NCBI GenBank assembly: GCA_021796295.1 | Contig: JAJYIA010000002.1 | Span: forward strand, 1-41,250 | Direction of reading: 5' to 3' | Source: Candidatus Micrarchaeota archaeon | GTDB lineage: Archaea > Micrarchaeota > Micrarchaeia > Micrarchaeales > CABMGC01 | Length of the DNA: 41,250 nt | Notes under the pieces: model-generated | Told to the model about the DNA's origin: nothing | Seen by the model: only the letters and a program-made list of their open reading frames with translations | Databases searched by the model: none | Shown here: positions 1 to 41,250 of the stretch, piece after piece | Layout of the letters: each line of letters begins with the position of its first letter | How positions within the stretch are numbered: the first letter of the stretch is position 1 | Program-made: the position numbers and the translations under genes

Positions 1-2
1 AA

Positions 3-158
3 TTGTGGTTCGCAATAATTGAGGGGCAATTACTAAGTAGAGGCAGTTTTGAAAGTAAGGAAGACATATCGGAGAAAATAATAAACTTTATAAAAGCGTA
101 CAATAAAACTTCGACAGCATTCAAATGGACTTACGACGCTAACCCACTTAGGATATAA
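3..158 (+). CDS. IS630-family transposase, C-terminal end only (the 5' part lies outside the window)
   Basis: Frame +3 reads LWFAIIEGQLLSRGSFESKEDISEKIINFIKAYNKTSTAFKWTYDANPLRI*. This matches the typical IS630/Tc1-mariner C-terminal tail (..RGSF.S.EDL...I..FI..YN....FKWTY). Confidence 0.65.
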   Translation: MWFAIIEGQLLSRGSFESKEDISEKIINFIKAYNKTSTAFKWTYDANPLRI

Positions 159-386
159 TTAAAGGTATTTAGCGGACTATCTACTAGCAGATTAAGGAAC
201 CTGAAACTCTTACTTGAGTTTCCATTCTTAACGTAGATATCAACGTCAAACATGTATGCCCCAACTAGATTCAATTAGGCATGTACCGGTCAAGATTAAG
301 TGCGGTGTAGATCTTATATCCCTCCGCTAAAGTTTTTCGGAACGAAAGTATCATAGAATTTCTCATCCTATACCAAAGCGGCGACA

Positions 387-585
387 GTGATGTTGGAAGA
401 AGACGGACCTCTTCTTCTCAAACTTGCAAAGGAGTGTAAGGGAGCAAAGGAGCATGACAGATATCTTGCACTTCATGCGGTGAGTGAAGGATACGGGATT
501 CAGTTGGTTGCAAAGATATTCTGCGTAGATGAGGACTCCATCTACGGGTGGATAAATAGATGGAAGGAGGAACGGAACCTTGCAG
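387..585 (+). pseudogene. IS630-family transposase N-terminal HTH fragment, truncated at about 575-590
   Basis: The 69-aa ORF contains KEHDRYLALHAVSEGYGIQLVAKIFCVDEDSIYGWINRWKEE, an HTH followed by W..R..EEG as in IS630 N-termini. No DDE domain follows. It runs into the IS110 fragment on the opposite strand. Confidence 0.5.
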
Positions 586-975
586 CCTATGTCTGACCTT
601 TGCCCTGTAGTCTCTTGCGTCTTTCGGAGGCACATATGCTTCGTATATCTCATCTGCGCGGTGTTTTTCTGCCAATCTCAACGAGTCCCATTTGTCCGTC
701 TTTTTTCCAGATTCATTCAATTTCGTTTGTGAAGGGTTTGCCACTTTTATGACATTACACCTTTCTACAAGATAGTCGTAAAGGCCGTACCAAATGCCAC
801 ATGCCTCCATCACGACGTTCAGGCATACTTTAGGTATGCCCATAAAGAACCGTTCCACTGCTTCTTCAGTGCACGGAATCTTCGCCTCCTCGATCACGTT
901 CTTATTCTCGTCTATCATAGTGGCGTATATCCACTTCGTTCCCAGATCCAGTCCGACATAGTATTGTTGGTCCAT
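586..975 (-). pseudogene. IS110-family transposase N-terminal (DEDD/RuvC-like) fragment, about 130 aa
   Basis: MDQQYYVGLDLGTKWIYATMIDENKNVIEEAKIP...VVMEACGIWYGLYDYL...KTDKWDSLRLAEKHRADEIYEAYVPPKDARDYRAKVRHR matches the IS110 N-terminal domain pattern. After about aa 130 the frame becomes low-quality readthrough. Confidence 0.75.
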
Positions 976-1099
976 AGAGACACCAGTTAAACATTAAACC
1001 GATGTCCAATAAAGGATCCGTTCTCATACCAGCAAGTACAAAGATTCTTAATTTGTCAAGTTCCTAATATAACATGTCCATACAGCCGGTGGTTTTGCA

Positions 1100-1684
1100 A
1101 TGGCAGTTTCAAAGGCGATGGAAATAAAATTTATCACCTCTAACAAAGCCAAGATTGCCACAGCGAGGATGGTGCTTGGGGAATACGGCATTTCGGTGAA
1201 GCAGAGAAAGGCAGGAATAGAGGAATTGCAGCATATCGATGTCAAAAAAGTGGCAATACATAAGGCAAAGGAAGCGCTTAAGGCTTTCGGCTCGATGTTT
1301 TTGGTCGAAGATTCTGGACTCTATGTAGATGCGTGGAACGGTTTTCCCGGGGCCCTGCTCAAGCCCACAATAGACGCAGTGGGCGAAGGCGGATTGCTGA
1401 ATATGCTGAACGGCAAGAGAAGAACCGCAACTTTTATGTGCGTAGCTGTACTTTACCGGCCCCGCATCGGATTCAGGACATTTGAATTTCCGGTAAAAGG
1501 CACACTTTCCAGAAAGCTCAGGGGCAGGAAAATAGAGGGTTGGGCAGTAGACAGGATCTTCGTTCCCAACAGGTACAGAAAGACAATCGCGGAGATGAGC
1601 CTTCCGGAATACGAGGAGTACATAAGGGGAAGCAACAGCCATTACGGAAAAGTGGCAAGATATCTCATGCACAGGCGTACCTGA
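1100..1684 (+). CDS. Non-canonical purine NTP pyrophosphatase (Ham1/RdgB/ITPase family)
   Basis: IKFITSNKAK...E....D..K...KA..A...FLVEDSGLYVDAWNGFPGAL are Ham1 motifs. An alternative start is at 1118. Confidence 0.85.
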   Translation: MAVSKAMEIKFITSNKAKIATARMVLGEYGISVKQRKAGIEELQHIDVKKVAIHKAKEALKAFGSMFLVEDSGLYVDAWNGFPGALLKPTIDAVGEGGLLNMLNGKRRTATFMCVAVLYRPRIGFRTFEFPVKGTLSRKLRGRKIEGWAVDRIFVPNRYRKTIAEMSLPEYEEYIRGSNSHYGKVARYLMHRRT

Positions 1685-1701
1685 GCATACCGTATGCTGC
1701 A

Positions 1702-2028
1702 TCAGAGGTTTTTGTTTCTTTTGAAGGTATCTTGACTCCTCTTTTCGATTTCTTCCTTTCTGTCGCTGGCATTTATAGAGTATGCAGCAGATAAGGCAAC
1801 AGCTACACTTCCTGCAAGAATGTCAGAAATTGCCATAGGAATCGTAGGGTGAACCTTCTGCAAATACATATAATACAGGCCCCCTTCTGATGCTACAGAG
1901 GAGAATGCGATCCCGACAATGCCGTAAATAACACGGCGCTGTTCTCTCCTGATTGCAGCCATGAGAATCTCTTTCCTCCTGCTATCGGCAGGGATCGATG
2001 CAGGCATGCGTTTTTTCTCTACGTTCAT
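1702..2028 (-). CDS. Hypothetical small membrane protein
   Basis: 108-aa ORF with two hydrophobic segments. It fills the gap between the ITPase gene and tRNA-Arg. No family recognised. Confidence 0.4.
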   Translation of the reverse strand: MNVEKKRMPASIPADSRRKEILMAAIRREQRRVIYGIVGIAFSSVASEGGLYYMYLQKVHPTIPMAISDILAGSVAVALSAAYSINASDRKEEIEKRSQDTFKRNKNL

Positions 2029-2102
2029 GCTGAGTACTTCATAACGGTTTTCAGGAATTTTGATTTTCCCTTTTTCACTTCGGGTGAATGCAAATTATTA
2101 AA

Positions 2103-2177
2103 CGGACACGGCGGGATTTGAACCCGCAACTAACAGCTCCGCAAGCTGCCGTGCTATCCAAGTTACACCACGTGTCC
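2103..2177 (-). tRNA. tRNA-Arg (anticodon GCG)
   Basis: The reverse complement GGACACG-TG-GTGT..AGCAC-G-GCAGC-TTGCGGA-GCTGT-TAGT-TGCGG-GTTCAAATC-CCGCC-GTGTCC-G folds as a cloverleaf. The anticodon loop is TT-GCG-GA. Confidence 0.85.
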
Positions 2178-2346
2178 TCACTATGCTATTATTTTTGCTT
2201 GCAGGTTTTATATGTCTTGCGTGCTGCGGCCAGGCATGTTGGGTGGCAAATGCAAAGGCATATAAGCATTTCTTGGCATTATTTACTTCACTTCCTTACT
2301 TTACAGGCAAGGCAATGGATCGTTTTAACGACTTAATGGCGATATT

Positions 2347-2514
2347 ATGACTTCGCTTCTTGGAAAGGTTTGCACATCATGCGGCAGGCTCACCGACAGC
2401 TATGCGTCGTTCAAGTGCCCGGGCTGCGGAGGAGATATGATAATAAGGTGCAATGAGTGCAGGAAGACCAGGACACGGTACAGATGCACCAAATGTAATT
2501 TCGAGGGACCGTAA
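2347..2514 (+). CDS. Zn-ribbon protein (COG2888-like), 55 aa, not in the ORF track
   Basis: MTSLLGKVCTSCGRLTDSYASFKCPGCGGDMIIRCNECRKTRTRYRCTKCNFEGP has four CxxC pairs. Its stop overlaps the aEF-1beta start (TAATG). A Zn-ribbon gene upstream of aEF-1beta is a conserved archaeal gene pair. Confidence 0.6.
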   Translation: MTSLLGKVCTSCGRLTDSYASFKCPGCGGDMIIRCNECRKTRTRYRCTKCNFEGP

Positions 2515-2759
2515 TGGGAAATGTTGCAACGCTGTTCAAGGTGTATGTTGAAAACGGCAGGGAGGACGAGGTAAGCAAAAAGATAAAGGAGGAGCTTAAG
2601 CCCAAGAGCATGCAGCTTGAGGAAATAGCCTTTGGCATAAAGGTCGTGAAGGTGCTCTTTGTGCATGAGGATACGCTTGGCAGCGCAGAGCTTGAGGAGA
2701 AGCTCAAGGCGATAAGCGGGGTAAGCGAGGCTGAAGTTGCAGAAGAAAGCCTGCTCTGA
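2514..2759 (+). CDS. Elongation factor 1-beta (aEF-1beta)
   Basis: 81 aa: MGNVATLFKVYVE...LEEIAFGIKVVKVLFVHED..GSAELEEKLKAISGVSEAEV. The size and the AFG(I/L)K motif are typical of aEF-1beta. Confidence 0.85.
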   Translation: MGNVATLFKVYVENGREDEVSKKIKEELKPKSMQLEEIAFGIKVVKVLFVHEDTLGSAELEEKLKAISGVSEAEVAEESLL

Positions 2760-2855
2760 GCCTTATCTCTGCATTGGCTTATCCGTAAAGCGGAATTTCA
2801 GAATGTAGGATTGGTTTACTGATTAATGCCTGCATCAACGCAGCACCGATTGGGC

Positions 2856-4079
2856 TCAGTTCCTGATGTTTACCCTATCTGTTTTTTTCTTTTGGGTTTC
2901 AACGCCGTTGCGCAGAGTATCCTTGACATTCCGCCTTTCAGGAGGGCCTTTAGTTACCGCATTGTTAGGCATACCTTCCGATCCCCTCAATATGGCCTTT
3001 TCCCTTCGTATCCTCTCTGACCCCTGTCGCATATTTTCAAGGCCCCTCTTTAGTATGGCGTTTAACTCACGTCCCTTCGCCTCTCTTGTGGCAGAGCTTA
3101 GTCCCACGTTCAATATATCCTTAAGCAGATATTTCAGGTTGTCTTCCTCCTTGTTTAATGGCAATACAGCCATATTTGCATATGAAAACGCATTCTTTTC
3201 GGCTTTGTTAGATATGGAAGGGTCTGCGCCGTTGATTATAAGGTTCTTCATGACAATCAGGCGTTTTTTAAGGAGGTCTCGCTGGGCCGCTGCATTGCTG
3301 TCTGTGCTCGCAGCAACCTGGGTTGCATATATAACAGCAGTATTGCCTTTTGAGTCCTGCCGGTTTATGCTCTTGATAACGCTCTGATTCTGAAGGAGTA
3401 CGTTAACCACTCCGTACTGTTTGCTTAGTATTTTCTGCATAAGAAGAGATGAACCTGACTTATTTACATGGGCGGGATCTGCGCCGGAAGCAATGAGCTT
3501 CTTGAAATTTTCCAGTCGGTAGGCATTCGGGGTGGAAGCTATGCCCAGGGCATAGGAAAGTGCCGTGTTGCCGCTTGTGTCCTCGTGGTTTATCGTCTTC
3601 GTGATTGAAGGCACGGTGCGCATATAATCAAGGATTTTAGTATTGCCTGAGAATGCAGCCCACATCAAGCCCGTGCCTTTGCCCCGGTCCTCTGCATCTG
3701 TTTTTATGCCTTTGTCTATCACATACTTAAGCAGCGTTATGTCCCTCTCCCTGATTGAATGCTGTACTACGCGTATGAAGAGAGGAAAACTGTGTTCGTC
3801 TTTTGCATTTAGATGTGCCTTCTCTTTAAGCGCCTTTCCAAATTTTATAATGTTATCATTTTCCAGAACATCCAGAAACTCGAGGCTGGACTTAAATCCA
3901 ACACGCTTTCTGATTTCAATATCCCTATCGGTGGCATAGAATAAGGCAAGGTCTGGCGAGCGGGCCAGAAATCCATTGAAGATCTTTTCAGAACTTTCAA
4001 GCTCAGCATTGAAACTTCGTTCTGAGTCCTTTTGAAGGGGCTTGCCGCTGTCAGACCCAAGTGGCTGCGCTGGTTGCAT
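2856..4079 (-). CDS. Ankyrin-repeat protein with a basic C-terminal tail
   Basis: Repeats are recognisable by eye: GKGTGLMWAAFSGNTKILDYM; TSGNTALSYALG...LIASGADPAHVNKSGSSLL; DSKGNTAVIYAT...LIINGADPSISNKAEKNAFSYA. There is no signal peptide. The C-terminal ~60 aa are K/R-rich. Confidence 0.8.
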   Translation of the reverse strand: MQPAQPLGSDSGKPLQKDSERSFNAELESSEKIFNGFLARSPDLALFYATDRDIEIRKRVGFKSSLEFLDVLENDNIIKFGKALKEKAHLNAKDEHSFPLFIRVVQHSIRERDITLLKYVIDKGIKTDAEDRGKGTGLMWAAFSGNTKILDYMRTVPSITKTINHEDTSGNTALSYALGIASTPNAYRLENFKKLIASGADPAHVNKSGSSLLMQKILSKQYGVVNVLLQNQSVIKSINRQDSKGNTAVIYATQVAASTDSNAAAQRDLLKKRLIVMKNLIINGADPSISNKAEKNAFSYANMAVLPLNKEEDNLKYLLKDILNVGLSSATREAKGRELNAILKRGLENMRQGSERIRREKAILRGSEGMPNNAVTKGPPERRNVKDTLRNGVETQKKKTDRVNIRN

Positions 4080-4328
4080 TTCACTACCAATTTTTACGCG
4101 TTTGCACTTTATTCTGGATTACCTGCTGCGTACGCACAGAAAAGCGCCAGCATCGGAGAAGTTGTTTTCCGCACCGTCCAAGCAATTAGACTTCTTGAAT
4201 AACCAGTCTTAGATTCAGGGCACTACGTGCGCACCAAGAATGCAAGCAAACCATTACTATCGTGCCATAGTATTATTGCATATAAGATTTAATAAATAGT
4301 AGGTTTAGGATTGACTTAAAGCGTATAG

Positions 4329-5504
4329 CTATTTCGCAGCTATGCCTTCGAGCCTCCCAAGCGCCTCCCTTATTCTGCTTACAGGCTGCGTGAGCGCAAA
4401 CCTCACAAAGCCCTCTCCGGATGCACCGAAGCCGCTGCCAGGCGTTATTACCACACCCTTCTCAAGGGCCTTTTCAGCAAAGGCGGCAGAGGTAAGCTCG
4501 GTCTCCCTTATGGAAAGCCATATGTAAAATGTGGCCTCGGGCTTGGCAGGATGGAAGCCTATACCCTCAAGGCCTTTGAGCATTACATCTCTCCTCTCTT
4601 TGTATTCGCGCATGTTTTTCTCCACCTCATCGGGCCTTAAGCTGTTCTTGTAGCTTTCAAGTGCAGCAACGCCTGCGCGCTGTATGTATATTGGTGCTCC
4701 GGAGTCTATGTTAGACTTTATCTTCTTAAGTCCGGTTATGGCTTCTTTGTCGCCCACAGCGAAGCCCAGTCTGTCACCAGTCATGCAAAATGTCTTCGAC
4801 AGCGAATGGAACTCTATGGCATTCTTTGTGTATTTTAATATCGAAGGAGAAACATAACCGTCGAATGTGAATTCAGAATAGGCATTGTCGTAGGCAAGCA
4901 GTATGCCGTGCCTTTCGACAAACTCCGCAGTCTCCTTAAGAAAGCTCTCAGGCGCTATGGCTCCTGTAGGCATATTGGGATAATTCAGATATAGGAGCTT
5001 TGATTTCTTTAGAATGTCTTTTGGTATGGTGTCATAATCAGGCAGGAAGCTCTTCTCTTCTTCCAGCCTTATGGGGCACTGCACCCCGTCGCAGAGAATC
5101 GTTGCGCCGTTTGCATAGACGCTGTAGCCTGGATCAGGATAAAGGACGGTGTCGCCTATCCCTACAAAGGCCCTTGCCACATTTGCAAGGCCCTCTTTGG
5201 AGCCTATCAGCGTGCAGACCTCGCTCGAAGGATCCGCATCCACGCCGAATCTTCTCGACATCCATGCAGAGGCGGCCTCGCGGAACCAAGGCTCACCGGC
5301 TGATGTCGGGTAATTGTGATTCTTTGCATCAAGGGCAGCCTCTGCAAGAGCCCTTCTCACAAATTCAGGCGCAGGAAGGTCGGGGTCGCCTATGGCAAGC
5401 GAAATGACATCTACGCCTGACCGCCTCATCTCTACAATTCTCTCCTCGAGCCTTGCGAAAAGGTAAGGCTCAATGCGCTTTGCTCGTTCTGCCAATTCAA
5501 ACAT
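4329..5504 (-). CDS. dapL: Class I/II PLP aminotransferase, probably LL-diaminopimelate aminotransferase (DapL-type)
   Basis: The N-terminus RIEPYLFARLEE, then LAIGDPDLP, NYPNMPTG and SLSKTFCMTGDRLGF (PLP lysine). It lies immediately downstream of lysA on the same strand. Confidence 0.65.
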   Translation of the reverse strand: MFELAERAKRIEPYLFARLEERIVEMRRSGVDVISLAIGDPDLPAPEFVRRALAEAALDAKNHNYPTSAGEPWFREAASAWMSRRFGVDADPSSEVCTLIGSKEGLANVARAFVGIGDTVLYPDPGYSVYANGATILCDGVQCPIRLEEEKSFLPDYDTIPKDILKKSKLLYLNYPNMPTGAIAPESFLKETAEFVERHGILLAYDNAYSEFTFDGYVSPSILKYTKNAIEFHSLSKTFCMTGDRLGFAVGDKEAITGLKKIKSNIDSGAPIYIQRAGVAALESYKNSLRPDEVEKNMREYKERRDVMLKGLEGIGFHPAKPEATFYIWLSIRETELTSAAFAEKALEKGVVITPGSGFGASGEGFVRFALTQPVSRIREALGRLEGIAAK

Positions 5505-5517
5505 ACAATCACAGCTC

Positions 5518-6870
5518 TTATATGATTTGCTCCTGCCTTGATCCGCTATCGCTTATAAGGTGCGAAGGCATGTGCACCTTGCTTATCAGGTCAAGTGTAC
5601 TCTCGCGCTCGCGTATGAGCTCTGCGGAGCCGCTGCTGCAGAGGACCTCAGCTGCGCGCGGCCTCGAGTTGTACTGGCTGCTCATCCCAAAGCCGTATGC
5701 ACCTGCATTGAGCATCACAAGAAGGTCGCCTTCCTTTACATCGCCAGGAAGCTGCCTATCCTTTGCGAACTGGTCTGTGTTCTCGCAGACCTGGCCGCAT
5801 ATGTTGTAATATGAAAGCTGGCCTCTATGCTGCCCTAATGCTGCATTCGAGGAATCTGCTTTGCCCTCTACAAAGATATGGTGGTATGCACCGTAGAGGG
5901 CAGGCCTGAGAAGCGTATTCATGCCCGCGTCGCAGCCTATAAACCTCTTCGATGCCTCTTTTATTGTAGTGACCTTTGCAATGAGTATTCCGGCATCTCC
6001 TACGAGATAGCGTCCAGGCTCGATCCTTAGCTCTGGCTCTCCAAGCCTGTGCTCGCTGCATTTCTCCTTGAATACAGAAACTATGCTGCTTGCAACCCTA
6101 TTTATGTCAAGCTCCTCCTCTCCGGGCTTGTAGGGTATGCCGAAGCCGCCGCCTATGTTTACGAATGAGAAGGCTATGCCTGCATTCTCAGCTATACTGC
6201 CTGCTATATCGAGAAGCCTTGCTGTGATCTCGGGGAAGTACTGCCCATCAAGTATGTTAGAGCCAGTCATCATGTGTATGCCAAAGCGCCTTGTGCCGAG
6301 ACCTTTTGCAAGCGCATACGCCTCGGCTGCCCTCTCGGCACTGATGCCGAACTTTGCGTCAGGGCCAGCGAAGACAAGCTTCTCCTCGCCGGACGAGCCC
6401 ATGCCGGGGTTAATCCTGAAGCAGAGCTCCTCCTGCGCCTTTATGCCTGAGACCCTTTGCACATGTGATATGTCATCGAGATTAAGCGTGGCTCCTGCCT
6501 CTATTGCATACCTGAATTCGTCATTCGAGTTGTAATTTCCGGTATAGAGCATATCCCTTACGCTGAAGCCTGCCATCCTGGCAAGCATGATCTCAGAAGG
6601 TGATGAGCAGTCTGCGCCTGCGCCCTCCTGCTGCAGTATGCGGAGCACTGCAGGGTTGTTGTTGGCCTTAACGGCATAGAATATCCTGAACTTTTTATAG
6701 TGCCCTGAGAATGCCCCATGCAGCTTTCTATAGTTTGACCTTATCCCTGCTTCCGAATATGCATATAACGGCGTCGAAAAGCGCTCTGCGAGGTCGCTGA
6801 CGCTGTTGCCATCGAAATAGAGCCTTCCTGCTTGCTCTGACAGCTGCTTCTCCAACTTCCACATGTTCAC
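5518..6870 (-). CDS. lysA: Diaminopimelate decarboxylase
   Basis: YAVKANNNPAVLRIL (PLP-Lys), GGGFGIPY, EPGRYLVGDAG and CGQVCENTD are Orn/DAP/Arg decarboxylase family 2 motifs. Confidence 0.9.
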   Translation of the reverse strand: MNMWKLEKQLSEQAGRLYFDGNSVSDLAERFSTPLYAYSEAGIRSNYRKLHGAFSGHYKKFRIFYAVKANNNPAVLRILQQEGAGADCSSPSEIMLARMAGFSVRDMLYTGNYNSNDEFRYAIEAGATLNLDDISHVQRVSGIKAQEELCFRINPGMGSSGEEKLVFAGPDAKFGISAERAAEAYALAKGLGTRRFGIHMMTGSNILDGQYFPEITARLLDIAGSIAENAGIAFSFVNIGGGFGIPYKPGEEELDINRVASSIVSVFKEKCSEHRLGEPELRIEPGRYLVGDAGILIAKVTTIKEASKRFIGCDAGMNTLLRPALYGAYHHIFVEGKADSSNAALGQHRGQLSYYNICGQVCENTDQFAKDRQLPGDVKEGDLLVMLNAGAYGFGMSSQYNSRPRAAEVLCSSGSAELIRERESTLDLISKVHMPSHLISDSGSRQEQII

Positions 6871-6961
6871 AACCTACCAGGTGCATTGCTGCACCATCCA
6901 ATACCTTACCGCCCAAGATATTTAAGGATATGCTTTTCGTATAAAAAATACGAAAAGCGTA

Positions 6962-7372
6962 TCAGACAAGCACAAAGGCTGTTGTCGTTGAGACGACTCC
7001 GTATGCCTTCCTTATCGCGTCTACGTCTGTATTTATCGATTCGGTGCTCGTAGCCTCGAGGTATGCCACTATGTCAAAAGTACCAGACACCTCATACACA
7101 TTCTTGACTGTTGGGAGAGATGCGATGCGCCTTGACGTGCTTGGAACTATCCTTTTGGCTTTTATGAAGACGAAGGCCTTTACCCTTCCAGAGTCGCCTT
7201 TAATCACGGTGAAGCCTTTTATCGCGCCGCTCTCAAGCATGGCCTTTACCCTTTTCCTGATAGTGCCTTCGGATACTCCAATGTCTTTGGCTATCTGAAG
7301 GAACGGTGTCCTAGAATCAGACTCAAGATGGGAGAGTATCTCTGTATCAATATTATCCATACCCATCCACAT
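6962..7372 (-). CDS. Lrp/AsnC-family transcriptional regulator
   Basis: DNIDTEILSHLESDSRTPFLQIAKDIGVSEGTIRKRVKAMLESGAIKGFTV is the HTH, followed by a RAM domain. The start may be at 7360. It sits upstream of the lysA-dapL pair. Confidence 0.85.
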   Translation of the reverse strand: MWMGMDNIDTEILSHLESDSRTPFLQIAKDIGVSEGTIRKRVKAMLESGAIKGFTVIKGDSGRVKAFVFIKAKRIVPSTSRRIASLPTVKNVYEVSGTFDIVAYLEATSTESINTDVDAIRKAYGVVSTTTAFVLV

Positions 7373-7431
7373 AGTATACTTTTGTCTGAATTAATATAAA
7401 GCTATTGCTACAGCAGGCTAAGACAGCGAGA

Positions 7432-7974
7432 TTATATCCTGCCTCTTGATTCGCCCCTCGCGACGCCGCTTGCGATGATGTGCGCGAGGCGCAGCAGCGA
7501 CTCTGCAGTATCAAGCATAGGCCTTACATCATCCATGTCTGCGCCTATGTGCTGCACATAAAAAGGGCCGTTCTTATGCACCCTTATCTCTTTGGAGAGC
7601 CTGTCAAAAAGCCGAAGCCTGCTGCCGTGCATAGGTCTGTTCAGTATAGCCTTTCTGAGAAGACCCTTCCTGGGCCGCTTCCTTGTCAGGGCGATGAAAG
7701 GCACGCCCAATGCCTTCTCTGCCATGCCTATGTCTACAAGGTTTAGGCCAGCGAAGGTTATGCCGTTTGTAGCAACAAGTCTTATCTGCTGGAGGAACCT
7801 CGAGGCACTTATGCTTTTCAGAAGCCTTGCTGTGGCATCGCTGCCGTCCACATCAACATAGAACGAGAGGATGCCTTCTATGACGTGGCTTCGCCCTACG
7901 ACACCTACGACAAACGACTTTCCGTTTTTGAACGAGGAATCATCGAAGGCCAGGATGCGCGAACCAGATTTCAT
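7432..7974 (-). CDS. DUF99/UPF0215 family protein (EndoV-like fold)
   Basis: ILAFDDSSF...VVGVVGRSHVIEGILSFYVDVDGSDATARLL...IRLVATNGITFAGLNLVD...GVPFIALTRKRP matches the UPF0215 pattern. Confidence 0.7.
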   Translation of the reverse strand: MKSGSRILAFDDSSFKNGKSFVVGVVGRSHVIEGILSFYVDVDGSDATARLLKSISASRFLQQIRLVATNGITFAGLNLVDIGMAEKALGVPFIALTRKRPRKGLLRKAILNRPMHGSRLRLFDRLSKEIRVHKNGPFYVQHIGADMDDVRPMLDTAESLLRLAHIIASGVARGESRGRI

Positions 7975-7982
7975 TAAGACAT

Positions 7983-8249
7983 CTACTTCTTTGGCATTTG
8001 GGATATGATCTCTTCTATGTCGTCTTCTACCTCTTTGAGAGCCTTTACAAAAAGCTGCTTCGCATTTCTTCTTGATTTTATTATAAGCTTAGGATTGCCT
8101 ACCTCGGGATGCTCTTTCACCACGCCTGCATATTCAACGTCCTTCTTCTCTGCCAGCTTCTCCCTTACAAGCTCAGGTATACCTCGGTCGGCATCTATGA
8201 ATTCAACTATGAAGTTCTTAGGCTCTTCTTCTATAATGTTTAATTTCAT
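7983..8249 (-). CDS. rpoL: DNA-directed RNA polymerase subunit L (Rpo11)
   Basis: The internal start gives MKLNIIEEEPKNFIVEFIDADRGIPELVREKLAEKKDVEYAGVVKEHPEVGNPKLIIKS.., 88 aa with the size and layout of archaeal RpoL. The upstream 62 aa of the tracked ORF look non-coding. Confidence 0.65.
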   Translation of the reverse strand: MKLNIIEEEPKNFIVEFIDADRGIPELVREKLAEKKDVEYAGVVKEHPEVGNPKLIIKSRRNAKQLFVKALKEVEDDIEEIISQMPKK

Positions 8250-8361
8250 TGAACCACTCCTGACATTTCTGCAATGTATACAGATTATATTCGCAGCATA
8301 ACAAATATATACTTGTTGCATATATGTAATCATGGAGTAGGCTTTCTTATGCTCCGGTGCT

Positions 8362-8781
8362 TTGATGAATATACGAGAAGTAGATGCCTCTGAGCTTGTC
8401 AGGGGCGCGGCTGATATGCTGATGAAGGCAGGCATTGAAAAGCCGGCATATGTTGAATACGTGAAAAGCTCGCCTTCAAGGGAGAGGAGCCCTGCAGAAG
8501 GTTCCTTCTGGTACTTGAGGTGTGCCTCGCTTCTGAGGCAGGTCTATCTGAACGGGCCGATAGGCATAAGCAGGCTCAGGATCAGATACGGCGGCAGAAA
8601 GAGGCATGTGGTGCACAGGCACCACAGCGTAAGGGCAGGAGGCAGCATTATAAAGGACGCGTTCGACGCGCTTGAAAGGCTCGGCTATGTCAAGAAGACG
8701 AAGAAGGGACGTGAGATAACGCCCAAAGGCATTTCATTCCTTGACAAGACAGCAAGCGCAATAGCTAAAGGCGGTGCTTAA
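8362..8781 (+). CDS. rps19e: 30S ribosomal protein eS19
   Basis: VDASELV...P.YVEYVKSSPSRERSP....FWYLRCASLLRQVYLNGPIGISRLRIRYGGRK...HH...AGGSIIKDAFDALERLGYV is the S19e signature. Confidence 0.9.
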   Translation: MMNIREVDASELVRGAADMLMKAGIEKPAYVEYVKSSPSRERSPAEGSFWYLRCASLLRQVYLNGPIGISRLRIRYGGRKRHVVHRHHSVRAGGSIIKDAFDALERLGYVKKTKKGREITPKGISFLDKTASAIAKGGA

Positions 8782-9091
8782 CGTGGCGGAAGATAGGCAG
8801 GAGAACGAGGATGAGAAGCTCAGGAGGCTGTATTCTAAGAGGCTTAGGGCCTTGCAGATAGAGCAGCAGAAAAAGGATCTTGCGAAGAGGTTCATGGATC
8901 CCGATGCGTATGAAAGACTTATGAACGTGCGCATATCAAACCATGAGCTATACGAGCAGCTTCTGGGGCTTGTAATAAACATGGTCCAGACAAACAGGCT
9001 GGGCTCGAAGCTCACAGACGAGCAGCTCAAGTCGCTGCTTGCGAAGCTTACATATAGGCCGGAGCCGAAGATAGAATACAGGCATAAATGA
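8774..9091 (+). CDS. PDCD5/TFAR19-like dsDNA-binding protein (COG2118)
   Basis: LRRLYSKRLRALQIEQQKKDLAKRFMDPDAYERLMNVRISNHELYEQLLGLVINMVQTNRLGSKLTDEQLKSLLAKL. GTG start at 8774 or 8783. This is the conserved position between S19e and L39e. Confidence 0.7.
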   Translation: MLNVAEDRQENEDEKLRRLYSKRLRALQIEQQKKDLAKRFMDPDAYERLMNVRISNHELYEQLLGLVINMVQTNRLGSKLTDEQLKSLLAKLTYRPEPKIEYRHK

Positions 9092-9258
9092 GTGATAAAA
9101 TGAGCAAGAAGAGCATGACGAAGAAGCTTATGCTTGGTAAGAGGAATAAGCAGAACAGGCGCATACCCGTGCTTGCCGTGCTCAGAACGCACAGGCGCCT
9201 GGAGTACAACTACCTGAAGCGCAGCTGGCGCAGGAAAAAGCTCAGGATAAAGGGATAG
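9088..9258 (+). CDS. rpl39e: 50S ribosomal protein eL39 (56 aa, not in the ORF track)
   Basis: MSDKMSKKSMTKKLMLGKRNKQNRRIPVLAVLRTHRRLEYNYLKRSWRRKKLRIKG fits the L39e pattern (..K.rL.k..kqNrriP.w....t.r.......rR.WRR.KL). An alternative start is at 9100. Confidence 0.8.
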   Translation: MSDKMSKKSMTKKLMLGKRNKQNRRIPVLAVLRTHRRLEYNYLKRSWRRKKLRIKG

Positions 9259-9259
9259 C

Positions 9260-9658
9260 ATGCAATCGAAGACAATAAGGCTCAGGAAGAGGCTCGTAAG
9301 GATACACAGCCCGCGCAGGCTCAGGATGAGCCTGAAATACCTAAAGCATGAGCTCGCAAAGTCGGGCAATGCAGCGCCAGAGAATGTGAAGATAAGCCCA
9401 GAGCTCAACTCTTACCTTATGAAAAGCGATGCAAGAAGGCTTAACAGCATACGCCTCGCTGTAGAGAAGAGCGTGGATAAGAACATAATCAAGATAAGCG
9501 CAGACCTGGCGCCTGAGCTCAAGCCCGGCGCAAAGGAGGCGCAGGCAAAGAATGCAGAGGGCAAGGAGGCGGCGCTAGGCACTGGAAAGGCAGCGACAAA
9601 AGCAGCGATGGCCCTGACGCCTGAGAAGAAGGCAAAGGCGACGAATGCGGAGGCGTAG
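9260..9658 (+). CDS. rpl31e: 50S ribosomal protein eL31 with an Ala/Lys-rich C-terminal extension
   Basis: The N-terminal ~85 aa (TIRLRKRLVRIHSPRRLRMSLKYLKHELAK....VKISPELNSYLMKSDARRLNSIRLAVEK) fit L31e. The L39e-L31e-aIF6 order is the conserved archaeal arrangement. Confidence 0.65.
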   Translation: MQSKTIRLRKRLVRIHSPRRLRMSLKYLKHELAKSGNAAPENVKISPELNSYLMKSDARRLNSIRLAVEKSVDKNIIKISADLAPELKPGAKEAQAKNAEGKEAALGTGKAATKAAMALTPEKKAKATNAEA

Positions 9659-9682
9659 GACGGTGCAGCCACAGGTTACTAT

Positions 9683-10348
9683 ATGGCATCTGCTAAGATG
9701 AGCATAAACGGCAATGATTACGTAGGTGCATTTGCCGTTGCAACCGATTCCTATGCGCTCATTGCCGAGAGAATTGGCGCCAGATACGAACACGTTATAG
9801 AAGAGGTGCTGCGGAAAAAGATAGCAAGGGTCAGCATAAACGGCTCTGATCTTATAGGCATATATGTTGCTGCGAATTCACACGCGCTGCTGCTGCCGGA
9901 GCTTGCCTACAGAAACGAGGCTGATCTTGCAGCCAGGCAGCTTGATGACGTGAATGTCGCAGTGCTCGAGACTGGCCTCAATGCGCTGCGCAACAACATA
10001 CTTGCCAATGATAAAATAGCAATTATAAATCCCATGTACAGCAGCAGCGAGGCAAAGATCATTGGAGATAACATGGGTGTTGAAGTAATAAGAATGGGCA
10101 TAGGCGGCTTCAGCACAGTAGGCGCAAACAATATTCTCACAAACAAAGGCATGGTGATGAACAACAGGGTCTCTGGCGAGGAAGAGGAGGCGCTCAGAAA
10201 ACTAGTCAGCTCAGTATCGCAGTCAACGGCGAACATGGGATCGCTCAGCATAGGCCTATGCACAATCGCCAATTCTGAAGGCATAATAGCCGGCAGCTCA
10301 ACCTCCGGATACGAGATAGCGAACATGGAGGACGGGCTTGGGTTATAG
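9683..10348 (+). CDS. eif6: Translation initiation factor 6 (aIF6)
   Basis: Five-fold pseudo-repeat with INGNDYVGAFAVATDSYALI, INGSDLIGIYVAANSHALLLP, LNALRNNILANDKIAIINP, STVGANNILTNKGMVMN and SLSIGLCTIANSEGIIAG. Confidence 0.9.
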   Translation: MASAKMSINGNDYVGAFAVATDSYALIAERIGARYEHVIEEVLRKKIARVSINGSDLIGIYVAANSHALLLPELAYRNEADLAARQLDDVNVAVLETGLNALRNNILANDKIAIINPMYSSSEAKIIGDNMGVEVIRMGIGGFSTVGANNILTNKGMVMNNRVSGEEEEALRKLVSSVSQSTANMGSLSIGLCTIANSEGIIAGSSTSGYEIANMEDGLGL

Positions 10349-10440
10349 GGCGCCGTTGTTCCGGGAAATGCGCTACCTTCTTCTACGGCTTTTTCCGGGC
10401 CTGCCGTAGATCCAGAAGGCGAGTGCTGCTATGAAAATAA

Positions 10441-10589
10441 AATATCATGTATGGATATGAATATAAGGCATGAGGTTGTCTGGCCGACGTAAAATCCTAA
10501 ATCGCAACTGGCCATGCAAAATCGTCTTCTGAGCACCAACTGTTCTTGTCAGTTTTCCCAAGACGGAGCCATTGTAAACTGGCTCTAAC
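10441..10589 (-). repeat. 150-nt structured repeat module 'M', copy A (about 93% identical to 38987-39136)
   Basis: Direct comparison of the reverse complement with 38987-39136 shows about 10-11 differences in 150 nt. Both copies keep the hairpins GAGCCA-N8-TGGCTC and CGTCTT-N31-AAGACG. Confidence 0.8.
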
Positions 10590-10644
10590 AGAACGTCAGA
10601 TGACAGATGTTCAGATTGTGTGGAACTGTGTTCCATGTTGTTCA

Positions 10645-10685
10645 TCTCGATGAAAGCCCGCAGGCTTTAGCCGCGGGTAGTTTAC
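10645..10685 (-). repeat. Short stop-codon-associated hairpin element, copy A (3'-truncated)
   Basis: The minus strand reads ..TTT CAG TAA ACT ACC CGC GGC TAA AGC CTG CGG GCT TTC ATC GAG. It starts on the TAA stop of the 10682-11290 gene. Confidence 0.75.
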
Positions 10686-11290
10686 TGAAACATATCGTCC
10701 TTCACAAGCACGCTGCCCTTTTTGCTGACATCGAAAATGAGCATGCCCGTGTTTTTGGGCATCAGCCTTAGCGACTTCTTAATAGGCATGGGCTTTAAAA
10801 CAGAATATGAGCACCGTACCACGCCGGCATGCGCGGAGATGAGCACGCACTTCCCGTTCAGTCCTTTGTTCCTCTCAAGCTGGTGCAGGAAGGCGCTTAT
10901 CCTTTTCCTCATTGCGCGCAGGCTTTCCCCGCCTTGCGGCGTAAACGCCTTCTTTGACGCTTGTGCTGAGAAGAACTCTGACCTGGGCCTTCCCTGGAAT
11001 ACCCCATAGCTCTGCTCCCTGAGCTCCTTTGTGTATACGACAGTAGCCCTGTGATACCTTGCTATCTCTTTCGTTGTCTCCCTTGCCCTGCAGAGGTCGC
11101 TTGAAAATATTGCGTCTATTTTCTCATTTTTTAGTTTCAGCGCAAGACGCTTCGCCTGCCGGATTCCCTTTGCGCTCAATGTGCCCTGCATCTGGCCCAT
11201 GATGATATTCCTTGCGTTCTCCTCTGTTTCGCCGTGCCTTATTATTATTAGTCGAATGATACCAGCCCATATTGTTGTGCGCCGACTCAT
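10682..11290 (-). CDS. Histidine phosphatase family protein (phosphoglycerate mutase-like)
   Basis: IIIRHGETEEN......G...LS.KG..QA..LA..L......AIFSSDLCRARETT carries the RHG catalytic motif. A later ISAHAGV is also present. Confidence 0.8.
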   Translation of the reverse strand: MSRRTTIWAGIIRLIIIRHGETEENARNIIMGQMQGTLSAKGIRQAKRLALKLKNEKIDAIFSSDLCRARETTKEIARYHRATVVYTKELREQSYGVFQGRPRSEFFSAQASKKAFTPQGGESLRAMRKRISAFLHQLERNKGLNGKCVLISAHAGVVRCSYSVLKPMPIKKSLRLMPKNTGMLIFDVSKKGSVLVKDDMFQ

Positions 11291-12108
11291 GGGACTATAA
11301 CCGCACCCTCAAGGGCGTCGCCGCAGCTGCAGCTGTGCGCCTTCGGAATTTTCAGAATAAGATCCAGTATAAGCCTTTTTGCTGTCTCCATACTCTTTGC
11401 GAAGACCCTGTTGACTTCTGCTGCGCTGACAGGCTTTATATCGCTTCTGCCCTCTATACCTGCATCATAGTCTGTGACTATGCCTATGCCCAGGTAGCAG
11501 ATTCCGCGTTCGCGGGCAAGCATGACCTCAGGATATTGCGTCATGTTTATAACATGGAAACCCTGGCTGCTGAAGAGCCTTGACTCGGCCTTTGTTGAGA
11601 ACCTCGGTCCGTTTATGACTACTACAGTGCCGTTACTGTGATATTTTATGCGCATTGACTTTGCCTCATTCGCTGCAAGGCTCAGGAGCTCGCTGCAGTA
11701 CGGCTCTGCTGCGCTCACATGTGATACGGGTGCACCTTCAAAAAAGCTCTCCTCCCTGCCGTGCGTCATATTTATGAACTGGTCGAAGAAGACGAAATCT
11801 CCTGGCGCATACTCCTCCGTCAGGGAGCCCACGGCGTTGCTTGCTATTATTCTATCAACGCCCAGGCTCCGCAGCGCCTCAATGTTTGCCCTGTAAGGCA
11901 CCTTGTGCGGCGGCAGTATGTGCCTGCTTCCGTGCCTGGGCAGGAAGGCAACGCTCCTGCTGCCTATTTTGCCAAGTGTTACAAGGTCGCTTGGCCTTCC
12001 GTACTCTGTTTCAACATAGAGGCTCTCGCTCTCATCAAAAAGGGAGTAGAAGCCTGAGCCCCCTATTATGCCTATTTCTGCCCTGGCCTTCATTATAACA
12101 CTATACAT
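11287..12108 (-). CDS. mtnP: S-methyl-5'-thioadenosine phosphorylase
   Basis: [54 protein letters not shown] and INMTQYPEV are PNP/MTAP family 2 motifs. Confidence 0.9.
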
Positions 12109-13510
12109 CTAGATAGTAATAGAGCTCTATTGGATGCGGGTATTGCGCCACAGACCTTGACTCCTCGCGCTTGAGCTCTACATATTCATTAATGAATGAT
12201 GCATTGAATACAGGCTTAAGGAAATCGGTATCAGCTTCCAGCGCGTCAAGTGCCTCATCGAGGGACCTTGGAAGCTCATGTATCTTTATCTCCTGCCTCT
12301 TCTCCTTGTTTATATGGTAGATGTTCTCATCCACGTGCTCACTTGGTTCTTTTTTCCTTTTTATGCCGTCTAGTGCGGCCATGAGAAGTGCAGAGAACGC
12401 AAGATAGGGGTTTGTTGACGGGTCTGGAGCCCTGTACTCTATGCGCTTCGCCTTCTCCATGCCTTTGTAATAGGCAGGCACCCTCACTATGGCACTCCTG
12501 TTGGCCCTGCTCCATGCTATATAGACTGGTGCTTCGTAACCCGGTATAAGCCTCCTATAGCTGTTTGTTGTAGGGGAGGTTATTGCCGAAAGCGCCCTTG
12601 CATGCTCAAGTATGCCGCCTATGGCATACCTGCCGGCCTGGCTGATCTCGGCATAGGCATCGTTCCTGTCATACATTACATTGGTCTTGCCGTCCTTGGT
12701 CCAGAGGCTGAAATGCGTATGCATTCCCGTTCCGTTGTCGCCGTACATGGGCTTCGGAATGAATGTTGCGACCATGCCGTGCTTTGCAGCAATGTTCTTA
12801 AGCACGTATTTGAGGGTCTGCACCTTGTCTGCAGTATCCGCAAGCGTTGAAAACGCGAAGTTTATCTCTCCCTGCCCCGCGGTTGCCACCTCGTGGTGCG
12901 TAGCCTCTATCTTCATGCCAAAGTTCTTTGCCAGCGCATCTATGGCTTCTATCCTGATATCCATAAGCTGGTCCACCGGCGGAGCTGGGTAATAGCCCTC
13001 CTTGTACCTTACCATAAAGCCTCCTGTCTTCTGCCACGGTGCCTCCCTTGAGCTTATCTTATAGGAGGTGCCGCTCTGAGGCACAGAGACGTCGAGCTCC
13101 ACCTTGTCGAATATGAAGAACTCAAGCTCAGGGCCAAAGTAGCTCATGTAGCCATGGCTCTGCTGATACTTCTCGGCCTCTTCGGCTATCTGCCTGGGAT
13201 CGCGCTCAAACCTGCCGCGCCCTCCGCCCCAGTGAACCTCTGCGAAGACGCGCGCGATATCAGGAGCCCATGGCAGCGTAGCGAGAGTATTTGGAACAGG
13301 CACAAGAAGCATGTCGCTCTCGTGTATTGAGGTAAAGCCCTTTATGCTGCTGCCGTCAAGCTTGCCGAAGCCGCCGCTGACGTTTTCCTTTGTAAATTCG
13401 CTTGCAGGAAGCGTTATGTGGTGCAGTCTGCCGACGACATCAGTAAACTGCAGGTCTATCCATCTTATGTTATTCTCCTTTACAAACTTAAGCGCTTCGT
13501 CTGCATCCAT
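12101..13510 (-). CDS. glnA: Glutamine synthetase, type I
   Basis: [61 protein letters not shown] and [15 protein letters not shown]. The start was chosen at MDADEALKF (13510). The tracked ORF extends to 13606 through hairpin repeats. The gene overlaps the mtnP start by 8 nt. Confidence 0.9.
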
Positions 13511-13584
13511 GCAAAAACCCACATTATAGCCATGCACTCGTAAGATATTAATTCTTTGCTTTTTTGCTTTTTGCAGCGGATCCT

Positions 13585-13699
13585 GGAAAGGCATGTGCCC
13601 TTCCACGGGCTAAAGCCCGTGGCTTCCCCTAAGGGGGACAAATCCTCGCTATGCTCGGATTTAGCTTCTGGCCATTCATCCCTCAGCTGAAGCTGAGGG
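13585..13699. promoter_or_regulatory. Palindrome plus four consecutive hairpins in the glnA / membrane-protein divergent intergenic region
   Basis: GGAAAGGCATGTGCCCTTCC (13585-13604, one mismatch from a perfect palindrome). CCACGGGC-TAAA-GCCCGTGG (13603-13622). TCCCC-TAAG-GGGGA (13625-13638). AAATCC-N11-GGATTT (13640-13662). CCCTCAGC-TGAA-GCTGAGGG (13680-13699). Confidence 0.3.
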
Positions 13700-13766
13700 C
13701 TTTCTGATCTACAAATGTAAAATATTTTCAAACTGGCTGGCGGTTGGCGCCATAGAAAGGTCAAAC

Positions 13767-14024
13767 ATGGGCATACTGGGCAACCATGTATTGTCCATAA
13801 CCGTGGCGGCTTCGGTGGTCTCGGGGGCAACGGCATTCAGCATCTTCATAGGCACATCCTCGCTTATAGGCGGACTTTCAAAAAAATTCATACCAGGCAT
13901 AGATGCCACGCTGCTTCTTTCGCTTGTGCTTCTGATCATCGTAGGGGCGCTCTCCTTTGCAAGAGGCAAGGAGAACAGAACGTCACCGCAAGCCGCCCAT
14001 ATCTCTCCGAAAGATTTAAGATAG
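13767..14024 (+). CDS. Hypothetical small membrane protein (2 TM)
   Basis: 85-aa ORF with two hydrophobic helices and a polar C-terminal tail. No family recognised. Confidence 0.4.
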   Translation: MGILGNHVLSITVAASVVSGATAFSIFIGTSSLIGGLSKKFIPGIDATLLLSLVLLIIVGALSFARGKENRTSPQAAHISPKDLR

Positions 14025-14056
14025 GGCGCATCGATTAAGATACAAAGGTTGGTAGT

Positions 14057-14575
14057 ATGGCATCTGATCAGATCCTTATGCTTGTGGATACCAGGGATAG
14101 GTTTTTAGGCTATGAAAAAAAGAGAGTATGCCATACGGGCAATGGCAAGCGCCACAGGGCCATACTCATAGCAATATACAATTCAAAAGGTGATGTCCTG
14201 CTTCAGAAGAGAAAGCACGCAATCTTTAATGCAGTATGGGATCTCAGCGGTGCAACGCACCCGCTGCACCTGCCTGAGAAAAATGAATCTTACAGCGAAG
14301 CCGCAAATAGATGCGCGAGGGTTGAATGGGGCATAGAAAGTATAAGGTTCAGGAGGATAGGCGCATTCAATTATTTCAAGCGGGACGGCAGGAACTGCGA
14401 AAACGAGCACTGTGCCATAATGGTTGCAAAGTATAACGGCAGGATAAGAAGCAATTCCAGGGTAGCGTACGGCTTTGCCTGGAAGCCGCTTAGGGAGGTA
14501 AAGAGCGACGCAAGGAGAAATCCCGACAATTATACTATATGGGCGCTGAGGGCCCTACCGAAACTCAGATTATGA
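14057..14575 (+). CDS. Nudix-fold protein resembling type-1 isopentenyl-diphosphate isomerase
   Basis: Collinear with E. coli Idi: VD....G...K...H.....HRA......N..G..LLQKR......VW.....HP...E....AA.R....E.GI......F.Y.......ENEHC. The Cys of the Idi CGHP motif aligns to Ala here (SGATHP). Confidence 0.5.
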   Translation: MASDQILMLVDTRDRFLGYEKKRVCHTGNGKRHRAILIAIYNSKGDVLLQKRKHAIFNAVWDLSGATHPLHLPEKNESYSEAANRCARVEWGIESIRFRRIGAFNYFKRDGRNCENEHCAIMVAKYNGRIRSNSRVAYGFAWKPLREVKSDARRNPDNYTIWALRALPKLRL

Positions 14576-14591
14576 ATGCCTTCGAATAGAA

Positions 14592-14704
14592 CGCCGGGGG
14601 CGGGAATCGGACCCGCGAAGGCTTTTGGCCAAACAGCTTAGCAGGCTGCCGCCCTTTCGTGCAGCAAGGACTCTGCCTATACTGTACCACTAGGCGACCC
14701 CGGC
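14592..14704 (-). tRNA. tRNA-Ser (anticodon GCU) with an apparent ~30-nt intron in the D-arm
   Basis: The reverse complement has acceptor GCCGGGG/CCCCGGC+G, anticodon arm GCAGC-CTGCTAA-GCTGT, a long variable arm (GGC-CAAAA-GCC) and T-arm GCGGG-TCCGATT-CCCGC. It is 113 nt long, about 30 nt more than expected, and the excess lies between GCCTAGTGGTA and GGGC-G. Confidence 0.7.
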
Positions 14705-14711
14705 ATATCAT

Positions 14712-15035
14712 TGCGCAGCAGCCGGCATTGCACAGCAACTACATAGTAGGTTTCCATGCCTCTACTCAGCCCTGTATCTTCGGAGCATAGCCCTTTGTAC
14801 GCATTTTCTGGCCAGCATGCACTGCACATATACACCGTTAGACCATAAATACTATATACTTAGGGTTGCTCCTTCCGGCCTGGCCCAGTTCATCTATAGA
14901 ACTACCACCGAAGGCAGAACATCAGCGCTTCGGCATGGTCCTTCCTGTGCAGATGCAGCACGCCACCGGCATTGGCCCGCCTAAAGGGGATTTGCGGTAT
15001 GGGAAACCCCTAGCTTCCCGCCTTGCTGCAGTATC
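14712..15035 (-). ncRNA. Signal recognition particle RNA (7S/SRP RNA) candidate; ends approximate
   Basis: The minus strand contains GGGCCAGGCC-GGAA-GGAGCAACCC (14886-14863), the conserved helix-8 motif with a GGAA tetraloop. It is closed by CUAUA/UAUAG. Upstream there is a helix-6-like hairpin (CCGAAG-N14-CUUCGG) and an Alu-like 5' region (GGGGUUUCCC..CCGC..CCCC). The 5' CAGCAA / 3' UGCUGC pairing gives about 320 nt. A TATA-like ATATTTAA lies about 25 nt upstream. No ORF is credible here. Confidence 0.6.
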
Positions 15036-15553
15036 CATGGGACTTGACAAATTAAATATCTTTATGTTTGCTGGAGAGTGGGACAAAAGTACTTCAATCT
15101 TCAAAATAAGTATGGCATCTCAGCCAGTAGGCGCATTGGATACATCAGAAAATATAGAGGTATTTTTACTATGTTAATTCCTCCGACCTAGCGGCAAGAG
15201 CCGCAGGGTCAGAATAATGTTCTCGGTTATTCATTTATCACCATATGTTTATTTAAACCTGCATTACTTTTTATTACCAATCAAACTACTATTCACCATC
15301 CATCGTGGTACGCTGACTTGCGTGTTGTGAGAGAGGTGCGTTAGACTCTACAAAGTTCTCTAAGAAAGACTACCTTCCGAGGTCATATCTGGTGCAACCA
15401 TGTTTAACACCAAGTATAGTTCCTCGTTCAGCAACGCCAGCCCCATCTAACTGGGGTCTTAGTTCTACCTGCATGCAGAAAACGAAAGACAGGTATTAAT
15501 AACTTCTCATAGCATGTAGTAGCATATCAATGCCATTATGGCGTAGTGTTTCG

Positions 15554-15961
15554 ATGGATTATTATGAGCTGCTTGAGAAGGCTTTTGCCGAGATGCCAAA
15601 GCTTTCTGAGGAGAATGTGGACTTTGTAATACCCGAAGTCGACTCACTTGTGCAGGGCAACAAGACAATTGTAAAGAACATAGAGCAGATAGCGGACAGG
15701 GCGCGCAGGGACAAGAGCGAGATTGCAAGGTACCTCACGAGGGAGCTCGCTGCGCCTGTCAACGTAAACAACCAGGCCCTTGATATAGGCGCCAAGATTT
15801 CACAGGCGTCGCTCAATGCTAAGATAAAGAGGTATTTTGAGGTCTACGTCATATGCAAGGAGTGCCACAAGCCTGACACACAGATAGAGGGGCGAGAGAG
15901 AGGCTATGTAAACATAAAATGTGAGGCATGCGGCGCAAGGTACACCGTAAAGAGCTATTAG
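15554..15961 (+). CDS. Translation initiation factor 2 subunit beta (aIF2-beta)
   Basis: MDYYELLEKAFAEMP....VIPEVDSLVQGNKTIVKNIEQIADRARRDKSEIARYLTRELAAP, followed by a C-terminal zinc ribbon CKECHKPDT...KCEACGA. Confidence 0.9.
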   Translation: MDYYELLEKAFAEMPKLSEENVDFVIPEVDSLVQGNKTIVKNIEQIADRARRDKSEIARYLTRELAAPVNVNNQALDIGAKISQASLNAKIKRYFEVYVICKECHKPDTQIEGRERGYVNIKCEACGARYTVKSY

Positions 15962-16015
15962 TAAACTACCCATGGCTAAAGCCTGCGGGCTTTCTTGTCG
16001 AGAGTTTAAGTGAGG
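15961..16015 (+). repeat. Short stop-codon-associated hairpin element, copy B (full length)
   Basis: (TA)GTAAACTACCCATGGCTAAAGCCTGCGGGCTTTCTTGTCGAGAGTTTAAGTGAGG. It begins at the aIF2-beta stop (TAG TAA). Its terminal GTGAGG lies 2 nt upstream of the aIF1A ATG. The ends TAAACT/AGTTTA are inverted repeats. Confidence 0.8.
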
Positions 16016-16017
16016 AA

Positions 16018-16323
16018 ATGCGTGGAAGACGAAACCAGGAGCCTGTTGTGCGGTCACTTGTTACGCCTAGGAACGGCGAGGTCATAGGTCTTATTGTAGG
16101 GGCCCTTGGCGCCGCGAACTTCAGGATTATATGCTCAGACAAGAAGGAGAGGACTTGCTCCATACCCGGCAGGCTGAAGAGGAGATTTTGGATCAAGGAG
16201 GGCGACCTTGTCGTAGTAAAGCCTTGGATTGTCCAGGGCGATAGCCGCGGGGACATAGTCTGGAGATACAGCATGATGGACAGAGACCTTCTTAGGCAGA
16301 AGGGCTACGAAATCCCCAAATAG
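16018..16323 (+). CDS. Translation initiation factor 1A (aIF1A)
   Basis: MRGRRNQEPVVRSLVTPRNGEVIGLIVGALGAANFRIICSDKKERTCSIPGRLKRRFWIKEGDLVVVKPW....GDIVWRY is the S1-like OB fold of eIF1A. The ATG at 16018 follows the SD-like GTGAGG. Confidence 0.9.
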   Translation: MRGRRNQEPVVRSLVTPRNGEVIGLIVGALGAANFRIICSDKKERTCSIPGRLKRRFWIKEGDLVVVKPWIVQGDSRGDIVWRYSMMDRDLLRQKGYEIPK

Positions 16324-16365
16324 GGGCTCGGCTAGGCTGATCCGCAAACATTTCGAAAAACCGGT

Positions 16366-16689
16366 TTATTTCCTGCGTTTTGCATACTGGTAGTGGCAGA
16401 CCGTCTTCCTGAAATCTCTGCTGAGCTGGGAAACGAAGGATTCAACGCCTTCTGGATTCTTATCTATCCTGCTCTTCACTATGAAGCCGTATTCGCCGCT
16501 CACAAGCATGACCTGCTCCACGCTCTGGTGCTTCATGAGCTCTTCCGCATACCTATTCGCATCAGCGTTCTCCTTCGGCTTCAGAAAAAAGAAGCTGTAC
16601 TGCGCCGCGCTCCTGCTTATTCGTATCCCTGTATTCCCACTCATATTCCCACTTCTTTTCGTATTCGTATTATCTACCTCCATTGCCAT
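16366..16689 (-). CDS. Stand-alone Lrp/AsnC ligand-binding (RAM)-like domain protein
   Basis: YSFFFLKPKEN.....AEELMKHQSVEQVMLVSGEYGFIVKSRID..EGVESFVSQ resembles the RAM domain pattern (..v.v......v...l...p.V..v..vtGeyD.iv.v). There is no HTH. Confidence 0.45.
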   Translation of the reverse strand: MAMEVDNTNTKRSGNMSGNTGIRISRSAAQYSFFFLKPKENADANRYAEELMKHQSVEQVMLVSGEYGFIVKSRIDKNPEGVESFVSQLSRDFRKTVCHYQYAKRRK

Positions 16690-17087
16690 AGGAGCCGATG
16701 CCGAACAAGGACCAGAAATATGCAGGTAGACATTTCATACATGCAGTGCCTTTCCCACCATACCCATATGGCTATACTATGAAGGGCCGCTCTTATTTAT
16801 CTATTCAATAAATCCATGATTCATGAAAAGTTTAGTTTAACGAAAATCCAGTATCTTTATTATGATTCGTATAATCTACCCATAGATACGACTTTGGATA
16901 TTTGAGGAAGCAGTTCTAACGCATAGTTAAAAATATTATGTGTTTGTTTTGTCATATTATTTCATACAGATTTTGTATTCGGAATATTTTTGCGGAATGA
17001 TGCAATTACGCAATTTTGCGCTTGAAATATGGCAAATGACGCATGAAGAGGGAGGTTTTTTATATCTACCCATTCATTTTCAAATAT

Positions 17088-18323
17088 ATGAAAACACTGC
17101 CTGATAATGTAAGGAATACGCTTGACGAGATGCGCAGCAGAAGCAGGCTCTACCTTGAGGTGAAGGTGATAAAGGGGCAGTACTGCCTCTTCGAATCCAG
17201 AGGTGTATACGACAGGGAGAGGCACGGCAGCAGAAAGCAGACGCACTACCTTGGCAGGATAGATGAAAATGGTATTTTTATAGAGGCCAGGCACAGAAGC
17301 CCCGGAATCGCAAAGCGCAGGTATGTTCAGGCCACCAAAACAGAGCGTCTTATTCTGGAACATATGAGTAGCGACTGCAGGGCGCCGCTTGCTGAGATAA
17401 GCAGGCGTGCCGGCCTTCGGAGGAGCTACGTATACAAGAGAGTAAGGGACCTTGAGGCAAGGCTGGGCATAAGGTACATTGCAGAGCTGAACATAGGCAG
17501 ATTCGGCTATTCCTACTACTTCGCATTTGTAAGGGCAAAAAGCCTTATGCACGGAACTGCGCTCAGGGAGGCGCTGGAAAAGGAGCCGCTCATACAGCTT
17601 GCAGCGACCCTGAACGGCAGATACAACCTGCTTGTCTGCTTTCTGGCAAAGAACGAACTTGACGCACATGACTTCATAACAAGGCTGATAAAGTTCAGCG
17701 GGCTGCAGAGATGCGTAGCTGAATGGCATATCACCTATGCGCTCTTCGATTATGGCTTCATACCTCTTCGCGATGAGTTCTTCGAATTGCTAAGGGAGAG
17801 GGTCTGGAACAAGAGCAGAGATAAGCCCAGAAAAGGCGCAGACGACCTTCTTTACAGGGAGTACGTGGTATTGAAAGAACTCAATTCCGACGGAAACGCA
17901 GACTTCGCCGGGATAGACAGGAAGCACAGGCTCGATAAGGGAGCTTCGCAGTATACGTATTACAAGCTAAAAAAGAACGGAACCATAAGGAGAATGAGCA
18001 TTACTATGTCGCAGCTTCCGTTCAGATACGTAGGGCTTTTGCCTCTGCGCATGCTGCACGGGGAGAGGCTGGCTCTATCTGAGGAGAAGCTGGCTGAGGA
18101 GATAAACGGCTATGCGAAGGTGCTTTCTGCGAGATACGTCTTTGCATGCAGAATAGGCGCACCCTACGGAATGCTTCTGGCCCTGCCGGTCTTCGGTGAG
18201 GATGATCTTAGGATAGCCGAGGAAAGGCTCGCCGCAAGGATAAAGGGCGCAAAGACAGGCAGGCCCATGGTTGTTGTGGGCATGCCCGTAGGTTCTCTAT
18301 GCTACAGGATGCCGCTGCATTAG
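17088..18323 (+). CDS. Tandem (double) Lrp/AsnC-like regulator with an N-terminal domain shared with the IS1634-like transposase
   Basis: Two HTH+RAM units: ERLILEHMSSDCRAPLAEISRRAGLRRSYVYKRVRDLEARLGIRYIAEL.. and REYVVLKELNSDGNADFAGIDRKHRLDKGASQYTYYKLKKNGTIRRMSITM... The N-terminus YCLFESRGVYDRERHGSRKQTHYLGRIDENG aligns with YYLREVSSVWDKDKHRARKISGKYLGKITAEG of the transposase at 39620-41086. The tracked ORF starts at 17043. Confidence 0.6.
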   Translation: MKTLPDNVRNTLDEMRSRSRLYLEVKVIKGQYCLFESRGVYDRERHGSRKQTHYLGRIDENGIFIEARHRSPGIAKRRYVQATKTERLILEHMSSDCRAPLAEISRRAGLRRSYVYKRVRDLEARLGIRYIAELNIGRFGYSYYFAFVRAKSLMHGTALREALEKEPLIQLAATLNGRYNLLVCFLAKNELDAHDFITRLIKFSGLQRCVAEWHITYALFDYGFIPLRDEFFELLRERVWNKSRDKPRKGADDLLYREYVVLKELNSDGNADFAGIDRKHRLDKGASQYTYYKLKKNGTIRRMSITMSQLPFRYVGLLPLRMLHGERLALSEEKLAEEINGYAKVLSARYVFACRIGAPYGMLLALPVFGEDDLRIAEERLAARIKGAKTGRPMVVVGMPVGSLCYRMPLH

Positions 18324-18339
18324 GCATGCGGCACAGAAC

Positions 18340-19116
18340 TCAACCAGTGATAGTGTCAATTATCGATTTCGGATCTGAGGCTATGCCGTAGGTCTTCCTG
18401 AAATAGGCAGAGATATTCTTTATATCCCTTTCCAGATACTCGCCAGATTTGGGATGGTCCACAACCACTGCCTGGCCGAAGTCTATCATGTACGGAGTCT
18501 CGTTTCTTATGAGTATGTTGTACTCGCTAAGGTCTGCATGCACAAGGCCGTGTTCGTAAAGTCTTTTTGTATCGGATATGATTGTCTTGAAGGTTTCCTC
18601 AGGCCTTTGAAGGCGCGCTAATTTCATACTCCTCGAAGGCCTGTCTGAATCTGTTATTAGCTCCATTGCAAGGATATTGCCACTGAAAAAATACGGCAGC
18701 GGCGCATGTATGCCTGCATTTGCCGCAATCTTAAGGTTTCCGTATTCCTTTTTGCACCACGTCGCAACCATCTCATAGCCGTTGCCCCTGACCTTTCCAA
18801 AGCGCGGGTCTCCTGCCAGATACTCTTTCCTGCGCACAAAGCCCGTTGTCTCTATCCTGAATATCTTGACAGCAACAAATGCGCTTGATGGGCTTATTGC
18901 GCTGCCTGCTTCTGCAACATATACGTCTGACTCCTTGCCCTCTGCAATGATGAAGCCCAGGCTGGCGATTATATTGTGGGAGAAGAGGCGCCTGAGCTTG
19001 AGCATCGTAGGTATGTCGAACACGCCCTCCTCGATCTTCTTCTGCTCCTTAAGCATGAAGTCCTCGCGAAGCGGCATTTTCCTTCTTGTACGCCTTCTGG
19101 CCACTATAAACACCAA
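18340..19116 (-). CDS. RIO-type serine protein kinase (Rio1-like)
   Basis: IAEGKESDVYVAE, VAVKIFR, CKKEYGNL, ILAMELI and GLVHADLSEYNILI......IDFGQAV are atypical RIO kinase motifs. There is no N-terminal wHTH, so it is Rio1-like. Confidence 0.85.
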   Translation of the reverse strand: MVFIVARRRTRRKMPLREDFMLKEQKKIEEGVFDIPTMLKLRRLFSHNIIASLGFIIAEGKESDVYVAEAGSAISPSSAFVAVKIFRIETTGFVRRKEYLAGDPRFGKVRGNGYEMVATWCKKEYGNLKIAANAGIHAPLPYFFSGNILAMELITDSDRPSRSMKLARLQRPEETFKTIISDTKRLYEHGLVHADLSEYNILIRNETPYMIDFGQAVVVDHPKSGEYLERDIKNISAYFRKTYGIASDPKSIIDTITG

Positions 19117-19338
19117 ACCATATGAATAATGATGCTACACTCTTGCTATTATTCCTTTCGCAGCAGGCGCAGCATCAAGCAGAGGAGTGATCATAAGGCG
19201 AGCAGGAAATTCATGATTTGAATCGTGGGATGGGAGCACCCAGAAAGGAGGACATATAAACCTTGATGCATACAAATCATAGTTGCCATGTAAACGGCAT
19301 GCGAATTCAGGGCGTACACTTTAAGCAGGTTAACGTCT

Positions 19339-19920
19339 ATGGAAATTATGGCCTTTCTTAGCGCGATGAAAAAAGAGCTGCGTGAAGTCAACTATGGTGA
19401 TTTTCACGTAAACCTTGCACAGCTATCAGACAATTATTACCATAATGCAGATGCGGCAATACTGGCAGACAGAAGCATTGCGGCAGCGGAGATGAATGAC
19501 CTTTTTTGCAGGATGGAGAAGAAGGCGGATCCCATGGCGATCATAGAGAGGCGCTTCTTGAGGGGGCTTGTTGAGTTCGCGCAGACTGGCAACCCGCCGC
19601 TGAAATGCAGAAGCCTGGACGCCTCATTATTCATGGACAGCTGGGGCAATGTTTATCCATCCATAATGTGGAATTACAAGATAGGCAACATACGTGATAC
19701 GGATTATGGGCTTGAAAAGCTCTGGAATGGAGAATTGGCTGCCGAAGCAAGAAGCATGATAGGCAGCAGCAGAGATCCTAAGCACTGGACGTCCTGCGAG
19801 GCGTACCAGTCAATAATAGGCAGTGCCGTCTTGCCTATTAAAAGACATCCCAGACCAGATATAACCGATGTGGACGGGCAGAGTAATGCCCATGTGCAGA
19901 ACGAGCTGCGGAATACTTGA
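19339..19920 (+). CDS. C-terminal (SPASM/twitch-like) half of a radical-SAM-type protein; N-terminal catalytic half absent
   Basis: KCRSLDASLFMDSWGNVYPSIMWNYKIGNIRDTDYGLEKLWNGELAAEARSMI......WTSCEAY resembles the C..g...l.i...G.v.pC......GNi......eiW pattern. Several Cys are replaced. An in-frame stop lies 16 codons upstream of the ATG, and no CxxxCxxC motif is present. Confidence 0.35.
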   Translation: MEIMAFLSAMKKELREVNYGDFHVNLAQLSDNYYHNADAAILADRSIAAAEMNDLFCRMEKKADPMAIIERRFLRGLVEFAQTGNPPLKCRSLDASLFMDSWGNVYPSIMWNYKIGNIRDTDYGLEKLWNGELAAEARSMIGSSRDPKHWTSCEAYQSIIGSAVLPIKRHPRPDITDVDGQSNAHVQNELRNT

Positions 19921-19925
19921 TTTTT

Positions 19926-20729
19926 ATGAAAGTTGATATAGTATTTGCATTTATGCTTGCGCTTCTCAGCGCAGGCATGCTCAATGCGGGAACGGTCTCG
20001 CTCACAGGCACATGCAGCCATGCTCTCGGCAGCAACACAGTAGTCTTTAGTCTTTCCAACAGTGGCAACGACAGCGCTTACAGCGTGCATGTGCTTCCAA
20101 CCATAAAGGATGCCACAGCAGTAGGCACATCTTATGATATAGGCGTCCTCGGACCCAACAGCTCCTCGACAACAGGCGTAAACCTTACAAATGTGTATGC
20201 AAGGGGCACCTATGCCGACTATTTCACTGTGGCTTATCAGCAGGGCAGCCAGACATTCATTGCGCTCTTTCCCTGTCTGCTTGATTTTGGCACAACAGCA
20301 AACAGCAGCATCCTGCTCTCATATAACATAACATACAGTGGCGGCAGGGAGATTATAGCAGTGAATGCCCTGAACGCCGGTGACAGTGAACTTGATGCAA
20401 CAATATACCCAATACTGCCACCGTCCTTTTCTTATATCTCCAACAGATCAGAAAATGTCAGGATAATGCCGCTGAAATACGCAACAGCCAGATTCATTGT
20501 GGAGCCTGAAAGCTCAGGCGCCTCCTATTCCGGAGCCGTCACTGCAACGTATGCCTTCAACGGCACAGACTATGCGACGCTTTCCACGCTTACGCTCACT
20601 GAAAAAGGCAGCTCAGGCGGCATTGTTTATGTGCCGCTGTTCATAGCCGCAGCTGCAGTGGTGCTTATCCTTGCGCTTATACTGCGCATTGCCCTGAAAG
20701 GGAGAAAAAAGAAAAAGAGCACCAGATAA
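19926..20729 (+). CDS. Secreted, C-terminally membrane-anchored surface protein (beta-rich, many N-glycosylation sequons)
   Basis: Signal peptide MKVDIVFAFMLALLSAGMLNA. S/T/N-rich body with NSS, NLT, NIT, NRS and NGT sequons. C-terminal TM followed by KGRKKKKSTR. Confidence 0.55.
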   Translation: MKVDIVFAFMLALLSAGMLNAGTVSLTGTCSHALGSNTVVFSLSNSGNDSAYSVHVLPTIKDATAVGTSYDIGVLGPNSSSTTGVNLTNVYARGTYADYFTVAYQQGSQTFIALFPCLLDFGTTANSSILLSYNITYSGGREIIAVNALNAGDSELDATIYPILPPSFSYISNRSENVRIMPLKYATARFIVEPESSGASYSGAVTATYAFNGTDYATLSTLTLTEKGSSGGIVYVPLFIAAAAVVLILALILRIALKGRKKKKSTR

Positions 20730-20735
20730 GTCAGC

Positions 20736-22457
20736 TTATGCTGCTTCCTTGTTCTCCACGTAGTAGCCGTTAAGGAACATATGCCTTGTCTTTGTTTTCT
20801 TCATTGTGTAGAGTGCATCTTCAGGGCTGAGCACTATGGGCATGCCATGTATATTGAAGCTCGTGTTAAGAACTACTCCGTATCCAGTCTTTTTCCTTAT
20901 GCCCTGCAGGAGCCTCCTGTAATCCCTGTTCTCATTCTCAAGCATCTGCGGCCTTGCAGTCATGTCAATGTGCACTACAGACTTCATGATCTGGCTTTGC
21001 TCTTCCCTGACCCTGTATGCAGTAGTCATGAACCTGTCGTAGGTCTTCACAGAATGAAGGAGCCTTGGAGCATCTTCCTTGAGCATTGACGGCGCAAATG
21101 GCTGGTACCATTCCCGTTTTTTGACATATAGGTTCAGCCTGTCCTTGACATCATCCGAACCTGAAGCAGCAAGTATGCTCCTGTTTCCCAGAGCTCTCGG
21201 CCCGTATTCCATGCGGCCGTTGAACCAGAAGACGTATTCCCCATGAGTTATAAGATCTGCGGCATGCCTCGGCGCATCGCTATCCTCTTCATATTTGATG
21301 CCTTTCGTGCCTTTCAGCGCATCCTTTACTCTGGCTGTGCTGTATTCGTTGCCCAGGTATGCGCCTTCGAACGGATATGCTGATGTTCCGTTAAGCATGT
21401 AGTTTGCGTACAATGCAGAGCCCAGTGCAAGCCCGCCGTCGCCCATGTGGGGGAAGATGTACATATCCTTAAGGCCACCGAGATTGCGTGCTTTCATGTT
21501 TGCCTTGACGTTCGACATTACTCCGCCTGCGAATGCCACTGCACCTATGCCGAACTCCTTTATTGCGCTGTCCACAAATTTTGTAAGCATTCGCTCAAGA
21601 AGCTGCTGCGCCATGTATGAGAATTGCTCCCTGGGCATGGACCATGCTATCCTGCTGAGCAGGTCGTACTGTTTCAGCGGCCCATACCTTGCTTTTATTC
21701 TTAAGCCGTCAAGGGTGAAGAAATCCTTCAGCCTGTTCTCCCCAAAGCTGAATGGGTATGAGTAGTCGGCCATGGCCATGACCTTGCCTTCATCCTCAAG
21801 CTCGCGCATGCCCACTATGTTGGTCACCTGCTCGTAGAATATGCCTATAGAATCCTTTGCAGGTATTGTATAGTGGCGCCTTAGCCTGCCCTTTGAGAAT
21901 GTGCTTACTGTGCCGCTGAGGCCGTCTCCAAGGCCGTCAAGCGTTATGACAAGAGCCTTCCTGAATCCAGAGGTAAAAGCAGCAGTAGCAGCATGGGCGG
22001 TATGATGCTCTATTGCATAGAGCCTGAATTTCTCAAACCCCATATGCCTGAGCTCCTTCCTCACTGCGGCCTCGCTGATGCCTCGGCACAATGGAAGAAC
22101 GCCTACCCCTGTCATTGAATATTTTGCATAGTGCCTGAGCGACTCTAGCCTTGGCCTGGACATTTTCCTTCTTCTGAACAGATAATACGACTCTTTTTGC
22201 CAGGGAAAGACGCGTGATAGGGTCTTTGTAAATTCTGTTGTGGAGAATGCCACGGCGTCTATGTCCCTTGGGCTTATTCCAGATGCAGAAAGCGCGGCGA
22301 TTATTGAATTCCTGGGAAATGCCACCTCCAGCTTCCTTTTTGTATAGCGCTCTTCGTTTGCAGCAAAAAGTATCCTCCCGTCTTCAAGAAGTGCAGCTCC
22401 AGAGTCGTGGCCGTCCCATATGCCAAGTATATACACATTGACCCCTTTATCCAACAT
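20736..22457 (-). CDS. Carbamoyltransferase (NodU/CmcH family)
   Basis: YILGIWDGHDSGAALLEDGRILFAANEERYTKRKLEVAFP at the N-terminus, HHTAHAATAAF, and a C-terminal VVLNTSFNIHGMPIV. Confidence 0.85.
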   Translation of the reverse strand: MLDKGVNVYILGIWDGHDSGAALLEDGRILFAANEERYTKRKLEVAFPRNSIIAALSASGISPRDIDAVAFSTTEFTKTLSRVFPWQKESYYLFRRRKMSRPRLESLRHYAKYSMTGVGVLPLCRGISEAAVRKELRHMGFEKFRLYAIEHHTAHAATAAFTSGFRKALVITLDGLGDGLSGTVSTFSKGRLRRHYTIPAKDSIGIFYEQVTNIVGMRELEDEGKVMAMADYSYPFSFGENRLKDFFTLDGLRIKARYGPLKQYDLLSRIAWSMPREQFSYMAQQLLERMLTKFVDSAIKEFGIGAVAFAGGVMSNVKANMKARNLGGLKDMYIFPHMGDGGLALGSALYANYMLNGTSAYPFEGAYLGNEYSTARVKDALKGTKGIKYEEDSDAPRHAADLITHGEYVFWFNGRMEYGPRALGNRSILAASGSDDVKDRLNLYVKKREWYQPFAPSMLKEDAPRLLHSVKTYDRFMTTAYRVREEQSQIMKSVVHIDMTARPQMLENENRDYRRLLQGIRKKTGYGVVLNTSFNIHGMPIVLSPEDALYTMKKTKTRHMFLNGYYVENKEAA

Positions 22458-22508
22458 ACCATATTCTTCCTATCAGGTTTTTATAGCTATTTGGTGAATA
22501 GAGTAGTG

Positions 22509-22673
22509 ATGAGCATGCCCACATTGTCCACACCGCAGTCGCAGGCCGGGGTCCTTAGCTTTTATGATGCTCCGGAGAAAGGACCGCGCATGAATGCAAG
22601 GATATTTCTTGTGGGGGTCTTCCTCTTCTCCATACTGATAATAATATTCGATCATTTCGTGGCATACAAATAG
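22509..22673 (+). CDS. Protein translocase subunit Sec61-beta (archaeal SecG)
   Basis: MSMPTLSTPQSQAGVLSFYDAPEKGPRMNARIFLVGVFLFSILIIIFDHF has the (G)(L/V)..FYD-E..G.k..P motif followed by a single TM. 54 aa. Confidence 0.65.
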   Translation: MSMPTLSTPQSQAGVLSFYDAPEKGPRMNARIFLVGVFLFSILIIIFDHFVAYK

Positions 22674-22674
22674 G

Positions 22675-23562
22675 TCATGCAGGTGCAAAGAAATCCCTGC
22701 GCTTTTCCCTTACGTCGCCGTATTCTGAGAGCAGGTATAATATGGCCCGTGCTCCATCCTCCTTTAATCCCGCATCTTTCGCTATGTCTGCAACACGGCC
22801 CTTGCCTTCGCCTATGCTCTTCAGAATTCTGTCATTATGTTTGTTGAAGAACCACCGCGTGGATATATAAAATTTCCTGTTGAACGCTCGCGTGCCGAGG
22901 ATCTGGCCGCGGCGTATGCTCTCCTCTACGGTAAGTGAGAGCGCTGCGGCCTCGGCTTCTGTAGTCACAACCACAAAGCCTGCGCTCTTCAGCTCTCTTG
23001 AAAGATCGCTCTCGCTGCTCACTGAAAGGTGCTGTCTTGGCTCTGCCTTTACAGGACCTGTGATGTCGCTCTGAGGATGTGGCTGCGGCTTCTTTCCCTT
23101 CCTCATGAGGAATCTGTCGTATATTGTTTTTGCTATGCTGTATACGCCTCCGCTGCCATTAGCTGGGAAGATGACCACGGCCTTCTTTTTTATAAGCCCC
23201 TGGAGTATCTCTTTCTCCCTTGCGTTGAGGCGCTTGCCTACCTCCTCTATTGTGCGCTGCTTGTAGCGCAGCGTGTCCAGCACCTTAAGCACAGCCAATT
23301 CGCTGTCGGATATATCAGCCGCAGGCGCCCTTTTTTCAGGCTCACGTGGTGAAGGTTCCCTTGCTGCTTCCCATGCGCTCTGATCTCTGGCAGCCGGCTT
23401 TCCCATAAGCATGCTTGCGACATCAGACTTCTTTGAAAAGAGGAATGCCTTCTCGCTGTACCTGAAGAAATCAACCTCGTCGTCCTCCTTTAGGTCCAGC
23501 CCCTTTATAACTTCGAACGGCACGTTTATGGCAAGCTTGTTGTTGCTTTTGTAAACCTTCAC
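22675..23562 (-). CDS. AbrB/SpoVT-like N-terminal domain protein with predicted winged-helix regions
   Basis: The GTG start at 23562 is preceded by GGTGG and TATTTAAAAA. MKVYKSNNKLAINVPFEVIKGLDLKEDDEVDFF is a looped-hinge-helix pattern. The remainder is unassigned. The tracked TTG start at 23613 would overlap the divergent nnr ORF. Confidence 0.5.
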   Translation of the reverse strand: MKVYKSNNKLAINVPFEVIKGLDLKEDDEVDFFRYSEKAFLFSKKSDVASMLMGKPAARDQSAWEAAREPSPREPEKRAPAADISDSELAVLKVLDTLRYKQRTIEEVGKRLNAREKEILQGLIKKKAVVIFPANGSGGVYSIAKTIYDRFLMRKGKKPQPHPQSDITGPVKAEPRQHLSVSSESDLSRELKSAGFVVVTTEAEAAALSLTVEESIRRGQILGTRAFNRKFYISTRWFFNKHNDRILKSIGEGKGRVADIAKDAGLKEDGARAILYLLSEYGDVREKRRDFFAPA

Positions 23563-23664
23563 TAAACCACCATTTTTAAATAGATACCTCCCAATACTAT
23601 TATGCGCAACCAAGGTTTAAAAGGGTTTGTAGCACTTCGCAGCGGGGCATTCTGCGCTGCAGAT

Positions 23665-25167
23665 ATGAAAGCTGTAGAGATGAACTGCGCAGCTTTGGGG
23701 ATAGGTGCCGCAGAGCTCATGGAGAATGCAGCGCATGCAGTTTCTGATTTCATATCTAAGAGCATAGAACCAGGAAGCAATATACTTGTGTTTGCAGGCA
23801 GAGGCAACAACGGAGGTGACGGGGCCACAAGCGCAAGGCACCTCATGAGAGATTACAACGTCACTGTAGCGTTCCTCAATGGCGTAAAAGACATGAGAGA
23901 AGGCCCGGCAAGGGCTAACGCAGAAATCATGGCCTCTAGCAGATTCGCAAATGTGCTTGAGAACGTTTCTGAGATGGATTACAAAGAATTGTCTGCGCTT
24001 ATGACCGGGAACGATGTCATCATCGATGCCATATTCGGTACAGGGTTCAGCGGCAGTATGCCAAGATGGGCAGGGCGTGTCATAGAGGGCATAAACAGAT
24101 ACAGAAAAGGCCACAGTGTTACTGTGATCTCGGTCGACCTGCCTTCAGGCATGGATGCAGACCTTGGCCCGGGAAAGGATATGGTGGATGCAGATTACAC
24201 GCTGACGTTTCACAGGACAAAAAAAGGGCTTCTCGGAACTAAAAATAAGGTCAGGATATGCAGCATAGGCATACCACCAGATGCAGAGCTTTTCTGCGGG
24301 CCGGGAGACGCATGGAAGGCCGTGCAGCCGAGAAGGCTTGAAAGCAGCAAAAGGGACAATGGCACAGTGCTGCTTATAGGAGGAAGCAGTGCGTATCATG
24401 GGGCCCCTTCTTCTGCTGCTGCGGCGGCATATGAAACGCTTGCAGCGCTGAGGACAGGCGCTGGCTATGCCAAGCTCTATGTGCCTGAGAGCATAAAACT
24501 GCTTGCAATGCAGGCATCGCCGAACATCATAGTAGGCAGCATGGGCAGGGACTTTATCGATTACGACTCTGCAGGAAATGCAGTTAAGGACCTTGAAAGG
24601 GCCGACGCCATTGTGCTCGGGATGGGCATTGGAAGAAATGAGAAAACAATCGATGCTGTAAGAAGGCTAGTTTCAATGGCTGGAAGGCTAGGCAAAAAGA
24701 CAGTGCTGGATGCAGATGCCCTTTATGCAATAAAAGGCATGCGCATGCCAGGCCACGGCTTCGTGCTGACCCCCCATGCAGGGGAGATGCTTGCGCTTTC
24801 AGGAAAGGATCTTAAAGATGCGCCTCTTGAGGAAAAAATAAGGCAGGTAATAGGCGCTGCAAAGAAGCTCAACGCAACCATCGTGCTCAAGGGTCACGAG
24901 AGCGTGATAAGCGACGGCAAGGCGCTCAGGGTCAACAGAGCTGGGTCATCTGCTCTTGCGACGATGGGCACAGGAGACATACTTTCCGGCATCATAGGGG
25001 GCTATGCAGCCACAGGCGCTGGAGTATTCGATGCAGCTGTTGCTGGAGTATACCTGCATTCGCGCATAGGCGACACACTTGCAGTGAAAAGGGGCAACCA
25101 CATACTTGCAATTGACATTCTTGAGCGCATTCCTGATGTAGCCAGGGAGTTCGATAAAAACATATAG
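23665..25167 (+). CDS. nnr: Bifunctional NAD(P)H-hydrate repair enzyme (epimerase + ADP-dependent dehydratase)
   Basis: YjeF_N motifs LMENAAHAV and AGRGNNGGDG. C-terminal carbohydrate-kinase motifs (LLIGGS..YHGAP, LDADAL, TPHAGE, VLKG, GTGDILSGIIGG). Confidence 0.85.
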   Translation: MKAVEMNCAALGIGAAELMENAAHAVSDFISKSIEPGSNILVFAGRGNNGGDGATSARHLMRDYNVTVAFLNGVKDMREGPARANAEIMASSRFANVLENVSEMDYKELSALMTGNDVIIDAIFGTGFSGSMPRWAGRVIEGINRYRKGHSVTVISVDLPSGMDADLGPGKDMVDADYTLTFHRTKKGLLGTKNKVRICSIGIPPDAELFCGPGDAWKAVQPRRLESSKRDNGTVLLIGGSSAYHGAPSSAAAAAYETLAALRTGAGYAKLYVPESIKLLAMQASPNIIVGSMGRDFIDYDSAGNAVKDLERADAIVLGMGIGRNEKTIDAVRRLVSMAGRLGKKTVLDADALYAIKGMRMPGHGFVLTPHAGEMLALSGKDLKDAPLEEKIRQVIGAAKKLNATIVLKGHESVISDGKALRVNRAGSSALATMGTGDILSGIIGGYAATGAGVFDAAVAGVYLHSRIGDTLAVKRGNHILAIDILERIPDVAREFDKNI

Positions 25168-25196
25168 TATTATATAGATTGTCTGAAACAGAATAA

Positions 25197-25730
25197 ATGG
25201 CGTGGAGCATGAAAGAGGATTCGGAGGATGCAATAAAGGTAAGCAGCAAAACAGAATCAAATAAGGCTATCGAGTTCAGGCAGAGTGTGGTTGAGATAGC
25301 TGCACCCATGGCGTTCTGGACCTTCCTTCTTCTTGCTGCGCTTGCAGCTAAGACCCTCGCGGCCTCAGGGATAATAACAAGCGGATATATGCTGAAGGCT
25401 ATGGCTACCTACTCGGGCTTTATTCTCTCTTCATCAGGTATGATTGTGCTGCCTCTCATAGTAGGCGCGATCGTTGGCGCAGAGGTGGGAAACGGCGCTG
25501 GCAGGCTTACAGAGGCTGCAAAGGCCGGACTGCTGAACGGAGTCTATGCGGCCATGATATACTCCCTAATAATACTCATCATATATGAGGTACTATTATA
25601 TGCTGCTCCTGTAGTTGTGCCGGCAAAGGCACTTATACTGAACCAGTGGATTGCTGTGCCAGTCGTTGTGCTTGTGTCACTCTCGGAGATCTTCGCTCTT
25701 GTGTCTCACGCAAGGAGGATGGGCAGCTGA
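25197..25730 (+). CDS. Hypothetical polytopic membrane protein
   Basis: 177 aa with 4-5 hydrophobic segments after a polar N-terminus. No family recognised. Confidence 0.4.
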   Translation: MAWSMKEDSEDAIKVSSKTESNKAIEFRQSVVEIAAPMAFWTFLLLAALAAKTLAASGIITSGYMLKAMATYSGFILSSSGMIVLPLIVGAIVGAEVGNGAGRLTEAAKAGLLNGVYAAMIYSLIILIIYEVLLYAAPVVVPAKALILNQWIAVPVVVLVSLSEIFALVSHARRMGS

Positions 25731-25748
25731 GAGCAGCGGCAGGGCGCC

Positions 25749-27455
25749 TTATGTTGAATGCGTTGAATTGACATCTATGATGTAGAGCGAGACGTTTGCG
25801 CTCAGGCCCACGTTCTCAGTGGCAATGGATGACAGGGCGTGGGTATCAAGGATATTGCTGCATGTTGTATTGTGATATGGCGGCACCACGCACCAGTATC
25901 CATAATCGAATACAAGGCAGCTGAAATGCCTGTACATAAACGCATTTTCAGATATGTAGCTTATCTGCGCTGAGCTCCTGTTTAGCCCATACCATACATC
26001 AGGCGTGAATGAGAAGACAAGGCAGTTGGACGGCACCTTCTGGTAGTTGTTGTATATGAACGTTACAGAATGCGCTATTCCATACTGGAGTTGGGTATTC
26101 TGCGGGTTCTGTGACGTTATAGGGAAGAGGAGAAGCAAGGGTATAAGCGAAACGACGAGAAAGAGCGCAGAGTATGCCATTACTGATAATCTCCTGCCAA
26201 GCCTGAAGCGGCGCTGCGCTGCCTCAGAAATTTCGTATATGGCTATTGATGCAAGGATGACAAGGCCGGGGACAAGCTGGAGCATGAACCTGCTATCGAC
26301 GCCGAAGGTTGCCGCTCCGGCGTAGAAAAAGCCGTAGAAGAGGAAGTATAGCAAGAACCACCCCAACAAGAGGAGGAGCATACCCCATCTGTTTTTAATG
26401 CGCCTGTCGAATGCGAGGAAAATGCCCCCTGCGACAGCGAAGATCGTAACCGTCTCAGGAAAAATCGAGGGGTACATTGTTGATATGTTGAATGCACCTA
26501 AAAGGAACGAGATGTTTGCATTTGCATTGTGGGCGAAATTTGAGAATGAGAAGAGCTTCTGTGACGTATATGACTGACCGTAGTTGCCTGTGCTCAGCTC
26601 ATTGCCCAGGTAGTAAAACTGGGGAAGCAGAAGGAGTATAAAGGCGAGAAGCGCGGCAAGGAATAGTGCATTGTTTGAAAAATGCTTGGTTGCCACCTTT
26701 ATACGCGCTGATGCCGTCTTTCTCATGCCTTTCTCACCATATACAAGCGAAAGCAGCAGTATTAGCGGGAGCAGAAGCATGGCCTCACTGCGCACATATG
26801 CAAGGAGTACAAGGCTTGAGATAAGGATTCCGAATGTCTTTATGTTTCTCCTATTTACGAAAATCAGCATTGATATGAATGCAAGAATTGAGAGCATCAT
26901 GAAAGGCAAGTCAAGCACTGCTTCTGTTCTTGCCCAGATAAAAAGCAGCGGCATGGTTGCGAGCATAAAGGATGAGAGCACGGCTATCCTCTTTTTCTGC
27001 GTGAGCAGTGCTGTGAGAATGAAGATAAGGAGTATGGACAATGCGCCTACAAAAAGCTGAAGTGCGTGGGCCGTGCCTCTCCCTGCTCCGAAGATTGCAA
27101 AGGCCATTGCTATGAAGAATGCCCACTCGACAGGGTCGTGGTAGAGCGCAGAATTGAAGCACTGCGCCACATTCCCGGTTCCGTACTGGCACCACAGCGC
27201 ATTCCAGTGGTGAAGTATGTTGAGCGCTACGCCCTGGTATATGTTCTCATCGAAATAAAGCTGCTCTGTGGGCCTTACAAAAAGAAGCGATATTATCACA
27301 AAGAATAGCGCTGCGATGAGGGCCATTGAGAGCGAACGCCTATCGATACTGCGCGATAGGAGCCGGGTAATGCCTTTCCTATCGGAAATGAGCAGTGCTA
27401 TGAGAGAAAGAAGCGATATGAACGCTACACTTGGCACTATATAACCAAAAAGCAT
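25749..27455 (-). CDS. GT-C fold glycosyltransferase (ArnT/PMT-like, GT39/GT83-type)
   Basis: 568 aa with more than 10 TM segments. The first extracytoplasmic loop has YFDENIYQG (DE.. motif). The C-terminus is a soluble domain. Confidence 0.6.
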   Translation of the reverse strand: MLFGYIVPSVAFISLLSLIALLISDRKGITRLLSRSIDRRSLSMALIAALFFVIISLLFVRPTEQLYFDENIYQGVALNILHHWNALWCQYGTGNVAQCFNSALYHDPVEWAFFIAMAFAIFGAGRGTAHALQLFVGALSILLIFILTALLTQKKRIAVLSSFMLATMPLLFIWARTEAVLDLPFMMLSILAFISMLIFVNRRNIKTFGILISSLVLLAYVRSEAMLLLPLILLLSLVYGEKGMRKTASARIKVATKHFSNNALFLAALLAFILLLLPQFYYLGNELSTGNYGQSYTSQKLFSFSNFAHNANANISFLLGAFNISTMYPSIFPETVTIFAVAGGIFLAFDRRIKNRWGMLLLLLGWFLLYFLFYGFFYAGAATFGVDSRFMLQLVPGLVILASIAIYEISEAAQRRFRLGRRLSVMAYSALFLVVSLIPLLLLFPITSQNPQNTQLQYGIAHSVTFIYNNYQKVPSNCLVFSFTPDVWYGLNRSSAQISYISENAFMYRHFSCLVFDYGYWCVVPPYHNTTCSNILDTHALSSIATENVGLSANVSLYIIDVNSTHST

Positions 27456-27492
27456 GCATGCACCCCGGCCGGGATTACGGGATTATCCTGCT

Positions 27493-27738
27493 TTAGCGCG
27501 GCTTGCTGATCTCAGAAACTGCCCTCTCTATTAGCTCTTTGTGCGATCTCTTGAAGATGTAGGTCTTGTACTTCTCCCTCATCATGCTCCACACATAATA
27601 AAATGTGAGGAAGAGGTCAACTGATATGAAAATGAGCGCAACAATCGGCTCAGTCGTAAGCCTCACTACAAGGAAGCCTAAAGCTGCATTGTACAACACG
27701 AATGCAACTATCGCAAGCTTCACTAAGAGGTCTTTCAT
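27493..27738 (-). CDS. Small 2-TM membrane protein (paralog of 27782-28051)
   Basis: The shared pattern is L(Y/I)N(A/T)xLG(F/Y)(L/V)(V/I)(V/I)xLT, then a second TM and a basic tail. Confidence 0.4.
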   Translation of the reverse strand: MKDLLVKLAIVAFVLYNAALGFLVVRLTTEPIVALIFISVDLFLTFYYVWSMMREKYKTYIFKRSHKELIERAVSEISKPR

Positions 27739-27781
27739 CTCGTTACCTCTTTTACCATTACCTCTTTTACCTCACTAGGCA

Positions 27782-28051
27782 TCAAGTGCCTCTTGAGCGC
27801 CTTGCCGCCAGCTGCTTCCTTTTCTCCATCATTCCTGAAACGTGTATCGCAAAGAGGAATATGATTATGTAATCCACTGCTATTATAAGCAGAAGGAGAA
27901 CGCCGCCCAATCCAGAGCCGCTTCTAGCAGTTAACTCTATTATTACGTAACCAAGTATGGTGTTGTATATAAAGAGCAGCAATGTTATCCACTTTGTGCC
28001 TCCCCACCAATTCTTACCATTTACTGGCATCGCTTTTTTTGCGTTTGGCAA
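27782..28051 (-). CDS. Small 2-TM membrane protein (paralog of 27493-27738)
   Basis: Same architecture and motif (IYNTILGYVIIELT) as its neighbour. Confidence 0.4.
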   Translation of the reverse strand: MPNAKKAMPVNGKNWWGGTKWITLLLFIYNTILGYVIIELTARSGSGLGGVLLLLIIAVDYIIIFLFAIHVSGMMEKRKQLAARRSRGT

Positions 28052-28291
28052 ACATATACACCTTTATCTATCCATTCAGATGATATGTATTAATACAAAA
28101 GATAAAGCTTAAAAACCTTATGGAAAGAGATTCTGGTGGCGATGGGATCGAAGCACTATGCGATGGCGTGCAAGACCAGCAATACAGAGAAAGCAATAAA
28201 TGATTATGCAGTTCACTTACATCAAATGGTGAGGGTATGGCTTCGGATCCCATCTGCGGCATGTATATTACTGCAGGGCAAGGCTTACAAA

Positions 28292-28308
28292 CCCCAACGA
28301 AGTTGGGG
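28292..28308 (-). terminator. Hairpin downstream of the uL16 gene (possible terminator)
   Basis: CCCCAAC-GAA-GTTGGGG lies 50 nt past the uL16 stop. On the minus strand it is followed by TTTGT. Confidence 0.35.
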
Positions 28309-28357
28309 GAATGCTGTGGTTATTCACAAAGCTGAGCAGTTTCCGCGATTTGGCATT

Positions 28358-28873
28358 CTACGAGGCAGTTATGGTATACGTGCCGGAAAGCTTTGATGCT
28401 GCGCGCTTGAGAGCCTCCCTTGCTATGTCCTTTGAGGCGACGTCCACCTTGAGCTCAAACACACTCTGGCCCTTTCTGAGCCTTGCGGCCCTCGAAACCG
28501 CCTTGCCGAATGAGAGATTCATGCCCTGCGAGAGCCTGTCTGCGCCTGCGCCTGTTGCCCTCTTCTTCTCCCTTACCACGTTGTGCGGGTAAGAAACAAC
28601 CCTGAAGAAGTAGTTGCCGGGTATCTCTCGCTCAAGATGTTTGTTTGCAACCTGCCTTGCCGCCTCCAGCGCATTTGACCTCAGCTGCACATACTGGTTT
28701 GAGACAAGAGCGTATCTGCTGCTGTAGGTAGGCTTGTCCACTCCCATCCTGAATATTAGCAGGCTTGTATGCGGCAGCGCCTTCACATAATTCTTCTTCG
28801 GCTTCTTCACAGAGTACCTGCCCCATGCCTGGCTGTTTATATACCTCATAGTCCTTGCAGGCCTTAGCTTCAT
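28358..28873 (-). CDS. rpl10e: 50S ribosomal protein uL16 (L10e)
   Basis: MKLRPARTMRYINSQAWGRYS...GAGADRLSQGMNLSFGKAVSRAARL is the L10e pattern. Confidence 0.9.
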   Translation of the reverse strand: MKLRPARTMRYINSQAWGRYSVKKPKKNYVKALPHTSLLIFRMGVDKPTYSSRYALVSNQYVQLRSNALEAARQVANKHLEREIPGNYFFRVVSYPHNVVREKKRATGAGADRLSQGMNLSFGKAVSRAARLRKGQSVFELKVDVASKDIAREALKRAASKLSGTYTITAS

Positions 28874-29025
28874 AATATCATCTTTTCATTACTTACATTA
28901 TTAAGTGCACATGCACAGTTGCAGCTTCAGAAGCCCATCAAATACTAAAGACTCTTAGGAAGCCCGCCTTTAGAGCTATTTGGAAGGCAAGTAATTTATG
29001 CATTTCGGCACAGCGCATGGCATGC

Positions 29026-29313
29026 CTATATTTTGCATACGACCTTTCCTATTATGGCCTCGCTGCCTATGCGGCCGAAATGCCTACTGTCCTCGCTATG
29101 CTCACTGTTGTCACCTCTCACGAAATAGCCGCGGCTTCCGGCGCTTGCCACACGCTTTACAATGCTCATCTCCTTTTTCGGGTGCCTGAGCACAACGATG
29201 TCGCCTGGAGATAGCTTTATGAAGGCCTGCCTTACAAGGACGTAGTCGCCCTCATGAAGCTCGGGCTCCATGCTCCTCTCCTTTATCTTGAAGATCCTTA
29301 ACGGGAAGTGCAT
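29026..29313 (-). CDS. sodX: S26-family signal-peptidase-like protease, probable Ni-SOD maturation protease SodX
   Basis: ERSMEPELHEGDYVLV...PGDIVVLRHP....IVKRV.......VRGDNSEHSEDSRHFG carries S26 catalytic Ser and Lys motifs. It lies 3 nt downstream of sodN. Confidence 0.75.
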   Translation of the reverse strand: MHFPLRIFKIKERSMEPELHEGDYVLVRQAFIKLSPGDIVVLRHPKKEMSIVKRVASAGSRGYFVRGDNSEHSEDSRHFGRIGSEAIIGKVVCKI

Positions 29314-29316
29314 GCC

Positions 29317-29814
29317 TCAGACCTTTGGATAGACGATCTCACGCTTAGTAGGGTAGAATGCCTCTATCCTCTTTGTCTCGACGCCTTTTGTCTTCCAGAA
29401 GATCTCGGCTATTTTTTCCACAACTGAAAGAAGCTCCTCTGCAGTTTTGACATCCGTCTTCTGGCGCGCCTCGGAGCCAAGCTTCAGCGCATTCCAGATG
29501 AGCTCCTGCAATTCTGGGTTTTGCTCAAGGTGCTCGTGCTTGAAGTAATCGCCCCATAGGATCCTTATCTCTCGCTTGCACAGTTCGGCGTGCTCTTCCT
29601 TGACTGCGGTGTACCTCACAAGCTTATGCATTGTTTCAACAGTATTGTCCTTGGGCAATGCGGCTATGAGGTCTGCCATGCGTATGACAGTATGCGCCGC
29701 CATCTGCGCAGCATGAGGATCATAGATGCCGCAGGGTATGTCGCAATGCGCATATGCCGTATCAAACCCAAAAAACCTGTCGATGCCATCCAGAAGTGCA
29801 TGCAAAGCTTTCAT
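29317..29814 (-). CDS. sodN: Nickel-containing superoxide dismutase precursor
   Basis: A 22-aa leader is followed by HCDIPCGIYDP, the Ni-hook motif (HCDLPCGVYDP in the characterised enzymes). The size and helical remainder fit. Confidence 0.85.
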   Translation of the reverse strand: MKALHALLDGIDRFFGFDTAYAHCDIPCGIYDPHAAQMAAHTVIRMADLIAALPKDNTVETMHKLVRYTAVKEEHAELCKREIRILWGDYFKHEHLEQNPELQELIWNALKLGSEARQKTDVKTAEELLSVVEKIAEIFWKTKGVETKRIEAFYPTKREIVYPKV

Positions 29815-29927
29815 TCTATTACCCAGTAATACTTATGCACATAGACTTAATATAGTTTTCTGGAACGCGACCCAGGATGTGCCGTGCAGATTTCGCTGCT
29901 TATGCCAGCCTAGGGTTTTATGGAAAT

Positions 29928-29976
29928 GTTTAAATATTTATTCTGATATATGATTTTTACTAAAATATAAAGGTGG
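29928..29976 (+). promoter_or_regulatory. Putative promoter (TATA-like) and Shine-Dalgarno for the 29981-34918 operon
   Basis: GTTTAAATATTTA lies at 29928-29940. AGGTGG at 29971-29976 sits 4 nt upstream of the TTG start at 29981. Confidence 0.3.
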
Positions 29977-29980
29977 GTAT

Positions 29981-30367
29981 TTGAATAAAATATATAGGAA
30001 GGAAGCAGTCATCGCACTGGGGCGCAGTTTCATCAGGATTCCGCTGCTCTTTGCTGCTGCGCTCCTTGCATACAGGAGCGCCTATGCGTACACTCCGCAG
30101 ACCCTTGACATAATCTCTACCCTGAACAATATACAGGGCATACTCATGCACATAGGTCCTGTTCTCAGCGCCGTTCTTTTCGTCGTAGCAGGCATATTCT
30201 ACGCCATAGGCCAGCTCTTCCCTGGTTACAAGAGGGCAAACCTCCACAGCGCATCGATCGACCTCATAATAGGCGCCATTATCGTGGCTGTGCTCTCCGC
30301 TGCGTCAACAGGCCTTGCCGTCGCATCAACGCATCTTCTCTCCAACCTCTCGGCAAATTCAACGTGA
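29981..30367 (+). CDS. Secreted two-helix membrane protein, VirB2/TrbC-pilin-like architecture (CedA1/TedC-like candidate)
   Basis: TTG start with an SD. Signal peptide ..IPLLFAAALLAYRSAYA/YTPQ. The mature ~91 aa has two hydrophobic helices separated by the basic loop PGYKRANLHS, and a C-terminal NLS/NST. Confidence 0.5.
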   Translation: MNKIYRKEAVIALGRSFIRIPLLFAAALLAYRSAYAYTPQTLDIISTLNNIQGILMHIGPVLSAVLFVVAGIFYAIGQLFPGYKRANLHSASIDLIIGAIIVAVLSAASTGLAVASTHLLSNLSANST

Positions 30368-30371
30368 TGGG

Positions 30372-31412
30372 ATGCAGTTCGGCGCAATTGGAAGCTACGG
30401 CTTTTCAGTAGCAGTCCTTCTCACGGCGATGATGATTGCGATAAGCGGGATGGTGCTTGGCATAGGCTATGCGCTGAACGACCGCAGATTCAAGGACTTC
30501 GGAAGCGAGGGGCTTTATCAGTCAATCATAAGCGGCGTGCTTGTGGGGAGCATGATGCTTCTTTTTGCCAACGGAGGCCTTGTGAACAGACTTGTCAATT
30601 CGGCAATACCGGCCAACACATCACTGCACTGCCCTCAGCTCATATCTGGAAACTCTGCCATCTGCCTCTCCTACAATTATCTTGTGGGTACGCAGCCGTA
30701 CACCTTCATGGGCGTCTCGCATGCTTCGGTCTTCAGCATGGCCATGAATATAACAACCGGACTCCTTACTCTGAATGCAATCGTAGGAATGATTGCATCC
30801 CTGAAGTTCAGTTTTATAGTCTCGTTCTCATTCGGATACGTGCTCATGCCTATCCTGAATGAGCTCAGGTACGCGATAAAGCTTCTTATTGACGTGGCAG
30901 TTAGTGCCGTTGTCCAGGCTGCTGTCCTCGTATTCGTATCGGCAGGCGCGCTTGAGGTCATACTGCCTTCCGGGCTTGTGCTGCGCACGTTTTACCCTAC
31001 GAGGAAGATAGGCGGCTTTCTCATAGCTCTGAGCATAGGCATGTATGCAGTATTTCCCATGACATACGTTTTGAATTCGATGCTGATAAACACATACTCA
31101 TTAAGCATAAATTCGACATCAATATCGCAGGCTTCGGTGAGCGCTTCAGGAACTGAAAGCAGCCTGATCTCATCAGCTGCCTCGTATAATGCCCTGAGCA
31201 CAGGCATACTCAGCAGCATGAACAGCATAATCTCGCAGCTCAGCGGCGCGCTCTCAGGCGTGATGAACGGCATAATCGTCTCGGTTTCTTACCTCATAGT
31301 ATATGCCTTCGTGCTTCCTGCATTCAGCCTTATCATAACGGGCATATCGATAAGGGAACTGGCATCGGCCCTGGGCTCTGAAGCCCGCTTTGGAAGATTC
31401 GATATATTGTGA
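30372..31412 (+). CDS. Polytopic membrane protein, VirB6/TrbL/CedA-like candidate
   Basis: 346 aa with about 7 hydrophobic segments, a Cys-containing loop (HCPQLISGNSAIC) and a Ser-rich loop. It starts 4 nt after the upstream stop. Confidence 0.45.
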   Translation: MQFGAIGSYGFSVAVLLTAMMIAISGMVLGIGYALNDRRFKDFGSEGLYQSIISGVLVGSMMLLFANGGLVNRLVNSAIPANTSLHCPQLISGNSAICLSYNYLVGTQPYTFMGVSHASVFSMAMNITTGLLTLNAIVGMIASLKFSFIVSFSFGYVLMPILNELRYAIKLLIDVAVSAVVQAAVLVFVSAGALEVILPSGLVLRTFYPTRKIGGFLIALSIGMYAVFPMTYVLNSMLINTYSLSINSTSISQASVSASGTESSLISSAASYNALSTGILSSMNSIISQLSGALSGVMNGIIVSVSYLIVYAFVLPAFSLIITGISIRELASALGSEARFGRFDIL

Positions 31413-31416
31413 TTGG

Positions 31417-32142
31417 ATGGAGGAAGACGACATTGCGAATAGGCTTTATGCCTATCTTTTCTACGCTGCTGCAGTCGTCTGCATACTCTTAAGCATTGCC
31501 TCGTACAATATCATCTTTGTGGCGTGCGCCTTACTGCTGATGCTTTTCTCGTCCTTATACCTGAACAGCGGCCATATACTTAACAACCTGCTGATAAAAA
31601 GGTCAGCGGTTATTGAGGTCTATAATGGCTATGCTGTGAACGAGAGGCTGCCTTCAGCTGTGAAGAAGGTGGGCACGGCGTATCTGAGCATATCGCTTGC
31701 AGTGCTGCAGCTTGGCAGCTCAAGCAGCATAGACGGAAAAGTCTTCAGGTCCATGCTTGAGAACGTACGCGAGCCGTTCGAGTTCAGTATAGAACTCGCT
31801 GAAGCGGAGAAGGGCAAGATTCTTGAAACGCTTGAGATGAAGAGAAGGATGAAGGAGATAGAGCTTACCAGGGCTGACAGGAGGCGCTATGAGAGGATAA
31901 ACAGCATAACCCGAGAGATAGAGCTCATCAATTCAGAGATAGCAGGGCTAGGCCCGGGCAAGACATACAGGATGCTGCTAAGGCTGAAAACCTCTGCCCG
32001 CTCAGCAGACAGGGGCGAGGCTGCGCTTGAGTCTTCAAGGGGCATTGAGCACATAGCGGGCTCCTTTGCATCGGCATTCGGCCTGAGCTACAGGATACTC
32101 TCCGGAGAGGAGCTCCTGGGATTCATAGAGGCGCATGCATGA
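31417..32142 (+). CDS. 2-TM protein with a soluble domain, candidate VirB3 + VirB4 N-terminal-domain equivalent
   Basis: LYAYLFYAAAVVCILLSIASYNIIFVACALLLMLFSSLYL forms a hydrophobic hairpin, followed by a ~170-aa soluble domain. Its stop overlaps the ATPase start (ATGA). Confidence 0.4.
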   Translation: MEEDDIANRLYAYLFYAAAVVCILLSIASYNIIFVACALLLMLFSSLYLNSGHILNNLLIKRSAVIEVYNGYAVNERLPSAVKKVGTAYLSISLAVLQLGSSSSIDGKVFRSMLENVREPFEFSIELAEAEKGKILETLEMKRRMKEIELTRADRRRYERINSITREIELINSEIAGLGPGKTYRMLLRLKTSARSADRGEAALESSRGIEHIAGSFASAFGLSYRILSGEELLGFIEAHA

Positions 32143-33239
32143 GGTATTACGAAACTGCAAATGAGGAGGTCGCGGCAAGGCTATTCCATGCGCCTGTGCC
32201 GGATGAGCCCGATATTGATGCCATGGAAAGCGCGTGCAGCGGCGGCATCTTTATAGGGTTCACAGGGCTCCTCTCTGTGCCGTTCTTCATAAATTTTGAC
32301 TATCTTATAAACCAGCATGTCTTCATATTCGGCATGAGCGGCGGAGGCAAGACATTCCTTATGAAGAACATGATGCTAAGGCTTCACTACATGCTTGAGT
32401 GCTCAGTGCTTCTTGTAGACTTTACAGGCGAATATGCGGAATTTGCAAGATTCGCAGGCTGCAGAGAGACAGGGCCTTCTGTGAAGATGCAGCTTAAGCA
32501 GGGCATAACCTATATTAACCTGAAGGGCTACAGCGAGGCCGAGAAGGTGCAGCATGCCGAGAGTGTTCTCAGGGCAGTGGCAGAGGTCATGCGCTCAGGC
32601 GCCAGCAGGAGGCGTTTGTTCGTAATAATGGATGAGGCGTGGAAGATGCTTGGCAGGAGCGCGCCGCTCAACGCCATAGTGAGGGAAGGCAGGAAGTACT
32701 CTGTCGGGCTTGTTTTCGCCTCGCAGCTCGTTGAAGATGCCGAGCTTGAAGCCATAGCGAACGTGGCCACGCTCTTCATATTCAGGATGCAGAACAGGGG
32801 GAGCCTTGAGAAGATAGCCAGGAACTACAACATAGGCGAGGAAGCTCTTCTCAGAATACAAAACCTAGATGTGGGCAGTTGCTACGTAGTACAGATAAGG
32901 AAGTCTGCAGCAAGGGAGGCCTTTGTGCTGAAAAGGGTTATAGGCATAGGCCTCAAGAGGCGCATCAGACTGGATTTTGGTGGGAACATGGTCGAAATAG
33001 AGGAGAAAAGGCTTGAGGCCGTGATAAGCGGCTTATGCAAAGACGACACATCGGCATTCATATCCGAGATCAAGAGATCCGGAAGTGTAGAGCTCCACAG
33101 CCTTATATACGGTCTCATGCGCCGCGGAGCTGACCGCAGGGCCATCCTGCGCTCTCTCGAAGGATTCGGCATAGGAGATATTGAGCTCTCTGATGCATTC
33201 TCAATGGCCGTAGGTGGAATGGATGAGGCTTCGAAATAG
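32139..33239 (+). CDS. P-loop ATPase of the VirB4/TrbE/CedB-HerA-FtsK type
   Basis: Walker A FIFGMSGGGKTFLMKNM. DFTGEY. Walker B RLFVIMDEAWKML. REGRKYSVGLVFASQ (Arg finger/sensor pattern of VirB4/TraC/HerA-like ATPases). Confidence 0.75.
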   Translation: MRYYETANEEVAARLFHAPVPDEPDIDAMESACSGGIFIGFTGLLSVPFFINFDYLINQHVFIFGMSGGGKTFLMKNMMLRLHYMLECSVLLVDFTGEYAEFARFAGCRETGPSVKMQLKQGITYINLKGYSEAEKVQHAESVLRAVAEVMRSGASRRRLFVIMDEAWKMLGRSAPLNAIVREGRKYSVGLVFASQLVEDAELEAIANVATLFIFRMQNRGSLEKIARNYNIGEEALLRIQNLDVGSCYVVQIRKSAAREAFVLKRVIGIGLKRRIRLDFGGNMVEIEEKRLEAVISGLCKDDTSAFISEIKRSGSVELHSLIYGLMRRGADRRAILRSLEGFGIGDIELSDAFSMAVGGMDEASK

Positions 33240-33906
33240 TTGCCGGTCTGAAGGCTATCTGGTAAGCAGGATACCCGTAAGGGCGGTAGCGTCTACAGGC
33301 ATGGGAAGCGTAGCCGAGAGGCTCAGGCTCTACCCCTCGCTTACGCAGCTCGGCAGGGGCACAAGCCTGAGGTACATGCTCAGGACAGAGCAAAGCGACC
33401 ACTTTTATATAATTGCGCTTGAAAAGCATGAGATACTCCTTGAAATATATGCGAAGGAAACGCCGCTTTACCTTTTTGGAGACGCAATGCTGAAGCTGCT
33501 TTCGCTCTTCGGCGTGCTTGAGGGCCTTTACACGTTCGACATTGCAGGCCTCTTCCCGTACATGGTCTGGGTACTCGGCAGGCAGCAGCTTGCAGAACAT
33601 CCAATGCAGGAAGCGGAAAGGAGACATGATATAAGCAGCGACCTGGTGCTTGCAAGAAGGATCCTGGGGCTTGCAAAGGAAAGGCAGGAAGCTGATGCAA
33701 GGGCAGAGCGCTGGCATTTGAGGGCCATACACATACTTGCGAAGCTCATGGTGTATGAACATAGCTGCGGCTTCAGCATAGAAGACATAGCCAAGGAGCA
33801 CGGCATAGCGCAGCATGATGTGCTTGACGCCATAGAGGCGATGTCAAGCATAGGCTACAGGGCCGTAAGGACGGGCAGGGGCTCTTTTGCACTGGCGAGA
33901 ATATGA
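33214..33906 (+). CDS. Hypothetical protein with a C-terminal winged-helix-like segment
   Basis: GFSIEDIAKEHGIAQHDVLDAIEAMSSIGYRAVRTGRGSFALARI looks like a wHTH. The start is uncertain (GTG 33214, or ATG 33223, 33301 or 33376). The stop overlaps the next start (ATGA). Confidence 0.4.
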   Translation: MEWMRLRNSCRSEGYLVSRIPVRAVASTGMGSVAERLRLYPSLTQLGRGTSLRYMLRTEQSDHFYIIALEKHEILLEIYAKETPLYLFGDAMLKLLSLFGVLEGLYTFDIAGLFPYMVWVLGRQQLAEHPMQEAERRHDISSDLVLARRILGLAKERQEADARAERWHLRAIHILAKLMVYEHSCGFSIEDIAKEHGIAQHDVLDAIEAMSSIGYRAVRTGRGSFALARI

Positions 33907-34460
33907 ATGCTGTAGCGTATGCGGCAATGCAGCTTCTTCCTGTCTTCATAGGCATAGCCATTATGTTTCTCATACGCTCCGTCAGGATGGCTAGGCGGCG
34001 CATAAGAATAGACATTACAGGCATCGAGAATTACAAGAATGGCGGTCCTGCTGAAGAAGGTCTGCACATGCATGAAGGCGGTGAGGTCGATGCGTCTTCT
34101 TACCGGAAGCAGCAGGAAGAAGAGAGTGCTATACGTCCAGATTCAGATTGCTGTGACAAGGGCGCAAGAGAGGCCGCTTTAGAAGAGCTGACAAGGGAGA
34201 TGCTTATCATCAACGGCATGTACAGAGGCAGCATACAGGATTATAGGAGCGCGGCCTTTTCCAGGCTTGGAATTATAGACGCAGAGGATGTGCACTCTGC
34301 GCCGCATTACCTCAGGAGATGGAATAAGAGGCAGATGACTGTTTTCATATTTGGCGAGGGCAGCAGGGGCTTAAACCTGAGGCTTCTCAGGTATGGCGAG
34401 AGCGAAGGCATACTCCTTGCATATGCGCTTTTGCATAGGTTGGAATTTATCGGTGTTTGA
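33903..34460 (+). CDS. Hypothetical N-terminally membrane-anchored protein
   Basis: One N-terminal TM (LLPVFIGIAIMFLI) followed by RRRIR, then an acidic linker and a ~100-aa C-terminal domain. No family recognised. Confidence 0.4.
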   Translation: MNAVAYAAMQLLPVFIGIAIMFLIRSVRMARRRIRIDITGIENYKNGGPAEEGLHMHEGGEVDASSYRKQQEEESAIRPDSDCCDKGAREAALEELTREMLIINGMYRGSIQDYRSAAFSRLGIIDAEDVHSAPHYLRRWNKRQMTVFIFGEGSRGLNLRLLRYGESEGILLAYALLHRLEFIGV

Positions 34461-34661
34461 ATGTACCTTATATTGGCATTTCTGACAATTGTGTTAGAGG
34501 TAAGCGCTGCAATATCCAGCGCATCGCTGAACGTCTTCTCTTTACGCATACTGAGAAGGAGGGGTCTGGGGTCTTATCCCAGGCTGAAGGAACCCATTAC
34601 TGGATTCCTGATCCTTGCATTTATATCGTTCTTTGCCTATGTGGTGGTAAAATCAACATAA
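34461..34661 (+). CDS. Hypothetical 66-aa 2-TM protein
   Basis: The ATG immediately follows the upstream TGA. MYLILAFLTIVLEVSAAISS...RRRG...ITGFLILAFISFFAYVVV. Preferred over the overlapping 153-aa ORF frame. Confidence 0.4.
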   Translation: MYLILAFLTIVLEVSAAISSASLNVFSLRILRRRGLGSYPRLKEPITGFLILAFISFFAYVVVKST

Positions 34662-34717
34662 AGCTCGTTTATAGGAAGTATGCGTGGAATCGCAGGGCAG
34701 CGATAGCACTGACGTTG

Positions 34718-34918
34718 ATGGGACTTCTCTGTACTGCGTTTATAATGATGCTCACGTTCACGAGGGCGGCACTGAGCTTTGCTAAGGTCCTCGCCGGCCT
34801 TTCTCTCTTTCTGCTTGCATTTACTGTGCGCCTGGCACGCGGCGTAAGGCATGAAAAGGCGCTCTGGCTCTCGGCTGCTCTCAGTCTTCTTCTTCTGTTG
34901 CTCATCATAGAGGCGTAA
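34718..34918 (+). CDS. Hypothetical 66-aa membrane protein
   Basis: MGLLCTAFIMMLTFTRAALSFAKVLAGLSLFLLAFTVRLARGVRHEKALWLSAALSLLLLLLIIEA is the hydrophobic C-terminal part of the tracked ORF 34457-34918. The start is uncertain. Confidence 0.3.
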   Translation: MGLLCTAFIMMLTFTRAALSFAKVLAGLSLFLLAFTVRLARGVRHEKALWLSAALSLLLLLLIIEA

Positions 34919-34999
34919 TGCATGCTGCATATGTACGAATTCGAATCAATACCGCAAAATGTCAGGTGCACGCGCTTTCTTGAAGTGAGACAAAAGTGC

Positions 35000-36217
35000 T
35001 TATATGGCAAGGCGCCTCTGCCTGAGTATATTCCTGAGAAGCATGCTGTTTTTTACCCATTCGACAACAGGGATATCGAGCAGGGCTGAGGCGTGCTTCA
35101 GCACGCCTTCCACGCTTTCAAATGCCTTGGGAGCCTTCCTGAGGGTTTCGCGCACATGCTCCCTCACATTCCATACTCCAACAGGCATTATATATCCCTG
35201 GTGGACCTCGCGCAGTATGACGACCTTTGCCTGTGACTTGCAGCTGTCAAGGAGCTCGCTTACTGCAAGCCTTGCAGCATAATAGCATCCGCCTATTTCG
35301 GCGTAGGTCTTTCTGCCGTTGTAGGATTCATATGATGAGCCCATGTCTATCTCTGTGCCGTTCAGGTTCCACGTTGTGTTGGGGTACCATGCCTCTATGG
35401 ATTCGTATTCCCATGATCCTGGAAACATAATGATTACCCATCTGTTGTCCAGTGCGATATTTTCATATACCCTTATGCCGGCTATAGGATTGTATTCCTT
35501 AATAGACATAAGCTTCTGCTTCGAGAGCGTATCGTCAACTGCAGTTATGCTCCACCGCGTAGGCACGAACCTCCTCTTTTTGCCGCGCCCGAGCAGGCCG
35601 GCTGAGAGGGCCTTCTGTATCTTTGATACAAGCACGCCCTTTACATAAAGCTCCCCTATTGCTTCAGAGGCAGGCATGCTGCTGTCAGAATATGCCTTCT
35701 CTATATTCTTCTCCGCATTTGAGTTGCCGAGCTCAATCCTTTCGATGGGCGCGCTGGGCCCGAAAGGCTGTGTATTCTCGCTTAGGTTCATACTCAGATT
35801 GGGCATCCTTGAAAGCTTCATCTCTACATCGGTGTGCCTTTCTGCCAGTGCTATTTCGGCAAGCACGTCTTCTATTCTGCCGCTGCCAACGCTTGTGACT
35901 TTCGTACGGTGCATGCCGCGTATCAGCAGCGATCTCAGTTCCACTATCTCAGGTATGCTCTTCCCTACCCACTTTTCAGGCGTTCCCAATATCTCGGTGT
36001 TGCCTACCTGAGGGGGCACAAGTGGCCCTATGTACACATTGGGATAGCCGATCCTGCCAACAAAGAGGTCAGGCGGAGATGAGCCATACACCTCTCTCTC
36101 CTTCATCAGCTCGATTGTTTTAAATCTGTAATAATCCTTCAGAAGATAGGGGTTGCGCATATTCCTGTAGACTTTGTCGCTTCTGATAATGTTGAGGCCT
36201 TCGGACATAAGGCACAC
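35000..36217 (-). CDS. Nre-family DNA repair protein (DUF650/DUF651, NreA-like)
   Basis: YGSSPPDLFVGRIGYPNVYIGPLVPP, RFVPTRWSITAVDD and GGCYYAARLAV are remembered hallmarks of the archaeal Nre family. About 400 aa. Confidence 0.65.
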   Translation of the reverse strand: MCLMSEGLNIIRSDKVYRNMRNPYLLKDYYRFKTIELMKEREVYGSSPPDLFVGRIGYPNVYIGPLVPPQVGNTEILGTPEKWVGKSIPEIVELRSLLIRGMHRTKVTSVGSGRIEDVLAEIALAERHTDVEMKLSRMPNLSMNLSENTQPFGPSAPIERIELGNSNAEKNIEKAYSDSSMPASEAIGELYVKGVLVSKIQKALSAGLLGRGKKRRFVPTRWSITAVDDTLSKQKLMSIKEYNPIAGIRVYENIALDNRWVIIMFPGSWEYESIEAWYPNTTWNLNGTEIDMGSSYESYNGRKTYAEIGGCYYAARLAVSELLDSCKSQAKVVILREVHQGYIMPVGVWNVREHVRETLRKAPKAFESVEGVLKHASALLDIPVVEWVKNSMLLRNILRQRRLAI

Positions 36218-36293
36218 CTGGTTTTGTTATTGGTTTTGGCTGCCTGCATATAAAAATCCTATTGTGGATATTGCGTGCATGGGCTACATGCTT

Positions 36294-36346
36294 TCACCTA
36301 GACTCTCGACAAGGAGGCCCATACGCTTTAGCCGTGGGTAGTTTAC
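36294..36346 (-). repeat. Short stop-codon-associated hairpin element, copy C
   Basis: The minus strand reads ..GTT GTA AAG TAA ACT ACC CAC GGC TAA AGC GTA TGG GCC TCC TTG TCG AGA GTC TAG GTG A. It starts on the TAA stop of the 36343-36939 gene and ends in GGTGA. Confidence 0.8.
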
Positions 36347-36939
36347 TTTACAACTTCTGATGCTATTTCGTAGGCGCGCATGCTGTCCAGCCTGTCTATT
36401 ACAAATATATTATCTGTGTAGCATGAGATCATGCCTATCACGTTTATGTTGTACTCTGCAAAGAGCGATGTTACGAACGCCATTACGCCAGGCACGCTCT
36501 CCACGCTCTCCCCCGAGCGTATTATAATGGCAGAGCAGTTTTCGTGCTTTTTAACTATCTGCCTGTGCTCCTTCAGCGCCCTTGCCTGTTCTGGGCTGAA
36601 AAGGTAGACGAAATAGTCGCCCATTTTTACTTTTGCTAAGTTCTGGGCTACAATCTCCTTGTCCATGACTATGAGCGAAACTCCGTCTATGAGGGTTATG
36701 GAATTGCCCTTCAGTACCGAGAGTGCCTTTGCCTCTATGCCGAACTCTGCCCTCCTCAGCTCCATAGAATATCTGCGCAGTGCGGCCTTTATGGCTGCAT
36801 AGTTTTTTATGCTGAGCGATTTGCCTATTATTCTTGAAAGGGCGCTCAGGTTCACTATGCCGCTTTCCATGGCCTCAAGAATATACGGCTTGTTCTTAAG
36901 ATACATTCTTACAACGTTAGCTATGGCCATTGTAATCAT
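36343..36939 (-). CDS. Putative ACT-domain protein with an N-terminal HTH-like region
   Basis: The C-terminal SAIIIRSGESVESVPGVMAFVTSLFAEYNINVIGMISCYTDNIFVIDRLD looks like an ACT fold. The N-terminal segment is HTH-like. Confidence 0.5.
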   Translation of the reverse strand: MITMAIANVVRMYLKNKPYILEAMESGIVNLSALSRIIGKSLSIKNYAAIKAALRRYSMELRRAEFGIEAKALSVLKGNSITLIDGVSLIVMDKEIVAQNLAKVKMGDYFVYLFSPEQARALKEHRQIVKKHENCSAIIIRSGESVESVPGVMAFVTSLFAEYNINVIGMISCYTDNIFVIDRLDSMRAYEIASEVVK

Positions 36940-37094
36940 CCGCTTTTATTGCATATATGAAACGCATGCGTATCTCCATATATTTAATGCATATTTATAT
37001 AATTATGTATCAAAAAATACAAAAAAGTTCCGATTATTCTTATGTATGCCGAGCTATGCGTTTTCTGCCAAGATTACATGGTATCGAGGTTACA

Positions 37095-37130
37095 TATAAA
37101 ATAAGGGGGCTTGTGCCCCCTTATTTTATA
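37095..37130. repeat. Perfect 36-nt palindrome (16-bp stem, TTGT loop) at the truncation point of an IS110 remnant
   Basis: TATAAAATAAGGGGGC-TTGT-GCCCCCTTATTTTATA. Confidence 0.85.
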
Positions 37131-37139
37131 GTAAGGACA

Positions 37140-37229
37140 GGTAGCAAAAAGGCAAGAGTTGCAGCTGCAAGGCATCTGCTCAGAATCATTTATTGTATGC
37201 TCAAGGACCAACGAAATTACAGACCTTGA
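37140..37229 (+). pseudogene. IS110-family transposase, last ~29 codons only
   Basis: GSKKARVAAARHLLRIIYCMLKDQRNYRP* matches the conserved IS110 C-terminal helix (KK.A.VA.ARKLL.IIY.MLK....Y). Nothing transposase-like lies upstream. Confidence 0.6.
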
Positions 37230-37300
37230 GGGAAAGGAGGGGCGTTGAGTGACATCCTGTCGTTCTAGCGACGTGTGTGGAGACTAACGCCCTCTTTCCC
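37230..37300 (+). other. 71-nt imperfect hairpin immediately 3' of the IS110 remnant
   Basis: GGGAAAGGAGGGGCGTT-N39-AACGCCCTCTTTCCC gives about 15 bp with two single-G bulges. Confidence 0.6.
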
Positions 37301-37456
37301 ATAATTCAAGTCAGAATATCGACATGCGATGGGTAGTAGAGCATTATGAATGTGGTGTAAAGGTATAAAAGATTGTAAGGTGAGATGTGAGTTAACCTGG
37401 AAGTATTATTGACTGCGGCGTCCTGCTGCAGTCAAATCAACATAGTAGGATGTCAC

Positions 37457-38551
37457 ATGGATAGGCTTCTGGAGGCTAAGCTGAAAAAGGTTTTTGGTTC
37501 AGTTGGTAGCGTTGAAAGGATACTTTTGATGAACACAGAAAATGCAGATCCTAACTTTATGTATATGACGGGATTTACAAGCGGCCTTTTTGAATACAGC
37601 TATCTCCTGCTGAAAAGAAACAGCATCACGCTCTTTACATCTTCGCTTGAGTATGATACGGCAAGAAAGGAAGCGAAGGAAGGCATGAAAATTGTAAAGA
37701 TAGGAAGCGCCCAGGCACTGAGGAAGGCTATGAAAGATGAGCTAGGCAGGCATACTATAGGGCTTAACGAATCGTTTATACCTTATGCATTATACAAATC
37801 GATCAGGGAAAAATACGCGCCTGAAAAAATTATAGACATATCGGGTGCTTTTCTGAAGGCCAGGATGATAAAGGACAATGAAGAGCTTGAAATGGTACGC
37901 AAAGCAGCATCTATAACAAAATGGGCCATGATGCTTATCCAGAAAGAATTTAAAGAGGGCATAAGTGAGCTGGAGCTTGCTGCGAAGTTTGACAGCATAT
38001 CCGCCTCGCTGGGCTCAGCTGGGCCTTCCTTCAGAACAATAGTCTGTTTTGGCGAGAATGCAGCATACCCCCACCACTTTCCGAATTCAACAAGACTTAA
38101 ATATGGCGATTTTATACTGATAGATGCAGGGGCAAAAGCAGAGAACTATTGCTCTGACATAACAAGGACATTCATATTTGGTGACAACAGCAAAAAGCCC
38201 ATGGACAGGTATGAGAAAAAGAATGAGATGTACAGGATTGTGAAGGAGGCGCAGCTGGGTGCAATAAGGAAGATAAAGCCCGGTGCACTTGGAAGAAATA
38301 TACACGGTGCTGCAAGCAAGGTTATAGATACCTCTGTAAAAGGCGCTTACAAAGGAAGGTTTATACATTCGCTGGGGCATTCTATAGGCGTAGAGGTGCA
38401 CGACGGCGAGGGCTTCTCGCCCAAATCCAAATTGGTTCTTAAGCCTGGCATGATAATAACTGTAGAGCCGGGCATATATATACCTGGATTTGGAGGCGTA
38501 AGAATAGAGGATGACGTCTTAGTTACAAAAAACGGGGCTCTTGTTTTATAA
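37457..38551 (+). CDS. M24B Xaa-Pro aminopeptidase/dipeptidase
   Basis: YPHHFP, FILIDAGAKAENYCSDITRTF, HSLGHSIGVEVHD and ITVEPGIYIPGFGGVRIEDDVLVT are the metal ligands of the M24 family. The ATG at 37457 follows AGGA. Confidence 0.85.
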   Translation: MDRLLEAKLKKVFGSVGSVERILLMNTENADPNFMYMTGFTSGLFEYSYLLLKRNSITLFTSSLEYDTARKEAKEGMKIVKIGSAQALRKAMKDELGRHTIGLNESFIPYALYKSIREKYAPEKIIDISGAFLKARMIKDNEELEMVRKAASITKWAMMLIQKEFKEGISELELAAKFDSISASLGSAGPSFRTIVCFGENAAYPHHFPNSTRLKYGDFILIDAGAKAENYCSDITRTFIFGDNSKKPMDRYEKKNEMYRIVKEAQLGAIRKIKPGALGRNIHGAASKVIDTSVKGAYKGRFIHSLGHSIGVEVHDGEGFSPKSKLVLKPGMIITVEPGIYIPGFGGVRIEDDVLVTKNGALVL

Positions 38552-38624
38552 GGGGAGTTATGCTAGCTTGGTAGGCTTCCACCTTCGGGAGGTGGCGACC
38601 CGCGTTCAAATCGCGGACTCCCCG
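38552..38624 (+). tRNA. tRNA-Pro (anticodon CGG)
   Basis: GGGGAGT-TA-TGCT-AGCTTGGTA-GGCT-T-CCACC-TTCGGGA-GGTGG-CGAC-CCGCG-TTCAAAT-CGCGG-ACTCCCC-G. It starts directly after the peptidase stop. Confidence 0.8.
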
Positions 38625-38737
38625 TTTACAATTCACGAAGGGGGGTGTATTCAATGGAGACCAATATGACGCTTAAAAACAGTACATAAACAGAACATAT
38701 TTAAATTATAAGTTGCATAATATTATTTAGTGATGAG

Positions 38738-38980
38738 ATGAATGTTACTTTAAGAGGTAGGATACGACAAATTCTTGACAGTATGGTTGAGGAAGGATAC
38801 GCCAATACCAAATCTGAGGCAATAAGACTTGCAATACTTAACTTTGGAGAGGAGCATATCAATGAGGAGATTATGATTAAAGAGAAGCTAGACAAAATAA
38901 ATAAAGAAATAAAAGAAGGGAAACGGAAATTGCTAAGTTCAAGAGAGGCTTTGGGTGTTTATGCAAAATACGCTAAGTAA
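38738..38980 (+). CDS. Ribbon-helix-helix (CopG-like) antitoxin candidate
   Basis: MNVTLRGRIRQILDSMVEEGYANTKSEAIRLAILNF fits the RHH pattern (beta strand, then ..l..lv..G.y.s.SE.iR.A). The tail is coiled-coil. It lies upstream of a RelE-like ORF. Confidence 0.6.
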   Translation: MNVTLRGRIRQILDSMVEEGYANTKSEAIRLAILNFGEEHINEEIMIKEKLDKINKEIKEGKRKLLSSREALGVYAKYAK

Positions 38981-39236
38981 ACTACCGTTAGAGCCAGTTT
39001 ACAATGGCTCCGTCTTGGGAAAACTGGCAACAACAGTTGCCGCTCCGAAGACGATTTTGCATGGCCAGTTGCGATTTAGGATTTTACGTCGGCCATACAA
39101 CCTCATACCCTATATCCATATCCACACAGGATATTTCACCAAGAACATGATGCACTACGAAATATATAATACTAACTACTCGACAATTCCTCCCACCGCT
39201 AAAGCGTGTGGGCTTCCTTGTCGAGAGTTTAGGTGA
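38977..39236 (+). repeat. Composite repeat: short hairpin element (copy D) interrupted after GTAAACTACC by a 204-nt insert containing module 'M' (38987-39136)
   Basis: GTAAACTACC | GTTAGAGCC...(M)...CAATTCCT | CCCACCGCTAAAGCGTGTGGGCTTCCTTGTCGAGAGTTTAGGTGA. Its first TAA is the antitoxin stop. The GTG of its terminal GGTGA is the tracked start of the toxin ORF. Confidence 0.8.
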
Positions 39237-39502
39237 TAAACACGTACGAAGCCGAATACGACCAGGAGTGGTCTGAATATTTTCAGTCTTTGGACGAGAG
39301 TATTAAGCTTAGAATTGCCAAGAAGATTGGAAAAATTCTAAATTATCCTAATAAAAGGCATTTAAGGAAAAGTTTATTTTTTGTTGATGAATTAGGACAG
39401 TATAGGATTATATACATGGTTTTTGAAGAAAGTAAACGAGTAAGGTTCTTTTTTGTCGGCACTCATAAGGAGTATGAGAAATGGTACAAGCAAGCTTTTT
39501 GA
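39233..39502 (+). CDS. RelE/ParE-family toxin candidate
   Basis: ..IKLRIAKKIGKILNYP.....LRKSLFFVDELGQYRIIYMVFEESKRVRFFFVGTHKEYEKWY follows the RelE/ParE pattern (..yRiiY.i.e....v.i..vg.Rke.Y). Confidence 0.6.
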   Translation: MINTYEAEYDQEWSEYFQSLDESIKLRIAKKIGKILNYPNKRHLRKSLFFVDELGQYRIIYMVFEESKRVRFFFVGTHKEYEKWYKQAF

Positions 39503-39612
39503 TACACTCATAATGCGATGTCAGACTTGAATTCACATGCAATTAGTATGTAGGCTCTCTTTTTAGCCATTTTCTCGACGTTAACCTGCAATGACACCGG
39601 CTTTGAGACAGA

Positions 39613-41197
39613 TTAACCCCTAACTCCGCTGATCGTTGGTAATATGTATCTCAAGTTTTTCAATGAGATTGGCAGTTTTCCTTGGTACCTCTGAAGTAAT
39701 CCACTTGTCACCAATCTTCAATTTATGTACCCGTTCAAGATGTAGTAAAACGTCTTTTATCGAATATTTTTTGAGCACCTTCTTATCAACAAGAAGGTTG
39801 TATATCTTATAGTAGAGAAGTATCGCTACAAAGTTGATAAACATCCATCCTTCCAACTGATAATCGTCACGCATGTAAGAACGGTCTGCCTCTAATGTGT
39901 TCTTGAAGGTATCGTACAATTGCTCAATGTTGACTCTTTGTTTTAGGAATGAGTAAACATCTTCTCCACAGTTAGTCTGCAAATCTGTTATTATGGCTAT
40001 TGTGCCCATCCTGTGATTCATCTCATAAAACTGTTCCCTGCTTTTGTCTTGTTCATCTTTACTCTTTTCTTCATCGTTAGCTCTTTGAATTGCATCTTTC
40101 ATTTCTTCTGTCTTGAGTTTTTCATCGAGAAAAAGAAACACCTTTCTTTTGTCCAGACTGTATGAATAATAATGGATTGGCCTTCTTTCGAAAATGAAAT
40201 GGCCACTAAATCTGCGCATATCTCCGCTTCGAACAGTGTCGTAGTTTACGAGTGAACTGTCACGTTTGAGAGGAAGTATGTAATGAAGCCCTTCTTTTTC
40301 AAGGTCGTTGACGTTATTTATTGAGTAGAAGCCTTTATCACCAACCAATACTACATCTTTTATGCCGCTTTCCTTTATACTTCGTGACAATGCCGAGACG
40401 CTGGATATAGAACCTACGATAGTCCTGAAATATGCTGGCATACTTCTTGTTAAGTTGAAGAGATAAAGAAGATTCACTTGCGGTGCATAATCTTTTTTGC
40501 TGTTGTAACCAGTCATCTCCGAAACAACATTTTCTGACAACGAGAAGACATGTGTTAGGTCTACAGCCAGATATTCTCCTCCTGTAACAAAATTTGAGAG
40601 GAATTCTATTATCGTACCTCTTTCCGTACCTAATTCTCTTAGTAATCTTCCAATCAATCTGCCATTCATATCTGCATTAATGGTATCATAAATGAATGAC
40701 GTTGTATTAAGAAAGTCTAGATTTTTTATCGGAGAATTACGTAGTAGCCTAAATGCTGCAAATACAAAAATTTCTCTCCAATCATTCGGGAAATACTTCT
40801 TTATGAGATCTATTATATCCTTGTTCAGATCCATCAGGAACTGCGTTGCACCATACTCTTTCACAGTTATTCCGTTCTTTGTTAAGTTATAGAGAACTAC
40901 TTCGTGTTTTGGCGGCACAAGTCCCTCTGCAGTTATCTTGCCCAAATACTTACCACTAATCTTCCTTGCCCTATGTTTGTCTTTGTCCCATACACTGCTT
41001 ACTTCTCTGAGATAATAATTGTCTCCATGTCTTTCTATTGCAGTTCTCTTCCGCTTACGTGACAGCACCCAACTTGGATATTCCATATTACCAATATTAG
41101 TAATATTAATTTATAATACTTTCTGTCTGTTTTGTAGACGCTAGTAGTAGGTAATTTTACTCACCTATTACCAAAAACTAGCTGAGTTAAGGATTAA
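39613..41197 (-). mobile_element. IS1634-like (IS4 superfamily) insertion sequence, apparently intact
   Basis: Imperfect terminal inverted repeats: TTAACCCCTAACTCCGC (39613-39629) against the reverse complement of GCTGAGTTAAGGATTAA (41181-41197), 14/17 matches. They bracket a 488-aa transposase. The element is AT-richer than the core genes. No target duplication is evident. Confidence 0.55.
39620..41086 (-). CDS. IS1634-like DDE transposase
   Basis: The N-terminus YYLREVSSVWDKDKHRARKISGKYLGKI fits the IS1634-type N-domain pattern. DDE candidates are AVDLTH and VLVGDKGFYS, with R-x3-E-x6-K in RVNIEQLYDTFK. Confidence 0.8.
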   Translation of the reverse strand: MEYPSWVLSRKRKRTAIERHGDNYYLREVSSVWDKDKHRARKISGKYLGKITAEGLVPPKHEVVLYNLTKNGITVKEYGATQFLMDLNKDIIDLIKKYFPNDWREIFVFAAFRLLRNSPIKNLDFLNTTSFIYDTINADMNGRLIGRLLRELGTERGTIIEFLSNFVTGGEYLAVDLTHVFSLSENVVSEMTGYNSKKDYAPQVNLLYLFNLTRSMPAYFRTIVGSISSVSALSRSIKESGIKDVVLVGDKGFYSINNVNDLEKEGLHYILPLKRDSSLVNYDTVRSGDMRRFSGHFIFERRPIHYYSYSLDKRKVFLFLDEKLKTEEMKDAIQRANDEEKSKDEQDKSREQFYEMNHRMGTIAIITDLQTNCGEDVYSFLKQRVNIEQLYDTFKNTLEADRSYMRDDYQLEGWMFINFVAILLYYKIYNLLVDKKVLKKYSIKDVLLHLERVHKLKIGDKWITSEVPRKTANLIEKLEIHITNDQRS

Positions 41198-41250
41198 AGG
41201 ATATTGTTTCTACGCCGAACGTAAATTGAATTGTACGGACCTGAATAGCG

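Follow-up and report, generated by a model that had tools for sequence, protein, structure and literature searches.

Repeat copies at gene ends

The window, by which we mean the whole 41,250-nt stretch of DNA analysed, comes from a Micrarchaeota archaeon of acid mine drainage and carries four copies (A to D) of a repeat at the ends of genes. The copies are listed here as palindrome-associated transposable elements (PATEs), a highly probable assignment that is argued below, together with two of their targets and a separate hairpin.

15961-16009, minus strand (active strand): copy A, terminal-only PATE of 49 nt, between aIF2β and aIF1A
16010-16013, plus strand: GTGA target of copy A, read as TCAC from the active strand; the aIF1A ATG follows 4 nt after this native SD-like sequence
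36298-36346, plus strand: copy B, terminal-only PATE of 49 nt, with guide GAGG and a hybrid hairpin with a C×C mismatch
38977-39232, minus strand: copy C, PATE of 256 nt, with intact left end and core, right-end hairpin and guide deleted
39233-39236, plus strand: GTGA target of copy C, with its GTG serving as start of the RelE/HigB-like ORF 39233-39502
~10447-10685, plus strand: copy D, right end and core, left end missing
13603-13622, minus strand: perfect hairpin CCACGGGC TTTA GCCCGTGG, preceded by GAAG, lacking the bulge, the 20-nt tail and TCAC

The existence of four copies, proposed in an earlier sequence-only reading, was confirmed. The 5' half of its consensus matched at 15961-15989 (+), 36318-36346 (-) and 10657-10685 (-) and the 3' half at 15987-16013 (+), 36294-36320 (-) and 39210-39236 (+), in each case with 0 mismatches to the degenerate pattern, and neither half matched in 100 shuffled sequences. 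Signs of a multi-copy element also come from elsewhere, as contigs of two other assemblies end exactly within it and the summed contig depth of the left-end hairpin in run X1 is ~260, compared with ~17 in the flanks.

The four window copies are all damaged, each differently, and they share no more than the terminal 10 nt. Copy A lies between the aIF2β stop TAG (15959-15961) and the aIF1A ATG at 16018, and on the active strand it reads TTAAACTCTCGACAAG-AAAG-[CCCGCaGGC TTTA GCCATGGG]-TAGTTTAC. In copy B the GTAA at 36346-36343 gives the TAA stop of the ACT-domain gene 36343-36939 (-), and the target GTGA is at 36297-36294. Copy C separates an 80-aa ORF from the RelE/HigB-like gene. Its left end (39170-39232) consists of a 20-nt tail, the guide GAAG, a bulged hairpin and an outer stem CTCGACAA/TTGTCGAG; the core follows at 38987-39169, and the right end is represented by its last 10 nt only, GGTAGTTTAC (38977-38986). 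What had been read as a 55-nt copy interrupted by foreign DNA is a 256-nt family member carrying the family core. Removal of copy C would leave AAG TGA TAA, where the stop of one ORF and the start of the other overlap in GTGA. The right end of copy D (10640-10685) has the guide AAAG, the hairpin CCCGCaGGC TTTA GCCGCGGG and the tail TAGTTTAC, and the histidine phosphatase gene 10682-11290 (-) obtains its TAA stop from the GTAA at 10685-10682. The earlier description of copy D as 3'-truncated was correct in that one end is missing, but the copy is not merely truncated, as it runs from 10685 to ~10447 with the core. The 66-aa ORF at 10445-10645 within it is spurious. The hairpin at 13603-13622 resembles the left-end hairpin and its guide, and may be either a decayed left end or unrelated.

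A transposase gene is located at 39620-41086, 400 nt from copy C. The window had been said to hold IS630-type elements, but this gene matches Pfam DDE_Tnp_1 (IS4-like) and no IS630-type family. A TnpB gene was also sought beside copy B, where a 405-aa ORF encodes an Nre protein and the nearby long ORFs are housekeeping genes. An Rfam search of the whole window at gathering thresholds, and of copy C at E-value thresholds, returned only a tRNA and a chance snoRNA match. The possibility of integron attC sites was rejected because the genes at the flanks are housekeeping genes rather than cassettes.

Anatomy of the ends and predicted pairing of guides with targets

The active strand is the complement of the consensus given in the sequence-only reading. 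The consensus strand itself was rejected in this role, as its guide CTAC predicts the target AG.G and its left flanks are variable (TTAG, AAAG, TAAG, TCAG and GAAG). On the active strand the intact left end is 5'-TCAC^ CTAAACTCTCGACAAG-GAAG-[CCCACaCGC TTTA GCGGTGGG]-AGGAATTGTCGAG, followed by a core of ~150 nt, and the intact right end is AAAG-[CCCNCaNNN TTTA NNNGNGGG]-TAGTTTAC^T-3', with predicted cleavage marked by the caret. Between the left cleavage site and the bulged imperfect palindrome 3' of it there would be 20 nt, and the right cut would lie 8 nt 3' of a similar palindrome. For IS608 of Helicobacter pylori the corresponding distances are 19 nt and 10 nt (PMC3201880, PMC5934647). An intact copy of 260 nt is present in locus L006 (7451-7192), and it shows two similar bulged hairpins in direct orientation without inverted repeats. 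On one strand, the hairpins of L006, C and D agree in having a TTTA loop, a bulge within the 5' arm and an identical 3' context.

The intact ends fold better than shuffled sequences, with z = -5.0 for the left end (copy C, -16 kcal/mol) and z = -3.2 for the right end (copy D, -10.8 kcal/mol). The single strands of A and B, on the other hand, fold no better than shuffles (z = -0.8 and +0.8, respectively). The GC hairpin of the earlier description is, in A and B, a degraded hybrid. Across 10 distinct ends, 92.5% of the cells in the hairpin alignment are paired and four of the eight pairs have changed on both sides. The observed score was attained by 0/500 shuffles, and slid partner columns pair only at 35-66%.

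In IS608 the guides AAAG and GAAT serve the sites TTAC and TCAA, with A+16 pairing to T-3 and A+17 to T-4 (PMC3201880, PMC5934647). The rule can be written as a guide composed of the complement of site base 2, the complement of base 1, any base and the complement of base 4. It fits both IS608 ends, and for the present element it predicts GA.G for TCAC and AA.G for TTAC; GAAG and AAAG are seen. By this rule the guide GAAG fits the target TCAC and the guide AAAG fits the end TTAC, and the complementarity suggests that the guides would pair with the cleavage sites.

The resemblance to IS608 extends to the asymmetric ends (19-20 nt on the left, 8-10 nt on the right; PMC3201880, PMC5934647), the bulged imperfect palindromes, the 4-nt guide 5' of each foot with the same pairing rule, and a preference at the base following the cut. 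The AAAG/TTAC pair is identical to that of the IS608 left end. There are also differences. The Micrarchaeota element has no tnpA or tnpB, its target is TCAC whereas that of IS608 is TTAC (the right-end motif of the present element), and it has the extra outer stem CTCGACAA/TTGTCGAG around the left palindrome, unlike IS608. An IS607-type serine-recombinase model with an AG/GG crossover dinucleotide was dropped, since the arrangement of the hairpins, the guide rule and the TnpB-element homology of the ends described below fit IS608-type elements.

IS608 has a lagging-strand bias. Within the 41 kb, the active strand is the minus strand in A and C and the plus strand in B and D. This mixed 2:2 orientation (n = 4) is without sign of such a bias and may weigh against the PATE reading.

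Relationship to TnpB elements and the core region

The 5'-end pattern of the earlier consensus matched a viral contig 38 nt past the stop codon of a 365-aa TnpB (Pfam Cas12f1-like_TNB, 2e-20; OrfB_IS605), in the predicted orientation. The right end matches loci L014 and L022 and the left end matches L022 and L025, all three of which flank tnpB genes. Both the left and the right ends of the TnpB homologues L022 (source label Chitinophagaceae) and L025 (source label Nanoarchaeota) align with those of the PATE, and the left end of copy C aligns with the left ends of TnpB elements. In this comparison the outer stem covaries (CGGCAA/TTGCCG versus CGACAA/TTGTCG), and guide and target covary as well, with GAAA and GATA accompanying TCAT and GAAG accompanying TCAC. 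A left-end hairpin was not found upstream of the L014 tnpB. A search of viral sequences with the left-end motif gave 0 matches, and then 2 chance matches in GC-rich DNA (L015, L016).

The cores of copies C (38987-39136) and D (10440-10589) are 93% identical over 150 nt and occupy the same relative position. The 11 nucleotide differences between them cause 6 amino-acid changes, which are non-conservative, and a composite of the two core ORFs had no relatives among 5.8 billion proteins. The core has no coding signal, and a real protein gene in it is rejected. A core stem-loop with a TGTAAAC loop covaries across C/D, L006, L014, L022 and L025; its pairs were read directly from the alignments, as the gap placement by MAFFT was inconsistent with the structure. 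This is what the remnant of an ωRNA scaffold would look like. The 49-nt forms entirely lack the stem-loop region. Among tnpB-only IS200/IS605 elements the ωRNA overlaps the gene (PMC10055086), and in L014 and L022 the right end lies just beyond the tnpB stop. A likeness to ωRNA-bearing PATEs (PMC10055086) is the covariation of the TGTAAAC-loop stem between the PATEs described here and the 3' ends of three tnpB genes.

Target site and stop-codon register

TCAC is found at the left flank of 9 end sequences, comprising 4 complete copies and 5 contig ends (2 distinct sequences). The terminal GTGA, which had been taken as part of the repeat, is the insertion target, and the element proper is 49 nt in A and B. 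The TAA within the GTAAAC end terminates the upstream ORF in B (AAG TAA), C (AAG TAA) and D (CAG TAA), as had been claimed for all four copies; in copy A it comes in frame after the real TAG stop. In L006, an independent copy from another metagenome, the TAA is the stop of an AsnC-type regulator gene, and the two element ends supply TAA stops to both convergent genes, the AsnC regulator and NDK. This register arises because the target is A|GTGA and the element starts with GTAA on the coding strand, so that xxG-TGA becomes xxG-TAA. Removal of the element in silico restores xxG TGA in B, C and L006, while the downstream gene keeps the GTGA as its SD sequence or GTG start. The GGTGA noted earlier near start codons is indeed an SD sequence or a start, but it pre-existed the insertion as part of the target.

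Orthologous junctions were informative in this regard. At the aIF2β-aIF1A junction the element is present in the window and in the close strain L008 (aIF2β 99% identical, flanks 97.9%), and absent from the relatives L007 and L009 (84% and 73% protein identity). The empty junction of L009 is TAC TAG TGA ATAC ATG, that is, TA|GTGA, and the C-terminus of aIF2β (...YTVKSY) is the native form in all orthologues. Together with the restored xxG TGA codons, these sequences bear out the earlier idea that native stops were replaced. Comparison of this one empty site with the occupied window site shows no duplication beyond an ambiguity of 1-2 nt. It was the only one recovered, from a relative at 73% protein identity, and the cut position is ambiguous by the same 1-2 nt. 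In the contigs of three runs, no joint skipping the element at sites A, B or C was found that would represent an empty-site allele in the source population. The orthologous copy in L008 differs from copy A at ~7/49 positions, which is not what one would predict for a dead relic under simple vertical inheritance. The two sequences are mostly a mosaic, with identical right-end halves and different left-end halves.

All four occupied sites in the window overlap a stop codon (three xAG-TGA and one TAG|TGA) and no xAG-TGA stop in the window is left empty. The window's eight other non-coding A|GTGA sites are all empty. It is not obvious how survivorship alone could account for 4/4 on the one side and 0/8 on the other. 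It is conceivable, although we hold it to be doubtful, that TCAC/TTAC (GTGA/GTAA on the coding strand) is a matched pair for colonising TGA stops with the neighbours unchanged, making gene ends a preferred niche and not merely the place of survival. This idea is linked with the possible mobility of the 49-nt single-hairpin form, which is considered below.

Discussion

We conclude, with a probability of roughly 0.85 and from a small sample of five independent complete insertion sites, that the repeats are one non-autonomous element of the IS200/IS605 family, a PATE, derived from a TnpB-carrying IS1341-type relative. The kind of element is already known, and IS200/IS605 elements are present in >65% of Micrarchaeota genomes (PMC13343696). 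At 49-260 nt the element is too short to encode a transposase. Neither the window nor the reachable Micrarchaeota loci yielded a TnpA (Y1) or TnpB gene bordered by these ends. Beyond the window, queries with its proteins retrieved just this region again or short contigs.

The course that we infer follows the IS608 precedent. Both hairpins would be bound, on single-stranded DNA, by a Y1 HUH transposase (TnpA) acting in trans, and each cleavage site would be recognised by base pairing with the tetranucleotide 5' of a hairpin, GAAG for TCAC and AAAG for TTAC. Excision would yield a single-stranded circle, to be pasted 3' of TCAC, preferably at TCAC|T, without target duplication. Viewed on the coding strand, the element would enter at A|GTGA with GTAA as its first bases and turn xxG TGA into xxG TAA with the protein unchanged. 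GTGA sites inside genes are far commoner, and insertions there are presumably lost to selection, so that the survivors would be those on stop codons, in the orientation of the upstream gene. Copies A and B are terminal-only relics in which deletion of the core between the directly repeated palindromes would have created one hybrid, mismatched hairpin; copy C has lost its right-end hairpin and copy D its left end.

The closest likeness is to the PATEs of Haloquadratum walsbyi. As described in PMC3119063, those elements also have no transposase gene, terminal inverted repeats or target duplication; they have similar near-terminal palindromes with a longer end-to-palindrome distance at the 5' end, a short conserved terminal oligonucleotide and a 4-5-nt targeting sequence. 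Their ends match IS1341-type (TnpB) transposons, and repeat-mediated deletion that removes the core between the near-terminal palindromes yields terminal-only PATEs of 52 bp, that is, elements of ~50 bp. Remnants of TnpB C-terminal coding sequence lie inside one Haloquadratum PATE in the same account. The Haloquadratum and Micrarchaeota elements differ in host (Halobacteria versus Micrarchaeota, DPANN) and belong to different sequence families. The TCAC/TTAC pair, the stop-preserving effect and the exclusive placement on stops belong to the Micrarchaeota element and were not met in the portions of PMC3119063 seen.

Two other explanations take the repeat out of the IS200/IS605 family or out of transposition altogether. 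An inverted-repeat MITE that targets TA/TAA, moved by a DDE transposase of the IS630/Tc1 type or by the IS4-like one of the window, would have TAAACT...AGTTTA as its terminal inverted repeats and a duplicated TA. These sequences are indeed present in A and C, a DDE transposase lies 400 nt from copy C, and in-frame TAG stops would likewise reappear in B and C if AACT...AGTT and one TA were removed. However, B and L008 have the 6-nt inverted repeat in an imperfect form, L001-L003 (...GAGAGAAGGTGA) and L004/L005 lack it, and it is internal to a conserved block that reaches 5 nt past it (RGTGA). The right junction has no consistent TA, with none in L001-L003 (...GAGAGAAG|GTGA); in the intact copy one hairpin recurs in direct orientation at both ends, these ends show homology to those of TnpB elements, and the window transposase is of no IS630-type family. 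Such a MITE is already largely refuted and is hardly credible. What stands of the earlier proposal is a sequence-specific mobile element that survives where stop and SD stay intact, with the family wrongly assigned. The repeat could instead be a host-selected intercistronic RNA module, composed of a stop codon, a hairpin for protein binding or processing and an SD, that serves translational coupling or mRNA stabilisation, its transposon origin being incidental or host-co-opted. In its favour, every copy follows a gene in sense orientation, most copies contribute a G or AG before GTGA that extends the anti-SD match (AGGTGA in B, C and L006), the hairpin covaries, and the eight other non-coding A|GTGA sites are empty. 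A DNA hairpin read by TnpA would covary equally, however. The module is absent from the same junction in the relatives at 84% and 73% identity, which have their own GTGA SD sequence; the window copies retain different parts; A and B fold like shuffles, with mismatches as expected of hybrid arms; and D and L006 lie between convergent genes, where there is no downstream gene to couple. We therefore consider this function, which the sequence-only reading had listed, quite improbable. Its further suggestion of a terminator is likewise unsupported, as the hairpin is not followed by a T-run, the folding of A and B does not surpass that of shuffles, orthologous junctions lack the element and Rfam gave no match.

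A third explanation accepts the IS200/IS605 assignment and holds that the 49-nt single-hairpin form is not a dead relic but an active minimal transposon that still moves to A|GTGA stop sites. At least five further copies of this type occur in the contigs of run X1, L008 holds a different one (~7/49 positions) at the same site between flanks that are 97.9% identical, and every xAG-TGA-type stop in the window is occupied. The same possibility was raised for the 52-bp forms in the Haloquadratum study (PMC3119063). Against it, the TnpA dimer needs two hairpins in the IS608 mechanism (PMC3201880), the form has one guide only for two different cleavage sites, its hairpins are mismatched and fold poorly, and a mosaic such as that between L008 and the window is expected from two crossover points in one full-length ancestor, or from gene conversion. 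We regard continued movement of the 49-nt form as unlikely.

With the repeats read as PATEs, what appeared to be an RNA module at stop codons becomes a checkable case of a single-strand (IS200/IS605-type) transposon in a tiny, gene-dense DPANN genome. Relics of 49-260 nt have practical effects, as they break assemblies (contigs end inside the element in two other datasets), make spurious ORFs, here of 66 and 93 aa, and shift stop usage from TGA to TAA. The natural variation of GAAG with TCAC versus GAAA or GATA with TCAT is also support for the IS608 re-targeting rule. Target and end motifs can be the reverse complements of two stop codons, and as a result an element that inserts at a gene end is silent for the genes on either side. 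If this is true genome-wide, it would account for the high density of such elements in streamlined genomes and would provide a simple sequence rule that predicts safe insertion sites.

A mobile element in four states of decay

Each half of the consensus drawn from the sequence alone matched the window three times with 0 mismatches to the degenerate pattern, and no match appeared in 100 dinucleotide-preserving shuffles of the window, so that the repeat is real and stands in four places. The relatives of its aIF2β identify the organism as a Micrarchaeota archaeon, and the window sequence is also present in mine-drainage metagenome runs. A metagenome scan supplied an intact relative of 260 nt (locus L006, 7451-7192), against which the four copies and the ordinary genes upstream of them can be described.

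Copies of the repeat in the window, compared with the intact relative
Copy A, 15961-16009: 5' flank of hairpin 1, one hairpin, 3' flank of hairpin 2; after aIF2β
Copy B, 36298-36346: 5' flank of hairpin 1, one hairpin, 3' flank of hairpin 2; after an ACT-domain protein gene
Copy C, 38977-39232: first end reduced to its initial 10 nt, core present, second end intact; after an 80-aa ORF
Copy D, 10447-10685: first end and core present, second end absent; after a histidine phosphatase gene

On the strand of the consensus, the intact relative reads GTAAACTA, hairpin 1, about 190 nt, CTCGACAA..., hairpin 2, ...TTGTCGAG, TTTAG, then GTGA. The two hairpins are similar and lie in the same orientation, with the loop, the bulge side and the 3' context GGGCTTYC in common; the ends are therefore direct repeats, not the inverted repeats proposed in the sequence-only reading. 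A 150-nt repeat (10440-10589 and 38987-39136, 93% identical) adjoins copy D and lies inside copy C at the same relative position. Each of the four window copies thus represents a longer element at a different stage of decay. Contigs of a Micrarchaeota MAG and of another metagenome break off inside the element, and in metagenome run X1 the summed contig depth of the second hairpin was about 260 versus about 17 in the flanks; the family is therefore multi-copy.

Several other features were recorded in the window. ARAGORN placed a tRNA-Pro(CGG) at 38552-38624, which was not reported by the Rfam gathering-threshold scan (tRNA-Arg at 2103-2177 only); its contig depth, very high in each of the three runs, is what a conserved gene would give. 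Between two co-directional genes on the minus strand, 13603-13700 holds two palindromes. The first, CCACGGGC TTTA GCCCGTGG preceded by GAAG, looks by sequence like the left-end hairpin of the element, and the second (13680-13699, 20 nt, CCCTCAGCTGAAGCTGAGGG) is unrelated.

End geometry and the guide rule

IS200/IS605 elements, which transpose in single-stranded form, are characterised by subterminal bulged hairpins in direct repeat and by the lack of inverted repeats. In IS608, the left cleavage site follows TTAC and lies 19 nt 5' of its palindrome, and the right one follows TCAA and lies 10 nt 3' of its palindrome; each palindrome has a 4-nt guide on the 5' side of its foot (AAAG on the left, GAAT on the right), and A+16 pairs with T-3 and A+17 with T-4 (PMC3201880; PMC5934647). 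From these values we took the rule that a guide consists of the complement of site base 2, the complement of site base 1, any base and the complement of site base 4, which fits both IS608 ends. On the active strand, the complement of the consensus strand, the Micrarchaeota element reads TCAC^ (20 nt) GAAG [CCCACaCGC TTTA GCGGTGGG] ... AAAG [CCCGCaGGC TTTA GCCGCGGG] TAGTTTAC^. The distances between cleavage site and palindrome are 20 and 8 nt, as compared with 19 and 10 nt in IS608, and the guides of the element are those expected under the rule, GA.G from TCAC and AA.G from TTAC. Read as an IS200/IS605 element on the consensus strand itself, the rule fails. Across 10 distinct ends, 92.5% of hairpin positions are paired and both sides have changed in 4 of 8 pairs; none of 500 shuffles scored as high, and pairing fell to 35-66% when the partner columns were slid.

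Homology to the ends of TnpB elements

A pattern from the 5' end of the consensus (21 specified bases) matched one virus, in two samples, in a scan of viral contigs. The gene for a 365-aa TnpB stops 38 nt before the motif, which lies on the strand expected from the model and is therefore the right end of a viral TnpB element. TnpB homologues numbered 3626 at E <1e-10, with source labels including Chitinophagaceae, Paludibacter and Nanoarchaeota; two, L022 and L025, were retrieved with flanks. Their left ends (TCAT^...CGGCAAGG, AAA or ATA, hairpin, AGGAATTGCCG) align with the Micrarchaeota left end, and the right end of L022 (AAAG, hairpin, TAGTTTAC^) matches that of the Micrarchaeota element; the right end of L025 aligns less clearly and was not relied on. 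The outer stem covaries (CGGCAA/TTGCCG in the Micrarchaeota element versus CGACAA/TTGTCG in the TnpB elements), as do guide and target (GAAG with TCAC versus GAAA or GATA with TCAT). On sequence grounds, this homology and covariation are the strongest evidence for the family membership and the target assignment.

The TnpBs of L022, L025 and a third tnpB locus, L014 (P0233, P0221 and P0121), are 67-81% identical to one another, and their hosts are a phage-like contig and MAGs source-labelled Chitinophagaceae, Paludibacter and Nanoarchaeota; the sequences suggest that bacteria, a virus and DPANN archaea may have come to share one TnpB lineage by recent spread. One stem-loop, its loop conserved as (N)TGTAAAC, occurs at window 38995-39016 and 10559-10580, at about 7290-7311 of L006 and near the tnpB 3' ends of all three loci. 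Its stems are lineage-specific yet always paired (GAGCCA/TGGCTC, GAGGTT/GACCTC, GGGGCG/CGCCCC, GGGCGA/TCGCCT, GGGCTG/CAGCCT). The WG..VN.P codons of the tnpB genes overlap it, whereas in the non-autonomous elements it is non-coding but retained, as expected for a candidate ωRNA scaffold remnant.

The element is a palindrome-associated transposable element (PATE) of the IS200/IS605 family. IS200/IS605 elements occur in >65% of Micrarchaeota genomes (PMC13343696), and no TnpA or TnpB with these ends was found in the Micrarchaeota DNA examined. The sequence-only reading had been right in taking the pattern as real and non-random and in suggesting that native stops gave way to those of a mobile element with a specific target, but not in its choice of an IS630-type family. 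The supposed IS630-type transposase in the window, a 488-aa protein at 39620-41086 (-), matches Pfam DDE_Tnp_1 (IS4-like) instead; another sample has a 2.1-kb contig (L010) that encodes an identical protein. PATEs are a known kind of element, and none was found described for Micrarchaeota in the literature searched.

Occupied and empty sites

The suggested register with stop codons holds. GTAAAC starts on the last base of the final sense codon of the upstream ORF in B (AAG TAA), C (AAG TAA) and D (CAG TAA), where its TAA ends the ORF; in A the actual stop is a TAG (15959-15961), with the TAA next in frame. All aIF2β orthologues end in ...YT(V/I)K(S/N)Y, to which two add a further residue, Q, and copy A therefore took away no coding sequence. 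The aIF2β-aIF1A junction is occupied in the close strain L008 (aIF2β 99% identical), and empty in L007 (84% identity; TAT TGA ...GTGAGAGA ATG) and L009 (73% identity; TAC TAG TGA ATAC ATG). Removal of 15961-16009 from the window leaves TAT TAG TGA GGAA ATG, the layout of L009; GTGA, which is TCAC on the active strand, is therefore the target as well as the native Shine-Dalgarno-like sequence of aIF1A.

Deletion of the element in silico gives GTA AAG TGA at B, GCT AAG TGA TAA at C, a GTGA start/stop overlap with a RelE/HigB-like gene, and GTG AAG TGA at L006. Judged from these restored xxG TGA junctions, the three upstream genes once ended in TGA, which bears out the proposal that native stops were replaced. 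The right-end TTAC is GTAA when read along the coding strand, which is why xxG TGA turns into xxG TAA while the protein stays the same. The shared orientation with the upstream gene was also as reported, and follows from the asymmetric target with no separate explanation needed; an RNA module or a terminator, the other options raised, found no support. The stop-codon rule is not absolute, since a single copy, a 27-nt right-end fragment (L002, 3387-3413), is intergenic, 50 nt downstream of the nearest ORF end, with T rather than A before it.

Two neighbouring gene arrangements were also observed. At L006 7188-7195 (+), a convergent NDK gene now stops on a TAA formed where the left end begins (TC ACC TAA; TCAC^CTAA); without the element it would be 7 codons longer, reaching into the 3' end of an AsnC-type regulator gene. 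At window 38738-39502, the 80-aa ORF, which has no Pfam match, and the RelE/HigB-like ORF, with weak Pfam matches that fall short of the cut-off, resemble a toxin-antitoxin pair, the GTGA overlap of which is split by the 256-nt copy C, so that the toxin-like gene now starts at the element boundary.

The 49-nt forms

The hairpins of A and B are hybrids. Near the loop, left-end palindromes have CGC...GCG and right-end palindromes GGC...GCC; in B and the L008 copy, CGC or CGT is paired against GCC, leaving a C×C mismatch. The three solo (single-hairpin) copies hold 4 of the 6 unpaired cells in the hairpin alignment. As single strands, A (z = -0.8) and B (z = +0.8) fold no better than shuffles; the intact ends gave -16 kcal/mol (C, left end; z = -5.0) and -10.8 kcal/mol (D, right end; z = -3.2). 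The 49-nt forms would be leftovers of deletion between the two directly repeated palindromes. In a Haloquadratum study, PATEs and an IS1341-type transposon are reduced to 52-bp terminal-only elements by repeat-mediated core deletion, and the question of continued movement of these forms is also raised (PMC3119063). PATE-like elements often encode ωRNAs (Meers et al., PMC10055086).

About 7 of 49 positions distinguish the L008 copy from A, within flanks that are 97.9% identical, the right-end halves being identical and the left-end halves different. This mosaic could have arisen through crossovers at two different points of one full-length ancestor, through gene conversion or through re-insertion, although two differences in the first three left-end bases fit none of them neatly. 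The L008 contig terminates (1866-1980; ENA ERZ27233573 k141_1788772) in an inverted copy of the 3' end of aIF2β together with half of the element; at the position corresponding to window ~17036 this meets unrelated sequence, and hardly any bases are shared at the joint. The arrangement resembles a fold-back chimera, with priming at the hairpin of the element, or else a real inverted duplication.

Site choice

By a rough gene set, the window has 27 TGA, 15 TAA and 13 TAG stops. A^GTGA sites number 37 inside genes, 8 that are non-coding and empty, and 4 that are occupied, all 4 overlapping a stop codon (4/4 versus 0/8, Fisher ~0.002, computed by hand on small numbers). No empty xAG-TGA stop was found in this gene set, and in the other two xxG-TGA stops the G follows C or T instead of A. 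Several of the empty non-coding sites fall within what are probably promoters or leaders, and insertion there is possibly harmful. The element apparently uses gene ends exclusively, and this, together with a target/end pair that preserves the stop, is the only feature that may be of wider interest.

Follow-up and report, generated by a model that had tools for sequence, protein, structure and literature searches.

The window analysed here, a 41,250-nucleotide stretch of chromosomal DNA from an archaeon of the Micrarchaeota (DPANN), contains eight co-directional open reading frames (ORFs), g1 to g8, between positions 29981 and 34918 (Table 1). All eight were confirmed by an ORF check of the sequence, and their junctions agree with the eight-gene operon proposed in an earlier sequence-only reading. 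The g1 ORF starts with TTG and ends with TGA, four nucleotides before the g2 ATG (30372); the g2 TGA, ending at 31412, is followed after a further four nucleotides by the g3 ATG (31417); ATGA overlaps at 32139 and 33903 join g3 to g4 and g5 to g6, respectively; the g6 TGA abuts the g7 ATG (34460/34461); and a 56-nt gap separates the g7 stop at 34661 from the g8 ATG at 34718. The upstream TATA-like box and SD sequence of that reading are present as TTTAAATATTTA at 29929-29940 and AGGTGGG at 29971-29977, the latter shortly before the g1 start codon, and all the motifs that it quoted were found in the translations (AYRSAYA/Y, PGYKRANLHS, GMSGGGKT, VIMDEAW and REGRKYSVGLVFASQ).

The start of g5 is most likely ATG 33223 (or GTG 33214), a predicted start that overlaps the g4 stop codon, a feature shared by its orthologues of ~225-230 aa. 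A start at the downstream ATG 33301 is probably wrong.

Table 1. Predicted features of the operon and its flanks, in window coordinates
Feature	Position	Strand	Basis
Putative promoter/ribosome-binding region	29929..29977	+	Read from sequence; no functional data
g1, VirB2-like pilin precursor, 128 aa	29981..30367	+	Pfam, family profiles, hydropathy
g2, polytopic membrane protein, 346 aa	30372..31412	+	Hydropathy, AF2 model
g3, TM hairpin and ~170-aa alpha/beta cytoplasmic domain, 241 aa	31417..32142	+	Hydropathy, AF2/Foldseek
g4, HerA/FtsK-superfamily P-loop ATPase, 366 aa	32139..33239	+	Pfam, NCBIfam, PDB-sequence profiles
g5, soluble protein, ~227 aa, weak C-terminal winged-helix motif	33223..33906	+	Profile searches
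g6, bitopic protein, 185 aa	33903..34460	+	Hydropathy
g7, two-TM hairpin peptide, 66 aa, basic loop RILRRRG	34461..34661	+	Hydropathy
g8, two-TM hairpin peptide, 66 aa, basic loop RLARGVRHEK	34718..34918	+	Hydropathy
g9 remnant, 22 codons	34922..34987	+	tblastn of L004 g9

Predicted components of the operon

As had been proposed, g1 is a predicted signal-peptide-bearing pilin of the VirB2/TrbC type. Hydropathy resolves a signal peptide and two TM segments: the signal peptide is of the Sec type with an A-x-A-type cleavage site (..RSAYA/YT), and the mature part consists of an amphipathic helix, TM1 (GPxLSAVLF..AGIFYAxGQLFP), a basic loop (KRA), TM2, and a C-terminus bearing an N-x-T sequon that is conserved in the family alignment. 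The window g1 matches Pfam TrbC/VirB2 (E=5.8e-5, 23.7 bits, profile positions 9-88 of 98) and T4SS_pilin (E=5.3e-4), each over ~80% of the profile, and so satisfies the criterion for VirB2-like pilins of Patescibacteria (E<0.001, >50% coverage; PMC12102498). The TrbC score lies below the Pfam curated cutoff of 27.9. Across the g1 family, T4SS_pilin is matched by 27/70 members (best 1.4e-7) and TrbC by 25/70; the best PDB-sequence match, the R388 pilin TrwL (E=0.38), is not significant.

The polytopic nature ascribed to g2, with ~7 TM segments, is upheld by six to seven hydrophobic segments in the hydropathy profile and about six very long TM helices (AF2 model: pLDDT 80.7, pTM 0.73), and two invariant Cys residues (C87, C98) lie in an external loop. 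Its proposed likeness to VirB6 could not be demonstrated: Pfam, PDB-sequence and Foldseek searches, the last against the PDB and without a significant match, found no similarity to VirB6, TrbL, or CedA. By position, g2 is the counterpart of VirB6/CedA/TedA, and homology has not been shown. The g2 family comprises 2162 representatives at E<=1e-3, and its distant members form tandem paralogue arrays with no pilin or ATPase nearby.

When the AF2 model of g3 (pLDDT 78.8) was compared by Foldseek with 350,542 PDB chains, TrwK/VirB4 of R388 took ranks 1-3 and 5-11 (best E=1.1e-3, probability 1.00, ~158 aligned columns; TMq 0.37-0.38, rmsd 5.4-5.9 A). The match is a borderline one between a predicted structure and a single protein. 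The output does not give the aligned VirB4 region, and the g3 domain probably resembles the N-terminal domain. Hydropathy places a TM hairpin, VirB3-like in form, at the g3 N-terminus; no sequence-level Pfam match was found among 72 members, with PF03135 and PF05101 both unmatched.

The product of g4 combines a VirB4/CedB ATPase domain, with Walker A (GMSGGGKT), Walker B (VIMDEAW) and REGRKY motifs, and a ~90-aa C-terminal helical domain. It matches Pfam AAA_10 (2.6e-11), DUF87 (3e-10), TrwB_AAD_bind, and P-loop_TraG. The claim of a VirB4-like ATPase is borne out by NCBIfam, where CedB is the top model in 29/29 members of the family (best 1.5e-25), followed by HerA_antiphage, VirB4-like CD1110, and TraC; the TraC/VirB4 models score 1e-10 to 1e-13. 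All matches to CedB and VirB4 models fall far under the curated family cutoffs (for the window g4, 41.8 bits against a 700-bit CedB equivalog cutoff). The alignment with CedB covers profile positions 250-318 of 590, which is the ATPase part, and the ~250 N-terminal residues that remain outside it are about the length of g3. Taken together, the VirB4-like model match of g3 and the CedB match of g4 suggest that the two proteins represent a split VirB3-VirB4.

Against solved structures, HerA-type proteins outscore VirB4 for the g4 family profile (HerA-like 8wiv 2.7e-20 and 4d2i 4.7e-13; VirB4 4ag5 8e-7), and, as judged from these profiles, g4 is equally close to VirB4 and to HerA-type ATPases. 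Membership of the HerA clade has also been reported for CedB itself (PMC11868833). In NCBIfam, CedB ranks above all HerA models. It is very unlikely that g4 is merely an ATPase of the HerA type for DNA repair or phage defence, lying beside unrelated membrane proteins, with no secretion-type machine, even though PADLOC gives mad8 and HerA matches and the repair gene Nre is adjacent in 22/78 loci. PADLOC matches the ATPases only, the operon contains no NurA, Sir2, nuclease, or other defence or repair partner, and g4 lies downstream of a VirB2-like pilin and is translationally coupled through its ATGA overlap to the membrane-anchored g3 with its VirB4-like fold.

Of the remaining genes, g5 had been credited with a winged-helix tail, for which weak support comes from its family profile (DeoR-type HTH 7bhy in PDB sequences, E=0.0076) and from Pfam Rrf2 (E=0.013), and DNA binding by this motif is possible. 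The membrane anchor of g6 and the membrane peptides g7 and g8 were likewise recovered by hydropathy, with one N-terminal TM segment in g6 and two in each peptide. A basic stretch follows the g6 TM segment, suggesting that the C-terminal domain is probably cytoplasmic; g6 has no Pfam or PDB match.

Conservation and genomic setting

Far beyond chance, the g1-g6 gene order recurs among 86 fetched loci that carry 78 distinct ATPase sequences and come from at least 78 related genomes. These loci are nearly all labelled Micrarchaeota (DPANN), which fits the earlier guess that the organism may be an episymbiont, and their proteins share ~20 to 75% identity with those of the window. Presence per gene is 81/86 for g1, 83/86 for g2, 85/86 for g3, 86/86 for g4, 79/86 for g5, and 69/86 for g6, the last count being reached after profile iteration; g5 is a conserved accessory component and g6 a poorly conserved one. 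Variants consisting of g1-g4 only, without g5, define a four-gene core. Synteny of all eight genes, which had been put forward as a check, holds for g1-g6 but not throughout for the peptides: a g7 profile matches in 23 loci, and sequence-level relatives of g8 occur only in the closest genome. By position alone, one or two small hydrophobic ORFs lie directly 3' of g6 in 51/61 loci, with the second conserved in 36/61.

In 35/65 loci, a second HerA/FtsK-type ATPase of ~740 aa, g9, is adjacent on the 3' side of the operon; it is absent from the locus in the other 30/65. g9 is CedD-like, and CedD is the best curated model in 24/35 members. The window is collinear with a related locus, L004, except for L004 positions 10813-15880 (g9, argH, and argG), which are missing from it. 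In a tblastn search, residues 1-22 of L004 g9 match the window at the orthologous position (55% identity, E=0.002). As read from this comparison, g9 is deleted in the window apart from a 22-codon remnant, and it was not visible to the earlier reader.

A scan of 20 large flanking ORFs in the window found no relaxase, integrase, or coupling protein, and no att-like repeats were found in the window, in agreement with the earlier statement that relaxase, VirD4/TraG, integrase, and att duplication are lacking. The housekeeping flanks are collinear with those of a relative whose ATPase is 58% identical, and uL16, Nre, and M24 are found again as flanking genes in 16-22 of 78 loci. GC content is unremarkable throughout the operon, and neither a set of 72,556 plasmids nor the viral contigs of IMG/VR contained close homologues. 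Flank synteny, the lack of mobile-element hallmarks, and the lack of close plasmid or virus homologues support the inference that this is not a conventional integrated conjugative element (ICE), and the locus is, as far as its sequence context indicates, chromosomal and vertically inherited. Against this evidence, it is extremely improbable that the operon derives from an ICE or plasmid, as its remnant or its cargo, with relaxase and integrase located beyond the window; such an origin can draw on two transposase genes at the edges of the window (418-975 and 39620-41086) and on one homologue named 'type IV secretory system conjugative DNA transfer family protein' by NCBI.

Putative function and relation to known systems

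With a probability of roughly 0.6, the operon encodes a chromosomally fixed, vertically inherited, minimal T4SS-derived apparatus of Micrarchaeota that is analogous to the crenarchaeal Ced and Ted systems. The g1 pilin, the VirB4-like model of g3, and the CedB match of g4 support this central inference of the sequence-only reading, which was of a minimal, relaxase-less Ced/Ted-type module. In the proposed mechanism, g1 would pass through Sec, lose its signal peptide to signal peptidase I, and reside in the membrane as a VirB2-like pilin of two helices, and the conserved sequon suggests that its tail may face outward and be glycosylated. The split motor, with g3 supplying the hairpin and VirB4-like domain and g4 the ATPase domain, would dock on g2, extract membrane pilins, and polymerise them into a hollow conjugative-type pilus, while g5, g6, and the hairpin peptides g7 and g8 may act as lineage-specific accessory subunits. 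In the approximately half of relatives that possess it, g9 would probably drive substrate translocation. The cargo would most likely be DNA, taken up or exchanged between contacting cells as in Ced and Ted; the predominance of CedB among g4 matches and CedD among g9 matches mirrors the CedB/CedD pair that DNA import requires (PMC11868833). Observations of a pilus, a transcript, or transfer are lacking, and pilus assembly, the role of g2, cargo, transfer direction, and the function of the module are all inferred.

The absence of g9 from many loci and its deletion here weaken the case for DNA as a universal cargo. Dispensability of this putative DNA translocase at the locus is compatible with the same machine serving not DNA exchange but host interaction, as a conduit of an obligate episymbiont for attachment to a Thermoplasmatales host and for uptake or delivery of proteins, lipids, nucleotides, or other molecules. 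The phylum across which the operon is conserved consists of host-dependent archaea with reduced genomes, g1 matches one of the two Pfam models for Patescibacteria VirB2-like pilins (T4SS_pilin, PF18895), and there is a precedent in Patescibacteria, whose relaxase-less chromosomal T4SS is essential for growth as epibionts (PMC12102498, PMC12857230). Such a role remains possible but is the doubtful option, as the operon lacks genes for effectors, adhesins, or hydrolases, CedB and CedD, the closest curated ATPase families, are DNA importers, g5 has a possible DNA-binding winged helix, and experimental data are lacking for all DPANN archaea. Under the preferred reading as a Ced/Ted-analogous apparatus, the operon, of which there is apparently no earlier description in the literature, may show how Micrarchaeota symbionts exchange DNA or other material with their partners.

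The Ted system of Thermoproteales (TedC pilin, TedA, and TedB; Beltran et al. 2023, PMC9905601) is, like the operon, a chromosomal, relaxase-less, domesticated T4SS derivative (PMC9905601) with a VirB2-like pilin whose signal peptide is cleavable, a polytopic membrane protein, a VirB4-type ATPase, and often an extra HerA-type ATPase in the locus. However, PDB-sequence searches detected no similarity to Ted components, the VirB4 equivalent is split into g3 and g4 in Micrarchaeota, g5-g8 are specific to Micrarchaeota, and the host belongs to DPANN rather than Thermoproteota. The Ced system of Sulfolobales (CedA, CedA1, CedA2, and CedB, plus CedD and CedE; PMC11868833) provides the best curated matches for both ATPases and shares a pair of paralogous HerA-clade ATPases, with N-terminal domains that resemble that of VirB4 in structure only, and small two-TM hairpin proteins beside a polytopic protein. 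The scores are nevertheless far under the CedB and CedD equivalog cutoffs, the pilin CedA1 is reported to be unprocessed (PMC11868833) whereas g1 has a signal peptide, and gene order and accessory genes differ.

The bacterial VirB/Trw core (VirB2 pilin, VirB3, VirB4, and VirB6; R388 structure 7o42/8rtd) is echoed by the TrbC/VirB2 and T4SS_pilin matches of g1, the TrwK/VirB4 match of g3, and the TraC/VirB4 matches of g4, but the operon lacks VirB1, B5, B7-B11, VirD4, and relaxase, serves a monoderm archaeal envelope, splits VirB4, has no PF03135 or PF05101 sequence match, and leaves VirB6 homology unproven. Finally, the T4SS of Patescibacteria (CPR) is also phylum-wide, chromosomal, and mostly relaxase-less, with VirB2-like pilins, in ultra-small episymbionts (PMC12102498). 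It differs in being bacterial and MPF-FATA-derived, with full-length VirB4, VirB6, VirB8, and often a coupling protein (PMC12102498), whereas the Micrarchaeota system belongs to archaea, is much smaller, and lies nearer to CedB.

Chromosomal setting and conservation of the operon

The window carries common archaeal housekeeping genes: those for glutamine synthetase, eIF6, RpoL, RIO kinase and ribosomal protein uL16, and those for a Ni-superoxide dismutase (NiSOD) with an S24/S26 peptidase, Nre and an M24 peptidase. A profile of the operon ATPase (g4) was scanned against one genome per GTDB species and identified 233 encoding stretches. The best 80 loci among these are nearly all labelled Candidatus Micrarchaeota, Micrarchaeia or Micrarchaeaceae, and the few labelled Marsarchaeota and the one labelled Acidoferrum are taken to be binning or labelling errors. 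The closest relative encodes an ATPase 58% identical to that of the window, its flanks match those of the window (uL16, peptidase and NiSOD upstream; Nre downstream), and the two stretches are collinear at the DNA level; the window therefore derives from a Micrarchaeota (DPANN) chromosome. The flanking genes recur across 78 loci (uL16 in 18, Nre in 22, M24 peptidase in 16), no close homologue of the ATPase is present in 72,556 plasmids or in IMG/VR, a repeat search found no att-like direct repeats around the operon, and its GC content is unremarkable. Together these features show that the operon is vertically inherited and chromosomal, and is not a mobile element. An integrative conjugative element or conjugative plasmid is rejected on the plasmid, IMG/VR and repeat searches and on Pfam scans of the flanks, where none of the 20 large ORFs scanned is an integrase, relaxase or coupling protein; no hallmark gene or att repeat of such elements was detected in the window, and the flanks are syntenic. 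This agrees with the sequence-only reading, which had seen no relaxase, coupling protein, integrase or att duplication in the window.

All eight co-directional genes of that reading are present where it had placed them, and every peptide motif that it quoted occurs in the translations. The junctions, read from the nucleotide sequence, are also those of that reading: 4-nt gaps follow g1 and g2, ATGA overlaps lie at 32139 and 33903, a TGA/ATG abutment lies at 34460/34461, and 56 nt separate g8 from the preceding gene, with a TATA-like element and an AGGTGGG motif upstream of the TTG start of g1. Only the start of g5 needed revision. Its orthologues are 220-234 aa long and overlap or abut g4, and so the start is most likely an upstream ATG (or GTG) that overlaps the g4 stop.

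Features of the operon and its surroundings in the window
Feature	Position	Strand	Remark
IS110-type transposase fragment	418-975	-	window edge
Ankyrin-repeat protein	2856-4079	-	407 aa
Possible partial third copy of inverted repeat	27662-27678		
NiSOD gene with adjacent S24/S26 peptidase gene (SodN/SodX)	29026-29814	-	NiSOD motif HCDIPCGIYDP
TATA-like element	29929-29940		TTTAAATATTTA
AGGTGGG motif	29971-29977		5' of g1
g1, pilin-like	29981-30367	+	TTG start, 128 aa
g2, polytopic	30372-31412	+	346 aa
g3, TM hairpin and domain	31417-32142	+	241 aa
g4, ATPase	32139-33239	+	366 aa
g5, accessory	33223 (ATG) or 33214 (GTG) to 33906	+	predicted start, chosen from orthologues
g6, accessory	33903-34460	+	185 aa
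g7, accessory	34461-34661	+	66 aa
g8, accessory	34718-34918	+	66 aa
g9 remnant	34922-34987	+	first 22 codons
Nre gene	35000-36217	-	DNA repair
Inverted repeat, arm 1	36294-36338		45 nt
Palindrome	37095-37130		TATAAAATAAGGGGGC-(4 nt)-GCCCCCTTATTTTATA
tRNA-Pro(CGG)	38552-38624	+	
Inverted repeat, arm 2	39192-39236		45 nt
DDE (IS4-like) transposase gene	39620-41086	-	window edge

HMMs built from the window proteins were run iteratively against the six-frame ORFs of 86 loci with 78 distinct ATPase sequences. The first four genes are found in nearly all loci (g1 in 81, g2 in 83, g3 in 85 and g4 in 86), followed by g5 in 79, g6 in 69, g7 in 23 and g8 in 2. Gene order and strand are unchanged in all loci examined. 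The small genes g7 and g8 diverge fast in sequence and are conserved in position, given that one or two small hydrophobic ORFs lie directly 3' of g6 in 51 of 61 loci, with two in 36 of them. Four loci (L059, L062, L063 at 10001-10852, and L065) hold g1-g4 only, which defines a four-gene core. These minimal variants lack g5, g6 and the small peptides, and their ATPase, 283 aa long, is without the C-terminal domain of ~90 aa.

Several other features of the window were recorded. The NiSOD gene and the adjacent S24/S26 peptidase gene constitute a SodN/SodX maturation pair directly 5' of the operon on the opposite strand, and the pair is also present in the closest relative. The Nre gene adjoins the operon in 22 of 78 related loci, for which plain synteny or a link to DNA uptake is possible. 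The two transposase genes lie at the window edges, far from the operon. The genes for an ACT-domain protein, the M24 peptidase and tRNA-Pro lie between the arms of a 45-nt inverted repeat, which are 91% complementary and 2.85 kb apart; the 28-nt core of the repeat has only two sites in the window, against 0 expected by chance, and the repeat may represent a MITE-like or IS-end element. A perfect 16-nt palindrome occupies the intergenic region from which the ACT-domain and M24 peptidase genes diverge. The tRNA-Pro(CGG) gene, which was found by ARAGORN and not reported by an Rfam scan at gathering threshold, starts one base after the M24 peptidase stop codon. The ankyrin-repeat protein is of a kind unusual in archaea and is possibly relevant to a host-associated lifestyle.

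Identity of the core and accessory proteins

An alignment of 70 g1 orthologues displays a signal peptide of the Sec type, whose cleavage region resembles A-x-A, and then an amphipathic helix; two hydrophobic helices, the first of which reads GPxLSAVLF..AGIFYAxGQLFP, are joined by a short basic KRA loop, and the C-terminal tail carries an N-x-T sequon that is almost invariant. The protein passes the test for VirB2-type architecture (signal peptide, two helices, basic loop and a mature length of ~70-100 aa), and hydropathy agrees. The window g1 matches TrbC/VirB2 (PF04956; E=5.8e-5, 23.7 bits) and T4SS_pilin (PF18895; E=5.3e-4, 20.5 bits) across ~80% of both Pfam profiles, with scores below the gathering cutoffs of 27.9 and 26.6, respectively, and at E<=0.01 T4SS_pilin is matched by 27 of the 70 family members (best 1.4e-7) and TrbC by 25. 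These scores satisfy the literature criterion for VirB2-like pilins in Patescibacteria (E<0.001 and >50% coverage; PMC12102498). When the g1 profile was compared with PDB sequences, the top match was the R388 pilin TrwL, which is not significant, and neither CedA1 nor TedC was matched. The VirB2/TrbC architecture proposed from the sequence alone is thus supported by alignment, hydropathy and Pfam matches under cutoff.

A VirB6-like identity had been proposed for g2 and finds no support in either sequence or fold: no similarity to VirB6, TrbL, CedA or TedA was detected in Pfam, NCBIfam, a profile comparison with PDB sequences or a Foldseek search of the model against PDB. The AF2 model is confident (pLDDT 80.7, pTM 0.73) and predicts an all-helical protein with ~6 TM helices, some very long; an external loop contains two invariant cysteines. 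A g2 profile searched with HMMER against 1.84 billion representatives returned 2162 relatives, and ten distant ones possess no Pfam domain. Distant relatives in other archaeal contigs form tandem arrays of at least six paralogues, one of 1457 aa (L087 at 4534-11300 and L088 at 5735-18285), and neither contig has a gene for a pilin or an ATPase less than 8 kb away. Therefore, g2 belongs to a large uncharacterised family of membrane proteins. In position and topology it corresponds to VirB6, CedA and TedA, and homology to them is not shown.

The ATPase g4 is a member of the HerA/FtsK superfamily with Pfam matches to AAA_10, DUF87, TrwB_AAD_bind and P-loop_TraG. An exact look-up of the window sequence of g4 returned no record from public assemblies. 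Among curated NCBI families, CedB ranks first for all 29 of 29 homologues (best 1.5e-25), followed by anti-phage HerA, the VirB4-like CD1110, TraC and VirB4_CagE, and every curated-family score is far below the family cutoff; the window g4 reaches 41.8 bits against CedB (NF041017, cutoff 700) and so not equivalog level. For the VirB4-like identity suggested earlier for g4 the evidence is mixed: all 29 homologues match TraC (best 4.5e-13), VirB4_CagE (4.8e-10) and CD1110 (1.2e-14), far below the cutoffs, and among solved structures HerA-like proteins outscore VirB4 (4ag5) against the g4 profile, in a profile comparison without phylogeny. This ranking does not contradict the CedB match, because CedB and CedD are reported as HerA-clade proteins (PMC11868833). 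A HerA-NurA repair or HerA anti-phage system is not supported: CedB outranks the HerA models, which also stay far under their own cutoffs, and no NurA, Sir2 or other nuclease effector is adjacent. A defence system was rejected, given that PADLOC matches generic ATPases only, with no partner.

The alignment of g4 to CedB begins only at about position 250 of the CedB profile, and the N-terminal stretch left unaligned is approximately the length of g3. The expected VirB3/VirB4 sequence match of g3 is missing from Pfam (PF03135/PF05101, 72 homologues) and from a profile comparison with PDB sequences, but a structural one, of borderline strength, was obtained. The AlphaFold model of g3 (pLDDT 78.8) has a TM hairpin and an alpha/beta domain. 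When Foldseek compared it with 350,542 PDB chains, TrwK/VirB4 of plasmid R388 took ranks 1-3 and 5-11 (best E=1.1e-3, probability 1.00, ~158 aligned columns, TMq 0.37-0.38). These matches are all to a single protein; VirB4 is, however, the one expected from the position of g3, directly 5' of the ATPase gene and overlapping it. Among the 50 matches listed, 4ag5, a VirB4 structure of the C-domain alone, is missing, from which the predicted g3 fold is inferred to match the VirB4-specific N-terminal part, the domain (PF03135) that binds VirB3. From the modelled fold, the gene position and the length of the unaligned CedB stretch, g3 and g4 are read as a putative split VirB3-VirB4. The division is not a frameshift artefact, since it is kept in every locus.

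Of the accessory proteins, g5 gives a weak signal for a winged helix at its C terminus, g6 has a single N-terminal TM and matches nothing in Pfam or in a profile comparison with PDB sequences, and g7 and g8 each form a two-TM hairpin around a basic loop, a general form presumably shared with the small Ced proteins. In 35 of the 65 loci whose downstream sequence is long enough, the small peptides are followed by a second ATPase gene of the HerA/FtsK type (g9, ~740 aa, range ~660-850 aa). By hhalign the core of g9 aligns to g4 with a probability of 95%, and g9 passes the Pfam HerA_C cutoff; its N-terminal region does not align to g3 (hhalign probability 0.3%). Of 35 members, 24 have CedD as the best curated model, with VirB4-like conjugal ATPases next, and equivalog level is again not reached (38.4 bits for g9 of locus L001 against NF053655, cutoff 600). 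The window retains only a remnant of g9 at the orthologous position, 55% identical to the closest orthologue; compared with the closest relative, ~5 kb comprising g9, argH and argG are missing from this locus, and the rest of the genome is not covered.

Proposed function and comparison with known systems

The operon is proposed to encode a T4SS-derived pilus and translocation machine, a reading to which we assign a probability of about 0.8 and in which polymerisation of the pilin is inferred. In bacterial systems, VirB4 extracts and polymerises pilin. By the proposed mechanism, g1 would be secreted, processed and stored in the membrane, and a g3-g4 motor docked on g2 would extract it and polymerise it into a conjugative-type pilus; g5-g8 would act as lineage-specific accessories and g9, where present, as a second motor analogous to CedD. 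The cargo is far less certain. DNA import or exchange is favoured because CedB and CedD are the curated families that come closest, g5 has a possible DNA-binding tail, and Ced and Ted, relaxase-less DNA-import systems of Crenarchaeota, are precedents; DNA import remains inferred, and we hold it only tentatively, at somewhat less than even odds. The machine may instead serve host interaction with another cargo, which the CedB and CedD matches do not favour and which we consider less likely but do not exclude; it is supported by conservation of the operon throughout a phylum whose members depend on hosts and have reduced genomes, by the frequent absence of g9 from the locus, and by the precedent of Patescibacteria, whose chromosomal relaxase-less T4SS with VirB2-like pilins is essential for the epibiotic lifestyle (PMC12102498, PMC12857230). 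On a broader and doubtful extension of the T4SS-derived machine, the operon would supply the long-sought physical link by which Micrarchaeota acquire DNA, nucleotides, lipids or proteins from their Thermoplasmatales hosts, in the form of a VirB2-type tube assembled by a split VirB3-VirB4 motor; it would then be for DPANN archaea what the T4SS is for Patescibacteria, having evolved independently from an ancestor of the Ced/Ted type.

DPANN archaea are without most biosynthetic pathways, and the means by which they draw material from their hosts is not settled, a question for which a compact, phylum-wide, vertically inherited operon of pilin, membrane platform and split VirB4 provides a small and concrete candidate gene set. 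No account of the operon was found in the literature searched for a T4SS-like, VirB2 or VirB4 system, conjugative pili, HerA or Ced in Micrarchaeota or DPANN; most subscription journals were outside the scope, and a prior description is not excluded. The nearest DPANN report concerns VirB4/TraG-like domains beside giant surface proteins of Nanohaloarchaeota, a Micrarchaeum co-culture paper does not mention pili or a secretion system, and one homologue bears the automatic NCBI name 'type IV secretory system conjugative DNA transfer family protein'. If the proposed reading is true, domesticated T4SS derivatives such as Ced and Ted extend beyond Thermoproteota, and the way in which VirB4 is naturally divided here, with a membrane-anchored N-terminal part and an ATPase encoded by separate genes, bears on the evolution of CedB/CedD and of VirB3/VirB4 arrangements.

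The gene set of a domesticated T4SS of the Ced/Ted type is present, with a supported pilin and ATPase and a polytopic protein of unproven VirB6 homology; it is chromosomal by synteny, with no relaxase, T4CP or integrase. The Micrarchaeota operon is inferred to work like Ced and Ted. It differs from Ced in that no equivalog threshold is met for any Ced protein, and from both systems in that no similarity of its pilin to the Ced and Ted pilins of solved structure was detected and in that it possesses a split VirB4 and accessory genes of its own.
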